Shown one piece after another: positions 1 to 64,000 of a DNA stretch of 64,000 nt (within the stretch, counting starts at the first letter, position 1; every line of letters starts with the position of its first letter). Location of the stretch: the IMG/VR virus record IMGVR_UViG_3300025141_000077, positions 712 through 64,711 of that record, one strand, 5' to 3'. The position numbers and the translations under genes are program-made. Source of the DNA: a virus. Its lineage: Duplodnaviria > Caudoviricetes. The notes under the pieces were generated by a model that was not told where the DNA came from, made no database searches, and worked only from the letters and a program-made list of their open reading frames with translations.

Positions 1-2823
1 ATTGCTACCGAAGATGGAGGCACCCCAACTTATAGAGTATATGACACACCAATTATTGAAAACGATTTGACTGTTTCTGGAGCGCTTACTTATGGTAACA
101 ATGTAGGCGGAGGAAAAAATCACACAGTTAGTGGAAATGTGGTGGTAATAAGTGGGGCTTCATATGCTAATACTGGTGGTACTGCTAATACACAGTCTTT
201 CGGTTCTTTATATATTGATGATACGGCTACATTTATAGCCTCTCCTGCGGGAAATTTAAATTTATATTATACTTCAAGTGGGTTTTCTTTAAATAATGAG
301 GGAACCTTTACACACAACGATGGCACTGTGCTTATTGATTTTGAAAATGGAGGAGCGCCCGGTTCGGCTCGTACTGGTTATAATTCAGACTCGAAAGTAA
401 GATGTGCAAGTGGAGACCTTTATAATCTTGAGGTCGAGATGAATCGAAACGCTGATGCTACAAAACTATATCCTCCCGCTGGTTCGGAAAATATGATAGA
501 GAATGATTTGACGATAACAAAGGGAACATTTTACAAGTATAACGATAATTATACTTTAATAGTATCAGGGGCTGTGACTACAGCAGCTAGTAGTACCTTT
601 GGTTTAGCTTCTGCAACAGCTAACGATACTATAGGTGAAATATCAAATACTGGTACATATAATGCTACTAAGGGAACTACTATACTTAAAGGGGACTTTA
701 CTCAAGCAGGTACTTTTATACATAATAGCGGCACAGTAGAAATAGCTGCACGATGTGAACTAAAACCATACAACTATACTAGACCTTATGGGGACCCTCT
801 TACATTTTATGATGTTACACATACTGCTGGTACTTTCTATTTGGAAAGACCCGTTGTTTTTGAAAGTAGTTATACTAAAACTGGAGGGGATTTAATTCAT
901 TATGCTGAAGCTACTTTTGGTACAGCTGATGCAGCAGGTACGATGACTATTAATGCTGGTGAGTGGAAACTTTACGGATATTATGATGACCCTGTATTAA
1001 TGGGAGCTTCTGAGATTTATCCCGCTATAATTACGGGCTCTGTTAGTGACCCTATTAATTGGGACACTGTTGATAGTATAACACGTGACACTTACAATTA
1101 TCTTAAATGGATAGATGTTAAGAAAGATGCTGTGACAGGAGGTGGAACCACTTCCGGTGCACGATTTGTACTTTCTGGTAATTGCCAATTTGCCGGTCTT
1201 GAGATTTCCACAAAGGATGACTTTAATGTGAATGGATTCAGGGCTGAATTTAGTGGTGCATTAAATATAACTGGAAATATGGTTACAAGTGGTAGTTTAA
1301 TGATTTTAGATAAGGAGATGAATTATGATGGAGAAGGATGGCTCGGAAACGAAACTACTGATATTATGATTACAGGGACTGGGGCTACTCACGACTTTGC
1401 AGGACAACCTTATCAACATATAATGTTTAATGGTACAGGAGAAGATAAATTAAATTGGGCAAATAATTTCCCTGATACACCAATCATAGTTGCTGGCGGT
1501 ACATTCAAACCTGACTTTAACTTAACTGCCGGAAATATTAGCATTGCTAATGGAGGGACGTGGAATAATGATGTTGATGTACTAACACTTTCAAGTGGCA
1601 AGAGTTTCAGTAATCGTGGTGGGTTCTTTACAAGTTCGTCTGCGTTGAGTTTTGATGAAACACAACAAGATGAAAAAGTTGCAATACCTGACGCTATTTC
1701 ACTTGATTTAACTACAGCAGCGACATTAATGGCTTGGGTAAAAATACCAACTGATGCAGGTTCAAAGCAAAGAGTAATTAGTAAATCATATCAAGCTTAC
1801 GAAATGAGTGTTGAGTCTGGAAGATTATCTGCATACTTTGGCACGGATGGTGCAGGTGGCTTTACTTCAGTTTTTTCTCCAGCAGGTGTAAATTATAGAG
1901 ATGGTAAATGGCATCATTTTGCAATAACTTTAGATGGTAGTAGTTCATTAGTTAAATTGTATGTAGATGGTAAATTAGTACAACAAGAAACCTCTGCCGT
2001 TAATTTTCAAAATAAAAGTAGTGATTTATCGATAGGTTTTCGTTCTGATGGAAATACTGTTACTAACGATTCTTGGATGGATGGTGAAATTGTTGTGGCT
2101 TCAGTATGGAATACTGTATTAACAGGAGCAGGAATTCGTGAATCATTATTTTATGATTGGGCCGCTGTATCAGGAAGTTCTATTGACCAAACTAAATGTG
2201 TTGGGTGGTATCAATTTAATGAAGGAGAAGGCACAAGCGTATCTGATATGAGTGGCTCTGGAAATACTGGAACAATAGAAAATGCTCCTTGGGCAACCGG
2301 AGGCACTTGGACTGCTGGTGGAACACTGAGCAGTAGTGCGGGTAATCTGTATATCGGTAGTCACACTACTACTCCGACAGTGTTCGGTTCTTCTTATTTC
2401 ACTCTCGGAAATCGCAAACTAATTTCAGGCTCCAAGTTTGCTTCAAAAGCACACGAGGGTACCGATTTTTATTATGTTGCTACAAGTGGAACTAATGATT
2501 ATATGAATTATTCTAATCTTTCTGGAGCACCTATTGCTTCATCAAATGATTTACATATACTAGCCAATTCTTATTTTGGTTTTGATAGTGATGCTAATAA
2601 TAACCAGTGTGATGAGATTACTAATTACGCAGGTTCTACTGTCCGCATTGTAAAAAATGCAGATTTCTATACACAAGATTTTGATAATCAAGGTACTTGG
2701 TTAAGGAATGCTACTTATGATGGTATCATACACGATGATGGCTCAACTCCACACGAATATGAACCAATTGATATAATGGACGACCAAGATTCGCCATTTG
2801 ATGCGGAGGACCTCATTGATTAG
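1..2823 (+). CDS. Large virion surface/fibre protein with LamG (concanavalin A-like) domain, 5' truncated
   Basis: Frame is open from base 1. Gly/Thr/Ser-rich beta repeats and a LamG signature (TLMAWVK...DGKWHHFAIT...KLYVDGK...WNTVL...WYQFNEGEG). Precedes the neck genes. Confidence 0.8.
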   Translation: MATEDGGTPTYRVYDTPIIENDLTVSGALTYGNNVGGGKNHTVSGNVVVISGASYANTGGTANTQSFGSLYIDDTATFIASPAGNLNLYYTSSGFSLNNEGTFTHNDGTVLIDFENGGAPGSARTGYNSDSKVRCASGDLYNLEVEMNRNADATKLYPPAGSENMIENDLTITKGTFYKYNDNYTLIVSGAVTTAASSTFGLASATANDTIGEISNTGTYNATKGTTILKGDFTQAGTFIHNSGTVEIAARCELKPYNYTRPYGDPLTFYDVTHTAGTFYLERPVVFESSYTKTGGDLIHYAEATFGTADAAGTMTINAGEWKLYGYYDDPVLMGASEIYPAIITGSVSDPINWDTVDSITRDTYNYLKWIDVKKDAVTGGGTTSGARFVLSGNCQFAGLEISTKDDFNVNGFRAEFSGALNITGNMVTSGSLMILDKEMNYDGEGWLGNETTDIMITGTGATHDFAGQPYQHIMFNGTGEDKLNWANNFPDTPIIVAGGTFKPDFNLTAGNISIANGGTWNNDVDVLTLSSGKSFSNRGGFFTSSSALSFDETQQDEKVAIPDAISLDLTTAATLMAWVKIPTDAGSKQRVISKSYQAYEMSVESGRLSAYFGTDGAGGFTSVFSPAGVNYRDGKWHHFAITLDGSSSLVKLYVDGKLVQQETSAVNFQNKSSDLSIGFRSDGNTVTNDSWMDGEIVVASVWNTVLTGAGIRESLFYDWAAVSGSSIDQTKCVGWYQFNEGEGTSVSDMSGSGNTGTIENAPWATGGTWTAGGTLSSSAGNLYIGSHTTTPTVFGSSYFTLGNRKLISGSKFASKAHEGTDFYYVATSGTNDYMNYSNLSGAPIASSNDLHILANSYFGFDSDANNNQCDEITNYAGSTVRIVKNADFYTQDFDNQGTWLRNATYDGIIHDDGSTPHEYEPIDIMDDQDSPFDAEDLID

Positions 2824-2824
2824 A

Positions 2825-2840
2825 CAAACCTTTTAATATA
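2825..2840 (+). promoter_or_regulatory. Archaeal BRE-TATA promoter
   Basis: CAAACCTTTTAATATA, ~20 nt before ATG 2860; resembles the other intergenic promoters. Confidence 0.55.
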
Positions 2841-2859
2841 AAAATGGAGATACTTAAAT

Positions 2860-3075
2860 ATGGATGAGTGGGAAAGAGAAGAACTGATGATACGAATGGA
2901 TGAACGCATCAAAACCATTTTTAACAAGATGGATAAGTTTGAAACTCTTTTCACAAATCATTTATCACACCACGAGATGTGGGAAAATGATATTAAAATA
3001 CAAATGAGATGGTGGATTGGTATAGTGGTCACAATAGCAACAGGTAGTGGTGCAATGATGGTAGGGGTGATTTAA
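2860..3075 (+). CDS. Small coiled-coil protein with C-terminal TM helix (holin/XhlA-like architecture)
   Basis: Heptad-like N-terminus followed by WWIGIVVTIATGSGAMMVGVI. Confidence 0.5.
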   Translation: MDEWEREELMIRMDERIKTIFNKMDKFETLFTNHLSHHEMWENDIKIQMRWWIGIVVTIATGSGAMMVGVI

Positions 3076-3539
3076 TGGCATATCCAACGTGGACAGCAGC
3101 TTTTAGGAATAAGGTTCGTCTACTGGCAGGGATATCGTCTGAAGAACTAGATGACGATAACCTTGATGTTTTAGCAGATATGTCAGTAGATTGGTTTCAA
3201 GTACAAACAGGGTTAACATACACTTTAGGAGGAGAAGCGGCTTACGACCAGTCCATAGTTTATTACACTTGTTATTTAGGTTCAATTGTAGAAAGTGGAA
3301 TGGGTATTAGTGAAATTAGACTTGCAGATGTGGATGTTAAATATAATAATGCAGAGTTTGCTAACTTTGTAGATTTAGCATTAGAATTATTAGCAATGAA
3401 ACTCGGTATCAGTATTAAGAAGACTACTTATAATGCAGACCCATATCTAGGCAGAGTTAATTGGGACAAGAACGTTACAGGTGTTGATAGTACACTGGAC
3501 TTCAGAAAGAAGCCTCGTGGTATTAATTATGATAGGTGA
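3075..3539 (+). CDS. Putative head-tail adaptor
   Basis: 154 aa helical protein beginning KVRLLAG; first of the neck genes; translationally coupled. Confidence 0.55.
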   Translation: MAYPTWTAAFRNKVRLLAGISSEELDDDNLDVLADMSVDWFQVQTGLTYTLGGEAAYDQSIVYYTCYLGSIVESGMGISEIRLADVDVKYNNAEFANFVDLALELLAMKLGISIKKTTYNADPYLGRVNWDKNVTGVDSTLDFRKKPRGINYDR

Positions 3540-4528
3540 GTATGGGAAAAATAGGAATAAATATGTCAGGACTGCTCAAGAAGTTGAGCTTTCGTACTGG
3601 ACAGTCTAGAAAAATTACTTATTATAGACCCGCGATTTATGGTAAAGATAATTATGGGGTAGAAAATAATACTGTCCAATCTAACGAAATTAATGTTCCT
3701 AGTATTAATGCTTATATTAGAAATATAGTAGATAAAGATTATGTAGTAGAAAGGGGAGGGCATAGTATTACAGGAAAAGCTAAAATATATTTACCTAACT
3801 TAACAACTTTAAAAAATTACCCTAATTTAAATCAAGATAATAATGTTTTATTTAATGACATTACAGGGTTTGACCAGTTAATAGATTATGATAGAACTGT
3901 ATTTGCACCAACTGTTTCAAGTTCAGAAGGATGGGCCTCAGGTAGTATGGATGCTACTTTTTCCGCACAGGGATATGGGGGCACTACTTTAACAACTACT
4001 TTAGGTTCAACTACTTCTGGTACATTTACTTACACTAATTCTGGGGCTAACATTTTAGAATCAGATAGATTAACTTTCAAATTAAAGGCAAGTGGAACTC
4101 TTTATCTCAAGGGATTTAACGTTTATGCAAGTGGAACCACATCAGCTTGGAAGTATGGATATAACGCTAGTGCATCTAGTGTGGCAGTTTTATTACCTAC
4201 GAGTACTTGGTTAACTATAGATGTTCCTTATATTTCAGGGACTTCTTTATCTAGTATCTATAAAAGTGGAGTAAGACACGGTTTGAATGTTACTCAAGGT
4301 TCAAGTTGGGTTAATGGGACTTATGCATTTAACAATCTAGAGTTCGATGTTTCTGGAGCCAGTACTTTATTATACATAAAAGACTTAAAGTTTTATAAGT
4401 CTTCTATTTGGAGTGTACACAAGGTGAACGATTATAACGATGAATATATGGTTTTCGATTGTGTGAGAACTATAGGTAAAAGAGATAAAATAAGGAGGGC
4501 GTATGGTGTTAATTATAATACACCATAG
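3536..4528 (+). CDS. Putative head-closure protein with an inserted beta-sandwich domain
   Basis: Stopper-like pattern (ITYYR..KDNYG..KIYLP..DQLID [insert] WSVHKV..FDCVR) and gene position. Confidence 0.5.
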   Translation: MSMGKIGINMSGLLKKLSFRTGQSRKITYYRPAIYGKDNYGVENNTVQSNEINVPSINAYIRNIVDKDYVVERGGHSITGKAKIYLPNLTTLKNYPNLNQDNNVLFNDITGFDQLIDYDRTVFAPTVSSSEGWASGSMDATFSAQGYGGTTLTTTLGSTTSGTFTYTNSGANILESDRLTFKLKASGTLYLKGFNVYASGTTSAWKYGYNASASSVAVLLPTSTWLTIDVPYISGTSLSSIYKSGVRHGLNVTQGSSWVNGTYAFNNLEFDVSGASTLLYIKDLKFYKSSIWSVHKVNDYNDEYMVFDCVRTIGKRDKIRRAYGVNYNTP

Positions 4529-4534
4529 ATAAAT

Positions 4535-5044
4535 ATGGCTGCACCTAAAGATTTTATTAATGATATAGAAAGAGCTATTATAGATAAATTAAGAAGTACA
4601 TTTACGGGGGTAAAAGTTTATGGACAATACCCTGAAGCTATAGATATGGAATACCCCGCTATTATTTCTGAGATAACTAGTTCAGGACAATTTGATAAAT
4701 TTATGGGAGAACAAGTTTCTTTCGGAGAACAAGAAAAAACTGGGGAGATAGTAGGAATTATTTTTTCCTATCATTTAGTTATCGATAAAGATTCTGAACT
4801 ATCTGTTACGCAAGATGATGCATCAGTTGTAGTTTACAAAGGAAGAAGATTATTAAATTATTTAATGTTAAATGTAGCAAACATTTTAACAGATATGGGT
4901 TCACCTAGTGGAGGTTCTTGGTATTCAGGCACAGAAGTAGTCCAACAAGATTTGAACAATTGGTCAGATATTGGATACGACCCTGCTTTAGAAATGTATG
5001 GCGCATCTGCGGTATATATGATAGCCTTTAAGAATTATAGATAA
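4535..5044 (+). CDS. Putative tail terminator protein
   Basis: 169 aa, VKVYGQYPEAIDMEYPAII motif, position before the tail tube genes. Confidence 0.55.
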   Translation: MAAPKDFINDIERAIIDKLRSTFTGVKVYGQYPEAIDMEYPAIISEITSSGQFDKFMGEQVSFGEQEKTGEIVGIIFSYHLVIDKDSELSVTQDDASVVVYKGRRLLNYLMLNVANILTDMGSPSGGSWYSGTEVVQQDLNNWSDIGYDPALEMYGASAVYMIAFKNYR

Positions 5045-7608
5045 TGGGTGATGAACGTAAATTAATGCAAATTGGATTTGCAGCTTTAATGGCTCGTAAA
5101 CTAGCCCCTATTAAACAATATCTTTACGAGAAGCGTGGTGAAGATGATGGATTTGTTTTTGAACCTGTATTAAGAGATAATAGACCCGAACTTGATGATT
5201 GGGAATATATGAAAAAGAAATATTATTCTCAAGTTATTTATGAAGCAGCTCAAGCTGGAGAACTAGATACATCTATTGAAGAATCTAATATAGATAAAAA
5301 AGCAGCTCGTAGATTCTGGGCAGGACGTAAAGGTACTGGATGGGGAGGTACTGGAAAGGGTGGTTATATGGAAAGCTTGGACGTGGGTTATGGCTTTGGT
5401 GAGACTCCTGAAAACGAAGTGGACCAATTATTACAGTTGTATTTAAAGTATCAAGGAGAAAAGATGCAACAACTAACTCAACTATCTCACGAGGCTAGTT
5501 ATGATTTGTTTGATAAAATAGCTCAACAGAGTAGAAAAAATAACCCTGATACAACCTTTACTAATTATACCCCTTCCCCTAAAGAAATGGGAATATCACG
5601 ACGGGAACTCGAATGGTACTTATTACCTAAAACAGAGGGGACTCCATCTCAGAATGCAAGTAAAGAACAAAATAAGAAATGGGTATTGGCCGCCCTTGGA
5701 AAATTACCAATCCATAAATGGAATAATCCTAAACTTAAGCACGAATTTTATACTAGTTATGGACAAGCTCACGCTGGTTTTGCATTAAAATTAGCTAATG
5801 AATTAAACTTAAAGGGAGATGATTATAAAAGATTGACACAATTAGATTTTCGAGGTGCAAAAGGACATACATTTAAGGGAACAGGGGCTGATAGAAAATC
5901 TGTTGAATTAACGGAATATAGTGAATCTTTTAAAGCAACTGATGCGGGAATGCAAACATACGTAAGTGACCAAGACCCTGATGCACCTGCATTACGTAAA
6001 TATCCTTCTTTATCTGGTTACCCACAGTCAGATACAGCTTTTAATAATTCTATAATGATACCCTTTAACTATGAGATTGGGGGGAAAGGTGAAGGTGGAG
6101 CAATGGATACTATGAAAGAAACTACTGGGGATAAATTTACCCCAGATAAAAAACTTTTAACCGCCGTTTTTAACAAAAACAATATAGATGACGTGTACCC
6201 TAAAGCTTTTCAAGAATATCAAAGAATAAGAAGAAATGAAAAAAATGAGTATTTTAGAGAGAAAGGTCTTTTTACACAGCAGATAGATTTAGATTCACCT
6301 GCGGTTTTGTTAAATAATGAGCAAGAGGTAATAAACTTCATTAAGTGGATGCAAAGAGAAGTGAATCAGGAATTAGAAGAACTAAATCGACTAGATGTGA
6401 AAGAAGGGTGGGCTACCTCACCTTTCGCTGGCTCACCTCACTCTTGGGAAGCTGCATACCCTCAATTTGCTGCTCATCCACCAACACTAGAACAAACAAA
6501 ATATGGAAAGAAACTTCGATATGGACCAGAAGGACCTATTTCTACTGCTCATCAATACTTAGCGGGTGGTAAAAATTGGGCTGCTCCGGGTAAAGTAGGT
6601 TGGGAAAGAGGATTAATGGACCATAAACAAGAAATTATACAGGGTTTCTTAGGAGATTTTAATATTTTACAAGGTGAATTCGGGTATGTTACAGACCAAA
6701 TGTGGTCTTATATTAAAAAGCCTGAAGGTGATGGTGTGACTGATTGGGAAAAGAAACACGGTAAATGGGGATTTAAATGGGAGGACAAACTAAAAAGAGG
6801 TAAAGATATATATTTCCCTATTCATACTAAAGAAGGGGAACAAGGGCTTCTTAAGATAACTGTTCGAGCAACAGTGCAGGAAGATAACAGAAGTGCCCCA
6901 CCTAGTAAATTAAAGGAAGGGGTAACCACTGCTACTCGTCGTGTACGTACACATATCAAATTAACAGTGTCTGATATTGAGTTTCATTATAATGTAAAAA
7001 ACACGTTAGAACAGGAAGAAGTTAGATACCTCAGATTTGCAGAAGGAGCTACTGCTTTTGATTCTTATATGACTACTGCTTGGATGAATGGCGCTGCTGC
7101 TATTTATCAAGGAGGTGCAATGATGACCCACGCAGGTGTCGGTGCTCGTATGTTTATGGGAGATAGAACTCCAGCCAATAGTGTAGGTTTCTTTACTTCT
7201 ACTATTTCTACCGATGATTTTGCTCAAAGACTTAAAGAATTAGTAGATATAGGTGCTAAACAATGGTTTGGAGCACGTGATGGTTTTGGTGGTTATTTCA
7301 ATTTAAACGATATGGAAGGGGGAGCTTTTAAGGAATGGGCACAAGTGTGGAATGGGGAAGCTACTAAAATAGAAAAAACTATTAATAAGAATATACAACA
7401 TAAGTGGGCATTATGGTTAGACCAGTATGCAGGGGGAGGAGCGACGGCTCCCCCTCCACGTGTAGCTAAAACTTGGGAAGGCCCAATTAAACTAGGTCCT
7501 TTCGTCCATAGTACTAAATACTTAGGAGCGGCTCAAAGTTTAGGTATGCGGCCTCACGGGTATTATACGCTTGGAGGAACTAAACAATCCCTCCTAAGTG
7601 ACTATTAA
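5044..7608 (+). CDS. Large hypothetical protein in the neck/tail operon (854 aa)
   Basis: Long coupled ORF; no family recognised. Confidence 0.7.
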   Translation: MGDERKLMQIGFAALMARKLAPIKQYLYEKRGEDDGFVFEPVLRDNRPELDDWEYMKKKYYSQVIYEAAQAGELDTSIEESNIDKKAARRFWAGRKGTGWGGTGKGGYMESLDVGYGFGETPENEVDQLLQLYLKYQGEKMQQLTQLSHEASYDLFDKIAQQSRKNNPDTTFTNYTPSPKEMGISRRELEWYLLPKTEGTPSQNASKEQNKKWVLAALGKLPIHKWNNPKLKHEFYTSYGQAHAGFALKLANELNLKGDDYKRLTQLDFRGAKGHTFKGTGADRKSVELTEYSESFKATDAGMQTYVSDQDPDAPALRKYPSLSGYPQSDTAFNNSIMIPFNYEIGGKGEGGAMDTMKETTGDKFTPDKKLLTAVFNKNNIDDVYPKAFQEYQRIRRNEKNEYFREKGLFTQQIDLDSPAVLLNNEQEVINFIKWMQREVNQELEELNRLDVKEGWATSPFAGSPHSWEAAYPQFAAHPPTLEQTKYGKKLRYGPEGPISTAHQYLAGGKNWAAPGKVGWERGLMDHKQEIIQGFLGDFNILQGEFGYVTDQMWSYIKKPEGDGVTDWEKKHGKWGFKWEDKLKRGKDIYFPIHTKEGEQGLLKITVRATVQEDNRSAPPSKLKEGVTTATRRVRTHIKLTVSDIEFHYNVKNTLEQEEVRYLRFAEGATAFDSYMTTAWMNGAAAIYQGGAMMTHAGVGARMFMGDRTPANSVGFFTSTISTDDFAQRLKELVDIGAKQWFGARDGFGGYFNLNDMEGGAFKEWAQVWNGEATKIEKTINKNIQHKWALWLDQYAGGGATAPPPRVAKTWEGPIKLGPFVHSTKYLGAAQSLGMRPHGYYTLGGTKQSLLSDY

Positions 7609-7610
7609 CA

Positions 7611-7626
7611 GGAAAACCTTTATATA
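7611..7626 (+). promoter_or_regulatory. Archaeal BRE-TATA promoter of the tail tube operon
   Basis: GGAAAACCTTTATATA; SD-like GAGGT before ATG 7663. Confidence 0.7.
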
Positions 7627-7662
7627 ATATTGAAGACTAATTAAAGGTAGAGGTTTAGAAGT

Positions 7663-8271
7663 ATGGCATATTTTCTAGGAAGTGACGTTAAAGTTGCCCT
7701 TACCACAGAGCACACAGGTAGCGGTATGGCCGTTGCAAGTGGTAGTGGAGGTTTATATACTTTAGCAGCAGCAGCATCCCCCACTAATGGGATATCGAAA
7801 CTATCAGCAGCTAATTTATCAAGTAGTGCTGCATTAGTAGACGTTGTGGGCCTTGACCTTGGGATAGGAGCGATGGATGAAGATGTAACTTATTTAGGAC
7901 ACCGCACCCCTCTCAAAGCAGAAGTTCACAAAGAAACAACTGTATCTTTAAGTTTAAAAAGAAAGAACGCAGTTTATGATGTGATTTTTAGTGGAGATTC
8001 ATCAGGTGACATTGGAAGATGGGGACTTGATAGAACTGGTTCATTAGCAGATGGATTAAGCGAACCAGATATAACATACGGCTATAGATTAGCTGTTTAT
8101 ATTAAATCAGGTTCAGAATGTTTTACCGTACGTAATGCAACTTTTACTGGTCATACTGTTTCTTTAAACGCAGACGGTACACAGGAAGAGACTCTTGAAT
8201 TTAGTAGTCAAGTAGAACCTGTTATTGATGACGTTGCTTATGATAGTGCAACTACGGAGGCTCAACTATGA
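7663..8271 (+). CDS. Major tail tube protein, paralogue 1
   Basis: Own promoter; 202 aa; upstream of chaperones and tape measure; colinear with the next ORF. Confidence 0.7.
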   Translation: MAYFLGSDVKVALTTEHTGSGMAVASGSGGLYTLAAAASPTNGISKLSAANLSSSAALVDVVGLDLGIGAMDEDVTYLGHRTPLKAEVHKETTVSLSLKRKNAVYDVIFSGDSSGDIGRWGLDRTGSLADGLSEPDITYGYRLAVYIKSGSECFTVRNATFTGHTVSLNADGTQEETLEFSSQVEPVIDDVAYDSATTEAQL

Positions 8272-8930
8272 CGTATTGGTTAGGAAAAGATGTAAACATT
8301 TATATGACAACTGAACAAGGTGCATTATCTGTATCTGGAAATGCTTCTACTGATGGAATGAGTGCCTTAACTTCAGGAAACGGAGTAAAGAACAATGTAG
8401 GAGGACCCGGAAATTTTTGGGTAATTCCACACAGAACTTATGGTAGAGCTTCTGGTTCAAAAGTTACTGATGTGACAGGGATTGATTATTCCCCTTCAAC
8501 AGTTGATGAGAACCTTTCTTTTATGGGGAAAAATACTAATCTTACAGCTGAGATTAAGAAATCTCAAGTAATTACTATTACCCGTAAAGTAAGTAATGCT
8601 CTCTTTGACCAAGTTTATAACTCTGCAAGAGACGGAGTTTATAGCACAGATGGTGCTGATGCTAGTGGTAGTGGGGCCGTCTTTGATGGTTTAACAACCT
8701 CTAATAACCAGAATTTTGGATACAGGATATATCTACAATTTGCTAGTGGAGCTAGCGTCCCAGTAGATGAAACCTTAATTATCCGAAACTGTTGTTTAAC
8801 AGCTCATTCTAAGAGTTTAACCCCTGATGGAGCTACAGAAGAAACCATCGAATTCTATTCATATACGCAACCGTTACTAACACTATCGGATGCTTCAGGT
8901 ACTGCTATTACAGCAACAACTGAAATTTAA
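8268..8930 (+). CDS. Tail tube protein, paralogue 2
   Basis: Shares motifs with paralogue 1: MxYxLGxDV, DVxGxD, DExxxxxG, GYR, RN, DGxxEETxEF. Confidence 0.7.
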   Translation: MTYWLGKDVNIYMTTEQGALSVSGNASTDGMSALTSGNGVKNNVGGPGNFWVIPHRTYGRASGSKVTDVTGIDYSPSTVDENLSFMGKNTNLTAEIKKSQVITITRKVSNALFDQVYNSARDGVYSTDGADASGSGAVFDGLTTSNNQNFGYRIYLQFASGASVPVDETLIIRNCCLTAHSKSLTPDGATEETIEFYSYTQPLLTLSDASGTAITATTEI

Positions 8931-8963
8931 TGAAAACAAATACACAAGAGGAGTGATGAAAAA

Positions 8964-9326
8964 ATGTCTGAAGACGTATGGACAATCGAAGAGCTAGTCG
9001 CACTGACAGAAGAAGTGCAAAAAGGTGAAGTAGAATATAGAGATAAGAAATTTATATTCCAATATTGTGAACTAACAGAAAGTGAGGAGCCTAAGGTCTC
9101 AGTACTTGATGAAGATGCATCTGCTGAGGAAAAGAACACATTCTACACTAAAGTAGGAACCGAAAGGATATTAGCAATGGTTAAGAAAGCTAATGATAAA
9201 AATCCAAAGGGCGCTACTTTAACTGCGGAACTATGGTCTAATCTACCAGCTACTTTACGTTATACTATATCTACGGAAATATTGTCATTAAAGGATGAAC
9301 TGGCAGAAAATTTTACCAGTGGATGA
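8964..9326 (+). CDS. Tail assembly chaperone (gpG-like)
   Basis: Acidic 120 aa protein between tail tube and tape measure, ending in a slippery heptamer. Confidence 0.75.
   Translation: MSEDVWTIEELVALTEEVQKGEVEYRDKKFIFQYCELTESEEPKVSVLDEDASAEEKNTFYTKVGTERILAMVKKANDKNPKGATLTAELWSNLPATLRYTISTEILSLKDELAENFTSG
9308..9314 (+). other. -1 programmed frameshift heptamer A AAT TTT
   Basis: XXXYYYZ in the correct phase (GAA AAT TTT). The -1 frame AAA TTT TAC CAG TGG runs directly into ATG 9323. Confidence 0.75.
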
Positions 9327-9622
9327 GAGACTCACCAGAACCGGTACTTCTCTACATCCCCCTGATGAAAGAACTAGGTCTGACGTGGAAAGAAATTAAA
9401 AATACGCCCCGTATTGAACTGGAAGGTTTACTTTGCGCTTTAGCAGAATACCAAATGTTACACAGTATGGATGGGTATGATGATGAAGATATAAGCAATA
9501 TGGCTAAGAATAAGCCCCGTGTCCGTTCCCAATATACTCAATACGTAAGTCAAAAACGAAAGTATTACAAGGGAATGCAATCTCAAAAACCAAAGAGTTT
9601 TAAAGACGCTTTGAAATTATAG
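9323..9622 (+). CDS. Tail assembly chaperone extension (gpT-like)
   Basis: -1 frame relative to the upstream ORF; ELGLTWKEI resembles gpT-type motifs. Confidence 0.7.
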   Translation: MRDSPEPVLLYIPLMKELGLTWKEIKNTPRIELEGLLCALAEYQMLHSMDGYDDEDISNMAKNKPRVRSQYTQYVSQKRKYYKGMQSQKPKSFKDALKL

Positions 9623-9629
9623 GACAAAT

Positions 9630-12377
9630 ATGGCTGGATATCTAGGCACGCTGTTTATGGCAAACGTGGGAATGCGTTTATTGCTTCCCCCTCAATCAGA
9701 GTTTACTAAAGCTGCCAGTAATTTTGGCGGAATGGTTAACAAAATAAGAGGATATCAACAAAAATATTTTAACCAAGCTGGAGCTCAGAATCTTTCTAGT
9801 TTAAGAAGTACATTAAGTAAAAGTGCTTCATTAGCTGACCAATATGCTAAAAAACAAACCAGTGGTACTTTAAGACAACTTAATACTCAATTAACTAAGA
9901 TACACAGTCTTACACAATCAAAAACTAAAAGTATAATGGGTCGTATAACTGGCGCAAATACGGCTGCACAAAATTTTAGAGGAGCGTTTGGGAAACCTCT
10001 TCCAACTCAAATTTTTAAAGGAGCAGGAACAACCTTTGCAAAAAGATATGCTACGGATTTGAGACTGCTAGAGAATCATATGAAACAAGTTGAAGTACGC
10101 GGCGCTGCTATGACTCAAGCTATATCTAATGGAGCAGACCAATTGAGTCGAATGGGAGGAACTATGTTGGGTATTTTCCGTCAAGGATTAGCGACTAGTG
10201 TTACACTGTTAACCACTCTTGGTTATACTATTAAGGGATTATCCTCAGATTTTGCTCAATTTGAAGAAGAATTAATTAATGCTAACTCGATATGGCAAGA
10301 ACAAAACGATGTATTATATTCTATCTCAGACCAAGTTGTAAAATTTGGTGAAGATTATGGTGTAGCGTATGACAATGCAGCACGTGTTCTTTATCAATTT
10401 GCTTCCGCAGGTTTAGAAGCAGCTGAAGCTCAAGCTGTTTTAAAAGATGTTTTAATATTAACTATGGCTGTACAGGGAGATGCTAATACTATTGGTAAAT
10501 TAACTGTTCAGACAATTAAAGGTTTTGGACTTGAAATGTCCGATGCGGGTGTGGTAACAGATAAGTTTGCTCACGCTATTAACGCTTCTTTAATTGAGTA
10601 TCAAGATTTGGCTGCTGCTATCAAGTTCGCTTTACCTTTCTATGCTGCTACTAATCAGAACTTAGACCAATTGTTAGGTTCTATTCAGATATTGACTGAC
10701 CGTGCTTTAGAAGCTGGTATTGCAGGTCGTGGTTTACGACAGGCACTTGCAGAATTTGCTGAAGGTGCTGAAGATGCAACCCGAAAATTTTCAGAGATGG
10801 GAGTAAAGGTGGTTGACGCAGAAGGTAATTTCCTTCAGATGACAGAGATTGCACGTAATTTTTCAAATGCAATAGGAACAGAGATAGCTAATGACACTGA
10901 ATTATTAACATCTTTGATTGAGGACTTAAACATACGTGGTGCTACCGCGTTTATTCACTTGGTCCAGAACGTAGATGAGTTCGAACAGGCAGTGGCTGAA
11001 TTAGCTAATTCACAGGGAGCAGCTAACGAAATGGCAATCATTCAGCAAGGTTCTTTGAGTATGCAAATTCAATTGTTACGTAATGCGGCCAAAGAAGTAT
11101 TTTACCTTTCTGATGCACAATATACAGCTAACGGTTATATGAATGAGTTTGACTTTAGACTTAAATCTTTAGTGGAGAGTTTTACAGAATTATTTATTAT
11201 AGAATTACCTGATGGTTCAAAAGAGTTAACTGATTTTGCTTATAATATACGTGAATTAGTTATAGAATCATTAGAAGGATTTGAATCTGTAATGGAAGAT
11301 TTAGTTAAAGGTATAATTAATATGAGTAACGAAGGGTATAATTTAGAAAAGATGGCTAGAACACTTTTTGTACCTATTGATATGCTTACTTCCGGTTTTA
11401 TAATGATGGACAATGTATTAGGACGTTTCGGTAGTGACGGTGGACTTATCTTAAAATTTGCTTTATTACAAAGAATGTTTGGTACTACTGCTGCTGTAGC
11501 TTTTACTCTTTCTGACGCTTTAACACAATTGTTTCAAAAATTAGAAACTATAGGAGATGTTGTTGGAGTATTATTATTATTAGCTAGTATTATCCCTACT
11601 GGAGGAGGTAGTGCAATGGTACTTGGTGGAACTCGAGGTGCTGCTATGGCTGGTAGTAAAATAGCTACTAAAAAAGCTGGACAGAAATACGTCGGTGGTC
11701 GTGTTGGTACTGAAGCTGCAGGACGTGGACTTCGTGGTTCTCGGGCACCCGGTTATAGAAATATTTATGATGACCCAGATTACCGGATGGGTATAGATAA
11801 AATTAACAGGAAATATCCACAAACCAAAGCTTGGGAACAAGGTCACAAACCAGCAATAACCTATGATGAATATCTAGAACAATCGCTACAAAGTTATGGA
11901 CGAGGTAAACCATTGGCGGACCCTACTAGGAGAGGCCCTTCCCAATTGATATATAATCAAAAATTAGGAAAATGGGCACCTCAAGCTGAGTTTACGATGT
12001 CACCGAGTAACTTACTACCTGCTATATATAGAGGGGAAGATATGTATGCAGCAACGTACGGTACAGAAAAGATGATAAGAACTAAAGCTGGGTTCGCGAG
12101 GCAACGGGCACTTTTAGATTTCCAACATTCATACGCACAACAACGCGGTGCTCGTAGGATGTTTTATGGAGGAATGGGAATGTACACAGGATATCAGACT
12201 GCTTGGGGTTTCCAAGGAGGAGGACAAAACTATGCACATAGTCCTATGATGGCACAATTAGATAGTAGTAGTAACCTTTCCGGAGTGGGAGGGCAAGATT
12301 TATATATCAACAACGCTAACATTTCTACTAGTAACTTCCAAGACTTGTTTTACAACAGTGACCAATTAGGAGGGTAA
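9630..12377 (+). CDS. Tape measure protein (TP901-like core)
   Basis: Ala-rich helical protein with LYQFASAGL, DKFAHAINAS and AGRGLRQAL motifs plus hydrophobic segments. Confidence 0.9.
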   Translation: MAGYLGTLFMANVGMRLLLPPQSEFTKAASNFGGMVNKIRGYQQKYFNQAGAQNLSSLRSTLSKSASLADQYAKKQTSGTLRQLNTQLTKIHSLTQSKTKSIMGRITGANTAAQNFRGAFGKPLPTQIFKGAGTTFAKRYATDLRLLENHMKQVEVRGAAMTQAISNGADQLSRMGGTMLGIFRQGLATSVTLLTTLGYTIKGLSSDFAQFEEELINANSIWQEQNDVLYSISDQVVKFGEDYGVAYDNAARVLYQFASAGLEAAEAQAVLKDVLILTMAVQGDANTIGKLTVQTIKGFGLEMSDAGVVTDKFAHAINASLIEYQDLAAAIKFALPFYAATNQNLDQLLGSIQILTDRALEAGIAGRGLRQALAEFAEGAEDATRKFSEMGVKVVDAEGNFLQMTEIARNFSNAIGTEIANDTELLTSLIEDLNIRGATAFIHLVQNVDEFEQAVAELANSQGAANEMAIIQQGSLSMQIQLLRNAAKEVFYLSDAQYTANGYMNEFDFRLKSLVESFTELFIIELPDGSKELTDFAYNIRELVIESLEGFESVMEDLVKGIINMSNEGYNLEKMARTLFVPIDMLTSGFIMMDNVLGRFGSDGGLILKFALLQRMFGTTAAVAFTLSDALTQLFQKLETIGDVVGVLLLLASIIPTGGGSAMVLGGTRGAAMAGSKIATKKAGQKYVGGRVGTEAAGRGLRGSRAPGYRNIYDDPDYRMGIDKINRKYPQTKAWEQGHKPAITYDEYLEQSLQSYGRGKPLADPTRRGPSQLIYNQKLGKWAPQAEFTMSPSNLLPAIYRGEDMYAATYGTEKMIRTKAGFARQRALLDFQHSYAQQRGARRMFYGGMGMYTGYQTAWGFQGGGQNYAHSPMMAQLDSSSNLSGVGGQDLYINNANISTSNFQDLFYNSDQLGG

Positions 12378-12383
12378 TGAAAT

Positions 12384-15300
12384 ATGAAGACGATAATAAC
12401 TAAACCCAATACTTTCTATGTGAAGAAAGATGTAGTAGATGATGTTGGAATTATTCCTGCTTATGCTGATGCATATGTTGGGATGAGTGCTACTTATGAT
12501 ATTAAAAGTAACCCAGACACTTCTTTTTATTTAGCAGAAGCTAATACAGTTTCGGAAGATGATTTTGTATATGGTGAAGGAACTATTAAAGAAATATATC
12601 TCTCTGTATATACTAACGCCTTAACTCAAAGTAATCCTCAAACATCAAATTGGCTAGATGTTTTTTCTATTAAACCCAATATAGATATAACAGAAGGGAA
12701 TATGACCATTGCTAGTGGAAACTTTGGTGGTCAGACTTTATTTTATAATAGTCAAAATGGTGATAATACTTGGATGATGGAAGATTTTGATGGTCGTAAT
12801 AAAGCTTTTATGGATGTACCTTTACGAACTAAGAAAATTGTAGCTTTGTATCAAGGGGGATTAATGATTAACTATGGTACATTATTAGATATAGCATATG
12901 AAACCAATAGGAGGGCCGATGAAGATGATGTCACTTGGTATGACCCACTCACGAATATTGGGGAAGAACTTGGTCAAATAGCTAATTGGAGTGCTTATTA
13001 TCTCGGAGTTGCTCAACACGCCACACAGTCATACATATCTGAAGGATTATTTGGCCCTGAGTCTAGACTAAATACTGACTGGTCTTTGACTAAAGCTGCT
13101 GATGGACAGTGGGTAGTAGGGCCTATAATGGGTACGGATTATTGGGCTGAAAGTACATCATATGCAAAAAGATTAAAAGATATTAAGAAGCCTGCTACTT
13201 GGTGGTTAGAAAAAGGAGCCTTCTGGGAACAAGGTGTATTTTTTGCAAATCCGGGAGGTAAGGGCGATTATAATGTATATGATGAAACTTTTGTAGCTAG
13301 AGCTACACAAGATAATACTATTTTTTCTGATACTTTTGAATCTGCTAATGTAAGAGATATAAAAGACCAATCATTAGAAGGACCCGGTGATACTCCAACT
13401 TTTATTTCATATTCCTATATGAATTTAGTAAATGCAGAATCCCCTTCGGACGGTCTTTGTTTACGTATGAAATCTTTTTGGGAAAATTATAGTGGTAGTC
13501 AAACAGGCGTTAATGCTTGGAATACTGCTGCTCCTTTTGGAAGGTACTTAAGAACAGATAATAATGATAACATACAAGCTTATCCTCAAGTAGTACACGC
13601 TTCTATTTATGGTATACCTCAACCTACCCCAATTGATATTACTACTTCAGGAACAGGTTTCCCTGCTTATGCTCCTGAGATTGAAATGGTTTTTAAGATA
13701 AATCGGATGGATGTAAGTACTTACATAGGAAGTGGTACAGGTGCTGGTGAAGGTGTAGGAGAAGCAGTAGGCCAACATCTAAGTATGGATAGGAGTTTTA
13801 ATATTATATTTAATGACGATGCACCAATATCTGCTGATGGAGGAAGTGCTGTAAATAGTTTATATGAAGCTTCAAAATATTGGACAGTTCCATTTATGAA
13901 AGGGACCACCGAATATAGTATGGCCCGAAATATGTCTCCTTGGATTAGTATAGTAAATAAAAGTGATGATGATAGTAATGCCACAGTTTACACAAATGCG
14001 GCTATATATCAAGATTCACGACTAATTAATAAAGGTGGAAGTAATTTATATTACGGAGAAACTGTAGATAATGGTGGCATACTAAGTGACGCATCTGCTT
14101 ACAGGACCACAATACCTATCGGAGAATGGGTAACAATGCGTATCAAACTTAATATGTTTAATGCATCTAGTAATACAGGTATGAGTTACTATCCTAATAT
14201 AAGTGGTGGCTCGAGTTTAGTTTATTTCCCCGATTTGGCTGACGAAAATGGACAGATGAAATATGCTGTACTGGCTCACGGGCAACCTTGGGGTGAAAAT
14301 GCTTGGGCTCCTACTGGACGAGGAGGAAGATATATTTTCGGATTGGACACTTACTATTGGTCTGGAAATGCAGCTCATTACCCTAATATGACTTTATGGT
14401 CACAGAATATGAGGTCTATCAATGAAATACCAAGTGGGTATGATAAAACTGATATAAATAATGGTTATACTAAAGTTGATTCACCGATAAGTGATGATAA
14501 AGTAGTTGATATTTTAGTAGATAGTATATCTTTTAATAATTGGGGACCTATAACAACTAATGCGAGTATTTGTACCCCTAACGGTATGGGACAGTTGACC
14601 GCTATACCGGCGGGTAACTTTGTAACACCTGTCAAATATCCGGGTGGTCCTGCTCCAGCTGACCCTTATACGGGTGCTATTTCTGTATATCCTGAAGGAA
14701 GTGGCTCTAATACTGTAGATAATTATTATGGAAAAGCTTCTTCTCCTACTGCTTCTTATATGTCATTTGGGTTTGCTTCTTCAGGTACTCTTGCTGATAA
14801 TACTCCTCATCCATTTTTGTTAAATAATTTTAGTGTAGGAGTAGAAGAAACTGTTACACCTATTACAATGGTTTCTGGAGGATATTTCACTAGTGGTAAT
14901 TACTTAGGAACCTTTGGTCAAAATTACCAAAACAATTGGTTTAGTAATTTGACAGTAGGAGACAATACTAAAAATTTAAATATTACAGGAGATACAAATT
15001 CTATAGATGGTTTCGTTCAAAAAGGTACAATGACGATTAGTGGTGCATTTACTGGTTGGGTAAAGACAGGTAACCCAATAATAGCAGCTAAAATTATATC
15101 TTTATCAGATAGTAAAACTAGCATTATTGTTGACAAACCAGAACTGTTTGATATTCCTTTAAATACCCCCCTCTGCGTAGAGCTTAATAATACTGATTAT
15201 GCTCATAAAGCTGCGGGTACAGGGTCTATAGGATATTATGATGTGGGGCCTAATACAGAACCTCTTGTTCAAACTAGAACAAGACAAGGTAATACTATCT

Positions 15301-17048
15301 TTTTATCTCGACCAATTTATGAGGACGATGCCCAAAGTCCCGGTCTAGGAGTATGGAATTTTGATTTTAATCCAACAAGGAACTCGTCAGTTTCTACTGC
15401 ATTAGACCTTTCAGGATTTTATAATCAATACTGGTGGGGTAATTACAATGCAACCAAAGCTACCATTAGTCCTTATCAATATTGGACTAATATAGCTATG
15501 ATAAATATGTCTTCTTCGGCAGGATGGGGCTCGTGGTTTGCTGATACAATAGCTAGTGGTAATAGAACTCTACAAACACGTGCTTATGATGGTATTGTGG
15601 CTGTTTCTGGAGGTTCTACTGCTGGAACTACTTTTAATGAGATACTATTTAACGATGGGACTTATGCAAATAAATGGGATATAAGTTTTACAGACCCCGC
15701 AAACACAATAGTAAATTTAAATACTGATTTTGGATATGGAGCGATTAATAGTACAAATAATCCAGATACTGTACCAGATAGTGATGGTGGACTGGGTAGA
15801 ATGGGAAGAGACTACGTTGTATTAGGACAAAATTATTTTAATTTAAGTAGTTTTGTATACACTACTAAACCAGAGTTTAATACCCCATTTAATTTCCTTC
15901 TAAAACCTACATATATGAATATGTTTGATTCTTTGTATAATTGTAATGTTAATACGGGTGATGCTACTACTAATCCTCTTCAGGTTATTTATGGAATTAA
16001 AGACCCATTACCTGATATTGACGATTTCGAAGTTAGTCCTTCGGTTGATATTTTAAGGTATGATAATCCAGTTGATATCGGAAAGGCCACTAAAGCTCAA
16101 GCAACCGATTTAAACTTCCAATGGAAAGAATCAGGAGATGATATTAATTATAGATTATTATTTGTGGATACAGAATTAATTGAAAATAAATATCATAAAG
16201 CAATTTGTATAATACCTCTTAATGAAACTACAAGTACAAGCCCTCCTACACATTATAGGAGTGTAAGTAAGTATTTAACTAATACAGGGGTGACCTTTTC
16301 GGGTAGTAATAATACCCCAGACATTGAAGGAGCACAGGGATGGGCACTCAAACTAGATGGAACTGATTATATAGGCACTTCTGGTAGTTACGCTGGAACT
16401 GCTTATAAAAATTTCTTAAGATTAATACCTAATAGTGGTGATAAGTTTACTCATATTTTTCATCTTAAACCTTCTGCGAGTGGTACTTTCTTTAGTGCTA
16501 CTGGAAATACAAATTTAACAACTGGAACTCCTTTAGTTTGGCAATATGAGATATCTTCTTCTAAAGTTAAAATGAAGGTAGGTACTTCAGGAGCAACGCC
16601 TACATTAACCAGTACTACATCTTATAATTTAGACGGAATAGAACCTTTAGCTGTCGTTTTAACTTTTAATAATAATCTTCAAAATAATAATTTTAAATTA
16701 TATGTTAACGGTAAACTAGAAGATACTTTAGACTACACTGACACAATAAATTTACAAAGTGGTCCCGGAGGGTATTTCCAATCTATTATAGGAGCTAATT
16801 CAGATGGTAGTCATAAATATACTGGTTTTATAGAAGAAATTAGTTTCCACGAGGTTGAGGCTTATATACCTCAGAACAATAATAAATACACGTTACCTAC
16901 TGCACACTTAGCTGATATGAGTAGTAGTACAAGTAATAAATATCAAGCTCGGATGTTCTTATTCGATTATCATAATATAAGGGGAACATCCCCTACTCAA
17001 GTATGTAGAAGCAACACTACATCTTGGAAATGGACGGGGGTACCTTAA
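12384..17048 (+). CDS. Large tail tip/baseplate protein with C-terminal LamG domain
   Basis: 1554 aa, beta-rich, FKLYVNGKLED...YTGFIEEISF; follows the tape measure gene. Confidence 0.7.
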   Translation: MKTIITKPNTFYVKKDVVDDVGIIPAYADAYVGMSATYDIKSNPDTSFYLAEANTVSEDDFVYGEGTIKEIYLSVYTNALTQSNPQTSNWLDVFSIKPNIDITEGNMTIASGNFGGQTLFYNSQNGDNTWMMEDFDGRNKAFMDVPLRTKKIVALYQGGLMINYGTLLDIAYETNRRADEDDVTWYDPLTNIGEELGQIANWSAYYLGVAQHATQSYISEGLFGPESRLNTDWSLTKAADGQWVVGPIMGTDYWAESTSYAKRLKDIKKPATWWLEKGAFWEQGVFFANPGGKGDYNVYDETFVARATQDNTIFSDTFESANVRDIKDQSLEGPGDTPTFISYSYMNLVNAESPSDGLCLRMKSFWENYSGSQTGVNAWNTAAPFGRYLRTDNNDNIQAYPQVVHASIYGIPQPTPIDITTSGTGFPAYAPEIEMVFKINRMDVSTYIGSGTGAGEGVGEAVGQHLSMDRSFNIIFNDDAPISADGGSAVNSLYEASKYWTVPFMKGTTEYSMARNMSPWISIVNKSDDDSNATVYTNAAIYQDSRLINKGGSNLYYGETVDNGGILSDASAYRTTIPIGEWVTMRIKLNMFNASSNTGMSYYPNISGGSSLVYFPDLADENGQMKYAVLAHGQPWGENAWAPTGRGGRYIFGLDTYYWSGNAAHYPNMTLWSQNMRSINEIPSGYDKTDINNGYTKVDSPISDDKVVDILVDSISFNNWGPITTNASICTPNGMGQLTAIPAGNFVTPVKYPGGPAPADPYTGAISVYPEGSGSNTVDNYYGKASSPTASYMSFGFASSGTLADNTPHPFLLNNFSVGVEETVTPITMVSGGYFTSGNYLGTFGQNYQNNWFSNLTVGDNTKNLNITGDTNSIDGFVQKGTMTISGAFTGWVKTGNPIIAAKIISLSDSKTSIIVDKPELFDIPLNTPLCVELNNTDYAHKAAGTGSIGYYDVGPNTEPLVQTRTRQGNTIFLSRPIYEDDAQSPGLGVWNFDFNPTRNSSVSTALDLSGFYNQYWWGNYNATKATISPYQYWTNIAMINMSSSAGWGSWFADTIASGNRTLQTRAYDGIVAVSGGSTAGTTFNEILFNDGTYANKWDISFTDPANTIVNLNTDFGYGAINSTNNPDTVPDSDGGLGRMGRDYVVLGQNYFNLSSFVYTTKPEFNTPFNFLLKPTYMNMFDSLYNCNVNTGDATTNPLQVIYGIKDPLPDIDDFEVSPSVDILRYDNPVDIGKATKAQATDLNFQWKESGDDINYRLLFVDTELIENKYHKAICIIPLNETTSTSPPTHYRSVSKYLTNTGVTFSGSNNTPDIEGAQGWALKLDGTDYIGTSGSYAGTAYKNFLRLIPNSGDKFTHIFHLKPSASGTFFSATGNTNLTTGTPLVWQYEISSSKVKMKVGTSGATPTLTSTTSYNLDGIEPLAVVLTFNNNLQNNNFKLYVNGKLEDTLDYTDTINLQSGPGGYFQSIIGANSDGSHKYTGFIEEISFHEVEAYIPQNNNKYTLPTAHLADMSSSTSNKYQARMFLFDYHNIRGTSPTQVCRSNTTSWKWTGVP

Positions 17049-19999
17049 TGGGACTAAGCTGGTCGCCTAGTTCGGCAGATGTCTATACTGAAGTATCAGG
17101 AACAATTACTTTCAGTGACGATGACGTGAGTTGGGTGTATGTAGATTGGTCTGATGGTGAGGATAATTCTTTAGAAAAGGCAATTTACCAATGGCATAAG
17201 TTAGATACCGATTCATCTTCTATTACACTATCTCATACATATACTAAAGCTGGGACTTTTTATCCTATGTTTAGAACTGTTAATAGTCAAGGATTTTTAT
17301 CTAAATATTACTATGATAATAATTCTAGTCCTGTCGATTTACCTAAACCACAAGAGCAAGTAACGGGAATTGCTCCTATAACTATATCAGATGGTAATCC
17401 TGTTGCAATAAATCGAATAGAAAATAAACAAGTATTGAGTGGTATTGATAATAATATATTTAACGAAGGGCCAAAGGATTTATATTTTACTGTCCCTCCT
17501 ATACTACCTACTGGAAATGCTTTAGTAGAACCTAGTACTGCGACGTTTATAGTGGATGTAGAAGCCATTGTTCAATATTCTACTAGCACTCCTGCTGGTA
17601 GTGTAGCTAATCCTGAATCAATGGGTGGAGAGACTGTAATTGAGACTATTGCAGGGAATGTAGATTTAAACGCAAGTAAACCCGGAGCTTTGGCTGCTGT
17701 GCCTTTAACAGTTACTGAGGGGAAAATACTTGAAGTACTTAGTGTCAAATTACGAAATCCTAAATTAGTTAAGTCTAGCGTTTATACTAATACTTTAATC
17801 AACGATTATAATAAAATTAAGATATTTTTAATTGCAAAAAGTAATGATGGTTTATGGTACCCAATTACTTATGTAAGTAATGGAGACCCTATCAAGTCTA
17901 TTGATGATGTTAAAAGAACTGTTACGTTAGATTTTTCACAAAGTAGGGCAAGAGCTTCCAATAAATCTATTTCTTATTATAGATATTCTGATGGTAAGGC
18001 CTTTTGGGAACCTACTGTTCAATGGCAAGTAAGTAGTAGTACTAAATTTAATGATAATACTAAAACAACAGATACTTTAATTAAAGAAAATTATACATAT
18101 TATACACGTCCGGGTGGATTGTTAGGTAGTGGCGCTACGATTGGAACTCAACCAGTAATGGGAATTTATAGTGGTAATGCCTTTTCTTATGGTAATGCAA
18201 CTGACCTTGCTAATTCTAATAATAGATATATTAGAGACCAATTTGCTTTAAATGAATTTAATCAATTTTATGACCAGTATCATTTAACTCGACTAGAAGC
18301 TGTAAGTGATAGTACAAAATATAGCGGGTTAGATACATTTACTAATGTTTATAGAATAAGACCGACTTTAATTCCTACAGGGGCAGTTGGGCATTACATT
18401 ACTGGCCCTTCCGCTTTACCTCCGTCTACCACAACAGAAACTTCTATTCATACTTCTGGTGCCTATCTAAATGGTAGTGGTAATTACGTTAGCACTCTTA
18501 ATTGGAATGTGGGACCTTTCCAGAATTCTGATGCTACATCTCGAACTGCTTCTGAGTATTTCATTTTAACCAATGATACTAAATTTAATAAAATATTTTT
18601 TAATGCTACTAATTTAGCTACTGATATGGAATCTAACTTACAATCTAATAGTGGCAGTTCGATTGGGGGAGTATATTATTTACGAGTTACTAATGATAAA
18701 TATGATGACAAGTTTACTCAAAAAGCAGAATGGGTACCTCTTAAGTTCGAAGATACGACTAAAGTAGAAAAAGAATATCGAGATACAGATAGTAACACAT
18801 ATGTTACAAAGAGTAATACAATGAGTAAATCTGGGTTTATTCAATTTAATACACCTTCAGATTGGTCTTCTGTACCTTCAATTTCTGGATTAGCTGGAGG
18901 ATATTGGGATGTAACAGGAGGATTTACTCCCGGAGCTGGTTCATCATTAGGAACTTTGTATAGTAATGTTGTTAGTGGATATTACAGTGGGACTACTAAT
19001 TTAACCGACCCTCCCTTTATTGCGTATGTTTTGAGTGGATGTACTGGACTTTCAGATTATACAGGTGACGACATTGGTAAATTTAAATATGTTTTTCATA
19101 TTACTGATACAGCAGCAACAGCAGATGAAGGAAAAGTATGGTGGATTGCATCAAGTAGTGCAGACTGTAGTACATTATATTTAGTTTCTGGAACTTCAAG
19201 TACTATTGCTAGTTCTGTAGATGCTGCAATTACCGGAAATGCAGTTAGAATAAATATTTATGACGTATTTGACGGTGCAAGTAAATTATCAGATGATGGA
19301 GATGCTGCTGGATATCAGAATATTCCCGGCTCAACAGCTTTCCCTTACACTTTCCAAGTAGGAAATCAGGCTGCATTTGTGAGTGAATTAAAGGATAACT
19401 TTTCAGGGTATCCTTTGAAAGTAGTAATATCAGGCGCTGCTAATCATTTCATTTCAGGTAGTGGACAACCCGGTATGCAATTATGGAATATGTTACCCTT
19501 CAATAATGCAAATTCACAAGTAGTAGTTCAAAAAGACAATACTGCTTATGATTTAAGTTATTTAGAAATTACTAGTGATGTATCTGTCACTTATGCAGGA
19601 ACTTATTATCAGGCTATTACTAAAAATGGTAAGGTATTTATAACAAGAACGGGCACACCTATTCAGACTATTAATTTTGGAGGAACTGCATTAGGTGATG
19701 AATCTCAATTTAAATTTAATGCAGAATTTACTTCTTATGGGACACTTAGGTTACTTAAAAGGATACAAGCTGAATCTATTAGAGTGATGTGGGATGAAGT
19801 ACAAAAGGATGGTACATATGTAAGATTCTTTGGATATGTTACTACTATTAGTCAAACCCACAGTGTACAAGGACCTCGTGCTCCTTCACCCTTTGCTTTT
19901 AATATGGTTGTAGAAGAGATATGTATTTTAGATTCTGGAGGGACTTTAATGAGTGATGTTATTCCTTTAGGAGGGATAAAGAGTGCAGCCAATTTCTAG
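17048..19999 (+). CDS. Tail/baseplate protein with N-terminal PKD-like domain and possible Dit-like C-terminus
   Basis: YVDWSDG...SHTYTKAGTFYP PKD pattern; start reassigned to the TAATG overlap at 17048. Confidence 0.65.
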   Translation: MGLSWSPSSADVYTEVSGTITFSDDDVSWVYVDWSDGEDNSLEKAIYQWHKLDTDSSSITLSHTYTKAGTFYPMFRTVNSQGFLSKYYYDNNSSPVDLPKPQEQVTGIAPITISDGNPVAINRIENKQVLSGIDNNIFNEGPKDLYFTVPPILPTGNALVEPSTATFIVDVEAIVQYSTSTPAGSVANPESMGGETVIETIAGNVDLNASKPGALAAVPLTVTEGKILEVLSVKLRNPKLVKSSVYTNTLINDYNKIKIFLIAKSNDGLWYPITYVSNGDPIKSIDDVKRTVTLDFSQSRARASNKSISYYRYSDGKAFWEPTVQWQVSSSTKFNDNTKTTDTLIKENYTYYTRPGGLLGSGATIGTQPVMGIYSGNAFSYGNATDLANSNNRYIRDQFALNEFNQFYDQYHLTRLEAVSDSTKYSGLDTFTNVYRIRPTLIPTGAVGHYITGPSALPPSTTTETSIHTSGAYLNGSGNYVSTLNWNVGPFQNSDATSRTASEYFILTNDTKFNKIFFNATNLATDMESNLQSNSGSSIGGVYYLRVTNDKYDDKFTQKAEWVPLKFEDTTKVEKEYRDTDSNTYVTKSNTMSKSGFIQFNTPSDWSSVPSISGLAGGYWDVTGGFTPGAGSSLGTLYSNVVSGYYSGTTNLTDPPFIAYVLSGCTGLSDYTGDDIGKFKYVFHITDTAATADEGKVWWIASSSADCSTLYLVSGTSSTIASSVDAAITGNAVRINIYDVFDGASKLSDDGDAAGYQNIPGSTAFPYTFQVGNQAAFVSELKDNFSGYPLKVVISGAANHFISGSGQPGMQLWNMLPFNNANSQVVVQKDNTAYDLSYLEITSDVSVTYAGTYYQAITKNGKVFITRTGTPIQTINFGGTALGDESQFKFNAEFTSYGTLRLLKRIQAESIRVMWDEVQKDGTYVRFFGYVTTISQTHSVQGPRAPSPFAFNMVVEEICILDSGGTLMSDVIPLGGIKSAANF

Positions 20000-21008
20000 T
20001 CAAGTTTTTTTAAATGGCACATCCGTTGATTTTTTAACAGCTAACTTAAAGAAACAAGGAGGGAATACAGCAACAGGTTTTAATTTTATTATACCTCAGG
20101 AAGATACTAGTTTCAGAAAGTATTGGAACCAAGAAGTATTATTTTATATTGATAATTCTGATGCGTATCCTACTTTTCGAGGACGTGTTTCTGATACTTC
20201 CTTTGACGGTGATGGGAATTTACAATTTCAATGTGTAGATGCATTAGGATATTTAACTGGTCATTATAAGGCTAGAGTGGTTCTTGATGACACTTCTAAT
20301 ATAGATGGACTGAGTCCCGGTGGTGCTATTGCTAAATTAATTAGAATGGCTAATTTACAAGATATGATAGGTACGGATTATATAGGGAATACCACCCCTG
20401 TTGTGCAAGTAACCCCCCTTAGAGGTACTTATGAGATTTTAGATATTATTAAACTAGTATTAAGTCAATCAATGACTGGAGATACAGTTCCACGAAATAA
20501 TTTAATTCGGGTAATAGATGATGGAGATAAATCTCAATTGATATTTGAATTAAAAAAGGATGTAGAAACAAGTACTTCTATTAAGCATTATACTTATAAT
20601 GATAATATTATTTCCTTTAAAGTAAATGATAGAAAAATACCTACTACTATTGTTGTACAAGGAGCTGGAGGAATTCAGGCCAAATTTAGACATTCTTCTG
20701 CTGCCGCAGCATTAGGAGAGAATTTTTTAAAAGTGACAAATGCTGAATTAGAAAGTAGGGCTGCTTGTATGGATTGGGCACAGAAATTATTTAATGCTAA
20801 TTTAAAAGCTAAATATGAATATATATTAGATACATTTGATGGGTTATATTTAGAACCTAATGATGTAATTACTATTACTGATGATAAGACAGATACTACA
20901 GGTAATTATACAGTTATAGGAAAATCTCTAAGTTGTGGAGCTAATACCTTTAGATTACAATTAACTATTAATAAAAGACCACCAATATTTTCAGAGTTTA
21001 TTCGGTGA
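19983..21008 (+). CDS. Baseplate hub/tail tip protein (gpD/Tal-like)
   Basis: FRGRV..QCVDALGYL..LEPNDVITITD pattern; last late gene. Confidence 0.65.
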   Translation: MQPISSQVFLNGTSVDFLTANLKKQGGNTATGFNFIIPQEDTSFRKYWNQEVLFYIDNSDAYPTFRGRVSDTSFDGDGNLQFQCVDALGYLTGHYKARVVLDDTSNIDGLSPGGAIAKLIRMANLQDMIGTDYIGNTTPVVQVTPLRGTYEILDIIKLVLSQSMTGDTVPRNNLIRVIDDGDKSQLIFELKKDVETSTSIKHYTYNDNIISFKVNDRKIPTTIVVQGAGGIQAKFRHSSAAAALGENFLKVTNAELESRAACMDWAQKLFNANLKAKYEYILDTFDGLYLEPNDVITITDDKTDTTGNYTVIGKSLSCGANTFRLQLTINKRPPIFSEFIR

Positions 21009-21114
21009 AACCTGCTTTTCTTTTAATAGTGGCACAACGAGCACAATATTTTCTACCGTCGTAAGTAGTTATTATAGCTTTTGAAAAACAAATCGGGCAC
21101 TCTATAAATTCCAA
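20998..21114 (-). CDS. Zinc-finger microprotein (38 aa, TTG start; not in ORF track)
   Basis: MEFIECPICFSKAIITTYDGRKYCARCATIKRKAGFTE: two CxxC motifs. Confidence 0.55.
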   Translation of the reverse strand: MEFIECPICFSKAIITTYDGRKYCARCATIKRKAGFTE

Positions 21115-21389
21115 GGTAATCCAAGTCCGGTCTTTCGTGGTTTTTCTTCTCCACCACCAAAAGCTTCAGAACCGCCGGGATTAAGTGTTCTATATCTGAT
21201 AGCTTCGCCCCTAGTATAGGTACCATATTTAAACATAGCATTATTATGTTCTCTACCTGCAATTGCTACTGCTCTTTCGTTAAGTTCTACTTCAGTATAG
21301 GGATGAGGGTCTTCCATACTGTAACCATTGCCTCCGCCATTACGTCCCATTTTGCGTCCGTATCCAGTTACATCAGTTTCATATGTCAC
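21102..21389 (-). CDS. Hypothetical Gly-rich protein
   Basis: Probable GTG start at 21389 after a GGTGA SD, overlapping the RNR end. Confidence 0.55.
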   Translation of the reverse strand: MTYETDVTGYGRKMGRNGGGNGYSMEDPHPYTEVELNERAVAIAGREHNNAMFKYGTYTRGEAIRYRTLNPGGSEAFGGGEEKPRKTGLGLPWNL

Positions 21390-23247
21390 ACTTATCACCA
21401 ACACAAGCATACTCTTTAGCCCCTTGAGTTGCATCCTCAAGTTCGTATTGAGATAACTTGTTATAATTAATATTGGGGAATTTCTTTATAAGACTTTCGT
21501 AGGTATAATGGTCTATCTCCTCATAAGGAGCTAATTCATAGTGCCCACCATCATAAGGTAAGAAAGAAACACCGTTAATAATATCCCAGTTTTTGTATAC
21601 CCAGTTACCTACTTCAAACCATTCGTCTTCTTTAACATATACAGTCATACTAGCATTGTGTTCACACCAATTCAATTGTAAGTTCTTATAATGTTTTAAT
21701 TGTTCCATAGCAGTGACATCTTTCCTAGTTAGACAACCTTCAGGTGATTTTACTGGGAATTCAAATACCCAAGTTGTAGCTGTTTTTGCATCTTGTCCAT
21801 TTTCTGGATTACACGGTACCCCTTGGTCCTTTAACATTACAAATAAAGGGTCCGTTGCAGATATTCTGTATCTACGAATATAATATTGGGAATATCTAGG
21901 GTGACATCCACTAGCAGAGTCTACTAATTGAGAAACTGTGCCTGAAGGTTTAACACAAGTGGTTGCAACAGGCATATTGACATCTAATACTGTTGATGCT
22001 TTACGGGAAATGCGTATAACACGTGATTTAAGGGCCTTTAAGACCTCCGAGTTCATTAGGGAGGGGTTATCCATCTGACCGGTCAAACTAACGCCTAAAA
22101 GACGTTCTACGCCACAGTTCTTACTCCACTCCTTTCTTAGGTAAGGGAAATCTGTAAATGTAGATTGTAAAACACCTAACCAAGTAGCTGTTTCTACCTT
22201 ATCTAATAGAGTATCTAAGTCATCATCCTCTCTTACTACTACTTCAGATAAATTACAGAACTCCATATCACGTAACATTATTTCACCGCAAGGATTAGTT
22301 CCTTGTATTAATGGTGCATATCTACGTGAAGGTGCCCGATTTTGTGCGGACTTTAGATTAAATATCCCTCGTTCACCACTGCCCGATTTTGCTAGAACCC
22401 CCCATTCTACTAGGAAGTCTGCGGCAGATGGTAGTTCACGGTAAATAGCAGAGTTGTTTGCCATTGCTCTACGAATAGGGAAAGGCCAATCCTTTGCGTG
22501 ACGCATCTCATCATCGTTTAAATCAGATAGAGAAATTTGTGAACTACGTCTAACCCCACCTGCTACTACTATTTCTGCTATTTGATTTGCTATATCGTGA
22601 CATTCTAGGGTAGTTAACTTTCTACCCTGTGCGTTATGCATAGTTTCACGTAAGAAATCGTGTAGTTTAATCAAGGGTTGAGGTCCAGATGACCTACCCC
22701 CCATAGTAATGAGGCGAGCCCCCTCTGGTCTTAATTGAGAATAATCAAAGTAAAGGTTTTGCCCTTCATATAAACTGTTCATTAATGTTTTAACTGAGTC
22801 TGCCCATCCTTCTCTAGAGTCTTCGATTACTACTCTAGCTATATCTTTACCAGATTTGATTTCAGATATAGCAGGAAGTTTATCTATCTCTTTAGCTTCT
22901 ACTGAGAAACCAAACCCAGTACCACACATTAATATGTGTAAACATTCTGCAAAAGCTTCTACGCAATTTAGTTTAGCAAAAGAACAATTGTAAATAACAG
23001 TGTTATCTTTTTCAGCTGCTGGACCTGATGCCCAGAGAAACCTCATTGATGGCATTACTGCAAACTCTGTCATATATTTTCTTATCTTTCTAACTGTTTT
23101 TTCAGGTATATTTTTACCTCTTTTTGAAATTAGAAAATTAATAAATCTTTCGATTGTTTCAGGCCATTCTTCACGACGACCTTCTTCTTCCATCCACCGA
23201 GAATAAGTTCTTTTATAGATGAATTCTGCTACTTCATTTTTAAACAT
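21379..23247 (-). CDS. nrdJ: Class II (adenosylcobalamin-dependent) ribonucleotide reductase
   Basis: MPSMR, YNC, GGVRRS, TNPCGEI, KPSGT motifs; C-terminal CxxxxC; no beta subunit gene nearby. Confidence 0.92.
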   Translation of the reverse strand: MFKNEVAEFIYKRTYSRWMEEEGRREEWPETIERFINFLISKRGKNIPEKTVRKIRKYMTEFAVMPSMRFLWASGPAAEKDNTVIYNCSFAKLNCVEAFAECLHILMCGTGFGFSVEAKEIDKLPAISEIKSGKDIARVVIEDSREGWADSVKTLMNSLYEGQNLYFDYSQLRPEGARLITMGGRSSGPQPLIKLHDFLRETMHNAQGRKLTTLECHDIANQIAEIVVAGGVRRSSQISLSDLNDDEMRHAKDWPFPIRRAMANNSAIYRELPSAADFLVEWGVLAKSGSGERGIFNLKSAQNRAPSRRYAPLIQGTNPCGEIMLRDMEFCNLSEVVVREDDDLDTLLDKVETATWLGVLQSTFTDFPYLRKEWSKNCGVERLLGVSLTGQMDNPSLMNSEVLKALKSRVIRISRKASTVLDVNMPVATTCVKPSGTVSQLVDSASGCHPRYSQYYIRRYRISATDPLFVMLKDQGVPCNPENGQDAKTATTWVFEFPVKSPEGCLTRKDVTAMEQLKHYKNLQLNWCEHNASMTVYVKEDEWFEVGNWVYKNWDIINGVSFLPYDGGHYELAPYEEIDHYTYESLIKKFPNINYNKLSQYELEDATQGAKEYACVGDKCDI

Positions 23248-23281
23248 TTTATCACTTCATTTCTATTGTTTGAAATACTAC

Positions 23282-24133
23282 TTAAAGGTTTGCTGCCCAC
23301 CTTTGCCAAGGGTCATCAATCATCTTCTGTTGAAGACTTTTCTGTTCGATAGGAAGGGACCAGTTCTTTATTTTTACAAAAGTTTTTATAGTAGGTATTA
23401 CGATAATTTTACCGTGTTCCCGTATTCCCTTACAAAATGCCCAGTGTTCACAACTGCCCATCTCTCTTCCTTCTAGATTTTTAAATTTAGATTTCCTTAA
23501 TTCTGTAGCCCATTCTGAACTATTAACTGCTTTAGTTTTAACAAGTACTGCGCCTCCAAAAGCTGAGTTAACAGTGATAGGTTCTTTCTTTTCCCATTTC
23601 TTTCTATCTTCACTTTTCATAAAAGGATTGCAAGAGAGAAGTACACCTTCATTATTATCCAAATCTTGTAAAGCAAACGTGTCATAATAAGATTGCTTAT
23701 TACACTTACACATATTACATTTTACAGTCTGAAGCACACAAGGTGTACACATTACCACATCATCCTTCATATAACCTAGATATTTTTCTATAATATCAGG
23801 TGTATAGTCTACATCAGAATCTAATATAAAACAATAATCACTCTTAAGAGGTTTGATATTATTTAATAATGTATTTCTATAGTAGGTCATTTTTTCCATT
23901 CTTTCTACTTGCATTGTATGACCAAAGGGAGGAGCATTAAGTATTTCACTATATACACGCCCTTGTTTGTCAAGCATCCAAGTTTCTAACATTTCTACAG
24001 TTTTATCTTTAGAATCATTTTCATAAAAGAAATATTCCATATCATATTGTTTATCTAAAGATTCTAATCTTTTAAAAAAAGTAGGTAAACTCTTTTCACT
24101 ATCTCTAAACAAACACATTACGGTTATTTTCAT
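23282..24133 (-). CDS. GT-A fold glycosyltransferase (Anp1/CAP59-like)
   Basis: YENDSKDKT, RN, LDSD (DxD), YYDTFA, SAFGG, CEH motifs. Confidence 0.85.
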   Translation of the reverse strand: MKITVMCLFRDSEKSLPTFFKRLESLDKQYDMEYFFYENDSKDKTVEMLETWMLDKQGRVYSEILNAPPFGHTMQVERMEKMTYYRNTLLNNIKPLKSDYCFILDSDVDYTPDIIEKYLGYMKDDVVMCTPCVLQTVKCNMCKCNKQSYYDTFALQDLDNNEGVLLSCNPFMKSEDRKKWEKKEPITVNSAFGGAVLVKTKAVNSSEWATELRKSKFKNLEGREMGSCEHWAFCKGIREHGKIIVIPTIKTFVKIKNWSLPIEQKSLQQKMIDDPWQRWAANL

Positions 24134-25038
24134 TACTTCTCCAAGTATTTCTTTGTTAATTCATTATAGATATCTTTGTATATCTTATCATTAAATTTAA
24201 ACTTTGTTATTACTTTATCATATACAGGCATTGTGCCGTACTGATGCATTTGATAATTAGCTGGGTCTGCGTGGAAACCTTTTTCACCTATATATTGTGC
24301 TAGGTTAACAGAAGGTGATACCTTTACTTGCTTTTCTAATAATAAGACTGCTGTTTTACATCCATCTTGACCTAAAGCTATATCTTGTTTAATCCCATTG
24401 GCAGCATAGAAATCTGCTATCTGTTGCCACGGCCTAAATCTGTAATCTTTATCTCCAATAATGTCGTAAAATTCCAACATTAATGTTCTTCTTTTAAGCC
24501 ATTGTTTTTTAGATACTCCAATTGCCCAAAGGTGACCCATTCTTCTAATCAAAGAAGGAGGTCCTACTTCAGGAAATCTACTACCACCTACCTCACCATA
24601 AGCATTAATCATACCAACCCTATCGTCGTCCCTAAAATGGTCAAACATATTAACCATAGTTTCCATATAAGGAGGTGCAAGTATAAGGTCATCTTCTAAG
24701 AAAATTACTTCTTCATATTCTTGCTCTAAAAATAATTTTTCTTCACATCTTTTCCAATTAAGACCAATCCCTATATTTGTTTTACTATATTCTATATGTC
24801 CTTTTGGGAAGTATTCTTTAAATAATTCAATACATTTATCTATATCGTTTTGATTAGCTGCTCTTCTCCAAGAGAACTGATTAAGATTACCGTCTTGAAA
24901 TAACCAATAATCGAAATTTGTATAAGTTTGTTCTTTGAGTGAATCTAATACCTTTTTTAAATAATCAGGTCGATTGAAAGATAATATTGCTACTGCTCTT
25001 TTTCCTTCCATCCATTCTTCTGGTTCGTATCTACTCAT
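24133..25038 (-). CDS. GT-A fold glycosyltransferase (GT2/GT13-like)
   Basis: FNRPDYL, FQDG, IFLEDD, IGEKGFH motifs. Confidence 0.85.
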   Translation of the reverse strand: MSRYEPEEWMEGKRAVAILSFNRPDYLKKVLDSLKEQTYTNFDYWLFQDGNLNQFSWRRAANQNDIDKCIELFKEYFPKGHIEYSKTNIGIGLNWKRCEEKLFLEQEYEEVIFLEDDLILAPPYMETMVNMFDHFRDDDRVGMINAYGEVGGSRFPEVGPPSLIRRMGHLWAIGVSKKQWLKRRTLMLEFYDIIGDKDYRFRPWQQIADFYAANGIKQDIALGQDGCKTAVLLLEKQVKVSPSVNLAQYIGEKGFHADPANYQMHQYGTMPVYDKVITKFKFNDKIYKDIYNELTKKYLEK

Positions 25039-25861
25039 TTTCCATCACTCCTTTAAAACATTTTTCTATAGCTACAAGGGGGTCTACATTAAATGTCCAC
25101 CCATAATCTTTTATTTTTAATACATCTGCTCTACTGACTCGTACATCTCCTAGTCTACGTGGAGCGTAATCCCATTCAGGTGAATAGTATTTTTCTACTA
25201 TTTCCTTTACATCGTTTATAGTTATATTTGCTCCAGTTCCTACATCAAAGACGTGACCACCTAAAGAATGTTTACATTTCATACAAAAAATATTAACGTC
25301 TACTATATCATCTATGTGAATATAATCTCTGACTTGTTCACCGTCTCCATCAATTCTTAATGTTTCCCCTCGTCTTATTTTTTCCATCCACGAAGATATA
25401 ACAGAAGAGTAAGCTCCATCATAACTTTGGTCTTCAGAGAATACATTAAAATATCGTAAACAAACAGTTTCTAATCCGTATAATTCCCAATATAATTTAC
25501 ATTCTAGTTCAGTCATTAACTTATGTAATCCATATGGTGAAGCAGGGCTTCCAGAATTACCATAAACTGCAGCAGAAGATGAAAAGATAAATCTTTTTAC
25601 TTTATGTTTAGAACACCATTCTAATAATTTAGAAGAAGTTAATACATTTTGTTTAAAAGTATAATAGGGATGGTCTATAGAAAACGGTACTTGAGGGAAA
25701 GCGGCAAGGTGAAAAACATAATCCACGTCCATATCCGGCAGACATTCTAAAACATCTTTGCCGTCTTTCAAATCTATACCGATTACGTCTTCCCCTAACT
25801 CTAATAGTTTATTATATATCTTGCTTCCAATATATCCTTTATGACCTGTAACTAAAATCAT
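25031..25861 (-). CDS. NAD-dependent nucleotide-sugar epimerase/dehydratase (extended SDR)
   Basis: TGHKGYIG, HLAA, SSSAAVYG, YGLHK, LRYFNV, RDYIHIDD motifs. Confidence 0.93.
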   Translation of the reverse strand: MILVTGHKGYIGSKIYNKLLELGEDVIGIDLKDGKDVLECLPDMDVDYVFHLAAFPQVPFSIDHPYYTFKQNVLTSSKLLEWCSKHKVKRFIFSSSAAVYGNSGSPASPYGLHKLMTELECKLYWELYGLETVCLRYFNVFSEDQSYDGAYSSVISSWMEKIRRGETLRIDGDGEQVRDYIHIDDIVDVNIFCMKCKHSLGGHVFDVGTGANITINDVKEIVEKYYSPEWDYAPRRLGDVRVSRADVLKIKDYGWTFNVDPLVAIEKCFKGVMENE

Positions 25862-26361
25862 TCTATATCTCCTTTAAGTTTGCACATAAAATGTAATGAA
25901 CCATCTTTATCTCCTTTATATGTTTTGAGATATAGTATCCTGTCTTTATAAAAGTTTACATCAAACGCATCTAGTAGGGTAGAATGTATATCAGGTAAGA
26001 ATTGGTATCTTGCACTGTCTCCATCTTGGTCTAATTCAGTGTCTTTTAAAGTTCCCCTTTTTCTACTAACAAGGTCTTGAATCCAAAACTGTTTACAAGA
26101 ATTAAACACGTTATTAAACCATAACTCAGGGTCTGGAGAATAATGAAATACATTCATTGCAATTATAATATCATATTTATCTTTTATTTTTTTATTCAAA
26201 TCCCAATCTTCTTTTCTTTTCACTGTCATTGTAGCTTGAGGAAACAAAGTTCTTATTAACTTTTCTTGTTCTTCATTAGGAGAGAGAAGACAAAAGGATT
26301 TTTCATCACTATACCATAAGGGAAAGTAAGTTCGATAAGATACATAGTCTTGTTTAATCAT
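25858..26361 (-). CDS. Putative class I SAM-dependent methyltransferase (degenerate motif I)
   Basis: KYDIIIAMNVFHYSPDP resembles the D-x-x-x-x-x-x-VLEH region; inside the glycan cassette. Confidence 0.55.
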   Translation of the reverse strand: MIKQDYVSYRTYFPLWYSDEKSFCLLSPNEEQEKLIRTLFPQATMTVKRKEDWDLNKKIKDKYDIIIAMNVFHYSPDPELWFNNVFNSCKQFWIQDLVSRKRGTLKDTELDQDGDSARYQFLPDIHSTLLDAFDVNFYKDRILYLKTYKGDKDGSLHFMCKLKGDIE

Positions 26362-27229
26362 TTTTTACCCTTTCTATTAAATCTTCCCATCTATTTTTCC
26401 AATGTCTAAGACTTACATTATCATCTACCCATTTGCGAGGGTTATATAAATGATAGTTATCGTATATATCTGTTAATCTTTTTTCAATCAAATCTAAATT
26501 ATCACGGGCTTCCCAAGATATAAAATGACCACACGTGTTGTCACAGTCCCCTCCAAAGAGACTAACATCAGTTGAAAGAACTGGTAGTCCACAAGCCAAT
26601 GCATCTAATTGGGAATAACTACAACCTTCACATAAAGATAGAGTGAGATAGATAGAAGCTTGGGCATAAGCTTCCATTTTAGATTCTTCTGTCATACCAC
26701 AATCTAATTGTATGTATTCAAAGTTACCTCTTTCTTGTAATAGAGGGATAACACTTTCCCCTTTATTAAATCCTCTCCAATCACCTAATACTTTACGTGA
26801 TTTGACCGGCAATTCAGAAGGATTAAGTCCAGAATAGTGAGGGATTAAGGTTCCTTCTATATCATAATGCCTTTTAAATTCCCTTTGCATAAAGATTGAA
26901 GGAGCTACAAAATAAGTGTTTTTTCTTTTTGACATTCTATTTTGACTATTAACATAATATTGACCGTTCCATAGAGGTTCCCTTTCTTGGTGGGTTTTAG
27001 AACATCCGTGATGAACTACAATACACTTAACCCCATCGGGTATTTCTGTACACATTCCATTATCTGTGATAACAATGTCATCTCTTTCTAATTGACTTAA
27101 CATCATATTCTTTTGTAATCGAATAAAGGTTTTAATATCTAATATTTTTTTTAATTCATTATCAAATCGAGGGACTCCTCCAAAGGAACCAACTTCGTAT
27201 GAGGTATCAATATAATGTATAAGTTTCAT
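26354..27229 (-). CDS. GT-B fold (GT4-like) glycosyltransferase
   Basis: GGVPR, HHG, VAPS, KG, EGCSYSQLDALACGLPVLSTDV motifs. Confidence 0.88.
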   Translation of the reverse strand: MKLIHYIDTSYEVGSFGGVPRFDNELKKILDIKTFIRLQKNMMLSQLERDDIVITDNGMCTEIPDGVKCIVVHHGCSKTHQEREPLWNGQYYVNSQNRMSKRKNTYFVAPSIFMQREFKRHYDIEGTLIPHYSGLNPSELPVKSRKVLGDWRGFNKGESVIPLLQERGNFEYIQLDCGMTEESKMEAYAQASIYLTLSLCEGCSYSQLDALACGLPVLSTDVSLFGGDCDNTCGHFISWEARDNLDLIEKRLTDIYDNYHLYNPRKWVDDNVSLRHWKNRWEDLIERVKND

Positions 27230-27846
27230 ATTACCTCTTTAATATAATTAATTATTTGAGGAAGTTTCCAATCACTTTTACTTTCTTCAATTTCCCAAGT
27301 TAGATGTAGTCCTATGTGGTCGTCCATTTTAAAGTCATTGATATTGTTATATATATAACTTGAGGTACCATAAAACTTATCTTCTGGTGTATATACTATA
27401 AGGTCTTTATAATCTATATTAGGAGGGTTTACTCCAGTAGTAATAGACCTAAATTTACATTGTATTAAAGCGTCTACAAGATTTTGACTAATACGATTAA
27501 AGGTAGGTATATACAAAGGGGATAACGTAGTATCTTTAAGGATTTCCTTTCCTTCTTTTAATATTTTTACTATTTCATCTACACTTTTATTACGAAATTC
27601 TTCTCTATCTTCGTTGTATGAACTCCACGTATAAAAATTATGATGAACTCCGTGCATACATACAATACAGTGAGTAAGACTGTTAAGAAATTCTATATCC
27701 TTTTCATTGATAAGTTTAGGGACCACCCCTAAATGATAATATATTCCTGCATCTTCAAATAATTGTAATACTTTTTTAAATAGATTAAACCTGTTAGGGA
27801 TGATAGGTTTCACTCCTGTAGGGTAGTCATCTATTCTAATAATCAT
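27226..27846 (-). CDS. Polysaccharide deacetylase (NodB/CE4-like)
   Basis: IRIDD, GVVP, MHGVHH, EF, PTFN motifs. Confidence 0.8.
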   Translation of the reverse strand: MIIRIDDYPTGVKPIIPNRFNLFKKVLQLFEDAGIYYHLGVVPKLINEKDIEFLNSLTHCIVCMHGVHHNFYTWSSYNEDREEFRNKSVDEIVKILKEGKEILKDTTLSPLYIPTFNRISQNLVDALIQCKFRSITTGVNPPNIDYKDLIVYTPEDKFYGTSSYIYNNINDFKMDDHIGLHLTWEIEESKSDWKLPQIINYIKEVI

Positions 27847-28334
27847 TTTACTTTCAAAGCTACCATACTTTGCCCTTCTTTTACACTTTCTATTTCTTCA
27901 TACCAGTCGAATGGTCCATTACGTAAGGGTTCTCTAGCCCAAAAATCGTGTATGAACACCACTGCATTTTCATTTAAGTATGGTATAATTTTTTCTGAAC
28001 AAGCTACTCTTGCTCTTCCATCTATAAAAACTAAATCATATTTCTTATTTATTCTATCTACATAATTAATATAATCTTCAAACTGTTCGTCTTTAGTAGG
28101 TATAGTAGGGTTATATATCCCATTAGTAGGAACATAAGTTAATGTAACATTGTCCCCTTTATCTTTTTTTACTTTATTATACCAATTGAAATCGTGTTCT
28201 ATACTATATAATTCTTTAACTAATTTACCAAAATGAGAGGTACTACCACCACTTCCCCATTCTAACATAATAGTATTCGGAGTAATATATTTTTCAATTA
28301 GCTCCCTTTCTGTCGTTCCCATATACAATTTCAT
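27843..28334 (-). CDS. Class I SAM-dependent methyltransferase, probably glycan-acting
   Basis: LEWGSGGST, SIEHD, VFIDGRAR, IHD motifs. Confidence 0.85.
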   Translation of the reverse strand: MKLYMGTTERELIEKYITPNTIMLEWGSGGSTSHFGKLVKELYSIEHDFNWYNKVKKDKGDNVTLTYVPTNGIYNPTIPTKDEQFEDYINYVDRINKKYDLVFIDGRARVACSEKIIPYLNENAVVFIHDFWAREPLRNGPFDWYEEIESVKEGQSMVALKVK

Positions 28335-28403
28335 TTATAATCCACTAAAATTTTATTCCCCGATACGGGATATCTGCGAGAATTTGTAGTTAATACACCC
28401 ATT

Positions 28404-28553
28404 CTAGGAACGTTTGCGAGGAGGTGTGAAGGGATTACTTGCTTGATTTAGTATTTCACCATCAGCTTTTGTAACTACTTCTGCTTCAATTTCTAATTCT
28501 TTTGCCTCTTCAACTATTTTTTCCAACTTTTCTTTCTTATCTTTCTTAGTCAT
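28404..28553 (-). CDS. Small hypothetical protein
   Basis: Probable start MTKKDKK just after the upstream stop. Confidence 0.5.
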   Translation of the reverse strand: MTKKDKKEKLEKIVEEAKELEIEAEVVTKADGEILNQASNPFTPPRKRS

Positions 28554-28554
28554 A

Positions 28555-28842
28555 CTAAGCACTTCCAGATAATGTCTCATAGGTTTCACCTATAAGTGCT
28601 GATTGGTGCATCTCTGACTCTGACCAAGGAACTATTGTCCCTGATAGAGAGTTGTATGCTAATGTTACTACTTCTTGGTCTGTTTTACCTGAAGCAGATG
28701 AGCTTGCTACTATAGTATCCCAATATTGCGCTCTACAGTTTGGTGTACACGTTGCTGTAAAACCAACACATACTCCAGTAGGAGCATCACTAGGGTACCA
28801 TTCATATCTTGTAACCTTTACGGTTGTATAACAGTCTGCCAT
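28555..28842 (-). CDS. Small beta-rich protein, possibly virion/fibre-associated
   Basis: 95 aa, good SD, three Ser-Gly motifs like the structural proteins. Confidence 0.55.
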   Translation of the reverse strand: MADCYTTVKVTRYEWYPSDAPTGVCVGFTATCTPNCRAQYWDTIVASSSASGKTDQEVVTLAYNSLSGTIVPWSESEMHQSALIGETYETLSGSA

Positions 28843-28844
28843 AT

Positions 28845-28997
28845 TTATTTCCTCTTTCTTTTTGTTGTTTTGCGTTTCTTCTTCCCAGCAGTATTATACG
28901 CAATTGCTGCTGCTTGTTTCGGTTTATAACCTTCTTTCCTCAATTTGCGGATGTTTCCACTAATTGTCTTCTTGCTCTTGCCCTTCTTCAGAGGCAT
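28845..28997 (-). CDS. Small very basic phage protein (50 aa; not in ORF track), putative DNA-binding
   Basis: MPLKKGKSKKTISGNIRKLRKEGYKPKQAAAIAYNTAGKKKRKTTKRKRK; resembles a widespread MPLKKG..NI..QAxAIA phage family. Confidence 0.7.
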   Translation of the reverse strand: MPLKKGKSKKTISGNIRKLRKEGYKPKQAAAIAYNTAGKKKRKTTKRKRK

Positions 28998-29271
28998 TGG
29001 CATCCTCCTGTAAACCTACAATGTATTCTTGCCACGCTTCTTCAAGTTCTTGTTCTGATATAAAATCATTAACTACTTGAGCATTTTGCTGTATCACACC
29101 TTCTACCTGACGATGGGATTGTTCTACATTCCCTAATCTATCTCCGAGTGTTTTTAATTGAGTAATGAGGAAATTCATATTAGTAAATACTAATTTGTCA
29201 TCATTACCAGCCTCAAATTGGGCTATCCAGCTTTCTAGTTCTTCAACTTTTCTTTCCAGTTTCTTTGTCAT
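28960..29271 (-). CDS. Coiled-coil hypothetical protein
   Basis: GAGGT SD; helical, Gln/Glu-rich. Confidence 0.65.
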   Translation of the reverse strand: MTKKLERKVEELESWIAQFEAGNDDKLVFTNMNFLITQLKTLGDRLGNVEQSHRQVEGVIQQNAQVVNDFISEQELEEAWQEYIVGLQEDANASEEGQEQEDN

Positions 29272-29279
29272 CTATAACC

Positions 29280-30350
29280 TCAGCACACACAATATTTATG
29301 TTTGCATATTTTTAGTTCTATTAACTTATCACCTGAATATCTATTTATACCTTTCGTCCGAAGGTTAGTAATATGATACCCAGCTGAGCCGTCATCGTTA
29401 TACCATCCCCAGTCACCAGCAGGTTCGTCGTTAAAGATAGCTTTAAAAACAAACGATATGTCACGGTCTTTCCAATTAGCATTTATTAACTCCACTGCAA
29501 CAGCAGTATTTTCGGAATGACCTAAGTGACCTTTCTCTATACCCTCATTTATTAATGCAAGTATACAGTCACGGGGTGGAATAATGTAATCTAATTTGAT
29601 ATCCCCTCTGGGATTATCATATTCTTTTCCATTTATTAAATCAATTAAATGGTCTATCGAATTAGTTGGTGTATATGTAATACCTAGTTTATCGCATACA
29701 TAATAGATAAAATCTTTTGCTGCTTGTAAATTACTGGTACGAGAATTAATTATCTGGGTATTATCTCTATATGATAGTGTTATAATATCATCCAGTTCTA
29801 ATTCTAACATTTCATCTACAGTTATTTGAACACACTTTTTACCATTAAGTTCCCCTGTTTTTTTATTAATGTAGGGGGTATCGGGCATTCTACGTAAACA
29901 AGAGACACTATTATTGATACATTGTGTATCTAAAGTTGTTAAGGTATATTTTTTCCTTAAAAATAATAAGTAATCTTTTATCATAACTCGTTTAATACTG
30001 TCTGAAATATTAATAATAAGTGGGAAATCGATGTTTAATTGGAATCCTCTACCTCCTGTATAATATATACGAGGTATTAGATTATTAGGTTTACAATATC
30101 TATTATATAATTTACGTACATCTTTTAAACATTTGTTTACATCTTTATCGTGGTCAAAGTCAAACCATATAGTATTAATGACAGCACTATCGTAGATAGT
30201 CTTGCCGTTTTCTACCCCAGTAAAAGTATACACACTAACATAACAGTTGTTATTACCCGAGTGTTTATCAGATAATTTTAATATATCTTCTACGTTATAG
30301 CACTTAGCTATTCTTTGCGGGATACCGAACTCTCTGAATCCTTTAGACAC
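29280..30350 (-). CDS. Archaeo-eukaryotic primase: PriS catalytic domain fused to a PriL-CTD-like domain
   Basis: YVSVY, WFDFD, TGGRGFQ, RRMP; C-terminal PPRDCI...LGH...YHI...RY...ICKHKYC. Confidence 0.85.
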   Translation of the reverse strand: MSKGFREFGIPQRIAKCYNVEDILKLSDKHSGNNNCYVSVYTFTGVENGKTIYDSAVINTIWFDFDHDKDVNKCLKDVRKLYNRYCKPNNLIPRIYYTGGRGFQLNIDFPLIINISDSIKRVMIKDYLLFLRKKYTLTTLDTQCINNSVSCLRRMPDTPYINKKTGELNGKKCVQITVDEMLELELDDIITLSYRDNTQIINSRTSNLQAAKDFIYYVCDKLGITYTPTNSIDHLIDLINGKEYDNPRGDIKLDYIIPPRDCILALINEGIEKGHLGHSENTAVAVELINANWKDRDISFVFKAIFNDEPAGDWGWYNDDGSAGYHITNLRTKGINRYSGDKLIELKICKHKYCVC

Positions 30351-30562
30351 AACTCCTCCATTTCAACTACCCAAGAAGTAGGGATGCATATAAAATCTAC
30401 CCCATCTATATCAGAGTAATGATAGTTGATTATGATAGCTCTTTCACATTGAGCTACGACTTCCCCAATAGTTTCACAATATGATAAGTGATTACTAGGG
30501 TCTTTAATATCTATTTTACTCTGTTGAGTAGCGTTAGTTGCATCAAACCATTTAATTTTCAT
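30308..30562 (-). CDS. Small beta-barrel phage protein (possibly Sm-like)
   Basis: IKWFDA...ETIG...CIPTSWV pattern of a common viral family. Confidence 0.5.
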   Translation of the reverse strand: MKIKWFDATNATQQSKIDIKDPSNHLSYCETIGEVVAQCERAIIINYHYSDIDGVDFICIPTSWVVEMEELCLKDSESSVSRKE

Positions 30563-30572
30563 TAATGGTCCC

Positions 30573-30935
30573 CTACTCCCTAACACTTTCTTTCCACTCC
30601 TTGAACAATCCTGCCACTACAAATATATCATTATCTTCTGACCCGAAGTATTGACAATTTGATGGCGTTTCATTTACAAATATACCCTGACGTGGCCTAT
30701 CGAACAATAACCTATCATAAGGTATTTGTTGAATCTTTAACCAATTTTCAGTCTTTAGTTTTGTTTCCATTTCGTTTGAACGCTTGGTCCATATAGTTAT
30801 ATGATGACCTTGCTTCTTTAACCATTGCATAAATTCGGTTACATTGGCAATGGGTTTACATAAACCATAATCTGCATTAGGGGAACATATAACGTGCTCC
30901 ATTTCAAAAATTAGATTCATTGCATCATCCTCCAC
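30573..30935 (-). CDS. HAD-fold capsule-biosynthesis phosphatase-like protein with degenerate catalytic motifs
   Basis: FEMEHVIC in place of DxDGT; GHHITIWTKR; IPYDRLLFDRP; FVNE in place of IDD. Confidence 0.65.
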   Translation of the reverse strand: MEDDAMNLIFEMEHVICSPNADYGLCKPIANVTEFMQWLKKQGHHITIWTKRSNEMETKLKTENWLKIQQIPYDRLLFDRPRQGIFVNETPSNCQYFGSEDNDIFVVAGLFKEWKESVRE

Positions 30936-31023
30936 CTTAAATATTCTATCATTATAAAGGTCCAGAGTATAATAAAAATCATTATATCTAAATGATTTGT
31001 GCTTTCATACTCACTTAACCAAC

Positions 31024-32406
31024 TCATATACTTTTCCCTACAGTTTTTATCCACCTTTTCCACATTGGTCCTACTGCTTTCATCCAATCATAGTGTTTAA
31101 TAGTGTATTTACGAGCGTTTTTACCGTGCTCTTTTAGTACATCACGATTATGGTAATAATATTCAAAAGCTTCTGCTCCCTTTTGTTCGTCCCATAATGC
31201 CCTCATAGGGGCTGCTCGGATAGGAGTGTCCCACATCATATCTTTGTAAGGTATAAGGAATCCTCTATCAGACTCAATCATATTATCATCCCCATCTAAA
31301 CCGTGAGGGAATAACATTTCTGGAGGACATTGAGGTGAATCAGCTCCTACTAATTCATAACTAGTAGTGTAATTACATATTACATTAGGTTTACCACAAG
31401 ACATAGCTTCTACAGTAGGGATACCAAATCCTTCCCCACCCGTAGGTAATGCGTGGACATCCATCATATTATAAATATCTACCATCCCATCATCATCAGG
31501 GTGTTCTCCATTTTCTAAGTTCCCCATTGTAGGAGGTACCATATATTCTGCAATGTCAAACACTTTGTCACTAGACATATATTGTATATTCCATCCCATA
31601 TGGTCTTCCCAATGCATATGCAATAAGAGTTTAGCATCATCAGGGGTAAGGTTATTCTTTTCTACAAATAATTTAAAGGACCGCATTAATCGAGGAATAT
31701 GTTTGCGGTGTTGGTTTCGTGCCACACACCCAATCACAAAGGCATCATTAGGTCGAGGAATATCTCTTGGTTTAAAGAAATTTGTATCTACACCGTGAGG
31801 AATATAAGTAGATTTGTAACCATTAAAATCTTCTAACATTACAGATTGTCCATATCTGGACATTGCTACAGGATAATCTACGTGTTCTAAAGTACGTAAC
31901 CAGTTAGGAATAGAAGGTTGCCCATCAATAGGGATAATTGAACCTAATTTAAATCTAGGTTTCTGACCCACTTTGTAAGCCTTTCTTGCTAATCTAATAA
32001 AAGACTGTTGATTTTGCCACGTACCTTGTTCATCTACCATAGGTATGTTTAATCCTGATGGTTGTTTATGTTGTGTAACATAATCAAACATTTGGATATC
32101 TAAATGAGTAAAAACTAAATCTGGTTTAAACCCTTCCATCCATTGAGGGAAAGACTTTTCCCCAAACTTTTCTTCACCCGGATGCATTAAGGGAAGTATT
32201 TCAAAAGATACTTTCTTTTCTTCTTGTCCTAAAGGCCAAGGGGTTTCCCAAGAGGGAATATGTTGAGGGTTCTGACACCCTGCAAAACCTAAGGTATGAC
32301 CTTCTTCTGCAAATATACTAGCTATATTTCTTGTATTCGTCCCGAATCCTGTAGGAGCCCAAGGCGAATCACTGATTGGCATTATCCTGACCATTTTATC
32401 ACTCAC
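31024..32406 (-). CDS. GT-B (GT4) glycosyltransferase
   Basis: SDSPWAPTGFG, IPHGVD, RNQHRK, GEGFGIPTVEAMSCGKP motifs. Confidence 0.92.
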   Translation of the reverse strand: MSDKMVRIMPISDSPWAPTGFGTNTRNIASIFAEEGHTLGFAGCQNPQHIPSWETPWPLGQEEKKVSFEILPLMHPGEEKFGEKSFPQWMEGFKPDLVFTHLDIQMFDYVTQHKQPSGLNIPMVDEQGTWQNQQSFIRLARKAYKVGQKPRFKLGSIIPIDGQPSIPNWLRTLEHVDYPVAMSRYGQSVMLEDFNGYKSTYIPHGVDTNFFKPRDIPRPNDAFVIGCVARNQHRKHIPRLMRSFKLFVEKNNLTPDDAKLLLHMHWEDHMGWNIQYMSSDKVFDIAEYMVPPTMGNLENGEHPDDDGMVDIYNMMDVHALPTGGEGFGIPTVEAMSCGKPNVICNYTTSYELVGADSPQCPPEMLFPHGLDGDDNMIESDRGFLIPYKDMMWDTPIRAAPMRALWDEQKGAEAFEYYYHNRDVLKEHGKNARKYTIKHYDWMKAVGPMWKRWIKTVGKSI

Positions 32407-32600
32407 TGTTTGATAGCTATAGTGTCACTCTTGCTAACTATAACAGTTCCCTTATCTCCGGTCAGGTATATAAAATTATCATCATCGTCCACTATCTTTC
32501 CTCTTCCTACTTTAGTCTTATCATCTTCTTTCCATACCACTTTTACTTCTGCGTCTTTTAAAAAGGATGCTAATTTTTTATCATTTTCAGTTTCCATCAT
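32403..32600 (-). CDS. Putative Sm/LSm-fold protein
   Basis: 65 aa: short helix, then VKVVW..GKIV..DDNFIYL...VIVSKSDTIAI. Confidence 0.5.
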   Translation of the reverse strand: MMETENDKKLASFLKDAEVKVVWKEDDKTKVGRGKIVDDDDNFIYLTGDKGTVIVSKSDTIAIKQ

Positions 32601-32627
32601 TACACCTCCAAGGTGTATTATTAATCA

Positions 32628-33065
32628 CTAGTCCATTATATTTAAAGGTTCTGCTGTCTTGAATTGGTCCAGAGGTATAAATGCATAGTGATTTAATTCT
32701 AAAGCACCCCTGTCGGTACGAGCATTATATCCTAATTTAAATTTTGCATTACACATATCTAAATAACATACACCATTAGTAAAGTTTATTACAAAGAATA
32801 CTTTATTTCCCATACCAATGAGTTCTATTGCTTTAGCAACTTTAGAAGCGGGTACTATAGTTTCTTCATACGCATCTTTTGATATACGTCTTGATTTTAT
32901 TTCCACATAACATTGTTTACCATTTCTATACCCTAGATAATCGAAGTGGTCGAACTTGCCTAGCTTTTCAAAATCTTTTCCTAGCTCATCACCAATATGT
33001 TTGATGACCATCTTTTCACGACCGATTCCCCAGTCGTAGTCTTTTTTTACGTTTACTTTCTTCAT
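32628..33065 (-). CDS. PD-(D/E)XK endonuclease
   Basis: HFDY...YVEIKSR motif; start reassigned to MKKVNVKK at 33065. Confidence 0.75.
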   Translation of the reverse strand: MKKVNVKKDYDWGIGREKMVIKHIGDELGKDFEKLGKFDHFDYLGYRNGKQCYVEIKSRRISKDAYEETIVPASKVAKAIELIGMGNKVFFVINFTNGVCYLDMCNAKFKLGYNARTDRGALELNHYAFIPLDQFKTAEPLNIMD

Positions 33066-33067
33066 AT

Positions 33068-33172
33068 TTAATACCACATAATCATCCACATCCATATCAT
33101 CACAAAAAATCCTATAAGTAAATACCACATAGCATCTTCCATATGAGGTGGACCTATTATCATTTCTTTCAT
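33068..33172 (-). CDS. Membrane microprotein (34 aa; not in ORF track)
   Basis: MKEMIIGPPHMEDAMWYLLIGFFVMIWMWMIMWY; ATGA-coupled to the upstream ORF. Confidence 0.5.
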   Translation of the reverse strand: MKEMIIGPPHMEDAMWYLLIGFFVMIWMWMIMWY

Positions 33173-33258
33173 TTATATTTCCTCCATAAGAAATATATTA
33201 AACCTACTATGGGTCCATCCATTATTGCTACAAATAAAACCCACTCTGATAAAGTCAT
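33169..33258 (-). CDS. Membrane microprotein (29 aa; not in ORF track)
   Basis: MTLSEWVLFVAIMDGPIVGLIYFLWRKYK; ATGA overlaps at both ends. Confidence 0.55.
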   Translation of the reverse strand: MTLSEWVLFVAIMDGPIVGLIYFLWRKYK

Positions 33259-33401
33259 AATCCATCATTCCACCTTGTAGTATAACATTCTGGACAAGAC
33301 CAACCTTCCATACCATCTCTCATTGAAAGGCTATGGTATGTTTTTTTAAACATAGCGCATCCACAATCTCTACATATGGGTGATGCTTCTACCTTTTCCA
33401 T
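33255..33401 (-). CDS. Zinc-finger microprotein (48 aa; not in ORF track)
   Basis: CRDCG...CPEC; coupled TAATG start and ATGA end. Confidence 0.65.
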   Translation of the reverse strand: MEKVEASPICRDCGCAMFKKTYHSLSMRDGMEGWSCPECYTTRWNDGL

Positions 33402-33550
33402 TATTTCGACTCCCTTTCAGCTAACCAAATAGGTGGTGCGCGTTTAAATTCTATTTCGTACCATTCAATAACCCACTTATTTATATCATCACTGTTTAAA
33501 GCAGAACTACTCTTTTCATACTTATCTAATATATAATCACTTAGTTTCAT
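33401..33550 (-). CDS. Microprotein (49 aa; not in ORF track)
   Basis: MKLSDYILDKYE...PPIWLAERESK; ATGA-coupled to polB. Confidence 0.55.
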   Translation of the reverse strand: MKLSDYILDKYEKSSSALNSDDINKWVIEWYEIEFKRAPPIWLAERESK

Positions 33551-35784
33551 ACAAACTCCAATAAACTCTGTTGTTTTCTATCTAAAGCAGTAAGAGGGGG
33601 TTTTTTATTTACCCAACGTTTTAAATCGAATTTTTGCAACAGGTTAGATATAATGTTCCAATGGTATTTAATATCTATGTCGTCTACATCATCGACACTA
33701 CCTTCTAGTTCTACACCACTATTGGTTTTATAATAATAAAAAGAAGAACCTATCTTTACCTTTTGCCCTTCTGCTTTCGCTTTAGTTGCTAATTGAATTA
33801 CTAAATCATTTTCATTTTTATAATCTGCTAAGTTTTGATTCATTGTTCTTGACTGTAAAAAATCGTCTACTTTATAATTTTCAAAATCGTATAAATCTTT
33901 TATAAATTCTTGGTTTACTGTATTATCTAAACGTGCATCAATTAATTTATTTAATACTTTAACATAAAATGGTGAACGACTGCGAGATTTAAAGGTCGAA
34001 CCGTGTTTTGTAAGAGATTCATCAAGGTTTCTAAGTACATAATTACCTATAGCTATCCAAAAACCTTCTTTAAATTCGTCTTTATCTACTAATATCCATT
34101 CTGATTCACTAAGAGGGAATAAACTATCCATAGCATTTCTTAGTTCTTCATTAACCCACTCTACATCAATGTCACAATTAGTATTAACACCATCGGTGTG
34201 AATGTAAACTACAGAATCTTCACCATATCTTTTTTGTACAATGTTTTTAGCGCCGAGTATTAACCACCTTGCTATACCTGTAATAGCTAGACCTACAGCT
34301 ATGTCGCCGTAACTCATATAGGGATTAGTGTTTGCCCCATAGAATGTATTAACCATTATCTTGAGACCGTTAGATTTACTTTTTGCTTCGTGTCCACTCA
34401 TTTGTTTATAAGGTTCACGCATTTCTTTAAATTGTTTACACATTTTATATAAACAAGATTTATTTTTTAAGTCCACCCTAATGATAACGTTCTTATCTAA
34501 TACATTATCGGGGATAGTTAATATCATATTTAATCCTGAAGGTGCTGATTCACACCCAAATTTACTGATATCATAGTCTTCATACCTTAAGATACGTGTA
34601 GTATCTGGTCCTAAATTTAAAGCAAGAGCTATACTAGGATACATAGATGCAAAATCAACTTTATAATTATACTTATGGAAACCGGGACTATATAAATCAA
34701 TGTGAGCGGCTTGGAAACTCTCAATTTCAGGGTGCCTTTCGTTGTTTTTATCAAACGTCAAAATATTTCTTTTAAATAGCGCCCTCCCCTGAAGAATCTT
34801 AGTAATAAAAGAATCAGCTGAATTCATATATGTTTCTAAAGGAACTTTCAATACTTCAGCAATATACTTATGTTGTGTAAAGTAATGATTAAATAAATAT
34901 TTAGTTGCATCACAATCACTAAGAACATACTCATTGATGGTATCTAAATCATAATCTAGTATATCATTAAGGTTAAAATCTAGTTCGATAGGCTCTAATC
35001 CATAGAATCTAGAGACATCCTTTAGTCTTTTACTGAGTCCAGCAAGAGCATAATCACGGGATGCGAAATTATAAACATCTACAATTAATCTACCCCACGT
35101 TTCTACTTTACTCTTCTTATGGTAAGAAAAATCTGACTCCCAACCAAATGTTGCGTGATTGTCACGGTTTAAATAGGGCCTTAGATTAATATTATGATGC
35201 CCTGCTCGAGCAAACAATTGAGGAATGTCATATCCTATAAGATTGTACCCGTAAATAATGTCGGGGTCATAATCTTTTACAAACTCTACAAATTTTAAAA
35301 TTAAATCTTTATCGTCTTTACCATCCCACAGTATAGTCTCTCGCTGACCATCATCAGTGACAATACCTACTGCAACAATAGGATGTTGTGGTCCAGATGG
35401 AAATGAACCATCTGCTGAAGTTACTTCTAAATCAAATCCTAATGATGTAGGTTCTCTACTTTCAAACCCTGTAAAGAATTCAGGGTGCTCAATACATACT
35501 CTTTCTATTTCATTGCGAGTTAATCCATCTATTTTAGATAAAGGCGAAATTGAATCAGGTCTTAATTCACTGAGATTTTGGACAGAGTATTCTCTTAATA
35601 ATTGTGTAGTTGATTTACCTAATACATTATATTCTTGCCCATTTTTATCGTGCATATAGTATTTGTGTGTGCGTGGAGATTTAATAACTCTTTTTTCTCC
35701 ACTTTGCCAAATAATTATTTGTTGCTCACCAGTCATTCTATTGACTGTGCTGTATGTACTAAATGCTGAGAGAGGGACGTTCAT
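33547..35784 (-). CDS. polB: Family B DNA polymerase with 3'-5' exonuclease domain
   Basis: Exo motifs FDLE, YNLIGYD, YVLSD; polymerase motifs DFASMYPS, KIMVNTFYG, YIHTDG. Confidence 0.95.
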   Translation of the reverse strand: MNVPLSAFSTYSTVNRMTGEQQIIIWQSGEKRVIKSPRTHKYYMHDKNGQEYNVLGKSTTQLLREYSVQNLSELRPDSISPLSKIDGLTRNEIERVCIEHPEFFTGFESREPTSLGFDLEVTSADGSFPSGPQHPIVAVGIVTDDGQRETILWDGKDDKDLILKFVEFVKDYDPDIIYGYNLIGYDIPQLFARAGHHNINLRPYLNRDNHATFGWESDFSYHKKSKVETWGRLIVDVYNFASRDYALAGLSKRLKDVSRFYGLEPIELDFNLNDILDYDLDTINEYVLSDCDATKYLFNHYFTQHKYIAEVLKVPLETYMNSADSFITKILQGRALFKRNILTFDKNNERHPEIESFQAAHIDLYSPGFHKYNYKVDFASMYPSIALALNLGPDTTRILRYEDYDISKFGCESAPSGLNMILTIPDNVLDKNVIIRVDLKNKSCLYKMCKQFKEMREPYKQMSGHEAKSKSNGLKIMVNTFYGANTNPYMSYGDIAVGLAITGIARWLILGAKNIVQKRYGEDSVVYIHTDGVNTNCDIDVEWVNEELRNAMDSLFPLSESEWILVDKDEFKEGFWIAIGNYVLRNLDESLTKHGSTFKSRSRSPFYVKVLNKLIDARLDNTVNQEFIKDLYDFENYKVDDFLQSRTMNQNLADYKNENDLVIQLATKAKAEGQKVKIGSSFYYYKTNSGVELEGSVDDVDDIDIKYHWNIISNLLQKFDLKRWVNKKPPLTALDRKQQSLLEFV

Positions 35785-36041
35785 CCAGCAGGTCCCTCGC
35801 GATGTTGTGGTTCATTATTACCTTCATCATTATTATCTTCATCTATTAAGGGTAATACTTCAATAAGTCCTACTGCATCCATTATAGAAAGACACCAGAC
35901 TTTATGCATTAGACTTTCTTCACTTTCTTCTGCTCCAATGATAGGTGATTTTAATTCCTCGACTTTTTCGTTATGATACATTGCACACTCTTTGAGAATG
36001 GCTATCCATTGTAATCGTCGTTCCTCTCTTTCATCTTTCAT
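35781..36041 (-). CDS. Hypothetical protein
   Basis: Coupled ORF within the replication operon. Confidence 0.6.
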   Translation of the reverse strand: MKDEREERRLQWIAILKECAMYHNEKVEELKSPIIGAEESEESLMHKVWCLSIMDAVGLIEVLPLIDEDNNDEGNNEPQHREGPAG

Positions 36042-36337
36042 ATTATCAACTTCTCGGGTATAAGACCCTTCCTTTTTAAAACTTCCCTCTCTATTGGGCG
36101 ATGTCTATAAACTAAATCACATTTTTTATCAGATTGAATAGTCCATAATTTAATAATTATAATATCATTTACCCGGCACCACATTCTCTTTTTAAATTTG
36201 CCGGGTATCCTAACCATTCTAGTTAGGTCATCTTCACAAAAGGCTTTCATTCGAGAGCCTCCTGATATTTCAGTAACAATAGCAAACATTTCACCTTTAG
36301 GTTTATAGGGTAGTTTAACCTTCATACCAAGCTCCAT
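36038..36337 (-). CDS. eif1a: Translation initiation factor aIF-1A (eIF1A family)
   Basis: GEMFAIVTEISGGSRMKAFCEDDLTRMVRIPGKFKKRMW..ND....W.....K.D.VYR matches the archaeal IF-1A OB fold. Confidence 0.9.
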   Translation of the reverse strand: MELGMKVKLPYKPKGEMFAIVTEISGGSRMKAFCEDDLTRMVRIPGKFKKRMWCRVNDIIIIKLWTIQSDKKCDLVYRHRPIEREVLKRKGLIPEKLII

Positions 36338-37748
36338 AATCTAAAGTAGTATTTTCTTTTTTACTGCTTAAAATCTTTACCTCTTCTGGGTTGATATCGT
36401 GAGCAAGTTTTTCTTCCGATACTTTCCCAGTATCTAATGATATGGTTTCTTGAGTAAAAGGATTAACTACTTCCACTCCAGTACAATATCTACCAATGTA
36501 TTCATCAGCTATTTCAGGCCAAGTTTCTTTAACTAGATTTCGAGTTTCTACTAAAAGTTCATTCCAGTTAATTTTAGTACTAGGTTCCCTTATAAGAGGA
36601 GATTTAAAATATAATTTTTTGTTATTATCTTCCTCCATTTCTAAAAATCCTAACATTTGTAAAGAAGTTAAGAGTGGAGTAATACTTTTACCAGCAAAGG
36701 GTAATCCAGCTTGCCGTGCTGCCTGTTGTATTTCTTTCATACCCATTTTAATAACTTCACTTGTAACCATTCCATATTTATCTATATCACTATCGGGTAT
36801 TAACTTAAGTATATCAATTCCGTGTGAAGGCATCTGTAAACATTCAGTTACAAATGTATCAATGTATATTTGAGTAGCTAACCAATTATGTTTAGGTGTA
36901 ACTAATCCGTAAGTTTTTCCATCTCTATCTATAGTAACCATTTCATCAGGGTAAAATCGTGCTACTGCATTAATTAATTTTAAAAAGTAATGAACTTTAC
37001 TTCTAGCTATAGGAAATAATGTAGGTATTACATTAAACAAGAAGGGAGCGCACGGGTTACGGACTTGTACAGCTCTTGTATCGTCTCTATTAATAATACA
37101 TTTAGCAATATGCGCTTTAAGTCCCTTTATTTCTTCATCACTCATTGTGATAATATCTTCTTGAGGTCTTGCAGTTGTATCTAATTTATATTTAATTACG
37201 TCTTCTGTCTGCTTTACTGTAGGGTTAGTATGGGTTACCATATACCTACGCTCTAACTCTGCATCTAGAAAAGCATCCCCGCGTTTATTTTCTACTGCTT
37301 TACACATAAAAACAAACTTAGGTATTAATCTTTGTTCTCTAATATCTTGTATAGTAATATCAGTTCTTTTACGTATAGCAGGTCTATCATCAGCCCAAGT
37401 TTTAAGTATTTCAATAATACTTTCTGGACATTTCTGTGCTTCAGGGATGGCTATGAATCGAGATTGGTTAATCTCATCCATACTATACCATAAAGCTGTA
37501 TCAGACAGTTGCTCTATAACTGTAGTTTTAATAGGGGTTCCTTCTAATAAATTAAATACAGCATTCATAATTACTGTCTTGCCTGTTCCACTGTAAGCAT
37601 TAATCATAAAGTTTGTGTCCTCGAGAAGATAAGATAAAGCAGCAGTAACTGCTAGTTTATCCTCTCCAATAATCGGAACTAATTCCCCTTTACTGTTTCT
37701 TACATTGTGGAAGTATCTAACTAGGTCAGTTAATTCAAACTGGCTCAA
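36315..37748 (-). CDS. AAA+ ATPase, probable MCM-related replicative helicase
   Basis: Walker A AYSGTGKT, Walker B-like FIAIPE, arginine finger ELERR, C-terminal wHTH-like region. Confidence 0.7.
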   Translation of the reverse strand: MSQFELTDLVRYFHNVRNSKGELVPIIGEDKLAVTAALSYLLEDTNFMINAYSGTGKTVIMNAVFNLLEGTPIKTTVIEQLSDTALWYSMDEINQSRFIAIPEAQKCPESIIEILKTWADDRPAIRKRTDITIQDIREQRLIPKFVFMCKAVENKRGDAFLDAELERRYMVTHTNPTVKQTEDVIKYKLDTTARPQEDIITMSDEEIKGLKAHIAKCIINRDDTRAVQVRNPCAPFLFNVIPTLFPIARSKVHYFLKLINAVARFYPDEMVTIDRDGKTYGLVTPKHNWLATQIYIDTFVTECLQMPSHGIDILKLIPDSDIDKYGMVTSEVIKMGMKEIQQAARQAGLPFAGKSITPLLTSLQMLGFLEMEEDNNKKLYFKSPLIREPSTKINWNELLVETRNLVKETWPEIADEYIGRYCTGVEVVNPFTQETISLDTGKVSEEKLAHDINPEEVKILSSKKENTTLDYGAWYEG

Positions 37749-38431
37749 TGTCTATACTCCTTTGCTTTTTTAACATCTAATAACCCATTTTCTATTAATC
37801 TAATTGAATACTTTTTAGCATCCTTATCTTCTATAATAGGGTATATCTCTTTGATTAGTAAAAATAAATCTATTAAACTCATAGGTTTTTCGTCATAATC
37901 TACAAGTTTCATTACTAATTCTTCGGGAACAACCCATTTAAAATCCTTTACCATATTTTGATATGCATCTAATGGTGAAGGTCTAAATACTTCTTTTACA
38001 TACATCTCTTCATCTGATTCTACAATATCATACCCATTATATTTCTTACCATTCATATTAGTTAATTGTCTATATGAAATTTTAAAAACCTTATCACAGG
38101 GATTCTTATTATCATCAAAGAGTGTTGAAAATATCTTTTGTAAGTGGGTATGTGTAGTTAAATTCACTGATAAATATTTAATATCATTATTACCCTTACT
38201 CACATAGATACCATAAACGTAATCTGTGCTTTTCTTTATGCCGTTTTGGCAGTGAAAACAATCTTGGTCTAGAGCAGCCCAACATTTCACGTATGAATTT
38301 TTGGAACTGCTCCAATGCTTGATGTTTTTCAAAGGATTAACATAAGCAAATTGACCGAGAGCTGTCATTGAGTGGGTCAACCACACTCTCTCGCTCTTGG
38401 GCGATTGAATCCAATCGCTGTAACCACTCAC
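37745..38431 (-). CDS. Putative zinc-binding ssDNA-binding protein (gp32-like)
   Basis: KHW....VKC......CFHC followed by OB-like strands; replication module position. Confidence 0.45.
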   Translation of the reverse strand: MSGYSDWIQSPKSERVWLTHSMTALGQFAYVNPLKNIKHWSSSKNSYVKCWAALDQDCFHCQNGIKKSTDYVYGIYVSKGNNDIKYLSVNLTTHTHLQKIFSTLFDDNKNPCDKVFKISYRQLTNMNGKKYNGYDIVESDEEMYVKEVFRPSPLDAYQNMVKDFKWVVPEELVMKLVDYDEKPMSLIDLFLLIKEIYPIIEDKDAKKYSIRLIENGLLDVKKAKEYRH

Positions 38432-38432
38432 T

Positions 38433-38639
38433 TTAGTCTTGTGATTTTTGTGGCTGTTGGTCGCCTTTGTCGTATAGTCTAAAGTATGGTTTGTTGCTGC
38501 CTTCTTCCCAGTAGGAATTTCTAAACATTACAACTGCTTTTCCATCTTTAGTCTTGCCGGAGTAGTATATCTCTCCTTTCTTGCTTTCGTTGCGGAATAA
38601 CCCAACGATTTCTTCTAATTTTCCATCACTTTGTGCCAT
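38433..38639 (-). CDS. Small OB-like DNA-binding protein (DUF736-like)
   Basis: GLFRNESKKGEIYYSGK...FRN....KPYFRLY; first gene after a promoter. Confidence 0.55.
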   Translation of the reverse strand: MAQSDGKLEEIVGLFRNESKKGEIYYSGKTKDGKAVVMFRNSYWEEGSNKPYFRLYDKGDQQPQKSQD

Positions 38640-38664
38640 CTTTTGACCTCTTGCTAAGTAAGAA

Positions 38665-38689
38665 GAACTTAGTATATATAAGTTCCCCC
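38665..38689 (-). promoter_or_regulatory. TATA promoter of the replication operon, flanked by a 7 bp inverted repeat
   Basis: + strand GAACTTA GTATATA TAAGTTC. Confidence 0.65.
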
Positions 38690-38696
38690 TTAACCA

Positions 38697-38990
38697 TCAT
38701 TCAATCACCACCAACCTTCCAGTGGCTTCATCTATACTATAAAATACACCTAGTCCTCCAGCGTGCCTTCTATCTCTTTCTTTAGTATAAGATTTATTAA
38801 CATCATTAACTACATCCCATAAATCTAATAAACATCCTCCACAATAACATTTGGTGTTAATCATTCTTGTTTCTCTACACCAAAACTTTTTGGGGTCATT
38901 CTCTATTTGTCTCATACATACGTGACATTTGCCAATAATAGCATTACCTTCAGCGTAAACTCTAATTACACTTGGTTTTTCTTCCATCAT
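38697..38990 (-). CDS. Zinc-finger protein
   Basis: CHVC...CGGC. Confidence 0.65.
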   Translation of the reverse strand: MMEEKPSVIRVYAEGNAIIGKCHVCMRQIENDPKKFWCRETRMINTKCYCGGCLLDLWDVVNDVNKSYTKERDRRHAGGLGVFYSIDEATGRLVVIE

Positions 38991-39262
38991 TCGAACATAC
39001 CGGATACATTCCCTATTTTAGATTCGTCACCTGTCGTTAAGTGAGAATTACCGTGTAGGTTTTTCATTAATTTAGCAAATTTAGCAAATTGTTTCATTAC
39101 ATCTTCTAAAGATTGTGTTTTATCCATAGGGATAATATCTAGTTCAATATTTCCTAACCTCATTGAGTGTCTAGAATGTGCTCGAAGCATAGTATTTTCT
39201 GATGCTTCAACCACAAATTGTTCCATTAGTTCTTGCTGTTCATTCTTCTTCTCTTTCTTCAT
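38987..39262 (-). CDS. Hypothetical protein
   Basis: Coupled ORF in the - strand operon. Confidence 0.6.
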   Translation of the reverse strand: MKKEKKNEQQELMEQFVVEASENTMLRAHSRHSMRLGNIELDIIPMDKTQSLEDVMKQFAKFAKLMKNLHGNSHLTTGDESKIGNVSGMFE

Positions 39263-39527
39263 TTATTATTTCTCCAATTCTTTTCACTGCTGTCCAATTT
39301 AATTTGAATTCTTTGTCAAATATTCCTACTTTTACAAAAGATTTATACAATCCTTTAATCATTCCCATAGTTTCATCGACTTTATTTTCTAACATATTAA
39401 ATTCGTGATGCATTTCGTCTATTTTATCTAAGACATCTTTTATATTTTCTACAAAGGGCCACCAATCACTTGTAAGGCTTTCGGTTCTTCTTTCTATGTT
39501 TGTTCTCCATTGTGCGTGGGGTTCCAT
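39240..39527 (-). CDS. Hypothetical coiled-coil protein
   Basis: GGAGG SD; helical pattern. Confidence 0.6.
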   Translation of the reverse strand: MEPHAQWRTNIERRTESLTSDWWPFVENIKDVLDKIDEMHHEFNMLENKVDETMGMIKGLYKSFVKVGIFDKEFKLNWTAVKRIGEIINEEREEE

Positions 39528-39753
39528 ATATTTTCCTCCTTTTATTTATATCTGCTATGTGCAGGTGTTCAACTTTTCCACTTTTAGGATATATATACGG
39601 TTTTATTAAACCATTCCAATAGTTCCAACAGTTTTCAAACGTTGGTTCTAGTCCCTTATTCATTACCTTTTGAATAATCTTGTGCTTAAATTTACGACTA
39701 GGTTTATTCCAGCACTTTTCAAATTCATCCAAACATTGTTCCATCATATTCAC
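39466..39753 (-). CDS. Hypothetical protein
   Basis: Operon continuity. Confidence 0.5.
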   Translation of the reverse strand: MNMMEQCLDEFEKCWNKPSRKFKHKIIQKVMNKGLEPTFENCWNYWNGLIKPYIYPKSGKVEHLHIADINKRRKIYGTPRTMENKHRKKNRKPYK

Positions 39754-40075
39754 TCCCTTCTTTTTTTGGCGCTTCCTTTCCCTTTTTAAATAGCTCCGTT
39801 AAATCTTTAGGCAGACTGCCAATCATTGCAATTTTCTGCTCAAAGAATTTAACATAAGCTAGTAATATAATTTCATCTCGCTTTGACATTTTAATAGTGT
39901 TACTAATAGTGCTTAGACCTTGTATTATAGATGTTGGTTGCATTACATTAAACACTTGAATCCATTTTTCATAGACTGCTTTATCTCTGTCAGTAACAAG
40001 AAATTCATCTAAATCTATTTGACCCTCTTCGAGTCCTTTTAGGTGATTCAGGAATTCTTTAATCATTTTTTCCAA
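39725..40075 (-). CDS. Hypothetical protein
   Basis: GGTGG SD; operon continuity. Confidence 0.6.
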   Translation of the reverse strand: MEKMIKEFLNHLKGLEEGQIDLDEFLVTDRDKAVYEKWIQVFNVMQPTSIIQGLSTISNTIKMSKRDEIILLAYVKFFEQKIAMIGSLPKDLTELFKKGKEAPKKEGSEYDGTMFG

Positions 40076-40589
40076 CCACCTTCTTTCTATTTAAAAGTAT
40101 TGATAAATCATATCTCACTGGTTTAGATAATCGTTTAAGTTCAGTTCCTAGTGTTTCAATAACATTCCATTTGACTGATTTACGTTTTGCATCATCATAT
40201 ATCAGTGCCATTTGGTCAGGTCTTAATGCAAATACACGTTTATTGCGTGGTTCATCCTTTCTAATAAAGAACCAAGCTTTACCCCCAGCCTTTTCTAAAT
40301 CTAAAGCGTATTGTCTCTGATGTTCTGGGACTGCTGCTTTTTTATTATAATATAATGGAAATGAAGTTTTATTTCTGCTTGTTTTACACTCAATTAAAAT
40401 TGGTATTCCATTTTGCACTGCAAAGAAATCGCCGGGTTGTTTCTCCGAGATTGCTTTTTTAACGAAGCGAGATACGTCATTAGTATCTTGAATCCTAAAC
40501 CACCACCATCCGGCAGTGTCTAATGATTTTCTAATTTCCCATTCGAAATTCTTTCCTGTATAATTATTTGATTTCATCTTTATCTCCAT
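40059..40589 (-). CDS. Holliday junction resolvase (Hjc/RecU-like PD-(D/E)XK)
   Basis: GKNFEWEI, PGDFFA, LIECKTS and HQ..A...GG motifs. Confidence 0.8.
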   Translation of the reverse strand: MEIKMKSNNYTGKNFEWEIRKSLDTAGWWWFRIQDTNDVSRFVKKAISEKQPGDFFAVQNGIPILIECKTSRNKTSFPLYYNKKAAVPEHQRQYALDLEKAGGKAWFFIRKDEPRNKRVFALRPDQMALIYDDAKRKSVKWNVIETLGTELKRLSKPVRYDLSILLNRKKVVGKND

Positions 40590-40719
40590 AGAAATTATTT
40601 TTAGGTGCTTTATCTCTACCTAATCCTTTAGCGTAACAATCATCACAGACATACATTTCAAAACTTGATGTCCATAGAGCTACTCTATGACAGTATAAAC
40701 ACTCTAATCTTTTACTCAT
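40564..40719 (-). CDS. Zinc-finger microprotein (51 aa; not in ORF track)
   Basis: CLYC...CDDC; ATGA-coupled to the methyltransferase. Confidence 0.65.
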   Translation of the reverse strand: MSKRLECLYCHRVALWTSSFEMYVCDDCYAKGLGRDKAPKNNFYGDKDEIK

Positions 40720-41600
40720 TCAAAATCCTCCAGCGATGTATTACCTTGAAATGTTAATTCCATTGCTAACTTATGATAATCTTCAGATAATTCTATTCCT
40801 ATTCCCTTTCTTCCGAGTTCCCGAGCAACTCTACAAGTTGTCCCGCTGCCCGAAAACGGGTCTAACACTATGTCGCCGGGTTTACTCCCAGCAAGTATAC
40901 ATCTTTTAGGTAATTCAGGTGGGAATACAGCAATATGAGAGTTTCTTATTGCTTTAGGTGCAATAACCCATACGTCTCTTGCGTTCTTTCCTTTTGTTGG
41001 GTCACCTACTATCAATCTTTCACCTTTCTTATTGTATTTCTTTGATGGTTTACTAACTAATGGCTCTCTTATGGCATCCATATCGTAGTAGTATTGTTGA
41101 TTCTTCGACAGCAAAAATATAAATTCGTGCGACCGTGTCGGTCTGTTCCTAACGCTTTCAGGGATGGGGTTAGGTTTGTGCCATACAATATCACAACGCA
41201 AATACCACCCTGCTTCTCTGAGGGCAAATGCAGCCACCCACGGCACACCAATGAGGTCTCGGGCTTTGATATTAGCTCCTGTTTTATTGACCTTAGTGTT
41301 GCGTGTTCCTCTCTTATCACTGCCTGTAGCACCGCCTGTGTTTCCAGAAAACCCGGCATAACTATCTCCTATGTTCAGCCATACTGTTCCATCCTCTTTT
41401 AATTTTGGTTTAATTACTTCGAATAGTCTTACTAAATTCGCAGCATAATCCTCTACGGTAGGTTCCGCTCCAAATTGGTTCTCATTACCGTAATCACGTA
41501 ATGCCCAATAAGGTGGGGATGTCACAACAGTTTGTATTGATTCATCCTCTAAAGTTTTCACTACTTCAACGGCATCTCCCTGTAGTAACTCAGGCTTCAA
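40716..41600 (-). CDS. Beta-class amino DNA methyltransferase (SPPY, probably m4C), orphan
   Basis: Motif IV TSPPYW precedes motif I DPFSGSGTT; likely TTG start at 41600. Confidence 0.92.
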   Translation of the reverse strand: MKPELLQGDAVEVVKTLEDESIQTVVTSPPYWALRDYGNENQFGAEPTVEDYAANLVRLFEVIKPKLKEDGTVWLNIGDSYAGFSGNTGGATGSDKRGTRNTKVNKTGANIKARDLIGVPWVAAFALREAGWYLRCDIVWHKPNPIPESVRNRPTRSHEFIFLLSKNQQYYYDMDAIREPLVSKPSKKYNKKGERLIVGDPTKGKNARDVWVIAPKAIRNSHIAVFPPELPKRCILAGSKPGDIVLDPFSGSGTTCRVARELGRKGIGIELSEDYHKLAMELTFQGNTSLEDFE

Positions 41601-41752
41601 TGAGTATGCTCCACAAACGCTTTGCATTTCGCACAGGTTATATATTTATTCCAATGGTCTCTCTTCATAAATTGTTTTTCCTGTCTACTTACTTCTCTAA
41701 TACCACACATTGTGCTACCAGTAGCTCTGTTTAACATATGTCTCTTTCTCAT
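41597..41752 (-). CDS. Zinc-finger microprotein (51 aa; not in ORF track)
   Basis: H...MCG...TCAKC; coupled at both ends. Confidence 0.6.
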   Translation of the reverse strand: MRKRHMLNRATGSTMCGIREVSRQEKQFMKRDHWNKYITCAKCKAFVEHTH

Positions 41753-41855
41753 TCTTCAATCTCCCATTCTATATTATAGAAATTACAACGACCGTTCATT
41801 AAATCGTCGTATAAATCTTTAGAAATTTCTGCCTTTATTTTTATAAATTCACACA

Positions 41856-42182
41856 TTATTCATCCTCTGCCGGTATCTCAAACCATCCTTGTGCTATACA
41901 ATCCTCTAACCATCTATCGTGTTCTTTTAACTGAACTTGATAGTAAATCATCCCACACATATTATCTATGTAATCTAATAGTAGTTTTTCTTTGCTTTGA
42001 GCACCAGATACCATCTCTTCTAATTCACGTATCTGTTTATTTTTTATTTCTTGATACTCTTGTATCGTTATCCCTTGCTTTTCATTTTCTTTAATGATTT
42101 TATCTGCTTTATGTAGACTGGATGACATTTGCTCACACAATTTACACATATATTTATACTTTTCTTCTAGTTTTTCACTCAT
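41856..42182 (-). CDS. Coiled-coil hypothetical protein
   Basis: Operon continuity. Confidence 0.6.
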   Translation of the reverse strand: MSEKLEEKYKYMCKLCEQMSSSLHKADKIIKENEKQGITIQEYQEIKNKQIRELEEMVSGAQSKEKLLLDYIDNMCGMIYYQVQLKEHDRWLEDCIAQGWFEIPAEDE

Positions 42183-42500
42183 CTAAATACCCTTTTACCA
42201 TCTTAATACTGTCTCTTAAAGATTCATTATCTGTTGTGTCTGCAATTTCAAATTCCATATCACATAACATCTTATATGATGTCTTTTTATCCAGATAACG
42301 TAATAATATTCCTACTAAATGTATTCCTTCACCTATCGTTGTTACCATTGCTTTCCTCCCTGTAATTTTTAAAATAATATGAAACCGCACTCATCTTCTC
42401 ACAATCAACACATTCATAGTAGCACCCTATTATTGTAGAGTCTCGCTTTACTATGTTTTTATGTTCACATTTATTTTGTTTCTTTAAATGCTCTTCTAGT

Positions 42501-42608
42501 TTACGGGTTGGGGTCATAACACTCTCCACATCTTAAGCAACACTTGTGCCATTCTAATGGTATACCGCAAGCGGGACACCCTTCTTCATCGTGCTCGGTT
42601 ACACTCAT
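42501..42608 (-). CDS. CPxCG zinc-finger microprotein (35 aa; not in ORF track)
   Basis: MSVTEHDEEGCPACGIPLEWHKCCLRCGECYDPNP. Confidence 0.6.
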   Translation of the reverse strand: MSVTEHDEEGCPACGIPLEWHKCCLRCGECYDPNP

Positions 42609-42763
42609 TATCCCAAACACTCCACACAAAAGCACGGACTATAATCATCATTCTGCCATTTTACACAATCAGGGTGTTCAATCTTCATTCGTTCTTTGAA
42701 TCTGTCCATCTCTTCTTTATTGGCTCGTTCACATCTCTCACAAGAGCAATCCACACAGACCAT
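42608..42763 (-). CDS. Cys-rich microprotein (51 aa; not in ORF track)
   Basis: MVCVDCSCERC...HPDC...CFCVEC; coupled at both ends. Confidence 0.6.
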   Translation of the reverse strand: MVCVDCSCERCERANKEEMDRFKERMKIEHPDCVKWQNDDYSPCFCVECLG

Positions 42764-43126
42764 TTATTTCTTTACCTTCCTAAACCAGTTGCGCTGTGCA
42801 ATTCTTATTACAAATCTCAGCAATGCAAAACTATAAACTGAATTCAGTTTAATTCTTCCATTAATAGGATGGTCTAGTTTAGCTACTCTTTCATTATATT
42901 CTTCATCGCTCTCAACGTGTCCTTTACAATCGCCTTCACAATCGGGACAATGAATAAAATTACGGTGGATTTGCTTCTCATCTGACCGTGTTTCTATTGT
43001 TATACTTTTCTCACTCTCATCATACTCGAAAGTAGCATACTTAAGCTCTCTTTTAATTACTACTGTATCCTCATCATCTGTTTCCAGCAGATAGTGTTCA
43101 TCTTCATTTATTTCTTCTTCAGACAT
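42764..43126 (-). CDS. Acidic hypothetical protein with a CPDC motif
   Basis: GAGGT SD directly after the structured RNA. Confidence 0.65.
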   Translation of the reverse strand: MSEEEINEDEHYLLETDDEDTVVIKRELKYATFEYDESEKSITIETRSDEKQIHRNFIHCPDCEGDCKGHVESDEEYNERVAKLDHPINGRIKLNSVYSFALLRFVIRIAQRNWFRKVKK

Positions 43127-43140
43127 TTTTACCTCTTTGT

Positions 43141-43270
43141 TGGAACAAGCACACCGGAACAGGGTGTGCCGGGAAAAACAAGTAATAAAACCCGTTGGCT
43201 TGATTTTTAAGGTGTATCATTTAACCCTCTTCCGCATTGAGGGGGCCATACCCATTAATGTGCTTATTCC
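43141..43270 (-). ncRNA. Candidate ~130 nt structured RNA with paired ends
   Basis: TATA at 43293-43300 predicts a start near 43270. 5' GGAAUAA pairs with 3' UUGUUCC-A; adjacent hairpin GCACACC/GGUGUGC; internal stems CCCUC/GAGGG and CGGG/CCCG. Confidence 0.55.
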
Positions 43271-43287
43271 GATTATTAGAATACCTA

Positions 43288-43306
43288 TCTTGTATATAAA
43301 GGTTAT
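43288..43306 (-). promoter_or_regulatory. Archaeal BRE-TATA promoter
   Basis: - strand AATAACCTTTATATACAAG. Confidence 0.7.
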
Positions 43307-43515
43307 TATAAGCATTTTCTTTCATAGTCCCTTCTGCTCATATATCTACCTTTCGCACGAAGCCTAATGTTGCATCCATTACACCACGTATGAGTTTTAT
43401 CCCATATGCTGTGACATTTAGAACACCAATTATATTTTTCATATCCACCTCGCCGAAAACTCGGACCTAGCCGTGCTTTTTCACCGTTGTCGTAGCCGTT
43501 GTAGTCTTTGCTCAT
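43306..43515 (-). CDS. Zinc-ribbon small protein
   Basis: CSKC...CNGC..LR. Confidence 0.65.
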   Translation of the reverse strand: MSKDYNGYDNGEKARLGPSFRRGGYEKYNWCSKCHSIWDKTHTWCNGCNIRLRAKGRYMSRRDYERKCL

Positions 43516-43651
43516 TTATCCATTCCTCTCTTGTTGTATCTTTATAATGCCATTGTCGGCTGTAATGTAAATCCCAGCGACAACCATCACAATAAATTGT
43601 TAAAAAATCTTCACCTATAAAATCGCTCTTACAATGATAACAGTTATTCAT
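43481..43651 (-). CDS. Zinc-finger microprotein (56 aa; not in ORF track)
   Basis: CYHC...CDGC; GAGGTGA SD. Confidence 0.65.
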   Translation of the reverse strand: MNNCYHCKSDFIGEDFLTIYCDGCRWDLHYSRQWHYKDTTREEWINEQRLQRLRQR

Positions 43652-43743
43652 TTAATCACCTCATCAACACAAACATAGCATAATTGGTCTATTGAAATAG
43701 GACATTCATATTTACATCTACGGCATATTCCTATAGTAGCCAT
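43648..43743 (-). CDS. Zinc-finger microprotein (31 aa; not in ORF track)
   Basis: MATIGICRRCKYECPISIDQLCYVCVDEVIK. Confidence 0.65.
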   Translation of the reverse strand: MATIGICRRCKYECPISIDQLCYVCVDEVIK

Positions 43744-43826
43744 TAATCACTTCCACAATGAGGGCAGTTAAACTTGTGGTGTTGCTTCATTCCTATATAA
43801 TTTCCTTTACATCTTATACATTTCAT
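43743..43826 (-). CDS. CPxCG zinc-finger microprotein (27 aa; not in ORF track)
   Basis: MKCIRCKGNYIGMKQHHKFNCPHCGSD; GAGG SD. Confidence 0.65.
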   Translation of the reverse strand: MKCIRCKGNYIGMKQHHKFNCPHCGSD

Positions 43827-43978
43827 TTTATTTTCCTCTTTATTTTTACTCTCTTCTTCGGCACCCTAGTAGGTGCTTCTCTGTATGCCTGATTAAAGTC
43901 TATAAAACTACCACCCTTCTCAGCGGAGGGAGGTAAAGTATATCCTTCATACGGTATCTTAGTTGCTCTCTTTTTCAT
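43823..43978 (-). CDS. Basic microprotein (51 aa; not in ORF track)
   Basis: MKKRATKIPYEGY...KKRVKIKRKIK; ATGA-coupled. Confidence 0.5.
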   Translation of the reverse strand: MKKRATKIPYEGYTLPPSAEKGGSFIDFNQAYREAPTRVPKKRVKIKRKIK

Positions 43979-44147
43979 TTCTCTTTAATATCCATATTGT
44001 TTTCTCAAGCTTACTTAATCTCTCATCAATCTCAGCTCTTAGTGTGTATATATCCCACAATATTCCATCATACGGGGAGCTGGCTAAGTCAATCTCAGTC
44101 TCGCCGCATATGTAATCCAGCATTTGTTTCTTACTTTTTTCGTTCAT
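43959..44147 (-). CDS. Hypothetical protein
   Basis: Operon continuity. Confidence 0.55.
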   Translation of the reverse strand: MNEKSKKQMLDYICGETEIDLASSPYDGILWDIYTLRAEIDERLSKLEKTIWILKRNEKESN

Positions 44148-44397
44148 TCTTTCTCTCTAAAACATTTTGTCTTATACAGTTTGGTGGGTCTGCTTTACGT
44201 GGGTCATAAACTACTGGCCCTACTTCTAACATCCCGCTCTCATCAACCATCTCATATTCTCCGATGTCGTCATCTGAAATTAAAGTATCCAGCAAATCGT
44301 CATCTGTAATGATTTTATTTTTCATTAACTCAGCTACAAATAATGCAAACAGTTTCTTCTCTGCTTCGTTCATATAATTTATGTTGTATTCTTTCAT
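44131..44397 (-). CDS. Hypothetical acidic protein
   Basis: Operon continuity. Confidence 0.6.
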   Translation of the reverse strand: MKEYNINYMNEAEKKLFALFVAELMKNKIITDDDLLDTLISDDDIGEYEMVDESGMLEVGPVVYDPRKADPPNCIRQNVLERKNERKK

Positions 44398-44399
44398 AT

Positions 44400-45134
44400 T
44401 TAAATCTTTGGATGCACGTTAGCACCTGCTTTTGTCCACCGTATTATCTCCCCGTCTTTCCATACACAATAGGCTGCTCGTAAACACTCGTTATCGTGAG
44501 CGTATTGGTCAAACCATTCAAAGAACTCATTATTATCGACTAAATAAGTCTCCATTAACCATACATATTGTGCTCTTATTTTAAAGTTAGGATTTCCTAT
44601 CAATCTATCGTAGTCTATTAAATGCTCCTGAGCCCATAGGTCAAACATCAGCAAACTTTCAGGTATATTTATTCTAATATTCTGTTCTTGTGAAGCATAC
44701 ATTAAAATATGATTAATGCTTCCTATAACAAACGCATATTTACCATCATTTAATCTAATAGGGTAATGCTCATCATTCTTGCCCTGCATTGCTCCCCGTT
44801 TATATAATAAAACTTCTCCCTCCATCTCAGCGAGACCATTAATTAATCTTTGTATAACAGGTTGAGGCACGTGTGCTCTTCTTCCACCACCTGAGCGCCA
44901 TACATAATTACGACCATTCTTTCTATATAATGCTCCATATCCTTTGGTTCTCATTGTGTTTCTCGCTATCATAAATCGGAGCGACTCATCACTTTCAATT
45001 TGTCCTGTTCTTTTCATTAAAGTGTAGCAGGTTGTTTCCTTTTGCCATTCAGCAAGAATGTAATTGAATGTGATATCCGGTTCTTGTGCTGCAAAATCTT
45101 CTAAATTATTTACGTTTATTCTGTATAGTTGCAT
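44400..45134 (-). CDS. Hypothetical protein (244 aa)
   Basis: GGAG SD; no family recognised. Confidence 0.7.
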   Translation of the reverse strand: MQLYRINVNNLEDFAAQEPDITFNYILAEWQKETTCYTLMKRTGQIESDESLRFMIARNTMRTKGYGALYRKNGRNYVWRSGGGRRAHVPQPVIQRLINGLAEMEGEVLLYKRGAMQGKNDEHYPIRLNDGKYAFVIGSINHILMYASQEQNIRINIPESLLMFDLWAQEHLIDYDRLIGNPNFKIRAQYVWLMETYLVDNNEFFEWFDQYAHDNECLRAAYCVWKDGEIIRWTKAGANVHPKI

Positions 45135-45291
45135 CGTGCTCTCCTTTCTTTGGTAATTTTTTGTAGGTGCTGTGTCCTGTTCCTCTCGGATTCTTCTTCT
45201 TCAGTAATCTTTTACGCCAATATGATGACGGATAATATGCTTTGATAAGGTCTTTATCTATCTCTGAAACCTTCTTACGTTTGCGCTTCAC
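45106..45291 (-). CDS. Small basic protein
   Basis: Lys/Arg-rich; GTGA overlap with the upstream stop. Confidence 0.55.
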   Translation of the reverse strand: MKRKRKKVSEIDKDLIKAYYPSSYWRKRLLKKKNPRGTGHSTYKKLPKKGEHDATIQNKRK

Positions 45292-45677
45292 TTTCTTCTT
45301 AACCTCTTAAGCATATTCACGTCTTTCTTATTCATTCCACCAGCATACTTTCCTTTCATATCTCTGCTTCGTTTCATTGAACTTGGATTCCACATATTTG
45401 TGTCACGCTTCATTCTTTCTTTATTCGCTTTAGTGTGTTGGACATATTTCCACTCACCGTCTGAACCCCTAAATCGAGCGGTTCTGTATTCTTCTGTTAA
45501 AACTTCGCTTGGGTCCCACTGATTCTTACACAGCGAACAATAGTAATGGGCGTGGTGATTATTATCTTCAGCATTATACTTCAATTTGTTTGAAGATGCT
45601 TCTTTACACTCGGGGCAAGTCACCTTAACCTGCCCTCGCTTCCCCTTAGGCACTAAAGCCTCCCATTTCATCGTCAT
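45288..45677 (-). CDS. Zinc-ribbon protein with basic tail
   Basis: CPEC...YYCSLCKNQW. Confidence 0.7.
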   Translation of the reverse strand: MTMKWEALVPKGKRGQVKVTCPECKEASSNKLKYNAEDNNHHAHYYCSLCKNQWDPSEVLTEEYRTARFRGSDGEWKYVQHTKANKERMKRDTNMWNPSSMKRSRDMKGKYAGGMNKKDVNMLKRLRRK

Positions 45678-46971
45678 CTAAACTGCTGTAGTCATTTTCT
45701 AAGACATTCCAGCTTTTTAGGTAGTCCTTTATGTCAGCTATAGCAATTACAGCATCATAATTATTTTGTGATACCGGCACATAGTCTTCTAACATATCGC
45801 ACTCAACATAGTAAGTGACAAAGCCATTAGGGATAACAATAGACTTGCCTGAACTGCTGACTCTTACTTGTTCATCTTCAGCTATCCTTTCAAGGCCGGA
45901 ATATTGTCCCTCTTCTGCTTCAATACGGTCTAGCATATCATAAAACTTCATCAACTTTCCTTCTGAAGCGTCATCATCATCCAATGCTGCTGACCAACCA
46001 CTTGAGTTATTACCGTAGTATTTGATACCGCCGTAGTATTCGTATGCTCCTGCACCTTGATACGACCAATTGTATACTGCTCGAGTTGGTTTAAATTCTA
46101 CTTGCTCTGGATGTTTAGTAAAATGCCCGTGTAATTTAGGTAAGAGATGCTGTATAAATCCGAGTGACCTCATTAGGTGCTCCCATATTACATATTCGCT
46201 ACCTGAATGTGCATTGTAATAACCAGCAAATAGATTTATGCCGTTTATATTTAGTTCTGAAACTATTTCACTAACATCAGATATAGAGCCGTTGCACGAT
46301 TTGAGGCCAAAATCTTTACCCCATTCATTAAGCATTGTTTCCATTACATCTGAGCACAACTTGTAATCACTGTTTTGTGTAATTATATCAGTATTGCCGT
46401 TTCTATCAATAGTTATATTGAATACGACATTCTTGAATTTACCGCTGTGATGTTCCATTGCGTGTCTTGCTCCATTACATCCTGTTTCTTCTGATACGGT
46501 CAGAAGTCCGCTTAGTGGTATGTCTATTGCTTTATTGTTTATTGTTTTCAATACTGCAAAGACACCGCACTTGTCATCGCCGCCAATTACCTGATTGTTT
46601 GTTGAGCGCAATACAGTTCCTTTCTTCTTCTGATGCTCGACTATTATGTCTGGAGCAGCAGACCCGACTGTATCCATATGCGCATTCAGCAATATTCTGT
46701 TATCACCTTTAACGTGATTTGCGAAATAGATATTTCCGGCAGTGTCTATCTCATATTCTATCTCAGCGTCACGTAGATATTGTGTCACGTATGCAATCAT
46801 AGCGTGTTCATCTCCGCTTGGACTAAAGATAGAGAACATAGAGCCGATTAAGTCTATATCACTCATTGCTGTCATATTTTCAGGTATCTTGGTAATGATG
46901 CTTTTACTTGCCTTTTCTTCAATAGTCTTTTCAGCTATTGCTTTTGTTGGTTCTTGCTCTTCACTACTCAT
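45646..46971 (-). CDS. M20/M28-family zinc peptidase/amidohydrolase
   Basis: SPSGDE, AHMDTV, GGDDKCG, SEETG, IDR, GSISD, GYYNAH metal-ligand motifs. Confidence 0.9.
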   Translation of the reverse strand: MSSEEQEPTKAIAEKTIEEKASKSIITKIPENMTAMSDIDLIGSMFSIFSPSGDEHAMIAYVTQYLRDAEIEYEIDTAGNIYFANHVKGDNRILLNAHMDTVGSAAPDIIVEHQKKKGTVLRSTNNQVIGGDDKCGVFAVLKTINNKAIDIPLSGLLTVSEETGCNGARHAMEHHSGKFKNVVFNITIDRNGNTDIITQNSDYKLCSDVMETMLNEWGKDFGLKSCNGSISDVSEIVSELNINGINLFAGYYNAHSGSEYVIWEHLMRSLGFIQHLLPKLHGHFTKHPEQVEFKPTRAVYNWSYQGAGAYEYYGGIKYYGNNSSGWSAALDDDDASEGKLMKFYDMLDRIEAEEGQYSGLERIAEDEQVRVSSSGKSIVIPNGFVTYYVECDMLEDYVPVSQNNYDAVIAIADIKDYLKSWNVLENDYSSLDDDEMGGFSA

Positions 46972-48682
46972 TTTCGTTTACCTCTATGGTATAATATTCA
47001 GTGCCGCCTATAAATTCTTGGGCAGCATAACGTAGATTTGGACTTGCTTCTACATCTCTTCTGATGTTGCTGTATCTAATTCTTTGGTCCTCGTCTTTGT
47101 AATATGTAAATTCTGCTTCACTACTATCAGGTTTGCTTTCCCAAAATGGCGACCAAGTCAGCGTTTCAAGATTTACTCTTGTGCCTTCCCTTTTAACTTG
47201 TAATTTGGTGCTATCTCTTAAGAAATTATAAATGCTTGAATCGTGCCTTGAATTTCTATATGCAATTAATTCATATCCCTCAGCAAATGACTCTTTTGCC
47301 CATTCATTTAATGCTTGGAAGAGTCCAACATACACTTCTTTTTTAGCGTTTGTGTGCTGGGATAAATATATTCTTGAAGGAGCAATAAACATAGGATGCT
47401 CATCATCCCATTGCTCTTTAAATAGTCTAACAACTGCACGGCCAATCATATTGCCGTCATCATCTCTAAGGATAGTCAGCAAATGTGGATTAACCACCAT
47501 ATCAAATGCTCCAAACGCATATGCTTGGTTGTTTCCCCTTGTTTGACAACTTCTTAATGCTTCACCATTGTTATAGTTCTCCATCAGCGTATCTAAATCA
47601 AAGCCTATTTGAACACCTACTTTTGTATTAACTACATTAGTTTGGTATTGCTGGAAATGAGTATCCCAATTGCTTTGTTTATAATCTGCATATTGTGGGA
47701 ATCTTACCTTGTAAGCACGAGAGAATATCTGATTGATTGCTCTCTTTAAGTCTGCGCCGTCGTCTGTCTTGTTTTCTTTAAGCATAGATGTTATTCCATC
47801 TACGCCGACATACTCAAGCGAATAATTATAATAATTTTGGCCGAGTTCTTGCATACTAATTTCATCACCCTTAACCACGCCGCCTTCTTTTCTGTTATAA
47901 TATTTAATATGCTTTCTAAATAAATGCCTCAATGGGTGATAAAGCCCATAAGCCTTATGCTCTTGTAAAAATGTGTCAAGTTGCATCATTTCATAGAACA
48001 TTTGCGCTGTTCTTTTGTAAACAGGGCTGCTTAATGTTATTTGTCCTTTCCACCAAGCACCACCATCATCTGATGCTGCTGTTTGTGGTCCTAAGCAATC
48101 TTTATTAATTAAATAAGGGTTATATTCATACTCATCTAAAGCATAACCATAAAATTCTTTTATCGCACTCATCTCTGAAGCACCTGCACGTCTGTAAGCG
48201 TCTTTCAAATGCATACTGCTTACACTTATAGTGCGTGATGCTTCTTGTGCTATATCTCTATGACCGCTTCGATTATAACAATCTTCACATCGCAGTTCAT
48301 AATAATGGTCAGTGCCGATTTCATAAAAATAAATGTCCGCTCCACACTGTTCACAACAACAGCAAGTAGAATCATTGCAGTTATGACATACTATCTCACC
48401 GCTGTATTCACTGTCATTATAATAATCGCCGTTTCGCATATCAATAATTTCGCCGCAACTATCACAGTCGCTGTAATCTCCACCGTGTCGGCAGTCGTGA
48501 CATACGTCACCGCCCGGCACAGGATGCTTATCATCAGATGCTGTAAATTCATCACTACAATCGTAGCATTCCCATAAACTATTACGGCAAGAAGTGCATA
48601 CGCATTCATAGTTTGCCGTGGATTCTATATTGTCAGAATTTTCTTCTGCTCCACATATCTCACACTCTGCTGTATTACACAT
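46964..48682 (-). CDS. Multi-CxxC N-terminal zinc-finger array fused to a putative PcfJ/GNAT-like domain
   Basis: Eight CxxC pairs in the first ~140 aa; later RSCQ...IGRAVVR...RIY pattern. Fold call is tentative. Confidence 0.6.
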   Translation of the reverse strand: MCNTAECEICGAEENSDNIESTANYECVCTSCRNSLWECYDCSDEFTASDDKHPVPGGDVCHDCRHGGDYSDCDSCGEIIDMRNGDYYNDSEYSGEIVCHNCNDSTCCCCEQCGADIYFYEIGTDHYYELRCEDCYNRSGHRDIAQEASRTISVSSMHLKDAYRRAGASEMSAIKEFYGYALDEYEYNPYLINKDCLGPQTAASDDGGAWWKGQITLSSPVYKRTAQMFYEMMQLDTFLQEHKAYGLYHPLRHLFRKHIKYYNRKEGGVVKGDEISMQELGQNYYNYSLEYVGVDGITSMLKENKTDDGADLKRAINQIFSRAYKVRFPQYADYKQSNWDTHFQQYQTNVVNTKVGVQIGFDLDTLMENYNNGEALRSCQTRGNNQAYAFGAFDMVVNPHLLTILRDDDGNMIGRAVVRLFKEQWDDEHPMFIAPSRIYLSQHTNAKKEVYVGLFQALNEWAKESFAEGYELIAYRNSRHDSSIYNFLRDSTKLQVKREGTRVNLETLTWSPFWESKPDSSEAEFTYYKDEDQRIRYSNIRRDVEASPNLRYAAQEFIGGTEYYTIEVNENE

Positions 48683-48703
48683 TTAATTTGCTCCTGAAAC
48701 GAA

Positions 48704-48781
48704 TGGACCTGCCGACCGGATTTGAACCGGTGTCCGAGCAACAAGATTGCCCGATGATGGGCCGGACTACACTACGGCAGG
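48704..48781 (-). tRNA. tRNA-like gene, 78 nt with encoded CCA; anticodon position reads CTT (nominally Lys), atypical
   Basis: Acceptor CCTGCCG/CGGCAGG-T-CCA; D-arm GTGTAGTCCGGCCCATCAT; anticodon arm GGGCA-ATCTTGT-TGCTC; 4 nt variable loop; T-arm ACCGG-TTCAAAT-CCGGT. Confidence 0.85.
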
Positions 48782-48855
48782 AACTATTTCGCTTCATTTT
48801 ATTATTCTCGTTGCTTTTTCTCAGATTGCTCACTGTGAACTGCTCTATCACCTTC

Positions 48856-48873
48856 CTTATATATAAAGACTTC
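48856..48873 (-). promoter_or_regulatory. BRE-TATA promoter for the tRNA-like gene and downstream operon
   Basis: - strand GAAGTCTTTATATATAAG. Confidence 0.7.
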
Positions 48874-49107
48874 TCAGCGTCTGTTTTTTCTCTCTTAACT
48901 TTGCCGGGAACGAAACCAGAATCGGAGGAGCAGGGAAAACAATAACCTGCTTTAATTCTAACTTCGTTCCTATCGGCGTTCATCTTTTATTATTCTTCGC
49001 TCCAATAATAACATTCAAACCAAGCATCATACCAATCTATCATCTGTGCTCTCTATAATGTAATTGAAATGCTACGAACATATACCAAGCTTCATTGCTT
49101 CCTATCA

Positions 49108-49251
49108 TTAAAAATGTCCTGTGCTCATTACGTTATCCATTGCTTTCTGATGCACAGCATAACAGTCCTTACACATATCGGCAGCTTGCCAAAATTCTAA
49201 TGCTGGTTTACCACACAGCAGTTTACATTTCTTTTGCTCTTTTTTGTTCAT
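49108..49251 (-). CDS. Zinc-finger microprotein (47 aa; not in ORF track)
   Basis: CKLLCGKPA...CKDCY; TAATG-coupled at both ends. Confidence 0.6.
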   Translation of the reverse strand: MNKKEQKKCKLLCGKPALEFWQAADMCKDCYAVHQKAMDNVMSTGHF

Positions 49252-49400
49252 TAAAGCAACTCCATTACTTCGCCCCATTGCTCGTCATCAATAGTGCCGT
49301 TTTGATATAACGGCGCAGTCCATAAACTGCCGTCAATCATTGCATATATGTTGCCGGGGAATAGGTTTATGCTGAATGTTTCTTCTTTGCTTGGTATCAT
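49251..49400 (-). CDS. Microprotein (49 aa; not in ORF track)
   Basis: MIPSKEETFS...WGEVMELL; coupled at both ends. Confidence 0.55.
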   Translation of the reverse strand: MIPSKEETFSINLFPGNIYAMIDGSLWTAPLYQNGTIDDEQWGEVMELL

Positions 49401-49825
49401 CTTCGCTTCCTTCTTATTAATTTGCCGTCTACACGACTTCTATCTCCGCCGTATCGATTCTTGCCGTGGACTCCACCGCTTTGATAACCCATACCTGCGT
49501 GCTTCTTTACATCAATCATAATTGCTTTGTGGTTTACATCCTTGTCAGCAAGTGCCTCAAAGAATTGCCGTAAGAAATTATCTATGTCGCTGTGTTGAAT
49601 CACTGCTGGGTTCTTGTTGAACCACTCTGCTGCACACTCTCTCACTGACTTGCTTAGTTTCTTATCTGCTGGATATATATTCAGCATAGGTCGGGAACCT
49701 TTCAAGCGTATCATATAATTATTTAACTCAGCAAGGACTGATGCCGGAGGCATCGCTGCTTCCTTATCTTCCTGCTTCATAATTTCCACCATACGCCGTG
49801 TTGTGCGTAATAACTTCTGCTCCAT
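49397..49825 (-). CDS. Hypothetical early protein
   Basis: Operon continuity. Confidence 0.6.
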   Translation of the reverse strand: MEQKLLRTTRRMVEIMKQEDKEAAMPPASVLAELNNYMIRLKGSRPMLNIYPADKKLSKSVRECAAEWFNKNPAVIQHSDIDNFLRQFFEALADKDVNHKAIMIDVKKHAGMGYQSGGVHGKNRYGGDRSRVDGKLIRRKRR

Positions 49826-50133
49826 CCAACAACTTTATCCGGCACATATGAACAGGGCGTTGCTGATGTATCTTCCCTAAAGCAAGAACATACTATGCCG
49901 GGTAATAACCCGTAGTGTGCTGCTTTTTCTTTTCTATAACGCTTCATTTTCCTATCCGGCGTATCTTCGGTTCCAGCATAAGTAGAATACTTTGCTTCAA
50001 CCTCTTCTTGCTTCTTTCTTATTGCGAGCGCAATTAGAAATGCTTTTTCTAACCCCTGCCGTATATCTGATGGCAAGGATGCGAGCGGTCCTATGTCACG
50101 CTCTAATTGTTTTTGCTGTGTTTTATTTAACAT
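49777..50133 (-). CDS. Hypothetical early protein, first gene after the control region
   Basis: GAGGAGG SD; promoter at 50201-50219. Confidence 0.65.
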   Translation of the reverse strand: MLNKTQQKQLERDIGPLASLPSDIRQGLEKAFLIALAIRKKQEEVEAKYSTYAGTEDTPDRKMKRYRKEKAAHYGLLPGIVCSCFREDTSATPCSYVPDKVVGWSRSYYAQHGVWWKL

Positions 50134-50200
50134 TGCTTTGCTTTCCTCCTCTATTAATTATGCCGTCTTGCGGTTGCTTAATAGACATTGCTCTAATGTC

Positions 50201-50221
50201 AGGGTTATATATAAACCCTTC
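50201..50221 (-). promoter_or_regulatory. TATA promoter flanked by a 6 bp inverted repeat
   Basis: AGGGTT ATATATA AACCCT. Confidence 0.65.
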
Positions 50222-50225
50222 TTCC

Positions 50226-50620
50226 AGCATAAAAATCGCGGGTATCAAGCGCTATGCATATACTATACTGCTAAGCATATGTATAGTAAGCATATGTTAA
50301 GATATATTATGCTTTAGTATTACTAAGCAAGATATATTAGATATGTGCTCTATTAAGCATAAAGAGAGAGAGTGCTCTATATAGTATAGTATACGTATGC
50401 TTATAATTTGTCCTTAAACGTATGCTTTGGGACTTTCTTTTAACGCTCACACACACACCAAACCAGTTCAGCAAACTAAAACCGACAGTTTATGCTCGAA
50501 TATTAATTTCTCTCTTATGCTATCAGACGTTCTGCTCTTATTCTCTTTTTTTATGCTCTGCCGTCAGGGGTGCTGAGCATACGTTGTCTTTATATAGGGA
50601 GTATATAAAGTAATTATGCT
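50226..50620. repeat. Array of 12 TATGCT/AGCATA hexamers in AT-rich non-coding DNA
   Basis: Copies at 50226, 50274, 50289, 50308, 50356, 50396, 50421, 50491, 50516, 50552, 50576, 50615. Confidence 0.75.
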
Positions 50621-50730
50621 TCTGCCGTCATTCTCATCACGGCGGTCCGTTGCCGTTGCCGTCACCGGTTGTTATGCCGAGAGCGTTCTCATCTACACGG
50701 CAAGGTTCTGCTTCTGCCGTGACCGAACCC
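50615..50730. repeat. GC-rich degenerate tandem duplication built on TGCCGT/ACGGC
   Basis: Two ~55-60 bp units: TGCCG..TTCTCATC..ACGGC..GGT..TGCCGT.ACCG. Confidence 0.7.
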
Positions 50731-50757
50731 CTCTTATTGTCTTTGATTCACTGTAAC

Positions 50758-50799
50758 AAAAAAAGTAAGCAGTTTTTGGTTAAGTCTTGCTCAGGACTC
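50758..50799 (-). terminator. H-type pseudoknot followed by a T7 tract
   Basis: GAGUC-C-UGAGCA-A-GACUU-AACCAAAAAC-UGCUUA-C-UUUUUUU. Confidence 0.55.
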
Positions 50800-50825
50800 G
50801 ACGCTGGTGAGACAGTGGGTAAGTA

Positions 50826-51158
50826 TCAGGGCACTGCAATATCTTTTACGTGTCCGTTTGTTTTTACTCTTTTGATTTCAAATACAGTATCACAACTACC
50901 ACAATGGAATGTTGTTTCGTTTGCAAAATCAGATATCTTGAATTCAAGGTTCCCGTTGATGTTTACACTTACAAGTTCGTCTATTGCACAGTATGGACAT
51001 ACGTATTCACTGAGTCTTATGTCTGGTTCTTCAGCTTCTTTGATGCCTTCTTCCTCCATCATACTCCTAATCCAACCGTGATAGAGTTTTTGGTCATAGA
51101 TACTCAGTTCAAATGCAACTGCCAAACAATTCTTTAGGATTTTAAACATCTTAGTCAT
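50826..51158 (-). CDS. Zinc-ribbon protein
   Basis: CPYC...CGSCDTVF. Confidence 0.7.
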   Translation of the reverse strand: MTKMFKILKNCLAVAFELSIYDQKLYHGWIRSMMEEEGIKEAEEPDIRLSEYVCPYCAIDELVSVNINGNLEFKISDFANETTFHCGSCDTVFEIKRVKTNGHVKDIAVP

Positions 51159-51501
51159 ACGATGGTATTCCCTCAGATTCTATTCTTTCTTCTAAATGTT
51201 TTGGTATTTGCTTGTAATTAAATACAAGGTCAGTTAACCAGTCCATAAATTTGTGTCTGTTACTCATATCGAGTCTTCCATATGCACTGATAATTCCATC
51301 TTCTAAGTATTTGATGTATTTACCTCTTAAGTATCCCAGTGCGTCTGTTTCTCTACTGTATGTTTGGTCGTAGAATATCCTACTAAATTCATAGATGGAC
51401 ATTTCTTCTCTCTCTTTCAGTTCTTCAACTGCGAAAAACATTATTTCATACATTTCTCTCTTAGCCATTTTTGTAGCTTGTTCTTTTGTTATTTTATTCA
51501 T
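51151..51501 (-). CDS. Hypothetical protein
   Basis: GGAGG SD. Confidence 0.65.
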   Translation of the reverse strand: MNKITKEQATKMAKREMYEIMFFAVEELKEREEMSIYEFSRIFYDQTYSRETDALGYLRGKYIKYLEDGIISAYGRLDMSNRHKFMDWLTDLVFNYKQIPKHLEERIESEGIPSYD

Positions 51502-51519
51502 TTGTTGTATTCCTCCGTT

Positions 51520-51565
51520 AAAAAAATTATGGTGTAGAACTGAGCACCCCGCCGCCCAGTCCTAC
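51520..51565 (-). terminator. Hairpin plus T tract
   Basis: 12 bp stem GTAGGACTGGGC/GCTCAGTTCTAC, then T7. Confidence 0.6.
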
Positions 51566-51599
51566 TACTTCTTGCTTTTTATTCAACAGTTAGTTGGAT

Positions 51600-52199
51600 T
51601 TACGCCTTCTTATGAAGTGCCTCCAATCTGGACTCACGGTCTGCAATGAATTTCTTGCATAGTGCCTTTACAGTGATGCCTTTCTGTGCCTCTGGTATGA
51701 ATTCTAAGAGTCCCTCATTACTTGTGGTTATGTGTTTCTCTAATTCTTCAGGGTTGCCTTTGTAGTGAACCAATTCATTAGTTATTTGTTCTACACTCTT
51801 TCGTGCCTTGCGTTTGGTTGGATTCTTTCGAATACCCAAAACAGCGTGCACTTCTGGTGCAAATATTGATTCAAACCATCTCTTGTTTAAAACGACTTGT
51901 TCTTTAGTCATCTTTATCTCTTGATGTCCTGCATCACCAGTTAGTTTAGTTCTTGCTACATTCGCAAATGCGGTTGCCATATCAGGTCGAAGTCCTTTAG
52001 CTCTGTTATCTTTCTTCCAGTGCCTCTTGTTCTCCAAGTCCTCGAACCCAATGGCTCTTAACACGCCTTCATAGTCGCCTGTCCCAAACTTTGTTGTCTC
52101 GTCAGTAAAGGTCATATATGCACCTCGACTTCCGGATTCTTTCTCCAACACGTGATTCCACGTATTTTGCTTTTTCTCTGTTTCTATTTTCTTACCCAT
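51600..52199 (-). CDS. Hypothetical protein (~199 aa)
   Basis: Likely ATG start at MGKKIE; followed by a terminator. Confidence 0.7.
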   Translation of the reverse strand: MGKKIETEKKQNTWNHVLEKESGSRGAYMTFTDETTKFGTGDYEGVLRAIGFEDLENKRHWKKDNRAKGLRPDMATAFANVARTKLTGDAGHQEIKMTKEQVVLNKRWFESIFAPEVHAVLGIRKNPTKRKARKSVEQITNELVHYKGNPEELEKHITTSNEGLLEFIPEAQKGITVKALCKKFIADRESRLEALHKKA

Positions 52200-52605
52200 A
52201 GATTTATTGATGGTCTTGCGTTCATAATCAGTAAGGGAGACCAAACCCAAACCGAGTCAGTTAATTTATTAATCATCATCACATTTATATGATGAAAGAA
52301 AAAAACGATTTCTCTCTCACCCTTACTATTAGTGGAAAGGACTGATTTGAGACCCTCGTAATTGTCTTCGCATTCATTATTGTATTCAATCATTATTGTC
52401 TTAGTAGAGAGCCCGCAGGGCGATTCTTAGTCTTTCCCAAACCTCTTTTTTGATTTGACGTAGAAGTCTCCAATTCTTGCCTCTCTGAGAAAGATATTCC
52501 AATATTCTTCTTTGGATAATTCTTCCTTTTCTTCGAAAGTCATTTCAGGTGGATTCTTCCTATATACATATGTTTTACCATCTTTTTCATAGAATTTAGT
52601 CATTC

Positions 52606-52902
52606 TTAATCCCTCTCAGTGAGTCCAACAGTTCTTAAATCTGTCTTTTCATTCCAATGTTCATCTGATGACTTAATCTGTTCACGTAGAGTTTCCATAT
52701 CTGGGCGATTTCTTCCCTCTCTCATACACAAACATTGAAAACAGTCTTCTGTCTTAGATTCGTTATATGGGGTATCACAGAATTCACATATAGGGTCTGT
52801 CTTATACGACTCTTTTTCCCTATCTATGAGTTTCTGTAGTTTCTTACTAATAGGTTTCTTGTTCTTATTAGTTGACTGGTGGAGGTCTCTATATTGACTC
52901 AT
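52606..52902 (-). CDS. Zinc-finger protein
   Basis: CEFC...CFQC; start reassigned to the ATGA overlap at 52902. Confidence 0.6.
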   Translation of the reverse strand: MSQYRDLHQSTNKNKKPISKKLQKLIDREKESYKTDPICEFCDTPYNESKTEDCFQCLCMREGRNRPDMETLREQIKSSDEHWNEKTDLRTVGLTERD

Positions 52903-53018
52903 TGCATCCACTCTGGTAGTTCTATCCAACAAGCGTGACACCTGTGCCCGAATCCTTTATTTGATTCAGCCATAGGTGCCTTACAGTCTTTACAGTTGTA
53001 GTTGCCAATACTAATCAT
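52899..53018 (-). CDS. Zinc-finger microprotein (39 aa; not in ORF track)
   Basis: CKDC...CHAC. Confidence 0.65.
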   Translation of the reverse strand: MISIGNYNCKDCKAPMAESNKGFGHRCHACWIELPEWMQ

Positions 53019-53406
53019 AGTATCCAGCCCCTGTCTGATATGTCTTTCTTCTTACAGACTCACAGTGCAAACAATCATCAAGTCCAGTGCATTGTGGTTT
53101 AGTATTCAGTGCAGAGCCAGTGCCATTACAAGGATAGCAAAGCCCATTATCTATGTGCCCAAAGTGAAGCAGAACGCCTTTTCCATTGCATTTCCAGCAT
53201 TTGGATTTAGCGTCCTTTCTTTGCATATTTCTACGTTGGGTTTGTAGTCCCTTGTATATCCATTCTACTCTGTCTTCGTGAGTCCAGTTTAGATTGTTCT
53301 TGAGTTCGTGTCTTGATAAGGCACGTGACTCGTTAGCCATTCTTGAGATGTCTTCTGGTTCATAACCAGTGTCTTCCCTACATTCTTTTCGAGTTTTGTT
53401 CTTCAT
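53011..53406 (-). CDS. Protein with a DnaJ-type CxxCxGxG zinc finger
   Basis: CWKCNGKG...CYPCNGTG; GGAG SD. Confidence 0.75.
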   Translation of the reverse strand: MKNKTRKECREDTGYEPEDISRMANESRALSRHELKNNLNWTHEDRVEWIYKGLQTQRRNMQRKDAKSKCWKCNGKGVLLHFGHIDNGLCYPCNGTGSALNTKPQCTGLDDCLHCESVRRKTYQTGAGYYD

Positions 53407-53580
53407 TGTTTTACTCCGATGTTTTCCGCATATCTACATTCAGTGTGTATACGTATGTTCATCAGTTCACTATGAACAAGTAAAGAAAGGGTAGGGTCTA
53501 AAGTGACTTCTCTTATTGTCTTATGTATAAGTCCACCCCTTCAAACAAACACTAGAGAATTTTGAGTAGGCAGGGATGTT

Positions 53581-53618
53581 AAAAAAAAATTGGGGACAAA
53601 TTTTGAATCCTGTCCCCG
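53581..53618 (-). terminator. Hairpin plus T9 terminator
   Basis: GGGGACA/TGTCCCC stem followed by TTTTTTTTT. Confidence 0.7.
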
Positions 53619-53624
53619 AAAGAT

Positions 53625-54068
53625 TTACTTGGTATTATCAAGGGCAGTTTTAACTTTCCCTTTTACCAAAGATTTAAGCTGGTCGTCTTTTTCGTCCCAA
53701 GCTGTTAAGACTACTTTTCTTAGAAGTTCATCTTTTACTTGAGCCTTGAGTGTTTCATCAAGTTTTTCATAGGCGGCTGCTTGTGCTTTTGTTAGATTTT
53801 CTTCCAATAGTGCTTCAATTTGAGCATCGTATCTTTTCAGATACTTGTTCAAGATTGGTAGTAGCGCAGCTTTTATGGTAGGATTTGTGTAACACACAAA
53901 AGCTACTAGAGCTCCGACACAAGCCAATAATGCAAGCACCATAGGTTCTTCCAACAAACCACTTTCTTCGACTACGTTTAACAAATCAGCTGTTGTATTA
54001 CCGTCAGTTGCGGTATTATTGTCAGCTGTGTTGTTAGTAGCAGTCTGATTTGATGTTTCGTTTGCCAT
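53625..54068 (-). CDS. Single-pass membrane protein with sequon-rich N-terminus and helical C-terminus
   Basis: NET, NQT, NNT, NNT, NTT in the first 26 aa; TM MVLALLACVGALVAFVCY. Confidence 0.75.
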   Translation of the reverse strand: MANETSNQTATNNTADNNTATDGNTTADLLNVVEESGLLEEPMVLALLACVGALVAFVCYTNPTIKAALLPILNKYLKRYDAQIEALLEENLTKAQAAAYEKLDETLKAQVKDELLRKVVLTAWDEKDDQLKSLVKGKVKTALDNTK

Positions 54069-54131
54069 TTTTCCTCGAGGTGGAACCCGTTGGTATCTAA
54101 ATCAATACCCATTCGGGGTTCCATTATTATA

Positions 54132-55067
54132 TTACTTTTTCTTACTATATATACCTTTTGGCTCACAGGGCTTTTTGTAGAAGGCACACCACTTACAAAG
54201 TGTTTGAGGTACTAATTCATACTGCTCAATGTCGTCCCCCCTTTTCTTTAATTCGTCGTGTATGCCTTTGATAAGGTCCCGCGCTTCTTCGATTACACCG
54301 TCGTTAATGGCGACAAAATAGCAGTCGTCATACCGCAACCAATCGATACCCGCGAATTTTGGGGTTACTCCGGTTTCTTCTTGGTACAATAGAGCATATA
54401 TTATTAATTGGCGGTAGTAGTCGTCAGGTAACCAGTTTCCATATCGCTTACTGGTTTTATAATCAACTATAGAGATATTACCCTCGAAGTCTTTTTGGAT
54501 AACATCTATAATACCCATTATTTTGTATTCTTTATTATGAACTCGCATTTCAGAAAATGTGGGTTTAAGTTGTTTAAAGGCCATATCTTTAGAACGAGCT
54601 ACACCCCAGTCCATTAGTTCGTGCAGCTTCTTTTCGACACGGTGGCAGAAGTTAACGAGTAGGTCTATCGTTTCCCCTTCCATACGGTCTCCGTCAATGT
54701 CGGGGTTCTTCCATAACCACGGCATTTTCTTTTTACGTTCTGTCCATTTCTTACGAAATTCGAGAATCGCCCACTCCTGCGGTTCGGCGTTTCGCCATCG
54801 ACTAGGATATTTAAATTCTTTTTCAAACAGTTCTTCAAGTATTTCGTGAACTATGGTACCCCGGAAAAGGTGCAGGGTTAATTGGTCAGGTAACTTTTCG
54901 ATATATTTGTAATAGAATTGACGAGGACAATGTAAAAAAGTATTTATTTTAGATGGTGATAGACGATTAATACTTGGTGTCCAGTCTATATCTTCAGTTT
55001 CAGGTTCTGTTTCAGTATTCACACTGACAGTGTACGTGACATTAGAGTCACTTTGAGTTTCTTTCAT
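54132..55067 (-). CDS. Cas4/AddB-like PD-(D/E)XK exonuclease with Fe-S cysteines
   Basis: LSPS..CPR, GTIVH, GIID, VDYKT, QLIIY, CKWC.....C; no CRISPR or other cas genes. Confidence 0.88.
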   Translation of the reverse strand: MKETQSDSNVTYTVSVNTETEPETEDIDWTPSINRLSPSKINTFLHCPRQFYYKYIEKLPDQLTLHLFRGTIVHEILEELFEKEFKYPSRWRNAEPQEWAILEFRKKWTERKKKMPWLWKNPDIDGDRMEGETIDLLVNFCHRVEKKLHELMDWGVARSKDMAFKQLKPTFSEMRVHNKEYKIMGIIDVIQKDFEGNISIVDYKTSKRYGNWLPDDYYRQLIIYALLYQEETGVTPKFAGIDWLRYDDCYFVAINDGVIEEARDLIKGIHDELKKRGDDIEQYELVPQTLCKWCAFYKKPCEPKGIYSKKK

Positions 55068-55088
55068 ATTTTTCTAACATATCTAGAA

Positions 55089-55201
55089 TCTATATAAAGG
55101 TTTGGGATTACTACATACGTTAAGCAAAGAAAGCATATGTTAAGGTATTTTGGTACTATATAGTACTATACTATAGAGCTATGAGGAAAAACTTTATAAG
55201 T
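55089..55201. promoter_or_regulatory. Divergent promoter region at the early/late strand switch
   Basis: - strand CCAAACCTTTATATA (55091-55105); + strand GAAAAACTTTATAAG (55186-55200); palindrome GTACTATATAGTAC (55153-55166). Confidence 0.7.
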
Positions 55202-55222
55202 AAATCCAACCAAGTTTAATTT

Positions 55223-56170
55223 ATGGTTCCTGATGATTATGGTGCAATCAGTGTTATTTCAGACGAAGAGAAAGAGATGTTAGGCATTGGTGGTTCCAAA
55301 AAACCTGATGAAGAGGAAGAAAAACTTTTCGAGACTATTGGCAAAGCTGCTGATAAGATAGGAGAAACAAAAGTAGGGCAAAAAATTGGAACCATTATAA
55401 CCGTCGTTTTACTGGCGATATTGAGTGGGGGGGCCAATATGTCTATCATACACGATTATTTTAATGGTGATGAAGAAATTGGTCCCATCGGGGGTTGTTT
55501 ACAAACAGATGCTACTAACTATAACCCTCAAGCTACGTTTGATGATGGAAGTTGTAACTTCTTAATTATTATATATGGATGTACTAACTCTGAAGCTGAA
55601 AATTATGATGACCAAGCTACGCACGATGATGGACGTTGTGTAGTTTTAAACGACGGTAATGGTAGTGCAAATGAAACGGCCATTTATGGTTGTATGGATA
55701 TAGATGCTAATAATTATGATGATAAAGCCACCGAAGATGATGGTTCGTGCGATTATGAGGATGAATATGAAGAACCTGAATGTAATTCTACATCAGTACT
55801 TTTTTATCCCGGATGGTACGACCAAGAGACAGAAAATATGTCTGTTTACTGGGTAAACGAAACAGCTGAAGGCATATCCGTACTGACAGATATAGATGCT
55901 GAGTGTAGTGATTATAATGCGTCTGTATTAGTTTACGTAGACGTTTGGCACGAAGAGTCTGGTGATTATAATTGGACAGATATATATTTAACAATCAATG
56001 GTGATAATTGGGATAACCACTGGTTTAATTTTACTTTTGAAGAACTTAACGAAACAGAAGGTGAATGGTCTATGTGGGTAGCACTACTCGTATGGGACGA
56101 GGTAGATGAAGAATATACATTCCAACAACAGTTTGATATCCCAATGATAAGAGTGGAGGCAGAGGTATGA
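55223..56170 (+). CDS. Membrane-anchored acidic surface protein with three GCxxxxAxNY..A..DDGxC repeats
   Basis: One TM helix, three disulfide-type repeats, ~10 N-x-S/T sequons. Confidence 0.8.
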   Translation: MVPDDYGAISVISDEEKEMLGIGGSKKPDEEEEKLFETIGKAADKIGETKVGQKIGTIITVVLLAILSGGANMSIIHDYFNGDEEIGPIGGCLQTDATNYNPQATFDDGSCNFLIIIYGCTNSEAENYDDQATHDDGRCVVLNDGNGSANETAIYGCMDIDANNYDDKATEDDGSCDYEDEYEEPECNSTSVLFYPGWYDQETENMSVYWVNETAEGISVLTDIDAECSDYNASVLVYVDVWHEESGDYNWTDIYLTINGDNWDNHWFNFTFEELNETEGEWSMWVALLVWDEVDEEYTFQQQFDIPMIRVEAEV

Positions 56171-56294
56171 ACGCAGTTGATGTGCTGCATTTATCCAATA
56201 AGCTAGATATGATACTATCCGAAGTAGATGACGTTAAACAAATGCTAATTACACAACAAATGGAAAAATACAGAGAAGCAAAGGGTGAGGAGGA

Positions 56295-56816
56295 ATGATT
56301 TCTGAATGGCTAATAAAAATATTAGAAATGGCGGCGACTGCTACTGCTTTAGTGGGTATGATTTTAATATTACTCATAACGTATGCTTTTGCCCGAAGAG
56401 TAGCCCCAAAACAAGAAAGGGGTTTGAACAAAAAAGAAAGGAGGACTGAAAATATGAGTAAAGAAGCAAAAGAAGGAGTAACATTTAACGACATCTTTAT
56501 GTTTATGATTGCTGTGCCATTAGTCTTACTCTGGGTTGGGTTTGCAGGATTCGTTATACATAGCGGACTTGGAAACGCAGCAGTTCTTGAGAACATTGAA
56601 GCATATACAACTTTGATAGCTATATTAGGTGGGCCAGCCCTTCTAATTATTAAGGATGCATTAGATGTTTGGAAACAAGAACAAGCAGAGAAGACAGCAT
56701 TCTATAAGATAAAAGCACAATCTGTTATCGATTATAACGATACTGTATTGAAACAAGCTCAAGATATAGAATCTAAAGCACAAGAGCAAGAACATAAGCT
56801 GCAAAGTAAGAAGTGA
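56295..56816 (+). CDS. Multi-pass membrane protein (holin-like candidate)
   Basis: Three hydrophobic helices and a charged C-terminus. Confidence 0.65.
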   Translation: MISEWLIKILEMAATATALVGMILILLITYAFARRVAPKQERGLNKKERRTENMSKEAKEGVTFNDIFMFMIAVPLVLLWVGFAGFVIHSGLGNAAVLENIEAYTTLIAILGGPALLIIKDALDVWKQEQAEKTAFYKIKAQSVIDYNDTVLKQAQDIESKAQEQEHKLQSKK

Positions 56817-56817
56817 C

Positions 56818-56832
56818 CGAAACATTTATATG
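56818..56832 (+). promoter_or_regulatory. BRE-TATA promoter
   Basis: CGAAACATTTATATG; GGAG SD before ATG 56866. Confidence 0.6.
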
Positions 56833-56865
56833 TTAAGCTAACCTATTTTGGTTAAGGAGATAATT

Positions 56866-57012
56866 ATGACACAATTACACCATAGAGAAAAACCCGCATT
56901 ACCTCTAGACAGACACGGTAATCCAATATTACCTGCAAAGAAAGAGGAAGTTGTTGTAAAAGCAAAAGCACCAGCTAAGAAAGCTGCATCAAAAAAGAAG
57001 GCGAAAAAATGA
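56866..57012 (+). CDS. Small Lys/Ala-rich protein (48 aa; not in ORF track)
   Basis: C-terminal KAKAPAKKAASKKKAKK. Two more short coupled ORFs follow, starting at 57009 and 57146. Confidence 0.6.
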   Translation: MTQLHHREKPALPLDRHGNPILPAKKEEVVVKAKAPAKKAASKKKAKK

Positions 57013-57326
57013 ACGATTTCGAAATAGCTGATTTAGCAGACCAATTAGAAGGACTTCACGAGTTAGTCGAGGCTTTACTAGAAGGATGCCCTTGTTGTAC
57101 TAAAGCTGTTAAAGCGTCTAAAAAAGATAAAAAGGAAGAATAAATATGGCAGAAACTAAAAGAGAATTTGAAGAAAGTGTTAGTAAAAGAGACGACCCTG
57201 ATATGTTGTTTTTAGGTGGACGAGCACCAACTATTAATGTTGATGTTTTGGAAGATAAATCCAAATTTGTAAAAGCACCTGCAACATTATCCTCTGGTGG
57301 TAACGGTAGTAGCACATCAAGTTAAA

Positions 57327-57596
57327 ATGGCTCCAAGAAAGAAAAAGCAGGCTGCAGCCCGAAAAAAACCGGGTGGTTCTAACGTTGGTAAATACAAAGG
57401 GGTAAAAGCTTTTGCAGGACCTTCAGGAGGAGCGCCAGCAGGTAGTTTCCCCATTAATACACTAGCACGTGCTAAGTCAGCTATTAAGTTAGCTCATAAC
57501 GCACCACGTCCAGCTGGAATTAAACGTGCGGTTTACAAAAAATACCCAAGTTTAAAACCTAAAGCGAAAAAGAAAACGAAAAAGAAAAAGAAGTGA
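57327..57596 (+). CDS. Basic phage protein, putative DNA-binding core protein
   Basis: FPINTLARAKSA...IKRAVYKKYP with poly-Lys ends; ATG at 57327. Confidence 0.65.
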   Translation: MAPRKKKQAAARKKPGGSNVGKYKGVKAFAGPSGGAPAGSFPINTLARAKSAIKLAHNAPRPAGIKRAVYKKYPSLKPKAKKKTKKKKK

Positions 57597-57599
57597 TAA

Positions 57600-57935
57600 A
57601 TGGAAGAAGATGTAGATAATTATATAACTCGATTAAGAAAACGAGTTGGAGAAGGAGAATATGAACGTCATAAAGAACTTGTCCGTCTTTTGGCAAGAAA
57701 TCTTGTTATTGAAGACTTGCTTTGGGAAGAAATTTCTGTATCTATTCGGGATGTTAACAAGAGAACAAAGCTCTTGCAACAGAGAAACCAAATTGTACGC
57801 GATATTCACACTGAGTTCCGCGCTCTTAATATTGAAATACCTACTTTAGTAGAAGAAAAGACCGAAAACTTTATGAACTTCTTAGGAGAGTTGGAAGATG
57901 ATGATACCAGTAGCGAACAAAACGAAAGAATATAA
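57600..57935 (+). CDS. Putative terminase small subunit
   Basis: Helical 111 aa protein overlapping the TerL start. Confidence 0.55.
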   Translation: MEEDVDNYITRLRKRVGEGEYERHKELVRLLARNLVIEDLLWEEISVSIRDVNKRTKLLQQRNQIVRDIHTEFRALNIEIPTLVEEKTENFMNFLGELEDDDTSSEQNERI

Positions 57936-59583
57936 GGCAACATTAACTGGGCCTAACAAATTCGATTCGCAAAACCTATCTAACTTTTTTGCAGAAGTAC
58001 GAAAAGACGAAAAGAAGATGGAAAAGCTGATAAGAGCCTTCTGTGAAACCTATTTAATAGACAAACAACAGAGGCCATTACGATTAAGACCTCTTCAAAT
58101 GGATATTATTGTTAAAGCTTTAACTTATCCAGACGGTAATCCCGATAAACAGAGAAAATTAGCTATCCTTGCACCACGAGGGAGTGGTAAATCGTGGGCA
58201 TTGTCGGTAGCATCGGTCATATATATGTTCTTTAACCGGTTTAGGGACCTAGTATTTATTTTAGCACCGACAGAAGACCAGTGCGCCCTGATTTTTGACT
58301 ATTGTTTGCGTCATTTTAGAGATAATGCATTTTTAGATAGCCTAATTAGTAACTATAAACTACATAATAAGCCTCATATTAAAATGAAAGGGGGTACAAT
58401 CTTGCGTAGGGCACCCGTAGCGCCTTCAAATCAAGGACAATCGATTCGAGGACAGCACCCAACACTTTTAATAGTTGACGAGTCACCATTAATAGCAGAC
58501 GAGTTGTTTATCGACAACGTTGAACCCGCAATTGTAGCAAATAAGGCTCCATTTATTAATCTTGGAACACCCAAGAGTAAGGAAAACCATATGTATCGTT
58601 ATTTGTATGACGAGGGTTACGAAGATACGTTCACTCGATTACATTATACTTGGCGAAATGCGATTGTTAAGGGCGAAGCCTACACCCCTCCCTATGAAGA
58701 GGAGGAGATGTTAAATAAAATGACTGAATGGGGTGAAGACTCTATTCACTGGAAAACAGAATATGAATGTGAGTTTGTGGAAAGTATATCAAGTGTATTT
58801 ATTCCGGAAAATATAAGGAGATGCTTCGAAAATTATGAGCTTATCACCAAAGGAACGATTAACCCAAATGACGAAACAGGAAAAAACAATACTGTGGCTG
58901 TTGACATTGGCAAATCTGTCAATTCTACTGTTATTAGTGTATGGCGCACTGAAAAGGTGGATGATGGCAATATCGCAAGACTTATCTACTTGGAAGAAAT
59001 CGGACCGAAGTCTGGAGGACACGATATACCTTATCAGAGAGAACGAATTATGTCTGTGGCTGATGATTTTTCTGCCGCTCGTGTTATTATCGATGCAACG
59101 GGTATTGGGGGCGCGGTTGAACAAGACATAAGGTTACAATGTATTCCAAGAAGTATACATTTCTTACCTTTCGTTTTTACAGGTGGACCAAGAGGGACAA
59201 AAACTTATGCTTATCGTGATTATGTATCATTTGTTCAAAAAAATGCTATTAGGGTACCTAACCCCGACGTTCAAGAAGGAGAAGCGAAGAAATTAATGTG
59301 GAAATGGTACCGAGAACACTGTTTTTTAGAATATATTATGGATTCTACTCAAAAAACCGAGAAAATATCAGCTCCTAGTGGAAAACACGACGATTATTGC
59401 GATAGTAGTATGTTAGGAGTACATTCTGCTCTTTCTATGCTTCCTGCTAGTGCATCTTTGACTGGCGCAACTATTAGAAAGAAGTCAAAAGCTATGACAC
59501 AAGGAAGACATAGCAGAAGCGCTCTAACTACTACCGGAAGACGAACTTCTAGCTCTAGAAAGCGCTATATACGCGGATTATAA
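57898..59583 (+). CDS. terL: Terminase large subunit
   Basis: LRPLQ, PRGSGKS, APTEDQ, LIVDE, GTP, EYECEF, VDIG, DATGIG, HDDYCDS motifs. Confidence 0.96.
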   Translation: MMIPVANKTKEYKATLTGPNKFDSQNLSNFFAEVRKDEKKMEKLIRAFCETYLIDKQQRPLRLRPLQMDIIVKALTYPDGNPDKQRKLAILAPRGSGKSWALSVASVIYMFFNRFRDLVFILAPTEDQCALIFDYCLRHFRDNAFLDSLISNYKLHNKPHIKMKGGTILRRAPVAPSNQGQSIRGQHPTLLIVDESPLIADELFIDNVEPAIVANKAPFINLGTPKSKENHMYRYLYDEGYEDTFTRLHYTWRNAIVKGEAYTPPYEEEEMLNKMTEWGEDSIHWKTEYECEFVESISSVFIPENIRRCFENYELITKGTINPNDETGKNNTVAVDIGKSVNSTVISVWRTEKVDDGNIARLIYLEEIGPKSGGHDIPYQRERIMSVADDFSAARVIIDATGIGGAVEQDIRLQCIPRSIHFLPFVFTGGPRGTKTYAYRDYVSFVQKNAIRVPNPDVQEGEAKKLMWKWYREHCFLEYIMDSTQKTEKISAPSGKHDDYCDSSMLGVHSALSMLPASASLTGATIRKKSKAMTQGRHSRSALTTTGRRTSSSRKRYIRGL

Positions 59584-59629
59584 GCAATAACTTTAAATAT
59601 CTGACCCGTCTATTTATTATTTGATACCA

Positions 59630-60910
59630 ATGGGTCTTGGTGATACTATACGCCGTTTTTTCGCTGTTACGGGCAGTAATCCTTCCACTCCGGAAGACAA
59701 ACCTCGGAGCTTTGGAGACGGTATAATAAGAAGGTTAAAACTTTCCCACTCTCAAGGAATGAGAAATTATGAGCAACACATAGGTGACAATAGAACCTAT
59801 ATGAATGTTTATCTCGGAGACCCAATTGTACGTTCTTTAATTGACTTACCTTGTCTTTATGCAGTAAAGGATGGATATGACATCGTTACAGAAGATAAGG
59901 AGTTAAGAGATAGAATCGAGAAGATGTTTGTTGATATCAATATTGATATGACAATCTATGGTTGGCTACGTAATGCTCGAATCTTTGGTTCAGGTTATTT
60001 GGAATGGACTGGAGACAACCTAGTTTTACGTTCTTCTCAGAATATGTATGTTAAAAGGAATGAACACGGTCAAGTAATGTGGTATTACCAATCAGTAGGA
60101 GCAGATACTGAAGATGTTCGTTTTAACCCAGATGAAATAGTGGAATTACAAAACAACCCATTTGATGATTACGCGTATGGACTTTCAGATATCCATACCA
60201 TTTTATACTTAGTAGACCTAAAGGATTATGCAGAGCGTGACATTGGTGCCGCTCTAAATAAATATGCGGTCTCTCGTTTCGACATTTCCTGCGGGCTCCC
60301 TGATATGCCCTATGGCCCTGATAAGATTAATGAAATTGTTGAAACATTTAATACTTTAGAACCCGGTGAAGATATAATTCACGGTAACGATATTCAAATT
60401 AAAGAACTCGAAGGTACTGACCGTGCCTTTGAATATGGTAAATACACAGATGATTTATTAGATAAAATACATATGGCTTTAAAGGTACCAAGAACAATGT
60501 GGTCTAACCCTGCTGAGGCAAGACCTATTTTTGAACCTTATGTTAAATATTTACAAAAAGCTGTAGAATCATCAATTAATTCACAACTAATGCCACAACT
60601 TGGCGATGCCCGATTTGTTTTCCGTTCACTTAACTTAGAAGACGCTTTTACTAAAGCTAAGACAGATATGATATATCTATCAGAAGGAGTATTAGCTTCC
60701 TCAGAGGTAAGGTCGGAAAGAGGGCTAGATGCTGAAGGTGTGGTAGAAATACAACCTACCGAACCTAATGTTAATATTAGCGGAGGAAAAAATCAAGATA
60801 AAAAAGAAGAAGGTAAACGTACAGAACAAAGACTTTCTAAAAATAAATCCGGAAATAAAAGGAAAGGCACTGGCGTTAAAAAAGAACTTGTAATAAAGGA
60901 GAATGTATGA
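59630..60910 (+). CDS. Portal protein
   Basis: Follows TerL; RIFGSGYLE, YGLSDI, ALKVP, EVRSERGL motifs; likely ATG 59630 after the promoter at 59586-59600. Confidence 0.9.
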   Translation: MGLGDTIRRFFAVTGSNPSTPEDKPRSFGDGIIRRLKLSHSQGMRNYEQHIGDNRTYMNVYLGDPIVRSLIDLPCLYAVKDGYDIVTEDKELRDRIEKMFVDINIDMTIYGWLRNARIFGSGYLEWTGDNLVLRSSQNMYVKRNEHGQVMWYYQSVGADTEDVRFNPDEIVELQNNPFDDYAYGLSDIHTILYLVDLKDYAERDIGAALNKYAVSRFDISCGLPDMPYGPDKINEIVETFNTLEPGEDIIHGNDIQIKELEGTDRAFEYGKYTDDLLDKIHMALKVPRTMWSNPAEARPIFEPYVKYLQKAVESSINSQLMPQLGDARFVFRSLNLEDAFTKAKTDMIYLSEGVLASSEVRSERGLDAEGVVEIQPTEPNVNISGGKNQDKKEEGKRTEQRLSKNKSGNKRKGTGVKKELVIKENV

Positions 60911-62169
60911 GTACGTTTGAAAGATGTGTATCAGAATTAGGACCTCGTTTGAAAAAGCGAGGAGTAGAGACCCACGACGATATGGCTCGTGGTATGTGCC
61001 TAATGTGGGCGGAAGAGAACGGTCAAGAAAAAGAGTTTGGAATCACTAACAGCGCTGAGACCCAAAGAAAATTCGCTTTAGATTTCAATTTAGATGTGGA
61101 AAAAATCAAACAATCTACTAAAGAAAAGAAGGATGTTTGGGAATTTCCTATTAAAGCTATTACCTCTGGTCGTCACGACTATGAAGTAGATGGCGATGAC
61201 CAAAAGGTTTTCATTGAACCTAGTATTCTTAGAGAGAGTTTAGAAGCTTTCAATGAATTGCCTATATATTACACTCATCAAAGAACGCCTGAAGATTTAA
61301 TCGGGAAGGCAATCAATCCTCAAGTTGAGGAGATGGAAAATGGAAAGGTAGCTGTTACTATGACAGCTCAAGTATTTGAGCCAACAGAAAGAACAGCAGA
61401 AGTGATTGAAAAAGTTAAGGACGGTGACATCACGCACGTCAGTATAGACTGGTTTTCGAAAGATGTCGATGTTATGGGCGATTCATACGCCACTAACATC
61501 AGGCCCGTTGAGGTTTCGTTTATTGATAACGAGATAGCAACACCCGTCTGTGGGGAATGTACAATTGATACGGAATGTGGTACACACACTGAAAGAGAAT
61601 TTGCAGCCAAAGAACATTGCGGTTGTGATGGACCTAAAGAGGATGAGTGCCAGTGCACCCACGACGGTGAACATAAAGAGGTCGATAATATGAGCGAAGA
61701 AGTTGTTAAAACAGAATCTGAAAAGATATTGGAGAGAGAGTTTGCTTCATATAAGAAACAACTGGAAGAAGTTTCATCCGCCCATAAAGAGTTAGAAGGT
61801 AAGTACGACGAAGCCAATAAACTCGTCGCAGAATTCCAAAAAGCAGAGGAGGAGAGACAGGTTACAGAAGCAAAGCGCGTCAAAGACGAACTTGTTGGTA
61901 ACGTTATCTCTAAAGAATTGCTATTAGGAAGATGTGAAGAGGATAAAAAGGATTCACGTAGTGAAGAATTAGCTCAATGGGAAGATACAAAACTTTCAGG
62001 GTTTTATGAAGCATTAGAATCGATGCCTATGCCTGAAACCGAAAAAACTTTCGGAAAAGGTATTGCAAAAGATTCAGACGAAAAGGCCGTAGAGGCCGAA
62101 CCTGAAACAGAAAGACTATTTTCTATGAAGAATGGTGAAATAAAATTTTCAGGAAGGGAAGTAAAATAA
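60907..62169 (+). CDS. Prohead protease fused to a scaffold domain
   Basis: PIYYTH, VSIDW, EVSFI..PVC; C-terminal coiled coil. Confidence 0.85.
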   Translation: MSTFERCVSELGPRLKKRGVETHDDMARGMCLMWAEENGQEKEFGITNSAETQRKFALDFNLDVEKIKQSTKEKKDVWEFPIKAITSGRHDYEVDGDDQKVFIEPSILRESLEAFNELPIYYTHQRTPEDLIGKAINPQVEEMENGKVAVTMTAQVFEPTERTAEVIEKVKDGDITHVSIDWFSKDVDVMGDSYATNIRPVEVSFIDNEIATPVCGECTIDTECGTHTEREFAAKEHCGCDGPKEDECQCTHDGEHKEVDNMSEEVVKTESEKILEREFASYKKQLEEVSSAHKELEGKYDEANKLVAEFQKAEEERQVTEAKRVKDELVGNVISKELLLGRCEEDKKDSRSEELAQWEDTKLSGFYEALESMPMPETEKTFGKGIAKDSDEKAVEAEPETERLFSMKNGEIKFSGREVK

Positions 62170-62182
62170 AAGGTGATTAATT

Positions 62183-62581
62183 ATGGCAGACGAAATAATA
62201 GTTAACGATGGGGGCGCACCAGCCCGTATATTACCATTTATTGCTAACGAGACAATTGCTGCAGGTGACTATGTAGGACTAACTACAAATGGTCAAGTAA
62301 TAGCAACACTAGTCAGTGGAAATCACGGACTTGGTGTATCGCTTACAGCAGCAACATCTGGTAATATAGTAAATTTGGTAACTGGTAAAGGAGTTGTTCT
62401 AAAAACATATTGTTCAGGAACAATTAACCCCGGTGCGAGATGCTTTTTGGGTACAGATTTGATGTATCTACAAAATGCAGGAACAACGGCAGCTTCTGGT
62501 CAAGCAGTAGCAACGTACGTAGAGAGTAGTGCCCTCGCTGGAGGCGATGGGTTAGCTCTAAAGAAGGTGATTTTCGGATAG
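62183..62581 (+). CDS. Capsid cement/decoration protein
   Basis: ANETIAAGDYV..GV..AATSG pattern; between protease and MCP. Confidence 0.7.
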   Translation: MADEIIVNDGGAPARILPFIANETIAAGDYVGLTTNGQVIATLVSGNHGLGVSLTAATSGNIVNLVTGKGVVLKTYCSGTINPGARCFLGTDLMYLQNAGTTAASGQAVATYVESSALAGGDGLALKKVIFG

Positions 62582-62590
62582 GTGATTTAA

Positions 62591-63676
62591 ATGGTTACAG
62601 CACAAGAAGGTTTATTAACATCCAATAACACTGGGTCATACCAAGCAACAGGCGGTACGGGAGAGAGAGTCCTTATTGATTATAAAGACGCACTCGTGGA
62701 TTACAGGACAACTGATATCCCCGTAGTAAGTTTGTTCACAGAACGTATGGTCACAGATACTGGTGGAGACATAGATATTACATTTGGTCTTCCATCAATG
62801 GTTATGGAACAGATAGATGAAGGAAGCACCCCTAAATACCAACACACAAAGATGCGCTCCGAGAGAGTTAGCGTTAAAGAGTGGGGTATTGCAGTAGGTG
62901 TTACCCGTAGAATGATTGAGGATTCCCGATTCAACGAAGTTGAGTTGGCCCTTAATGAAGCACGCAGAGCAGTTGACAGACATATTGAGAAACACATTGT
63001 TTACGCATTGTTAGGTCTTGATGATTCAACATTAGGTACTGGACTTGGAGGTTCAGCTATCGGTGTTGGTTCAGCAGAAGGACCTGCATCAGACTCGATT
63101 ACTGATTTTTCCGCCAATATATATGGTGGTTTCATTGGTAGTGGTGGTACAGTAGGCAGTGGACGATTGTACAGCTATGGTTTAACATCAGATGCACAAT
63201 TAGAGAAAAGTCACTATGTCGCAGCTACGTCCGGTGCAGCAGGAGCAATTAGACTTGCCGATGTTACTAACGCAATCCAATTGATTGGTAATATGGGATA
63301 CAATGCAGATACGATATTTATATCACCTGCACACTACAAGTCTCTATTGGACCTTGCTGACTTTACTATTGCAGCATCGCTAGGGAGTGCAACTCCACGT
63401 AATAGCGGTGGTAATCTTGGTGGATTCCAAGACACATCTGTGAATGGTTTGGTTGGACAAATCTATGGGTTAAATGTTTACACTAGTGCTTGGATACCTT
63501 CCTCAAGGTTTGGTATCTTTGATTCCAGTGTTAAACAGCTAGCTTATGTCGAGAGACGCCCACTAACTGTTGAAGAAGCAAATCCCGGTTTTGGTATTGT
63601 TGGTTCCTATATGTCTATGAGATATGGACTAAAGGTTATCCACCCTGAAACTGGAGTAGTTGTCATCAACACTTAG
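62591..63676 (+). CDS. Major capsid protein (HK97 fold)
   Basis: IDEG, EWGIAVGVTRRMIEDS, ISP, GQIYGLNVY, RYGLKVIHPE motifs; GGTGA SD. Confidence 0.92.
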   Translation: MVTAQEGLLTSNNTGSYQATGGTGERVLIDYKDALVDYRTTDIPVVSLFTERMVTDTGGDIDITFGLPSMVMEQIDEGSTPKYQHTKMRSERVSVKEWGIAVGVTRRMIEDSRFNEVELALNEARRAVDRHIEKHIVYALLGLDDSTLGTGLGGSAIGVGSAEGPASDSITDFSANIYGGFIGSGGTVGSGRLYSYGLTSDAQLEKSHYVAATSGAAGAIRLADVTNAIQLIGNMGYNADTIFISPAHYKSLLDLADFTIAASLGSATPRNSGGNLGGFQDTSVNGLVGQIYGLNVYTSAWIPSSRFGIFDSSVKQLAYVERRPLTVEEANPGFGIVGSYMSMRYGLKVIHPETGVVVINT

Positions 63677-63716
63677 ATAGAATAAAATCAGCTCTTAGGA
63701 GCACGGTAAACAGATT

Positions 63717-63752
63717 GGGGATTCTGTATAATAAATCCCCACAAACTTTTTT
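63717..63752 (+). terminator. Hairpin plus T tract after the MCP
   Basis: TGGGGATT/AATCCCCA, then CAAACTTTTTT. Confidence 0.6.
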
Positions 63753-63777
63753 AACCTACGTCACGTAGGTATTATGT

Positions 63778-64000
63778 ATGCCATTATCTAGAAGAATATT
63801 ACCGCACGGTAAAAAGTCAATCAAAAAATATATAACTAGTTCTAGTGCCATAGGTGTTTCAAAATTAGTTGCTGGAGATAATATTACCCTTTCACCCACT
63901 GTGGGAACGGGTTCAGTTACAATTACGGCAGCAGGTGGCGGTGGTGGTGGCACACCCGGTGGTTCTGATACTTACATACAATATAACAATGCTGGTGCTT
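63778..64000 (+). CDS. Fibre-like structural protein, 3' truncated (not in ORF track)
   Basis: MPLSRR...LVAGDNITLSPTVGTGSVTITAAGGGGGGTPGGSDTYIQYNNAGA, open to the window end. Confidence 0.75.
   Translation, partial: MPLSRRILPHGKKSIKKYITSSSAIGVSKLVAGDNITLSPTVGTGSVTITAAGGGGGGTPGGSDTYIQYNNAGA

Follow-up and report, generated by a model that had tools for sequence, protein, structure and literature searches.

In bacteriophage T7, hairpins recognized by RNase III, R0.3 and R1.1 among them, occupy leader and intergenic positions of the early and late transcripts, and after being cut they define and stabilize the ends of the mRNAs. Other stabilizers, namely those of the ompA 5′ UTR, of Bacillus phage SP82 and of the aprE leader, counter the bacterial enzymes RNase E or RNase J1. 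The nutL/nutR sites of phage lambda and the putL/putR sites of HK022 come in pairs, of which one site is promoter-proximal and the other lies behind the upstream gene. To our knowledge, which here extends to a limited check of the literature, few cis-acting RNA structures have been described in archaea and almost none in archaeal viruses; the tailed viruses of marine archaea are known from metagenomes alone. The accessible parts of a survey of IMG/VR intergenic regions report 8,495 candidate structured RNAs in uncultivated viruses, many of them upstream of genes, and name no archaeal-virus leader motif (PMC10690425).

Here, we describe an RNA element from a marine archaeal tailed virus (IMG/VR record IMGVR_UViG_3300025141_000077, positions 712 to 64,711), whose DNA was analyzed as one stretch of 64,000 nucleotides, referred to as the window in the following. 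An earlier reading of the bare sequence had flagged positions 43141–43300 as a novel RNA of about 130 nt with its own promoter and a tRNA-like acceptor end, either a processed tRNA mimic or a switch between two conformers. We find that this stretch does encode a folded RNA module conserved in evolution, that the module belongs to an RNA family undescribed in Rfam, and that it is not a tRNA mimic. The module is small, backed by covariation, present in two paralogous copies per genome and placed in a fixed relation to TATA promoters, and it offers a handle on how such viruses split long co-directional gene blocks into messages. Its minimal forms, at 59–64 nt, are short enough for work in model euryarchaea on mRNA stability, translation and read-through.

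A conserved RNA fold and its family

The features that the sequence-only reading had listed for this site, internal stems included, are all found, on the minus strand (Table 1). The 3′ strand of the closing helix, P1, is directly followed by an unpaired base, A43141, and five bases beyond it, much as had been described, stands the Shine-Dalgarno sequence, directly before the operon. The sequence following P1, AACAAAGAGG, has no T-run ahead of the Shine-Dalgarno sequence, and a transcript from position 43270 should therefore continue into the gene for a 120-residue protein. This gene has homologues in 37 metagenome loci and 15 viral loci, and a protein-guided scan of species genomes found no relative. 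Its product belongs to no Pfam or PHROG family and has no PDB profile match below an E-value of 0.02; likewise, its AlphaFold model (mean pLDDT 70) has no PDB match in Foldseek at E-values up to 0.001.

Table 1. Features of the two copies of the module and their surroundings in the window
Feature	Position	Strand	Basis
BRE/TATA-type promoter: ATAACC, then TTTATATA	43293..43306 (TATA 43300-43293)	-	Sequence; spacing; identity in L001
Predicted transcription start: first G of P1, preceded by C	43270	-	TATA spacing and C-G step in six variants
P1, 5′ strand: GGAAUAAGCACAUU	43257..43270	-	Fold; pair probabilities; kept, with changes, across 12 sequences
J1 with type-A insertion domain: helices UGGC/GCCA, CCCUC/GAGGG and UGAU/AUCA	43195..43256	-	RNAalifold
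P2 hairpin: CGGG (43194-43191), U-rich 17-nt loop UUUUAUUACUUGUUUUU, CCCG (43173-43170)	43170..43194	-	Model R1; covariation
J2: GCACACCCUGUUCC, pyrimidine-rich; contains the 5′ half and loop of the T-arm-like hairpin	43156..43169	-	Segment table
P1, 3′ strand: GGUGUGCUUGUUCC	43142..43155	-	Fold; pair probabilities; 12-sequence table
Shine-Dalgarno sequence GAGGU (43135-43131) and ATG (43126-43124) of the 120-residue gene	43124..43135	-	Sequence; ORF
Gene for the 120-residue protein, conserved, first behind the element	42764..43126	-	ORF
Second copy of the module	48907..48970	-	Match to model R1; fold; orthologues L377, L378 and L385
Consensus TATA box, about 40 nt downstream of the second copy	48860..48867	-	Sequence

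Folded as a 130-nt RNA, the element reaches a minimum free energy of −45.9 kcal/mol, compared with −31.85 ± 3.58 kcal/mol for 200 dinucleotide-shuffled sequences (z = −3.92), none of which folds as well; in the comparison that the sequence-only reading had proposed as a check, it is therefore clearly more stable than its shuffled controls. The z-scores range from −2.9 to −6.5 for five homologues and from −3.8 to −6.0 for four members from the second locus. A long terminal helix is present both in the minimum-energy structure and in the ensemble, with pair probabilities of 0.89–1.00 for pairs 1–13 and of 0.06 for pair 14. This is the 14-bp helix that had been put forward as an alternative conformer: it is real, and as P1 it is the conformer conserved throughout the family.

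The family comprises 12 distinct sequences from related marine virus contigs, representing a few lineages. Its members are built of the closing helix P1, 11–17 bp long and of the form GGAA...UUCC; an A-rich 5′ junction (J1) that tolerates insertions and may accommodate additional hairpins; P2, a short G/C helix whose U-rich loop usually contains UUGUUU; and, in most members, a 3′ junction rich in pyrimidines (J2). The distance between the arms of P1 varies from about 32 to 101 nt. UUGUUU occurs in all but one of the 12 sequences, and in L381 it lies outside the P2 of the single-sequence fold; the loop of L385 reads AUGUUGCG, so that the loop motif is not universal. The 3′ junction is missing in G003, and the type-A insertion domain is missing in types B and C and at the second locus. 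In the folds of the family, the internal loop adjoins a helix of 4–5 bp capped by a loop of 10–18 nt. An archaeal bulge-helix-bulge consists of two 3-nt bulges on opposite strands with a 4-bp helix between them; judged by its folds, the module has a different form, with an uninterrupted P1 and an internal loop of about 3 × 6 nt.

Both P1 and P2 covary. When six sequences are aligned by fitting them to the structure, 12 of the 21 pairs in P1 and P2 change on both sides, a count as high as which is found in none of 500 shuffles (a control that ignores relatedness), and 94.4% of the cells pair, as against 39–52% when the partner strand is slid. For the three locus-2 sequences aligned with MAFFT, both partners change in 6 of 22 pairs, which 1 of 500 shuffles reaches, and 90.6% of the cells pair, as against 33–53%. 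As MAFFT misaligned helices of unequal length, an anchored three-sequence alignment, model-fitted alignments and a hand-defined helix table were used. RNAalifold, applied to the window, L126 and L128, recovers the type-A insertion domain with two compensatory pairs (G-C to A-U in columns 24/74 and C-G to U-A in columns 28/46). Across all 12 sequences, P1 occurs with seven different inner sequences while its length stays within the same narrow range. Among its 165 pair cells, 139 are Watson-Crick, 24 are G·U, none is A·C and 2 are U·U. This excess of G·U over A·C indicates that the helix is selected in the RNA of the sense strand.

The two loci find each other in model searches. A model built from a locus-1 sequence (R1, from L001/L141) detects the second copy in the window at 41.8 bits (E = 1e-8) and matches the window's P2 hairpin on its own at 19.3 bits; in the opposite direction, a model built from locus-2 sequences alone recovers the locus-1 copy of L001 at 31.6 bits (E = 2e-5). 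A third model adds G003 (29.9 bits) and L385 (30.4 bits). Two diverged copies are detected in the window, two in G001, one in G003 and none in G004; G002 has two matches, one of them marginal (E about 1). Sequence variants of the element occur in contigs of four sequencing runs, and the homology of a contig from run X24 to the window stops precisely at position 43271, where the element has its 5′ edge. None of the sequencing runs listed is recorded as RNA; a 783-nt contig from a run that may be RNA spans the element and shows no transcript ends there. The element is dispensable: other relatives carry the same gene with a TATA-to-ATG stretch of 41–49 nt, with an unrelated leader or with no spacer at all. 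Leaders of type D (L136, L142–L148, L151 and L152) and type E (L139), which none of the three models matches, were left out of the family; they have no significant similarity to other intergenic parts of the window.

Further sequence searches added few members. With blastn, region 42700–43700 has no match among GenBank phages; a 19-mer from the P2 loop has two matches in IMG/VR, both unrelated by context, and a 14-mer from the 3′ arm gave at least 118 chance matches and was uninformative. A gapped P2 pattern matched 77 times in IMG/VR, with a single real case, L225, which belongs to the genome of L001. A 15-mer from the flank of locus 2 gave 20 matches, and model R3, run on 19 of these loci (all except L225, G001's own contig), found the element in L391, which is the contig of L377, and in L385 only. 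In Rfam 15, the whole window has no match at the gathering score, and region 42900–43500, searched at E-values up to 10, yields no tRNA or tRNA-like match and a single, chance-level snoRNA match (12.5 bits). The claim of novelty is hence upheld for a structured RNA on the gene strand that is absent from Rfam even at a permissive E-value.

Promoters, block boundaries and an archaeal host

The archaeal promoter consensus has a TTTAWATA box centered about 26–27 nt upstream of a purine start, with a pyrimidine before it. The BRE/TATA-type promoter at TTTATATA agrees with this consensus in its spacing and in the C-G step, and it fits into the narrow space that the element leaves behind the stop codon of the preceding gene. 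In all six distinct locus-1 variants, the TATA box begins 30–32 nt before the first G of the element, and a C precedes this G; the 22–24 nt in between are not conserved. Such constancy favors the predicted start at G43270, the position to which the sequence-only reading had pointed on the basis of the TATA box. A 19-nt block, ATAATAACCTTTATATACA, is identical in L001 despite diverged flanking ORFs, and motifs like AACCTTTATATA are also found upstream of other genes in the window. Two candidate interactions of the element were dropped: sequestration of the Shine-Dalgarno sequence, for which there is no conserved complement, and pairing of the loop with the 3′ region of 16S rRNA, which would be imperfect.

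The second copy is located after the last gene of the upstream block. Its P1 measures 17 bp (48970-48954 with 48923-48907), its junctions read AAA (J1) and UCCUCC (J2), and its P2 consists of GCAGG and CCUGC (48950-48946 with 48934-48930) around the loop UUAUUGUUUUC; the fold reaches −25.3 kcal/mol (z = −5.95). The TATA box that follows heads a block with a tRNA-Lys gene (48704-48781) and a gene for a 572-residue protein. This order, element and then TATA box, holds in all five sequences of the locus (window, L377, L378, L385 and L382), and both copies in the window mark boundaries between co-directional gene blocks. A small ORF across the second copy (48675-48983) was dropped from consideration, its frame being lost in L377 and L378.

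The host is archaeal, with a tRNA of the euryarchaeal type. This follows from three observations. First, a 19-mer from the D-arm of the viral tRNA-Lys matches 120 stretches of species genomes, and all 80 titles among the matches listed are archaeal, including Poseidoniales and marine group III. Second, two divergent genes without a leader start 30–31 nt after a TATA motif. Third, a scan for sigma-70-like sites by a bacterial rule shows no enrichment: the site itself scores 9/12, and its region has 18 sites against 24.7 expected. Searches with the major capsid protein and PolB, as well as the protein atlas, gave no clue to the host.

Proposed function and alternative explanations

We tentatively propose, as a good possibility rather than a probability, that the module is a cis-acting mRNA 'punctuation' hairpin, which marks and protects the ends of mRNAs. 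At the flagged site, the predicted transcript would have the first G of P1 as its first base, leaving some 3–8 nt between the helix and the Shine-Dalgarno sequence. At such a 5′ end, a P1 that begins at +1 would block 5′-end-dependent decay, while a P1 in an intercistronic or 3′-terminal position would halt 3′-to-5′ trimming and fix the ends of the neighboring messages. The conserved U-rich loop and junction would probably be recognized by an RNA-binding protein of the host or the virus. Since the second copy does not lie at a predicted start, a '5′ cap-like stem' cannot be the whole role of the module; furthermore, the conserved GGAA/UUCC base and the U-rich loop are not explained by plain end protection.

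Alternatively, the module could control transcription at unit boundaries, either with its folded U-rich tract as a regulated archaeal terminator or attenuator or as a nut/put-like RNA that acts on the elongating polymerase; in both cases it would set the amount of transcription that continues past the end of a gene block. We consider this unlikely, albeit with an appreciable chance. Both copies lie exactly at boundaries of co-directional blocks, beside TATA boxes, and the best conserved of their single-stranded parts is rich in T (TTGTTTTT in the first copy, TTGTTTT in the second), oligo-T being the archaeal intrinsic termination signal; in addition, nutL/nutR and putL/putR are arranged in the same way, with one copy promoter-proximal and the other following an upstream gene. 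However, a polymerase that stops in the loop would leave the 3′ strands of P2 and P1 unmade, yet both covary, and the T-runs are only 3–5 long, with just 3 in types B and G003. No T-run follows P1, and a scan of 40000–47000 for intrinsic terminators by a bacterial-type rule gave three sites, none of them at the element; for an antitermination variant, we know of no downstream terminator to be overcome. A more specific version, in which a cis-acting RNA programs archaeal transcription at unit boundaries by presenting the U-rich loop on P2 to the elongating polymerase or to a termination factor such as aCPSF1/FttA, and so determines whether the following gene block is transcribed as well, has a slim chance of being correct; if true, no RNA of this kind would have been described from an archaeal virus before.

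It is quite unlikely, too, that the element is an operator for an RNA-binding protein, be it one of the many small zinc-ribbon proteins encoded nearby or the 120-residue protein, that would bind the U-rich loop and junction and set the translation of the gene starting 3–8 nt behind P1. The loop, the junction and the base of the helix are conserved and the interior of the helix drifts, which is the pattern of a protein-recognized hairpin; the Shine-Dalgarno sequence stands 3–8 nt behind P1 in the six locus-1 variants and in G002, and small basic CxxC ORFs flank the element in every genome examined. At the second locus, however, a promoter and 80–220 nt separate the element from the next start codon. 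Moreover, the 120-residue protein has no recognizable nucleic-acid-binding fold or family, and no pairing between element and Shine-Dalgarno sequence is conserved.

The compactness and high stability of the module, its conserved single-stranded motifs and its two copies would also suit a small stable RNA that is cut from long transcripts and acts in trans on RNAs of the host or the virus through its U-rich loop and CUCC-like junction, and the abrupt end of homology in the X24 contig marks the element as a separate evolutionary unit. Even so, we regard such an RNA as distinctly improbable. There is no terminator behind the element, and model R2 has no match in 101 Poseidoniales genomes that could point to a host counterpart or target. 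A search for RNase III (PF14622), which commonly cuts hairpins of this sort, gave no match in sets of 3 and 61 Poseidoniales genomes, which are incomplete and of an order not established as that of the host, compared with matches in 8 of 14 controls; likewise, none of the window proteins scanned matches an RNase III family.

The original proposal, a processed tRNA-mimic RNA with an acceptor/T-arm minihelix or a switch between this minihelix and the 14-bp helix, is largely refuted and in our view very improbable. Both conformers can be drawn in the sequence of the window, the hairpin in question consisting of GCACACC (43169-43163), the loop CUGUUCC and GGUGUGC (43155-43149), and an A-to-G change in L126 and L128 preserves it as G·U. 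Yet all seven of its pairs have a probability of 0.000 in the ensemble, and when forced, the conformer with 7 bp and the hairpin reaches −34.6 kcal/mol, about 10 kcal/mol worse than the 14-bp helix at −44.2 kcal/mol. Nor is it conserved, being present in only 3 of the 12 members (the closest ones, of type A) and missing in the other 9, so that the switch does not hold up in the form in which it was stated. The tRNA-like acceptor end fares no better: Rfam is negative, as seen above, and ARAGORN finds no tRNA or tmRNA at 43141–43300, its sole call in the window being the tRNA-Lys gene. The hairpin lacks a T-loop consensus, the CCA tail is not conserved, with members of the second locus ending in UUCC-CGGC or UUCC-CCAC, and in the window there is no free 3′ NCCA end, its two C's pairing with G1 and G2. 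The likeness of the P2 loop to the anticodon loop of tRNA-Lys is partial, as CUUGUU is found at locus 1 and in L378 and AUUGUU or UUUGUU elsewhere; mimicry of the viral tRNA-Lys anticodon loop was dropped as a candidate, the C of CUU being variable.

Least tenable of all is an inverted repeat acting at the DNA level, whether as a mobile element of the MITE type, as a cruciform or as two operator half-sites that a DNA-binding regulator would occupy at the promoter: the terminal inverted repeats, the intergenic position, the presence of more than one copy and the overlap of the 5′ arm with the predicted start, where archaeal repressors often bind, would fit, but the 24 G·U against 0 A·C in P1 are a one-strand asymmetry of RNA that is unexpected for DNA arms, complementarity persists although the arm sequences vary from copy to copy within a genome and from lineage to lineage, the distance between the arms varies more than threefold in the range given above, and the few, diverged copies occupy orthologous rather than scattered loci, with only 1 of the 77 IMG/VR motif matches being true.

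Comparison with known systems

With tRNAs and viral tRNA-like structures, the element in the window shares the possibility of drawing a 7-bp helix that stacks on a hairpin of 7 bp whose loop has 7 nt. Unlike theirs, this fold is energetically disfavored and unconserved, and it comes without a T-loop consensus or a conserved CCA.

The punctuation hairpin that we propose has more in common with the 5′-terminal stabilizers of ompA, SP82 and aprE, which likewise combine a stable helix at or near the first base with a short free stretch for ribosome binding. In contrast to these, the transcription start of the module is a predicted one, its second copy is not 5′-terminal, and its conserved loops suggest a specific partner.

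The nut sites of lambda and the put sites of HK022 are, like the module, paralogous structured sites within one virus, one just behind a promoter and one behind the first gene of a different unit, and they act in cis on transcripts, as we propose for the module as a cis element. Unlike them, the module has neither a boxA-like element nor known downstream terminators, and it would meet an archaeal polymerase.

The RNase III hairpins of T7 resemble the module in being viral and in occupying leader and intergenic sites of long co-directional transcripts, as well as in their build, in which an asymmetric internal loop separates two helices and the upper one is capped by a loop. The module differs in that its host is archaeal, its P1 has just 11–17 bp and the sequence of its U-rich loop is conserved. 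Finally, as far as the accessible parts of that survey describe them, the candidate RNAs from IMG/VR are covarying intergenic motifs in uncultivated viruses, and thus the same kind of object as the module described here (PMC10690425).

The leader of the 120-aa gene and its viral setting

The 179-nt minus-strand gap between a 69-aa zinc-ribbon ORF (43306-43515) and a conserved 120-aa ORF (42764-43126) holds a folded RNA element, and all motifs listed there by the sequence-only reading were found in place. The 130-nt RNA has a minimum free energy of -45.9 kcal/mol, against -31.85 +/- 3.58 for dinucleotide shuffles (z -3.92); none of 200 such shuffles, the control proposed with that reading, was as stable. 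Its favoured fold is a long terminal helix, P1, in which pairs 1-13 have probabilities of 0.89-1.00. Downstream of the 120-aa gene come a number of small CxxC ORFs, the methyltransferase gene and the resolvase gene. Both window copies of the element are flanked by runs of tiny ORFs (31-69 aa) bearing paired CxxC motifs (42300-43750 and 49108-49278, minus strand).

Features of the element at locus 1 and of its second copy in the window
Feature	Sequence or size	Position	Strand	Basis
TATA box, locus 1	TTTATATA	43300-43293	-	sequence reading
P1 5' arm, locus 1	GGAAUAAGCACAUU	43270-43257	-	sequence reading
T-arm-like hairpin, locus 1	GCACACC / CUGUUCC / GGUGUGC	43169-43149	-	sequence reading
P1 3' arm, locus 1	GGUGUGCUUGUUCC	43155-43142, then A43141	-	sequence reading
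Shine-Dalgarno, locus 1	GAGGU	43135-43131	-	sequence reading
ATG of 120-aa gene	ATG	43126	-	sequence reading
P1, copy 2	17 bp		-	
5' junction, copy 2	AAA		-	
P2, copy 2	GCAGG/CCUGC, loop UUAUUGUUUUC		-	
3' junction, copy 2	UCCUCC		-	

The window covers nearly the whole 64.7-kb virus record, which encodes a terminase, a portal, a capsid protein of HK97 type, a protein resembling a tail tape measure, a DNA polymerase of family B, a class II ribonucleotide reductase, a DNA methyltransferase, a RecU-like resolvase and a block of sugar-modifying enzymes, and has no close relatives among GenBank phages. A large block at 23282-32406 (-) contains glycosyltransferases, an NAD-dependent epimerase/dehydratase and methyltransferases. 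At 143,640 nt, the metagenome contig L125, identical to the window across the 231 bases compared, exceeds the record more than twofold in length; it may be a concatemer or mis-join, or the record itself a fragment.

Three signs point to an archaeal host. A 19-mer from the D-arm of the viral tRNA-Lys has 120 matching stretches in a species-genome collection, and all 80 titles among the matches listed are archaeal (Halobacteria, methanogens, Thermoplasmata, Poseidoniales, marine group III and DPANN). The divergent genes at 55067 (-) and 55223 (+) have their ATG 30-31 nt past the start of a TATA motif and no leader; at other window genes, TTTAWATA lies 38-46 nt upstream of the ATG, with a Shine-Dalgarno between. 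Lastly, sigma-70-like sites are not enriched (18 observed, 24.7 expected). Given these signs, a TATA box ahead of the element is a reasonable reading. By inference, marine Thermoplasmatota are plausible hosts. The divergent, apparently leaderless pair (55040-55260) comprises a PD-(D/E)XK/Cas4-like nuclease (-) and a 315-aa ORF (+). The tRNA-Lys itself (48704-48781, minus strand; anticodon CTT, encoded CCA end, archaeal-type D-arm) is called by ARAGORN, and an Rfam gathering-score scan of the window returned no tRNA.

A protein-guided search with the 120-aa gene yielded 37 metagenome and 15 viral-contig loci. The 260 nt upstream of the gene was read in all 52, giving 41 distinct upstream sequences, classified by eye; six contain the element.

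Upstream regions of the 120-aa gene and its homologues
Class	Distinct sequences	Members
Type A element, 128-129 nt (130-nt RNA in the window)		window (= L125, identical), L126/L127, L128
Type B element, 93-94 nt		L132, L161
Type C element, 59 nt		L001/L141/L162
Type D leader, rich in AAGCA repeats	8	
Type E leader, G+C-rich	1	
Just 41-49 nt between TATA box and ATG	4	
Spacer absent	8	
Unclassified	1	L159/L160
Truncated upstream region	2	
Distant homologues with bacterial-type -35/-10 boxes upstream	11	

Locus 1 runs from an upstream stop codon through the TATA box, 22-24 nt of unconserved sequence and the element to a Shine-Dalgarno 3-4 nt further on; over the six element-bearing variants this last gap is 3-8 nt. 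The relation of element to promoter is fixed: from TATA start to first G the distances are 30, 30, 30, 31, 32 and 31 nt, the preceding base is C in every variant, and the long terminal helix folds in every variant (z -2.9 to -6.5). The 69-aa CxxC ORF is kept adjoining locus 1 in types A-C.

Type D leaders (L136, L142-L148, L151, L152) carry a direct repeat, TAATAGAGCA or AATTAAGC, in two or three copies, together with a near-palindrome, GCTTAATTAAGC, immediately 5' of the Shine-Dalgarno. The type E leader (L139) is roughly 120 nt long, with 154 nt from TATA to ATG. Neither type matches any of the three covariance models of the element, R1, R2 and R3. The 120-aa protein has no family or fold match; its conserved core, IKxELKxATFEYDE ... 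LNKxYAFxxxRFVxRxAQRNW, recurs in distant homologues (L166-L173), whose gene start lies 7-10 nt past a bacterial-type TTGAC-N17-TATAxT promoter and which would be leaderless in a bacterial setting.

A second copy and selection on the fold

The model R1, built from the 59-nt type C sequence, detects a second copy in the window at about 48907-48970 (-; 41.8 bits, E 1e-8), with a fold of -25.3 kcal/mol (z -5.95) and orthologues in the viral contigs L377 and L378, 5' of homologues of the 572-aa gene. R2, built from these three locus-2 sequences alone, recovers the type C element of locus 1 (31.6 bits, E 2e-5) and also finds an element in the related genome G002 (L002 65-157, the same place as L381 1501-1593), and R3 adds those of genome G003 (L382; 29.9 bits) and contig L385 (30.4 bits). 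The family thus totals 12 distinct sequences, to which types A and B are assigned by orthology and by a common P1 base, P2 and loop. The long insertions in these two types keep every model from detecting them full-length with the correct P2; in the window, L126 and L127 the R1 match is limited to P2, and it spans L128 with P2 misplaced. Of the five viral records searched, two (the window and G001) have a pair of loci each. A search of 101 Poseidoniales genomes did not find the element, nor did a P2 pattern scan of IMG/VR outside G001's own contig.

An anchored MAFFT alignment of the three locus-2 sequences has changes on both sides in 6 of 22 pairs and 90.6% paired cells, against 33-53% with the partner slid, a result reached by 1 of 500 shuffles, which ignore relatedness. 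The corresponding values for six model-fitted sequences are 12 of 21 pairs, 94.4%, 39-52% and 0 of 500, from an alignment biased towards the model's structure and with shuffles of the same kind. In a hand-defined table of all 12 sequences, P1 has 11-17 bp, with seven different inner sequences beside nearly invariant first four pairs (GGAA/UUCC); its 165 cells comprise 139 Watson-Crick, 24 G.U, 0 A.C and 2 U.U combinations. This asymmetry is as predicted for an RNA of the gene strand, and not for a DNA palindrome or terminal inverted repeats. P2 varies in a compensatory manner (CGGG/CCCG, CAGG/CCUG; CUCG/CGGG in G003), and two pairs within the type A insertion are compensatory as well. What is selected is a sense-strand RNA structure.

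Of the 12 sequences, 11 contain UUGUUU, ten of them in the P2 loop; in L381 it lies there only under the model alignment and falls in the 5' junction in the single-sequence fold, and L385 carries AUGUUGCG instead. The 3' junction is pyrimidine-rich (CUCC, GUUCC) and absent in G003.

Position at gene-block boundaries

At locus 2, the last small ORF of the upstream block is followed by the element, 25-40 nt, a consensus TATA and the next block, in the window tRNA-Lys and the 572-aa gene; element precedes TATA in all five sequences (window, L377, L378, L385, L382). The G002 element has a 105-aa zinc-finger ORF on one side, a 237-aa ORF on the other and GGAG 8 nt past P1. The module marks boundaries of co-directional gene blocks, just 5' or just 3' of the next promoter. 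Neither window copy has a T-run after P1, so a transcript containing the element should continue. An ORF spanning copy 2 (48675-48983) was rejected, as it extends across both TATA box and tRNA and its frame is not kept in L377 and L378.

A 783-nt contig from run X24, only guessed to be RNA, covers 43112-43271; at precisely 43271 it parts from the window, with 225 other letters in place of the 49 of the promoter-bearing spacer (43271-43321), and it shows only that the element's 5' edge is a recombination boundary. In runs X3 and X4, 180 other letters replace this spacer at 43314-43320; related contigs of all three runs have the spacer swapped and retain element and upstream ORF. DNA runs share both L126 variants (U5 to C, A106 to G). 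Elsewhere, at about 32600-32650 (-), another consensus TATA (AACCTTTAAATA) precedes, by eye, a short leader, ACACCUUGGAGGUGU, in which a small hairpin would sequester the Shine-Dalgarno GGAGG of the following ORF.

Possible functions

We tentatively propose that the element works in cis, as a 'punctuation' hairpin. At locus 1 it would form the extreme 5' end of the message, shielding it against 5'-end-dependent decay with the ribosome-binding site still accessible; at locus 2, and in read-through transcripts of locus 1, it would halt 3'-to-5' trimming and so define where adjacent messages end. Its conserved loop and junction may be a protein landing site.

A role in transcription termination, attenuation or antitermination would suit the boundary positions and the T-rich loop, but we consider it unlikely, as stopping in the loop would leave the covarying 3' strands pointless. 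Slightly less probable again is a translational operator for a viral RNA-binding protein, which suits locus 1 and G002 but not locus 2. A processed trans-acting sRNA appears improbable. The sequence-only reading had favoured a tRNA mimic with an acceptor/T-arm minihelix, or a switch between two conformers, and fold probabilities and energies speak against both: all seven pairs of the T-arm-like hairpin have a probability of 0.000, and the forced '7 bp + hairpin' fold reaches -34.6 kcal/mol versus -44.2 for the forced 14-bp helix. Among the six locus-1 variants, this hairpin is confined to type A. ARAGORN's sole call in the window is the tRNA-Lys, elsewhere than the site, and Rfam 15 has no match in the window at gathering score and none meaningful around the site at E up to 10; mimic and switch are thus very improbable. 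A DNA-level repeat is the least credible of all, as the G.U pairs of P1, without A.C, point to gene-strand RNA.

Among the titles and abstract openings listed by literature searches, none concerned structured leader or intergenic RNAs in marine archaeal viruses. A 2023 catalogue, which comprises 8,495 candidate structured RNAs from IMG/VR (PMC10690425), may contain the element. We regard the element as a new RNA family within a known general class, the cis-acting intergenic or leader hairpins of viruses; its interest would be high only if it proved to act on the transcription machinery of archaea. Searches for the RNase III family PF14622 in Poseidoniales, a candidate host order, were negative (0 of 3 and 0 of 61 genomes), so that a different nuclease, or none, would act on the proposed punctuation hairpin. 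Its closest analogues are the RNase III sites of T7 and the 5' stabiliser hairpins of bacteria.

Follow-up and report, generated by a model that had tools for sequence, protein, structure and literature searches.

The frequency of the hexamer TGCCGT rises along the plus strand of one segment of a viral genome, and this gradient is real and composite: the run is the most conspicuous part of an unusual stretch in which GpC steps are evenly spaced, TGCCGT is over-represented there in its own right, and the gradient marks the start of the second (middle) of two leftward transcription units. That the word is oriented and selected at the nucleotide level is supported, and the run is conserved in related uncultured marine viruses. 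The window, a stretch of 64,000 nucleotides analysed here, is that of an uncultured marine tailed virus, probably one with an archaeal host, as promoter spacing by itself suggests. In archaeal-type promoters the TATA box lies about 25 nt ahead of the start site; in the window, TATA boxes lie exactly 23 nt from an ATG lacking a Shine-Dalgarno sequence at 55067 (minus strand) and 55223 (plus strand), so that the boxes stand at a fixed distance and the first genes appear leaderless. Nine of the 35 TTTAWATA hits are intergenic, and for seven of these nine a gene or tRNA begins on the same strand no more than 180 nt away.

Table 1. Coordinates of the features discussed, numbered from the first nucleotide of the window
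Feature	Position	Strand	Remarks
Tract of evenly spaced GpC steps	42750..50250		7.5 kb; overlaps the coding copies and the control region
TGCCGT, four copies	46239, 46395, 47452, 48614 (46239..48619)	+	In minus-strand genes of 441 aa (peptidase-like) and 572 aa
tRNA-Lys(CUU)	48704..48781	-	Acceptor stem contains the inverse TGCCGT copy at 48774
TGCCGT, six coding copies	49295, 49328, 49423, 49462, 49566, 50057 (49295..50062)	+	In the 49-aa, 142-aa and 118-aa genes
142-aa protein	49397..49825	-	In all nine lineages compared; carries three TGCCGT copies
Non-coding control region	50134..50825		About 690 bp, between two leftward transcription units; no supported ORF
TGCCGT, one copy	50161..50166	+	Non-coding, 28 nt ahead of the start codon (ATG) of the 118-aa gene and directly before its GGAGG; this lineage only
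TTTATATA box	50208..50215	-	Probable promoter of the downstream unit, 75 nt before the 118-aa gene
Operator-like repeats AAGCATATG..	50273..50301	+	Block about 90% identical to relatives
23-nt core, ACACC..CAAACT	50455..50477	+	Ultra-conserved; preceded by polymorphic (CA)n
TGCCGT, five non-coding copies	50559, 50623, 50651, 50657, 50715 (50559..50720)	+	Unique to this lineage
Back-to-back TATA boxes TTTATATA	50589-50596 (+), 50602-50609 (-)		Within 50589..50609
Two iteron-like units TTCTCAT-N-ACGGCR	50631-50644, 50686-50702	+	20-nt units, TTCTCAY..ACGGCR type
Run of seven T after a short hairpin	50758..50764	-	Likely terminator of the upstream (early) unit

The hexamer and the codons that carry it

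Sixteen plus-strand copies of TGCCGT and three inverse copies (48584, 48774 and 50697) lie between 46.2 and 50.8 kb, every one where an earlier sequence-only reading had placed it; 12 of the plus-strand copies fall within 49295-50720, the last 1.45 kb of the run, and copies elsewhere in the window are scattered as that reading had it, six on each strand. Across the whole window, 31 copies on both strands compare with 11.4 (sd 3.2) in dinucleotide shuffles, none of 100 of which reached 31. TGCCGT is the most locally enriched hexamer of 49.2-50.72 kb (12 copies against 0.26 expected from the remaining window), and the 16 copies of 46.0-50.76 kb stand against 0.98 when other minus-gene territory is the reference and against 1.1, 3.8 and 8.9 under local Markov models of order 1, 2 and 3; in this segment GT comes next after TGCC in 16 of 33 cases. 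GCCG as a class is enriched too, occurring 37 times on the plus strand (3.6 expected) and 13 times on the minus strand. The sequence-only reading had named loss of the enrichment under a codon-aware local model as a refutation, and the enrichment persists: with synonymous codons permuted within genes, eight copies compare with 1.64 (at least eight in 0 of 2000 permutations), a codon-preserving permutation that includes the 49-aa gene gives 10 against 2.7 (z 4.4), and an excess of about 47-fold shrinks to 4-5-fold and is still present. The word has no flanking consensus, and a hexamer is short for a specific protein site.

Superposition of the motif on genes through GAC/AAC GGC codons, which had been proposed for the run as a whole, describes seven of the ten coding copies (xAC-GGC-A; the ORF at 49251-49400 was read by hand for this tally), two others using the arginine codon CGG, one reading ACG-GCA, and the remaining six of the sixteen copies being non-coding. 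The coding copies use the rare codons GGC and CGG, which seem to fix them in place (CGG is 30 of the 777 arginine codons in genes of the window), and the same codons recur in diverged relatives, CGG in the 49566 copy (TTA CGG CAA) being kept in nine of nine lineages and the 49423 copy (GAC GGC A) in five of seven close ones. Within the 142-aa gene, 47 alignment columns have an invariant, degenerate amino acid, and at only eight of them is one codon used throughout the seven close lineages; five of these eight lie in or adjoin two ACGGCA sites. A synonymous-conservation test confined to strictly motif-overlapping codons is not significant (P about 0.13, by hand). The 142-aa protein has no Pfam, PHROG or NCBIfam family, and its predicted structure (AF2, pLDDT 67) gave no match at E <= 0.001 in a fold search; family searches likewise assigned no family to the 110- and 118-aa proteins that, with it, flank the control region. 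The complementarity that had been pointed out between ACGGCA and the 5' end of a tRNA-like RNA proves trivial, because a word always pairs with its own inverse copy: the 5' end of the tRNA-Lys(CUU) reads CCUGCCGU, part of the acceptor stem.

Among the relatives compared, plus-strand TGCCGT exceeds the local order-2 expectation in seven of nine lineages (10/2.7, 9/2.1, 6/1.6, 12/1.5, 10/1.5, 3/0.27 and 2/0.14), counts that are not independent, as related lineages share descent; the 4 kb to the right hold zero or one plus-strand copy in nine of ten lineages. In L013 and L034 no hexamer ranks above it, some of its copies are in other genes, and the context of the 46239 copy is found again. The left flanks of L006 and L023 contain no copy and one copy (0.6 expected), respectively, and both have the GpC track.

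A tract of evenly spaced GpC steps

Along the tract (Table 1) GpC density climbs rightwards, towards the repeat-rich control region, from 53 to 97 GC per 1.5 kb, the largest gap falls from 77 to 37 nt, and the gap CV, computed in sliding 1.5-kb windows, declines from 0.67 to 0.47 over nine consecutive windows; the remainder of the 64 kb ranges over 0.74-1.43. Even spacing in the tract is peculiar to GC among the 16 dinucleotides, and strand-specific GpC subsets are less regular than the strand-symmetric step, which makes the palindromic step, on duplex DNA, the unit. Permutation of synonymous codons yielded spacing as regular as that of the four tract genes in 0, 0, 0 and 1 of 1000 cases, and spacing in nine control genes was ordinary under the same permutation. 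The steps are mostly TGCY on the plus strand. A sawtooth of TGCT and GCCG is present in all lineages, and the GpC track in every relative with a left flank, including those carrying other genes. The gradient had been described as one of TGCCGT rising to an abrupt edge at 50.72 kb; the rise is much clearer for TGCT and for GpC in general than for TGCCGT by itself.

The control region between the two transcription units

The abrupt edge is the boundary of two transcription units, the early unit, from 55.07 to 50.83 kb, ending at the T-run. The architecture of the control region is kept across 19 lineages: the T-run terminator ACAAAAAA is found in 15 of them (its hairpin was read by eye in alignment A1), TTTATAT[AG] on the plus strand in 11, at least two TTCTCA boxes in 17, a full iteron-like unit in nine, and plus-strand ACGGCA in the variable regions of ten. 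The box at 50208..50215 is kept as CTTTATATATAACCCC in L001, and the window has exactly two copies of the 14-mer AAGCATATGTTAAG, one in the operator-like block and one at 55131 in the other promoter region. The 23-nt core is common to 46 fetched loci, with exact matches in five viral loci (as a 26-mer containing the core) and 39 metagenome loci, and a depth spike and contig breaks are seen at it.

The TGCCGT copies of 50559..50720, joined by the inverse copy at 50697 and by ACGGCG at 50639, are the arms of inverted repeats around TTCTCA boxes, and the GC-rich parts of the control-region repeats are TGCCGT/ACGGCR in this lineage, five plus-strand copies and one inverse copy falling within 160 bp. 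The window has two clear TTCTCAT..ACGGCR units and one degenerate unit, relatives have two to five boxes, and close strains differ by whole 20-nt units gained or lost. The repeat words that other lineages carry in the variable region do not reappear in their coding DNA, and a putative connection of the dispersed word with the iteron word is confined to this clade. A structured non-coding RNA finds no support here: for neither strand is the fold of 50535-50830 more stable than those of shuffled sequences (z -1.18 and -1.20), a search for structured non-coding RNAs gave no Rfam match at gathering score, and stem-breaking changes in the repeats have no compensatory counterparts among close strains.

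What the tract may do

The explanation that we favour, tentatively, is a track of duplex-DNA contacts for a protein with its nucleation site in the control region. The GpC and TGCCGT sites would be contacts of a virus-encoded or host chromatin protein which may assemble first on the iteron-like units and from there cover the operon near its promoter; the dispersed copies, inverse to the iteron half-site, would give the track a polarity centred on the control region. Iteron arrays are known from origins or control regions of plasmids and phages, as in lambda ori and the P1-, F- and R6K-type iterons. The repeats in this virus resemble them in that each direct repeat, about 20 nt long, joins the constant half TTCTCAY to a variable one, in that copy number changes by whole units, and in lying in non-coding DNA beside promoters. 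They differ in comprising only two clear units and one degenerate unit, a borderline number for arrays taken as at least three direct repeats of 17-22 bp with a common core; their variable half differs among lineages, and the candidate origin has no assigned initiator gene. Protein tracks also form on phased sites, by SeqA on GATC tracts near oriC and by ParB spreading from parS. Cbp1 forms one on CRISPR repeats (PMC10883916). Such tracks share with ours many short sites of bounded spacing over several kb, densest beside a nucleation or control site, and presumed control of transcription or replication of the tract; the unit in this virus differs in being a dinucleotide step set in coding DNA by codon choice, with a gradient, and no methylase-reader pair, ParB homologue or Cbp1 homologue was found.

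It is unlikely that the GpC[C/T] steps, TGCCGT included, are instead targets of cytosine modification, whose spacing, with gaps rarely above 27 bp, would provide any nuclease- or guide-sized footprint in promoter-proximal genes with a modified base. The gap histogram does fall steeply beyond 27 nt, the enriched plus-strand words TGCT and TGCC are GC followed by C or T, and the genome has an N6_N4 methyltransferase and a glycosyl-/methyltransferase cluster at 23.3-28.3 kb; GpC[C/T] is also the main target of phage C5-methyltransferases linked to TET and glycosyltransferases (PMC8256090). Against this, searches of the 64.7-kb genome, 92% complete according to CheckV, gave no match at E <= 1 to C5-methyltransferase (PF00145) or to Tet_JBP (PF12851), and the sugar genes may have a role at the capsid or host surface. 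The organisation of this tract alone would, moreover, be left unexplained. The phage methylation system (PMC8256090) marks all genome sites and is not described as a spaced local tract.

Doubtful too is a signal at the RNA level, in which the middle-operon transcript would have its translation or stability tuned through ACGGCA, and more generally RGCA, as the target of a ribonuclease, of another RNA-binding protein or of a small antisense RNA from the plus-strand TATA box at 50589. The word is in mRNA sense in 16 of the 19 copies of the tract, two copies stand 24-28 nt before start codons, beside ribosome-binding sites and in the common context AGACGGCAWAATTAATAR, the last 45 nt of the 142-aa gene, overlapping the start region of the next gene, are conserved at synonymous sites, and a T.G pair in one hairpin favours the plus strand (by hand). 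What is regularly spaced, however, is the strand-symmetric GpC step and no strand-specific word; the terminator and the leftward TATA box nearest to it have five copies between them, those in L013 keep no fixed distance from starts, and the fold and compensation results given above tell against this reading as well.

That the tract has no function, TGCCGT riding along with a compositional island and with conserved protein sequence, we regard as quite unlikely. The segment is unusual in composition: in tetranucleotide usage no part of the window correlates less well with the rest than 44.4-50.8 kb (r 0.43-0.55), GpC has odds ratios of 1.25-1.51 where most other 2-kb bins show 0.8-1.0, AGC makes up 27 of 112 serine codons here against 6 of 264 in the genes of 21-38 kb (summed by hand), and GGC is 12 of 35 and 15 of 37 glycine codons in the two large genes against 131 of 1334 overall; plain homology with L001 and L002 covers most coding copies. 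Yet even spacing cannot come from composition, the excess persists under own-gene codon permutation and local order-2 Markov models, six copies are non-coding, and the rare codons at the sites are kept while lineages differ at most other synonymous sites. The signature, furthermore, is in all relatives and tracks position rather than gene identity; the refuting condition of the sequence-only reading that named a recently acquired segment thus gives a mixed picture, codon and dinucleotide usage being distinct in the segment, but common to all relatives and therefore old.

Chi and KOPS are polar words read by RecBCD/AddAB and FtsK, respectively. TGCCGT is similarly short, asymmetric, strongly strand-biased and aimed at a fixed site; it differs in that its bias is limited to about 4.5 kb of 46-50.8 kb (beyond, seven copies are sense and five antisense, tallied by hand from copy positions and ORF strands), with no link to replication direction, and in that it also occurs within the repeat array in both orientations, and no translocase or nuclease of the RecBCD/AddAB or FtsK kind was found among the virus proteins scanned. 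The pac site of phage P1 is a hexamer cluster, which several copies of a single hexamer within about 160 bp recall, but the cluster here is away from the terminase genes and relatives carry other words at the same place. A packaging start, DNA-entry or end-protection site (pac- or Chi-like) at a physical genome end near 50.75 kb is very improbable: short oriented repeats do cluster beside an abrupt edge, 17 of 47 loci oriented on the 23-nt core begin less than 105 nt left of it, and contigs of three runs break at 50436-50499, but the large terminase gene (57898-59583) is on the plus strand, 7.2 kb from a cluster ending at 50720, the contig of the window and those of L002, L006, L025, L034, L043 and L044 cross the site, the strand bias is local rather than replicon-wide, and the breaks are those of an assembly graph at a polymorphic (CA)n in sequence common to co-occurring strains, with a depth spike. 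What was examined for genome ends was assembled contigs, the form in which all 24 listed runs exist.

Of the oriented protein-loading signal originally proposed, packaging and Chi/KOPS-like functions find no support, and an oriented or "spreading" protein signal remains the best reading of TGCCGT, because the word is selected, oriented, conserved and aimed at a fixed, repeat-rich non-coding site. If a protein does spread from the control region along the contact track, its coating may set the timing of middle transcription or of the start of replication.

The TGCCGT hexamer and its coding context

TGCCGT is a selected, oriented hexamer, present in 31 copies in the window against 11.4 expected, with at least 31 copies appearing in 0 of 100 shuffles. 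The sequence-only reading had described a rising series of + strand copies from 46239 to 50720 with few inverse ones, and the 16 copies of that series and the three inverse copies (48584, 48774 and 50697) all lie where it placed them, in the excess it had claimed. The last 1.5 kb of the series hold 12 copies against 0.26 expected, TGCCGT being the top local hexamer there; local Markov expectations of order 1, 2 and 3 are 1.1, 3.8 and 8.9 against 16 observed, and GT comes after TGCC in 16 of 33 cases. An embedding in genes through rare codons had also been proposed, and it holds for the ten coding copies, which are read as xAC-GGC-A (seven), CGG (two) or ACG-GCA (one), and not for the six non-coding copies; across the window's genes 131 of the 1334 codons for Gly are GGC and 30 of the 777 for Arg are CGG. 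The earlier reading had allowed that the enrichment might vanish under a codon-aware model, and when synonymous codons are permuted per gene, 8 copies stand against 1.64 expected, a count reached in 0 of 2000 permutations (10 against 2.7 expected with the 49-aa gene added). No flanking consensus was found around TGCCGT, and the complementarity of its mRNA-sense form to a tRNA-like RNA, another early suggestion, was judged a trivial link. Placement at a fixed distance upstream of gene starts holds for two window copies, fails in the relative L013, and was abandoned.

When the window is aligned with the related loci L001 and L002, the copies at 49295, 49328, 49462 and 49566 are kept in both and that at 49423 in L002, and those at 50057 and 50161 are found in the window only. 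The 142-aa protein, encoded on the minus strand left of the control region, is found in all nine lineages compared, and in its codon alignment the CGG of TTA CGG CAA (49566) is kept in nine of nine, with AGT CGT GTA GAC GGC A (49423) almost invariant. Across seven lineages a single codon is kept at only 8 of 47 invariant degenerate-residue columns of this gene, five of the eight falling within or adjoining the 49566 and 49423 sites; limited to codons strictly overlapping the motif, the same comparison gives a weak result, with a hand-computed P of about 0.13. Among lineages that are kin, and whose counts are not independent, TGCCGT on the + strand exceeds the local order-2 expectation in seven of nine and numbers 0-1 in the 4 kb rightwards in nine of ten; L013 and L034 both have it as their top hexamer, in part within genes missing from the window. 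The AF2 model of the 142-aa protein (pLDDT 67) shows four helices and a basic tail that is disordered; Foldseek matched it to no PDB entry at E<=0.001, and rows for Fis, which had E>1, were disregarded.

An evenly spaced GpC track left of the control region

The coding sequence left of the control region carries an evenly spaced, position-bound GpC track with a density gradient. Over nine consecutive 1.5-kb windows (42.75-50.25 kb) the GpC gap CV, the spread of gap lengths, falls from 0.67 to 0.47, against 0.74-1.43 elsewhere. Gap lengths form peaks at 14-16 nt and at 21-27 nt and fall off steeply past 27, and close to the control region, towards which GpC density climbs, gaps above 27 bp are rare. 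Odds ratios for GpC lie at 1.25-1.51 within 44-50 kb, with GG depleted, and most other bins give 0.8-1.0. Even spacing is limited to GC among the 16 dinucleotides (CV 0.54 against 0.83-1.19), and strand-specific GpC subsets are less regularly spaced, which makes the palindromic step on duplex DNA the unit. A histone-like 10-bp GC periodicity was considered and rejected, the spectrum being without such a peak.

The spacing is carried by codon choice in four genes, whose observed gap CVs of 0.55, 0.54, 0.45 and 0.45 compare with synonymous-permutation means of 0.87, 0.91, 0.78 and 0.76, permutations as regular as the genes themselves numbering 0, 0, 0 and 1 per 1000; nine control genes show ordinary GpC spacing in this test. 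NGC codons account for 73 of 215 GpC steps in tract genes; in control genes their share is 26 of 203. For Ser, the codon AGC is nearly missing from the 21-38 kb genes (6 of 264 Ser codons) and from the nine early genes at 50.8-55 kb (0), and makes up 27 of 112 at 45.6-50.1 kb.

TGCT density on the + strand is 3-7 per kb at 38-44 kb, climbs to 12-23 at 46-50.8 kb and drops to 1-3 beyond, and analogous gradients, which the sequence-only reading had proposed seeking in related genomes, appear as a TGCT sawtooth in every lineage. All relatives with a left flank, including lineages with other genes, have CVs of 0.41-0.66 left of the core, a conserved 23-nt sequence in the control region, and of 0.76-1.4 right of it. 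Across this clade of uncultured marine viruses the GpC track is kept by position and not by gene. A limited literature search on regularly spaced GpC in phage genomes gave nothing relevant among the papers listed, which does not establish that such tracks are undescribed.

Putative promoters, repeat units and strain variation at the control region

No supported ORF was found in 50134-50825, the control region between two leftward transcription units; past the upstream gene's stop at 50826, the minus strand has a short hairpin and then a run of seven T at 50758-50764. TTTAWATA boxes appear to mark unit starts: nine of the window's 35 lie between genes, and for seven of these nine a gene or tRNA begins on the same strand no more than 180 nt away. 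The operator-like 14-mer AAGCATATGTTAAG has exactly two occurrences in the window, one at 50288 and one at 55131 within the other promoter region; a sigma-70 and terminator scan gave nothing promoter-like within 50134-50825. At 55067 (-) and 55223 (+) a box stands exactly 23 nt before the ATG, and no Shine-Dalgarno sequence lies between the two. Such spacing fits what is established for archaeal TATA-dependent promoters whose first genes are leaderless, and it suggests that the first genes here are leaderless and the host an archaeon; viruses of this clade are probably archaeal. The main text of the magrovirus paper (PMC5434244) makes no mention of promoter, TATA or origin of replication.

Features of the window with their coordinates and strands
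Feature	Position	Strand	Remarks
Leftward gene block	21-55 kb	-	Cas4-like exonuclease, family B DNA polymerase, B12 ribonucleotide reductase, N6_N4 methyltransferase, resolvase, sugar-transfer cluster
Glycosyltransferase/methyltransferase cluster	23282-28334 and 31024-32406	-	GT2 and GT1 glycosyltransferases, NAD epimerase/dehydratase, three small methyltransferase-domain proteins, DUF2334
TATA-like box	50208	-	75 nt before 118-aa gene
Conserved core	50455-50477		23 nt, preceded by (CA)n
Back-to-back TATA-like boxes	50589 / 50602	+ / -	control region
Divergent promoter region with TATA-like boxes	55068-55222	both	23 nt before each ATG
Rightward gene block	from 55.2 kb	+	large terminase, portal, major head protein, tail genes

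Scanning viral_contigs once by protein and twice by pattern yielded the relatives L001-L007, and the 23-nt core at 50455, used as a query, returned 39 metagenome loci; the 46 loci and the window form 47 core-oriented sequences, those with sufficient right flank defining 19 lineages of the variable region right of the core. At least two TTCTCA boxes occur in 17 of the 19 lineages, an A-run in 15, TTTATAT[AG] on the + strand in 11, ACGGCA on the + strand in 10 and the unit TTCTC[AT]-N1-12-ACGGC[AG] in nine; TGCCGT on the + strand is found in only four (five copies in the window's own lineage, four in L009, three in L007, one in L018). By these counts the conserved element here is the inverse of TGCCGT, tied to TTCTCA, and the window's five + copies are a lineage-specific elaboration, making inverted arms with ACGGCG (50639) and ACGGCA (50697). 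Between close strains 20-nt units are lost whole and stem-breaking changes occur without compensation, for which reason the TGCCGT/ACGGCR arms were dropped as hairpins; variable-region RNA folds are no more stable than shuffles. The units are therefore read as iteron-like protein sites, and comparison shows a conserved control region built with such putative units. The GC-rich words at this place differ in other lineages, and an antisense or iteron echo was rejected because the coding flanks of those lineages show no enrichment for their repeat words. A more distant clade (L006, at 3700-4140 and shown on the - strand, with L023, L038 and L046) has a long tandem array of ~45-nt units, TTTCTCAY..ACCGCTGCAGC, accompanied at the same place by CCAGCGTGAGCTT repeats; there the TGCCGT excess is absent and the GpC track present.

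Contigs from four marine metagenome runs that match the window (X1-X4) depart from it at several joints. In X1 and X2 one contig links 48780 to 49108, omitting 327 bases that begin exactly at the tRNA-Lys gene 5' end, and in X3 and X4 a second joint omits 49031-49397, with 20 other letters between the sides; these joints beside tRNA-Lys look like indel polymorphism. Contigs of X3 and X4 also link 50492 to 55424, and some relatives may be without the whole ~4.9-kb early segment right of the core, or have it replaced. The 102-aa ORF at 48675-48983 (-) overlaps the tRNA-Lys(CUU) gene, its translation being partly tRNA sequence, as also happens within ORFs of L013 and L025, and it is probably not a gene. 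Motif counts around the core of L017 (contig Ga0080013_1000060, 143,640 bases, ~2x genome) equal those of the window, and this assembly may be chimeric or concatemer-like.

The virus and proposed readings of its track

The virus record is 64,711 bases long, of which the window is bases 712-64711, with terminal repeats absent and a completeness of 92% (CheckV). Sequencing runs considered numbered 24, all as contigs, and the source of every run containing this virus is a marine metagenome. Searches of isolated phages with the DNA of the region and with the 572-aa protein gave no match; PolB is at most 23% identical to proteins of Salinibacter, cyano- and jumbo phages, and for TerL the best identity, with Halogranum tailed virus 1 and Bacillus phages, is 26%. 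From these comparisons the virus appears distant from all isolated phages and without a characterised relative. No solved relatives of the 572-aa and 477-aa proteins were found, and Rfam gave no match at gathering score anywhere in the window. Putative targets of the glycosyltransferase/methyltransferase cluster are DNA, capsid or host surface.

It is possible, if rather doubtful, that the hexamer marks a new genome-embedded signal, a ruler-like track of duplex GpC steps written over ~7.5 kb by codon choice, and that its reader, a fixed-reach protein filament or a modification system, controls the early-to-middle gene switch. The favoured reading, itself tentative, is that the GpC steps and the hexamer would be duplex-DNA contacts for a protein nucleating at the control region. 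One rival takes the track to be one of GpC[C/T] modification, a specificity known from phage C5-methyltransferases (PMC8256090), but genes of the C5-methyltransferase type were not found in the virus genome. A signal at the RNA level is a further rival, to be set beside the less regular spacing of the strand-specific GpC subsets, and a compositional island without function another, to be set beside the synonymous permutations. Least favoured is a packaging or end signal. For the depth spike and contig breaks at 50436-50499 the best explanation is that co-occurring strains share a sequence with a polymorphic (CA)n; this repeat, at 50443-50454 and directly left of the core, varies in length between strains (X3 and X4 lack 2 bases at 50448) and coincides with contig breaks.

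Should a protein or modification system read the track, it would follow that viruses can lay over coding sequence, by dinucleotide placement alone, a DNA signal that is long-range and graded with distance, an information layer invisible to gene-centred annotation. A track that is a modification target would be relevant to viral shielding of first-expressed genes from host nucleases. The universal 23-nt core, with the GpC gap CV as a diagnostic statistic, provides a means of locating such regions elsewhere, and the codon-written GpC track, if true, would be a first way into expression timing or the control of replication for a group of uncultured marine viruses that is widespread.

What the first reader, a model, noticed from the sequence alone, without database searches (positions are those of the whole stretch)
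48704..48781. tRNA with a Glu/Asp/Gln-type body but a CUU anticodon and non-canonical identity positions
The cloverleaf is intact with encoded CCA. But the loop is A32-U33-CUU-G37-U38: purine at 32, a possible A32-U38 pair shrinking the loop to 5 nt, and G37 where NNU anticodons normally have t6A37. It has C1:G72 and U73, with a D-arm and 4 nt variable loop like archaeal Glu/Asp/Gln tRNAs. Intact stems argue against decay. Options: anticodon-nuclease-resistant tRNA-Lys, decoy, mis-acylated recoding tRNA, or non-ribosomal aminoacyl donor.
Basis: partly seen in the sequence, partly recalled or inferred. Interest (0 to 1): 0.7.

Follow-up and report, generated by a model that had tools for sequence, protein, structure and literature searches.

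The report
Viral Glu-type tRNA reading lysine codon
A marine archaeal virus carries a well-conserved transfer RNA that is built like a glutamate tRNA but has the anticodon for the lysine codon AAG, so which amino acid it delivers, and why the virus keeps it, must be settled by experiment.

Summary
Window 48704-48781 (minus strand) is the only tRNA in a 64.7-kb tailed-virus record. It has an intact cloverleaf, encoded CCA, loop A32-U33-CUU-G37-U38, C1:G72 and U73.

It is not a decayed gene. Twelve further loci in viral and marine metagenome contigs carry the same tRNA, giving 8 distinct sequences. Ten of 22 drawn pairs show compensatory changes, while U33-CUU-G37 never varies.

The body is archaeal tRNA-Glu. 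The D-arm motif hit only tRNA-Glu/Asp in cellular genomes (28 of 28, all archaeal MAGs, mostly Marine Group II/III). Identity to a host-type tRNA-Glu(CUC) is 72-77%, against 50-59% to host tRNA-Lys. Host tRNA-Glu also has G37, so G37 is inherited. One related virus carries a sister gene that still has CUC, so this is an anticodon shift (C36 to U) within a viral tRNA lineage.

AAG is not recoded. In orthologues of a tRNA-less relative, AAG aligns with Lys 76% of the time and Glu 4%, the same as AAA.

Most likely it is charged with lysine by the host class I LysRS and reads AAG. Continued glutamylation, or a role in evading a tRNA-targeting defence, is not excluded.

Verdict: a new variant of a known kind, of moderate to high interest.

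The parts
48704..48781 (-). tRNA gene, 78 nt with encoded CCA. Glu-type body with anticodon CUU.
   Evidence: ARAGORN; Rfam RF00005 at 40.7 bits; covariation among 8 distinct homologues.
48741..48747 (-). Anticodon loop A32 U33 C34 U35 U36 G37 U38. The anticodon itself lies at 48743-48745.
   Evidence: Read. U33-CUU-G37 is invariant in all 8 distinct CUU sequences. Positions 32:38 are A-U in 5, G-U in 2 and U-G in 1, so always pairable.
48858..48870 (-). Invariant GTCTTTATATATA element, about 78 nt upstream of the tRNA 5' end. It is a candidate archaeal TATA-type promoter for the tRNA plus the downstream gene.
   Evidence: Identical in the window, in two tRNA-less relatives and in two tRNA-bearing relatives (alignment A4). 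Promoter function is inferred and was not tested.
48683..48703 (-). 21-nt spacer between the tRNA 3' end and the start codon of the next gene. It contains AGGAG at 48691-48695.
   Evidence: Read. It is present only in tRNA-bearing genomes, as part of the inserted block.
46964..48682 (-). Downstream 572-aa Cys-rich protein of unknown function. The tRNA sits in its 5' leader.
   Evidence: ORF list. No Pfam, PHROG or NCBIfam match. Homologues at 60% identity in relatives that lack the tRNA.
45646..46971 (-). 441-aa M20/M28/M42-type metallopeptidase-like protein. It belongs to the three-gene module beside which the tRNA lies in 7 of the 9 sequence types (context not recoverable for L042; L095 reached via its contig's locus L102).
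   Evidence: phrog_4191, 9.2e-40; PF05343 and PF04389; neighbourhood comparison.

Best explanation
This is a functional, virus-encoded tRNA. It belongs to a lineage that descends from an archaeal tRNA-Glu(CUC) of the Marine Group II/III type and whose anticodon has shifted by one base (C36 to U) to CUU.

In this virus the gene sits in the 5' leader of a 572-aa gene, downstream of a conserved TATA-like element. It is probably transcribed with that gene and cut out by the host's tRNA-processing enzymes (inferred).

I think the host's class I lysyl-tRNA synthetase most likely charges it with lysine. In the one enzyme of that class studied, recognition rests on U35/U36 and hardly on the discriminator base. 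The tRNA would then read AAG as lysine in viral mRNAs.

On this reading the Glu-type D arm, the 4-nt variable loop and G37 (probably methylated to m1G37) are ancestry, not new function. The changed positions flanking the anticodon (purine 32, U38) match neither host tRNA-Glu nor host tRNA-Lys. They may tune decoding without t6A37, or make the tRNA invisible to enzymes that act on host tRNA-Lys. Which of these explains why the gene is kept is open.
For: Shown:
- It is a real tRNA.
- It belongs to a conserved family. There are 12 other loci with CUU (L004, L095 and 10 of 10 metagenome hits), giving 8 distinct sequences including the window's. The acceptor, anticodon and T stems are 100% paired, 10 of 22 pairs have compensatory changes, and U33-CUU-G37 is invariant. 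The metagenome pattern allowed UUU and A37, and found neither.
- The body is Glu-type. Of 28 cellular loci with the D-arm motif, 26 are tRNA-Glu, 2 are tRNA-Asp and 0 have CUU. Identity is 72-77% to host-type Glu(CUC) and 50-59% to host-type Lys. My own sequence profiles give 41-48.5 bits on the Glu profile and 2.7-4.7 bits on the Lys profile.
- Host-type Glu, Gln and Asp tRNAs all have G37.
- A sister gene with CUC lies in the same genomic neighbourhood in a related virus. It is 79% identical to the nearest CUU member and 70-71% to host Glu.
- AAG means Lys in this virus. Of 300 aligned AAG codons, 228 face K and 13 face E in the tRNA-less relative. For AAA the figures are 482 K and 26 E of 697.
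- The three host-type genomes searched each encode a class I LysRS (PF01921, 338-346 bits).

From the literature (passages read, PMC9976931 section 46): for LysRS-1, studied only in Borrelia burgdorferi, U35 and U36 are determinants, U36 is the stronger, and N73 is marginal. That fits a family in which position 73 varies among U, G and A. The same review (PMC9976931, Lysine identity section) reports that transplanting a UUU anticodon confers lysine identity with human LysRS.
Against: - No aminoacylation or expression data exist. No RNA run could be listed for this stretch.
- The archaeal non-discriminating GluRS lacks the loop that reads base 36 (PMC2978374, passages read). A Glu body with a CUN anticodon might therefore still be glutamylated.
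- G37 never reverted to A37 in 8 lineages, although A37/t6A is what every host U36 tRNA uses. This is unexpected for a tRNA selected only to read AAG as Lys.
- The host type has its own canonical tRNA-Lys(CUU).
- Codon compensation is weak. AAG is only 7th of 61 codons by virus-minus-host excess in this virus and 18th in another carrier.
- Carriers do not use AAG more than the tRNA-less relative: AAG is 0.30 and 0.26 of Lys codons, against 0.345.
- In B. burgdorferi, LysRS-1 also needs G2:U71. Neither the viral tRNAs (C2:G71) nor the host tRNA-Lys (G2:C71) have it, so that system may not transfer.
- The host assignment rests only on tRNA likeness and GC content.
Confidence: 0.5

Rival explanations
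1. The tRNA keeps glutamate identity, either wholly or shared with lysine. The archaeal non-discriminating GluRS reads the Glu-type body plus C34 and U35 and ignores base 36. The virus would then produce Glu-tRNA(CUU), which inserts Glu at AAG codons. That would be deliberate or tolerated mistranslation, for example to damage host protein synthesis.
For: - The whole Glu-type body and G37 are retained in all 8 CUU sequences.
- A sister gene with CUC has nearly the same body.
- The archaeal ND-GluRS lacks the G36-recognition loop (PMC2978374).
- In E. coli the D-arm features and the missing residue 47 are major Glu determinants (PMC9976931 section 16).
Against: - The virus has 398 AAG codons, 20.9 per 1000, and they are conserved as Lys exactly like AAA: 76% against 69% K, with 4% E for both.
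- AAG is neither avoided nor placed at tolerant sites, so Lys-to-Glu errors would hit the virus itself.
- My D-arm conservation is partly by ascertainment, because the search patterns required it.
Confidence: 0.12
2. The tRNA is lysine-charged, but it is kept as a counter-defence. It would replace host tRNA-Lys(CUU) when a host (or viral) tRNA-targeting nuclease or modifying enzyme removes that tRNA. The foreign body and the altered loop positions 32, 37 and 38 would make it insensitive.
For: - The loop differs from every host-class tRNA-Lys(CUU) seen (10 distinct sequences from 23 genes, all C-U-CUU-A-A) at exactly the non-anticodon positions 32, 37 and 38.
- The CUC sister also differs from host Glu(CUC) at positions 32, 33 and 38.
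- This is the pattern described for phage tRNAs that escape anticodon nucleases (PMC10264068, abstract and passages).
- Codon compensation explains the gene poorly.
- The gene is patchy and mobile within the family, like an accessory gene.
Against: - No tRNA-targeting system is known or was sought in these hosts.
- No RNA-repair or nuclease-inhibitor gene was recognised among the 40 window proteins scanned against Pfam.
- A CUU tRNA cannot rescue AAA, which is 70% of the virus's Lys codons.
- G37 is simply ancestral.
Confidence: 0.2
3. The tRNA has a role outside translation. It could be a processing signal in the 5' leader of the 572-aa gene (RNase P/Z cuts shaping the mRNA), a decoy for a tRNA-binding protein, or an aminoacyl donor for a non-ribosomal reaction.
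For: - In this virus it lies between a conserved promoter-like element and the start codon.
- Positions 26:44, 32:38 and 33:37 can all pair, so the anticodon arm can be drawn as an 8-bp helix with a CUU triloop.
Against: - The gene sits at different places in different family members: upstream of the 572-aa gene, or downstream of the module. It is therefore not tied to one mRNA.
- Relatives have the same gene module without the tRNA.
- An invariant anticodon, full tRNA tertiary-interaction nucleotides and encoded CCA point to decoding.
- No tRNA-dependent transferase was recognised.
Confidence: 0.1
4. It is a neutral passenger or a decaying copy of a captured tRNA-Glu whose anticodon mutated by chance.
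For: - It is absent from close relatives.
- The Rfam score is lowish, at 40.7 bits.
Against: - There are 8 distinct sequences with all three long stems 100% paired.
- 10 of 22 pairs show compensatory change.
- The loop core is invariant.
- Host tRNA-Glu also scores only about 54 bits.
Confidence: 0.04

Closest known systems
Alloacceptor anticodon shifts, or tRNA remolding (eukaryotic nuclear genomes, PMC3923123; metazoan mitochondria, PMC4783518; abstracts seen in the search listing)
   Same: The tRNA is closer in sequence to another acceptor family (Glu) than to tRNAs with its own anticodon (Lys). One anticodon substitution separates it from the parent type, and a sister gene with the parental anticodon exists.
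   Different: Here the shift sits in a virus-borne gene lineage of archaeal viruses. The host keeps both parent and target tRNAs. The change of amino-acid identity is inferred, not shown.
Yeast mitochondrial tRNA-Thr derived from tRNA-His (PMC3113583; abstract seen)
   Same: A tRNA of one family was recruited to read codons of another.
   Different: That case reassigns CUN codons and has an 8-nt loop. Here the loop has 7 nt and the codon keeps its meaning.
Virus-encoded tRNAs that resemble host tRNAs, for example tRNA-Leu and tRNA-Arg of group B magroviruses of Marine Group II archaea (PMC5434244; passage read)
   Same: It is a tailed marine archaeal virus with a tRNA whose body matches Marine Group II/III tRNAs.
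   Different: Those tRNAs are reported as matching the host tRNA of the same isotype. This one matches the wrong isotype. I did not test whether this virus is a magrovirus; its nearest TerL in the phage collection is Halogranum tailed virus 1 at 26% identity.
Phage tRNAs with anticodon-loop mutations proposed to escape host anticodon nucleases (PMC10264068; abstract and passages)
   Same: The anticodon is kept while loop positions beside it differ from the host's cognate tRNA.
   Different: Here the whole body comes from another isotype. No nuclease is known in the host, and no resistance has been tested.
Host-type archaeal tRNA-Glu(CUC) (loci L013-L039, and locus L084 of genome G005)
   Same: It shares the D arm, the 11-nt D loop, the 4-nt variable loop, G37, the T loop, encoded CCA and base pairs C2:G71 and U3:A70.
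   Different: U36 replaces C36. Position 32 is a purine and 38 is U, where the host has U32 and A38. The T stem and anticodon stem differ. Position 1:72 is flipped and position 73 is U in this copy.

Membership tests
tRNA (Rfam RF00005) | Cloverleaf with a 7-bp acceptor stem, D arm, 5-bp anticodon stem with a 7-nt loop, T arm with a GGUUCAAAUCC-type loop, and a score above the gathering threshold. | tested here: met
   40.7 bits against 29, over model positions 1-71; ARAGORN; covariation in three stems.
Host-type archaeal tRNA-Lys | Anticodon YUU. | tested here: met
   CUU.
Host-type archaeal tRNA-Lys | Loop C32 ... A37 A38 and a Lys-type body (GGGCC acceptor stem, GCUYAGCUAGG D arm, mostly G73). 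| tested here: not met
   All 15 distinct host-class tRNA-Lys sequences have the loop C-U-NUU-A-A. The viral loop is A-U-CUU-G-U. Identity is 50-59%, and the Lys profile gives 2.7-4.7 bits.
Host-type archaeal tRNA-Lys | Accepts lysine. | not testable with these tools
   Needs aminoacylation assays.
Archaeal tRNA-Glu | Glu-type D arm, 4-nt variable loop, G37. | tested here: met
   The D-arm motif is found only in tRNA-Glu/Asp of archaea (28 of 28). Identity is 72-77%, and the Glu profile gives 41-48.5 bits. Host Gln and Asp score alike on that profile, so it marks the Glu/Gln/Asp type of body and not Glu alone.
Archaeal tRNA-Glu | Anticodon YUC. | tested here: not met
   CUU in the window and in all 12 other loci. 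CUC appears only in the sister gene of L105.
Anticodon-shifted (remolded) tRNA | [quoted passage not shown] | tested here: met
   The L105 CUC gene lies in the same gene neighbourhood. The direction of the change is inferred.
Recoding or suppressor tRNA | The codon it reads has a changed meaning in the genome that carries it. | tested here: not met
   AAG aligns to K in 228 of 300 cases and to E in 13 of 300. AAA aligns to K in 482 of 697 and to E in 26 of 697.
Nuclease-evading viral tRNA | Loop differs from the host cognate tRNA at non-anticodon positions. | tested here: met
   Positions 32, 37 and 38.
Nuclease-evading viral tRNA | The host has a nuclease aimed at that tRNA, and the viral tRNA resists it. 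| not tested
   No search for such systems was made. Resistance needs experiments.

The most novel reading that the evidence does not exclude
The tRNA is still glutamylated, because the archaeal non-discriminating GluRS does not read anticodon base 36. An abundant family of marine archaeal viruses would then make Glu-tRNA(CUU) and force Lys-to-Glu mistranslation at AAG codons during infection. That would be a virus-encoded mistranslating tRNA, or at least a dual-identity Lys/Glu tRNA.
Probability: 0.1. Interest if true: 0.9.

Novelty: new variant of a known kind. Interest (0 to 1): 0.6.

Why it matters
Viral tRNAs are usually read off by their anticodon and explained by codon supply. Here the anticodon and the rest of the molecule disagree, and selection clearly maintains that disagreement across a widespread family of uncultured marine archaeal viruses.

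If lysine is attached, this is a natural experiment. It would show that an archaeal class I LysRS needs little beyond the anticodon, and it would be the first case I could find of an isotype switch inside a viral tRNA lineage. My three literature searches found no report, but many journals are not in the library searched.

If glutamate is attached, it would be virus-driven mistranslation.

If the odd loop protects against a tRNA-cutting defence, it would point to tRNA-targeted immunity in planktonic archaea, where none is known.

There is also a practical lesson: annotating viral tRNAs by anticodon alone can mislead host prediction and codon analyses.

Tried and rejected
**Searches that gave nothing or failed**
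- The Rfam gathering scan of the whole window found nothing. The tRNA appears only when a shorter stretch or the record search is used.
- The exact 27-nt D-arm string had 0 hits in viral contigs.
- The strict acceptor-stem pattern had 0 hits in genome contigs.
- The tRNA region had no meaningful match in the phage collection: one 27-nt chance hit.
- The metagenome loci could not be reached as whole records, so I could not look at the 143.6-kb contig that holds an identical copy.
- No RNA run was listed for window 47800-49400, so no reads were laid.
- The ESM Atlas gave only unnamed viral clusters for the 572-aa neighbour.

**False leads**
- A loose pattern gave 7 extra viral loci (L006-L012). 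All are one coding sequence and not tRNAs: chance matches.

**Explanations considered and set aside**
- Codon compensation as a sufficient reason. AAG excess over host-type loci is modest: 1.44-fold, rank 7 of 61 codons here and rank 18 in G003. The tRNA-less relative uses AAG at least as much. The host sample is small (about 34,000 codons from crude ORFs near tRNA-Glu genes of 20 loci), and the true host is unknown.
- An attachment-site fragment for integration. The gene is complete, its acceptor stem matches no cellular tRNA found, and it varies among viruses.
- A tRNA on the plus strand. The complement would have C at position 33 (read from the sequence).
- C34 modified to read AAA. Nothing supports this.
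- A virus-encoded synthetase, tRNA-modifying enzyme or RNA ligase. None was recognised among the 40 window proteins scanned against Pfam (10 of them also against PHROGs, 8 also against NCBIfam). About 28 of my 68 crude ORF calls, mostly tail and other structural genes or ORFs under 100 aa, were not scanned.

**Not done**
- I did not fold the 572-aa protein.

**Unavailable**
- Supplementary files of the papers were closed. The tRNA tables of the magrovirus and Poseidoniales-virus papers may list this gene.

Full report
**1. What is there**

The window is nearly all of a 64,711-base virus record, estimated 92% complete. It is a tailed virus. It encodes a terminase large subunit, a portal, an HK97-type capsid protein and a family B DNA polymerase. 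Other genes recognised are a class II ribonucleotide reductase-like gene, a DNA methylase, a Cas4-like nuclease and a block of sugar-modifying enzymes. GC content is about 36%. Its terminase is only 26% identical to the nearest entry of the phage collection, a haloarchaeal tailed virus.

The record has a single tRNA, at 48704-48781 on the minus strand.
- Rfam scores it at 40.7 bits, above the 29-bit threshold.
- The default scan of the whole window missed it.

**2. It is a conserved gene family, not a wreck**

Three routes found homologues.
- A pattern built on the acceptor stem found one in another complete virus, G003, locus L004.
- A pattern built on the D arm and loop allowed UUU as well as CUU, and A37 as well as G37. 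It found ten loci in marine metagenome contigs. ARAGORN calls all ten Lys-CTT, and all have C34 and G37.
- A D-arm pattern with no constraint on the anticodon found one more viral contig, L095.

Together with the window this makes 13 loci and 8 distinct sequences. On the cloverleaf:
- The acceptor, anticodon and T stems are paired in every sequence.
- 10 of 22 pairs show changes on both sides.
- No shuffle out of 500 reaches the covariation score.
- Sliding the 3' partners by 1-3 columns drops pairing from 95.5% to 28-52%.

U33-C34-U35-U36-G37 never varies. By contrast, 1:72 is C:G in five sequences and G:C in three, and the discriminator is U, G or A. So C1:G72 and U73 belong to this copy and not to the family.

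Positions 32:38 are always pairable (A-U in 5, G-U in 2, U-G in 1). Positions 26:44 covary as Watson-Crick pairs (C:G in 6, U:A in 2). RNAalifold even draws an 8-bp anticodon helix with a CUU triloop.

A caveat on ascertainment: most of my patterns required the Glu-type D arm. Its invariance is therefore partly built in.

**3. Where the body comes from**

The D-arm motif was searched in one genome per prokaryotic species. It hit 28 loci, all in archaeal MAGs. These are mostly Marine Group III, Poseidoniales (Marine Group II) and other Thermoplasmata, with some DPANN-type archaea.

Read by eye, 22 are tRNA-Glu(CUC), 4 are tRNA-Glu(UUC) and 2 are tRNA-Asp. None has CUU. Nineteen share one identical tRNA-Glu(CUC), and two of those are cut by contig ends.

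I then took all tRNAs of one such genome, G005. Rfam gave 37 matches, of which ARAGORN called 36. The results were:
- The viral sequences are 72-77% identical to its tRNA-Glu(CUC).
- They are 63-73% identical to its Gln and Asp tRNAs.
- They are 50-59% identical to its two tRNA-Lys.

I built sequence profiles from 15 distinct host-class tRNA-Lys and 6 tRNA-Glu. The viral tRNAs score 2.7-4.7 bits on the Lys profile and 41-48.5 bits on the Glu profile. Host Gln and Asp also score well on the Glu profile, so it marks the Glu/Gln/Asp type of body and not Glu alone.

In G005:
- Every tRNA with U36 has A37 (11 of 11).
- Every tRNA has a pyrimidine at position 32 (36 of 36).
- 33 of 36 have A38.
- Glu, Gln and Asp tRNAs all have G37.
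- All 36 end in an encoded CCA.

G37 and the CCA end are therefore ordinary for the parent type. Purine 32 and U38 are not ordinary for any host tRNA.

The host class has its own canonical tRNA-Lys(CUU). From 30 loci I recovered 23 genes with 10 distinct sequences, and all have the loop C-U-CUU-A-A.

**4. A sister gene with the parental anticodon**

I searched viral contigs with an alignment of the neighbouring peptidase. This returned 11 loci of the virus family. Three have a tRNA within the held flanks:
- G003 (CUU).
- The L095 contig (CUU).
- L105, which carries a tRNA-Glu(CUC) about 2.6 kb downstream of the peptidase gene (Rfam 50.9 bits).

The L105 gene shares several features with the CUU family: the RGAC variable loop, an A:U first T-stem pair and a purine at position 32. 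It is 79% identical to its nearest CUU member, against 70-71% to host tRNA-Glu. Its own loop is odd too (A32, C33, C38).

The simplest reading has two steps. A tRNA-Glu(CUC) was captured by this virus family, and C36 then changed to U in a line that has since diversified. The direction of the change is inferred. The identity margins are small on 78 nt.

A last scan with no constraint on the anticodon found only these three viral contigs.

**5. Context and mobility**

In the window the tRNA lies 21 nt upstream of the start codon of a 572-aa Cys-rich protein with no recognisable family.

Two relatives with 60% identical copies of that protein have no tRNA anywhere in their records. One of them is a complete 71.9-kb genome, G002.

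Alignment of the intergenic regions shows:
- An invariant GTCTTTATATATA element in all five sequences.
- The tRNA, with short flanks and a new AGGAG, as an insertion between that element and the start codon.

I infer that the tRNA is transcribed from this TATA-like element together with the downstream gene and then excised.

In other family members the tRNA sits elsewhere. In L044, L047, L095 and L105 it is downstream of the three-gene module (572-aa protein, M20/M28/M42-like peptidase, small zinc-ribbon protein). In L042 it is in a further position.

Presence is patchy across the family's divergence. It is an accessory gene that moves.

**6. What AAG means in this virus**

The window virus, G003 (a carrier) and G002 (no tRNA) share 50-51 reciprocal best-hit proteins at 57-70% identity.

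| Comparison | Codon | Aligned codons | Facing K | Facing E |
|---|---|---|---|---|
| Window virus vs G002 | AAG | 300 | 228 (76%) | 13 (4%) |
| Window virus vs G002 | AAA | 697 | 482 (69%) | 26 (4%) |
| G003 vs G002 | AAG | 275 | 160 (58%) | not among the six commonest |
| G003 vs G002 | AAA | 780 | 450 (58%) | 35 (4%) |

AAG is therefore lysine, and a reassignment is excluded.

AAG is common: 398 codons, 20.9 per 1000. It is the most used G-ending codon among the 12 A/G synonymous pairs I counted. A tRNA inserting Glu there would damage the virus's own proteins.

**7. Which enzyme charges it**

This part is inference.
- The three host-type genomes I searched each have a class I LysRS.
- A review reports that, for the only class I LysRS studied, U35 and U36 are determinants, U36 is the stronger, and the discriminator is marginal (PMC9976931, passages read). 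That fits a family with an invariant CUU and a free position 73.
- On the other side, the structure paper on an archaeal non-discriminating GluRS says the loop that reads base 36 in GlnRS is missing (PMC2978374, passages read). So glutamylation of a Glu body with CUU cannot be dismissed.

Selection has kept G37, although a single transition would give the A37 that all host U36 tRNAs use. I cannot explain this under the simple lysine reading. It could reflect a synthetase requirement, avoidance of an enzyme that recognises the t6A37 loop of tRNA-Lys, or the need for m1G37 to keep a self-pairing loop open.

**8. Why keep it**

Codon supply is a weak reason.
- Against about 34,000 codons from host-type loci (GC mostly 36-40%, like the virus), AAG is 1.44-fold enriched in the virus.
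- It ranks only 7th of 61 codons by excess here, and 18th in G003.
- The tRNA-less G002 uses AAG at least as much.

The flanking-position pattern resembles what has been proposed for phage tRNAs that escape anticodon nucleases (PMC10264068). No such system is known in these hosts, and I did not look for one. I therefore leave the selective reason open between supply and counter-defence.

**9. Verdict**

- The gene is real and under selection.
- It is a Glu-derived, anticodon-shifted viral tRNA.
- Recoding is excluded.
- Lysine charging is the best but unproven reading.

Anticodon shifts and viral tRNAs are both known. Their combination in an archaeal virus lineage, with a conserved non-canonical loop, is a new variant. 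I found no report of it in three literature searches.

Noticed in passing
L105:11859-11936 (+): A related virus carries a tRNA-Glu(CUC) of the same viral lineage with an odd loop of its own: A32, C33 in place of the near-universal U33, G37 and C38.
   Followed up: partly
window 48871-48990 (minus strand): A block of about 120 nt upstream of the TATA-like element is conserved at the DNA level among relatives. It has single-base indels that break the small ORF starting at 48983, so it may be a regulatory or RNA element and not a protein.
   Followed up: no
window 23282-32406 (minus strand): A run of sugar-modifying genes: GT2 and GT1/4 glycosyltransferases, an NAD-dependent epimerase/dehydratase, two methyltransferase-like proteins and a DUF2334 protein. 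This suggests the virus glycosylates something, perhaps its virion or DNA.
   Followed up: no
window 44400-48682 (minus strand): A conserved module is found in all relatives, with or without the tRNA. It comprises a 572-aa Cys-rich protein with no family, an M20/M28/M42-like metallopeptidase (weak sub-threshold likeness to LysW-lysine hydrolase and acetyl-lysine deacetylase models), and a 129-aa zinc-ribbon protein.
   Followed up: partly
L043 (metagenome contig of 143,640 bases): This contig holds a stretch 100% identical at the protein level to the window around the tRNA, yet it is more than twice as long as the 64.7-kb virus record. It could be a concatemer, a larger genome or an integrated copy. 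The record could not be reached.
   Followed up: no
L047:2390-2467 (+): This family member combines C1:G72 with A73. From memory, that is the acceptor-end signature of archaeal tRNA-Tyr. I did not check this here, and the host tRNA-Tyr was not in the set fetched.
   Followed up: no
window 1-64000: The default Rfam gathering scan of the full window reported no tRNA, although the gene scores 11.7 bits above threshold when a shorter stretch is searched. Glu-type viral tRNAs may be under-counted by such scans.
   Followed up: yes
window 62591-63676 (+): The capsid protein has at least 931 relatives at E <= 1e-10 in public metagenome proteins, many from marine surveys, none named. The virus family is abundant and uncharacterised.
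   Followed up: no
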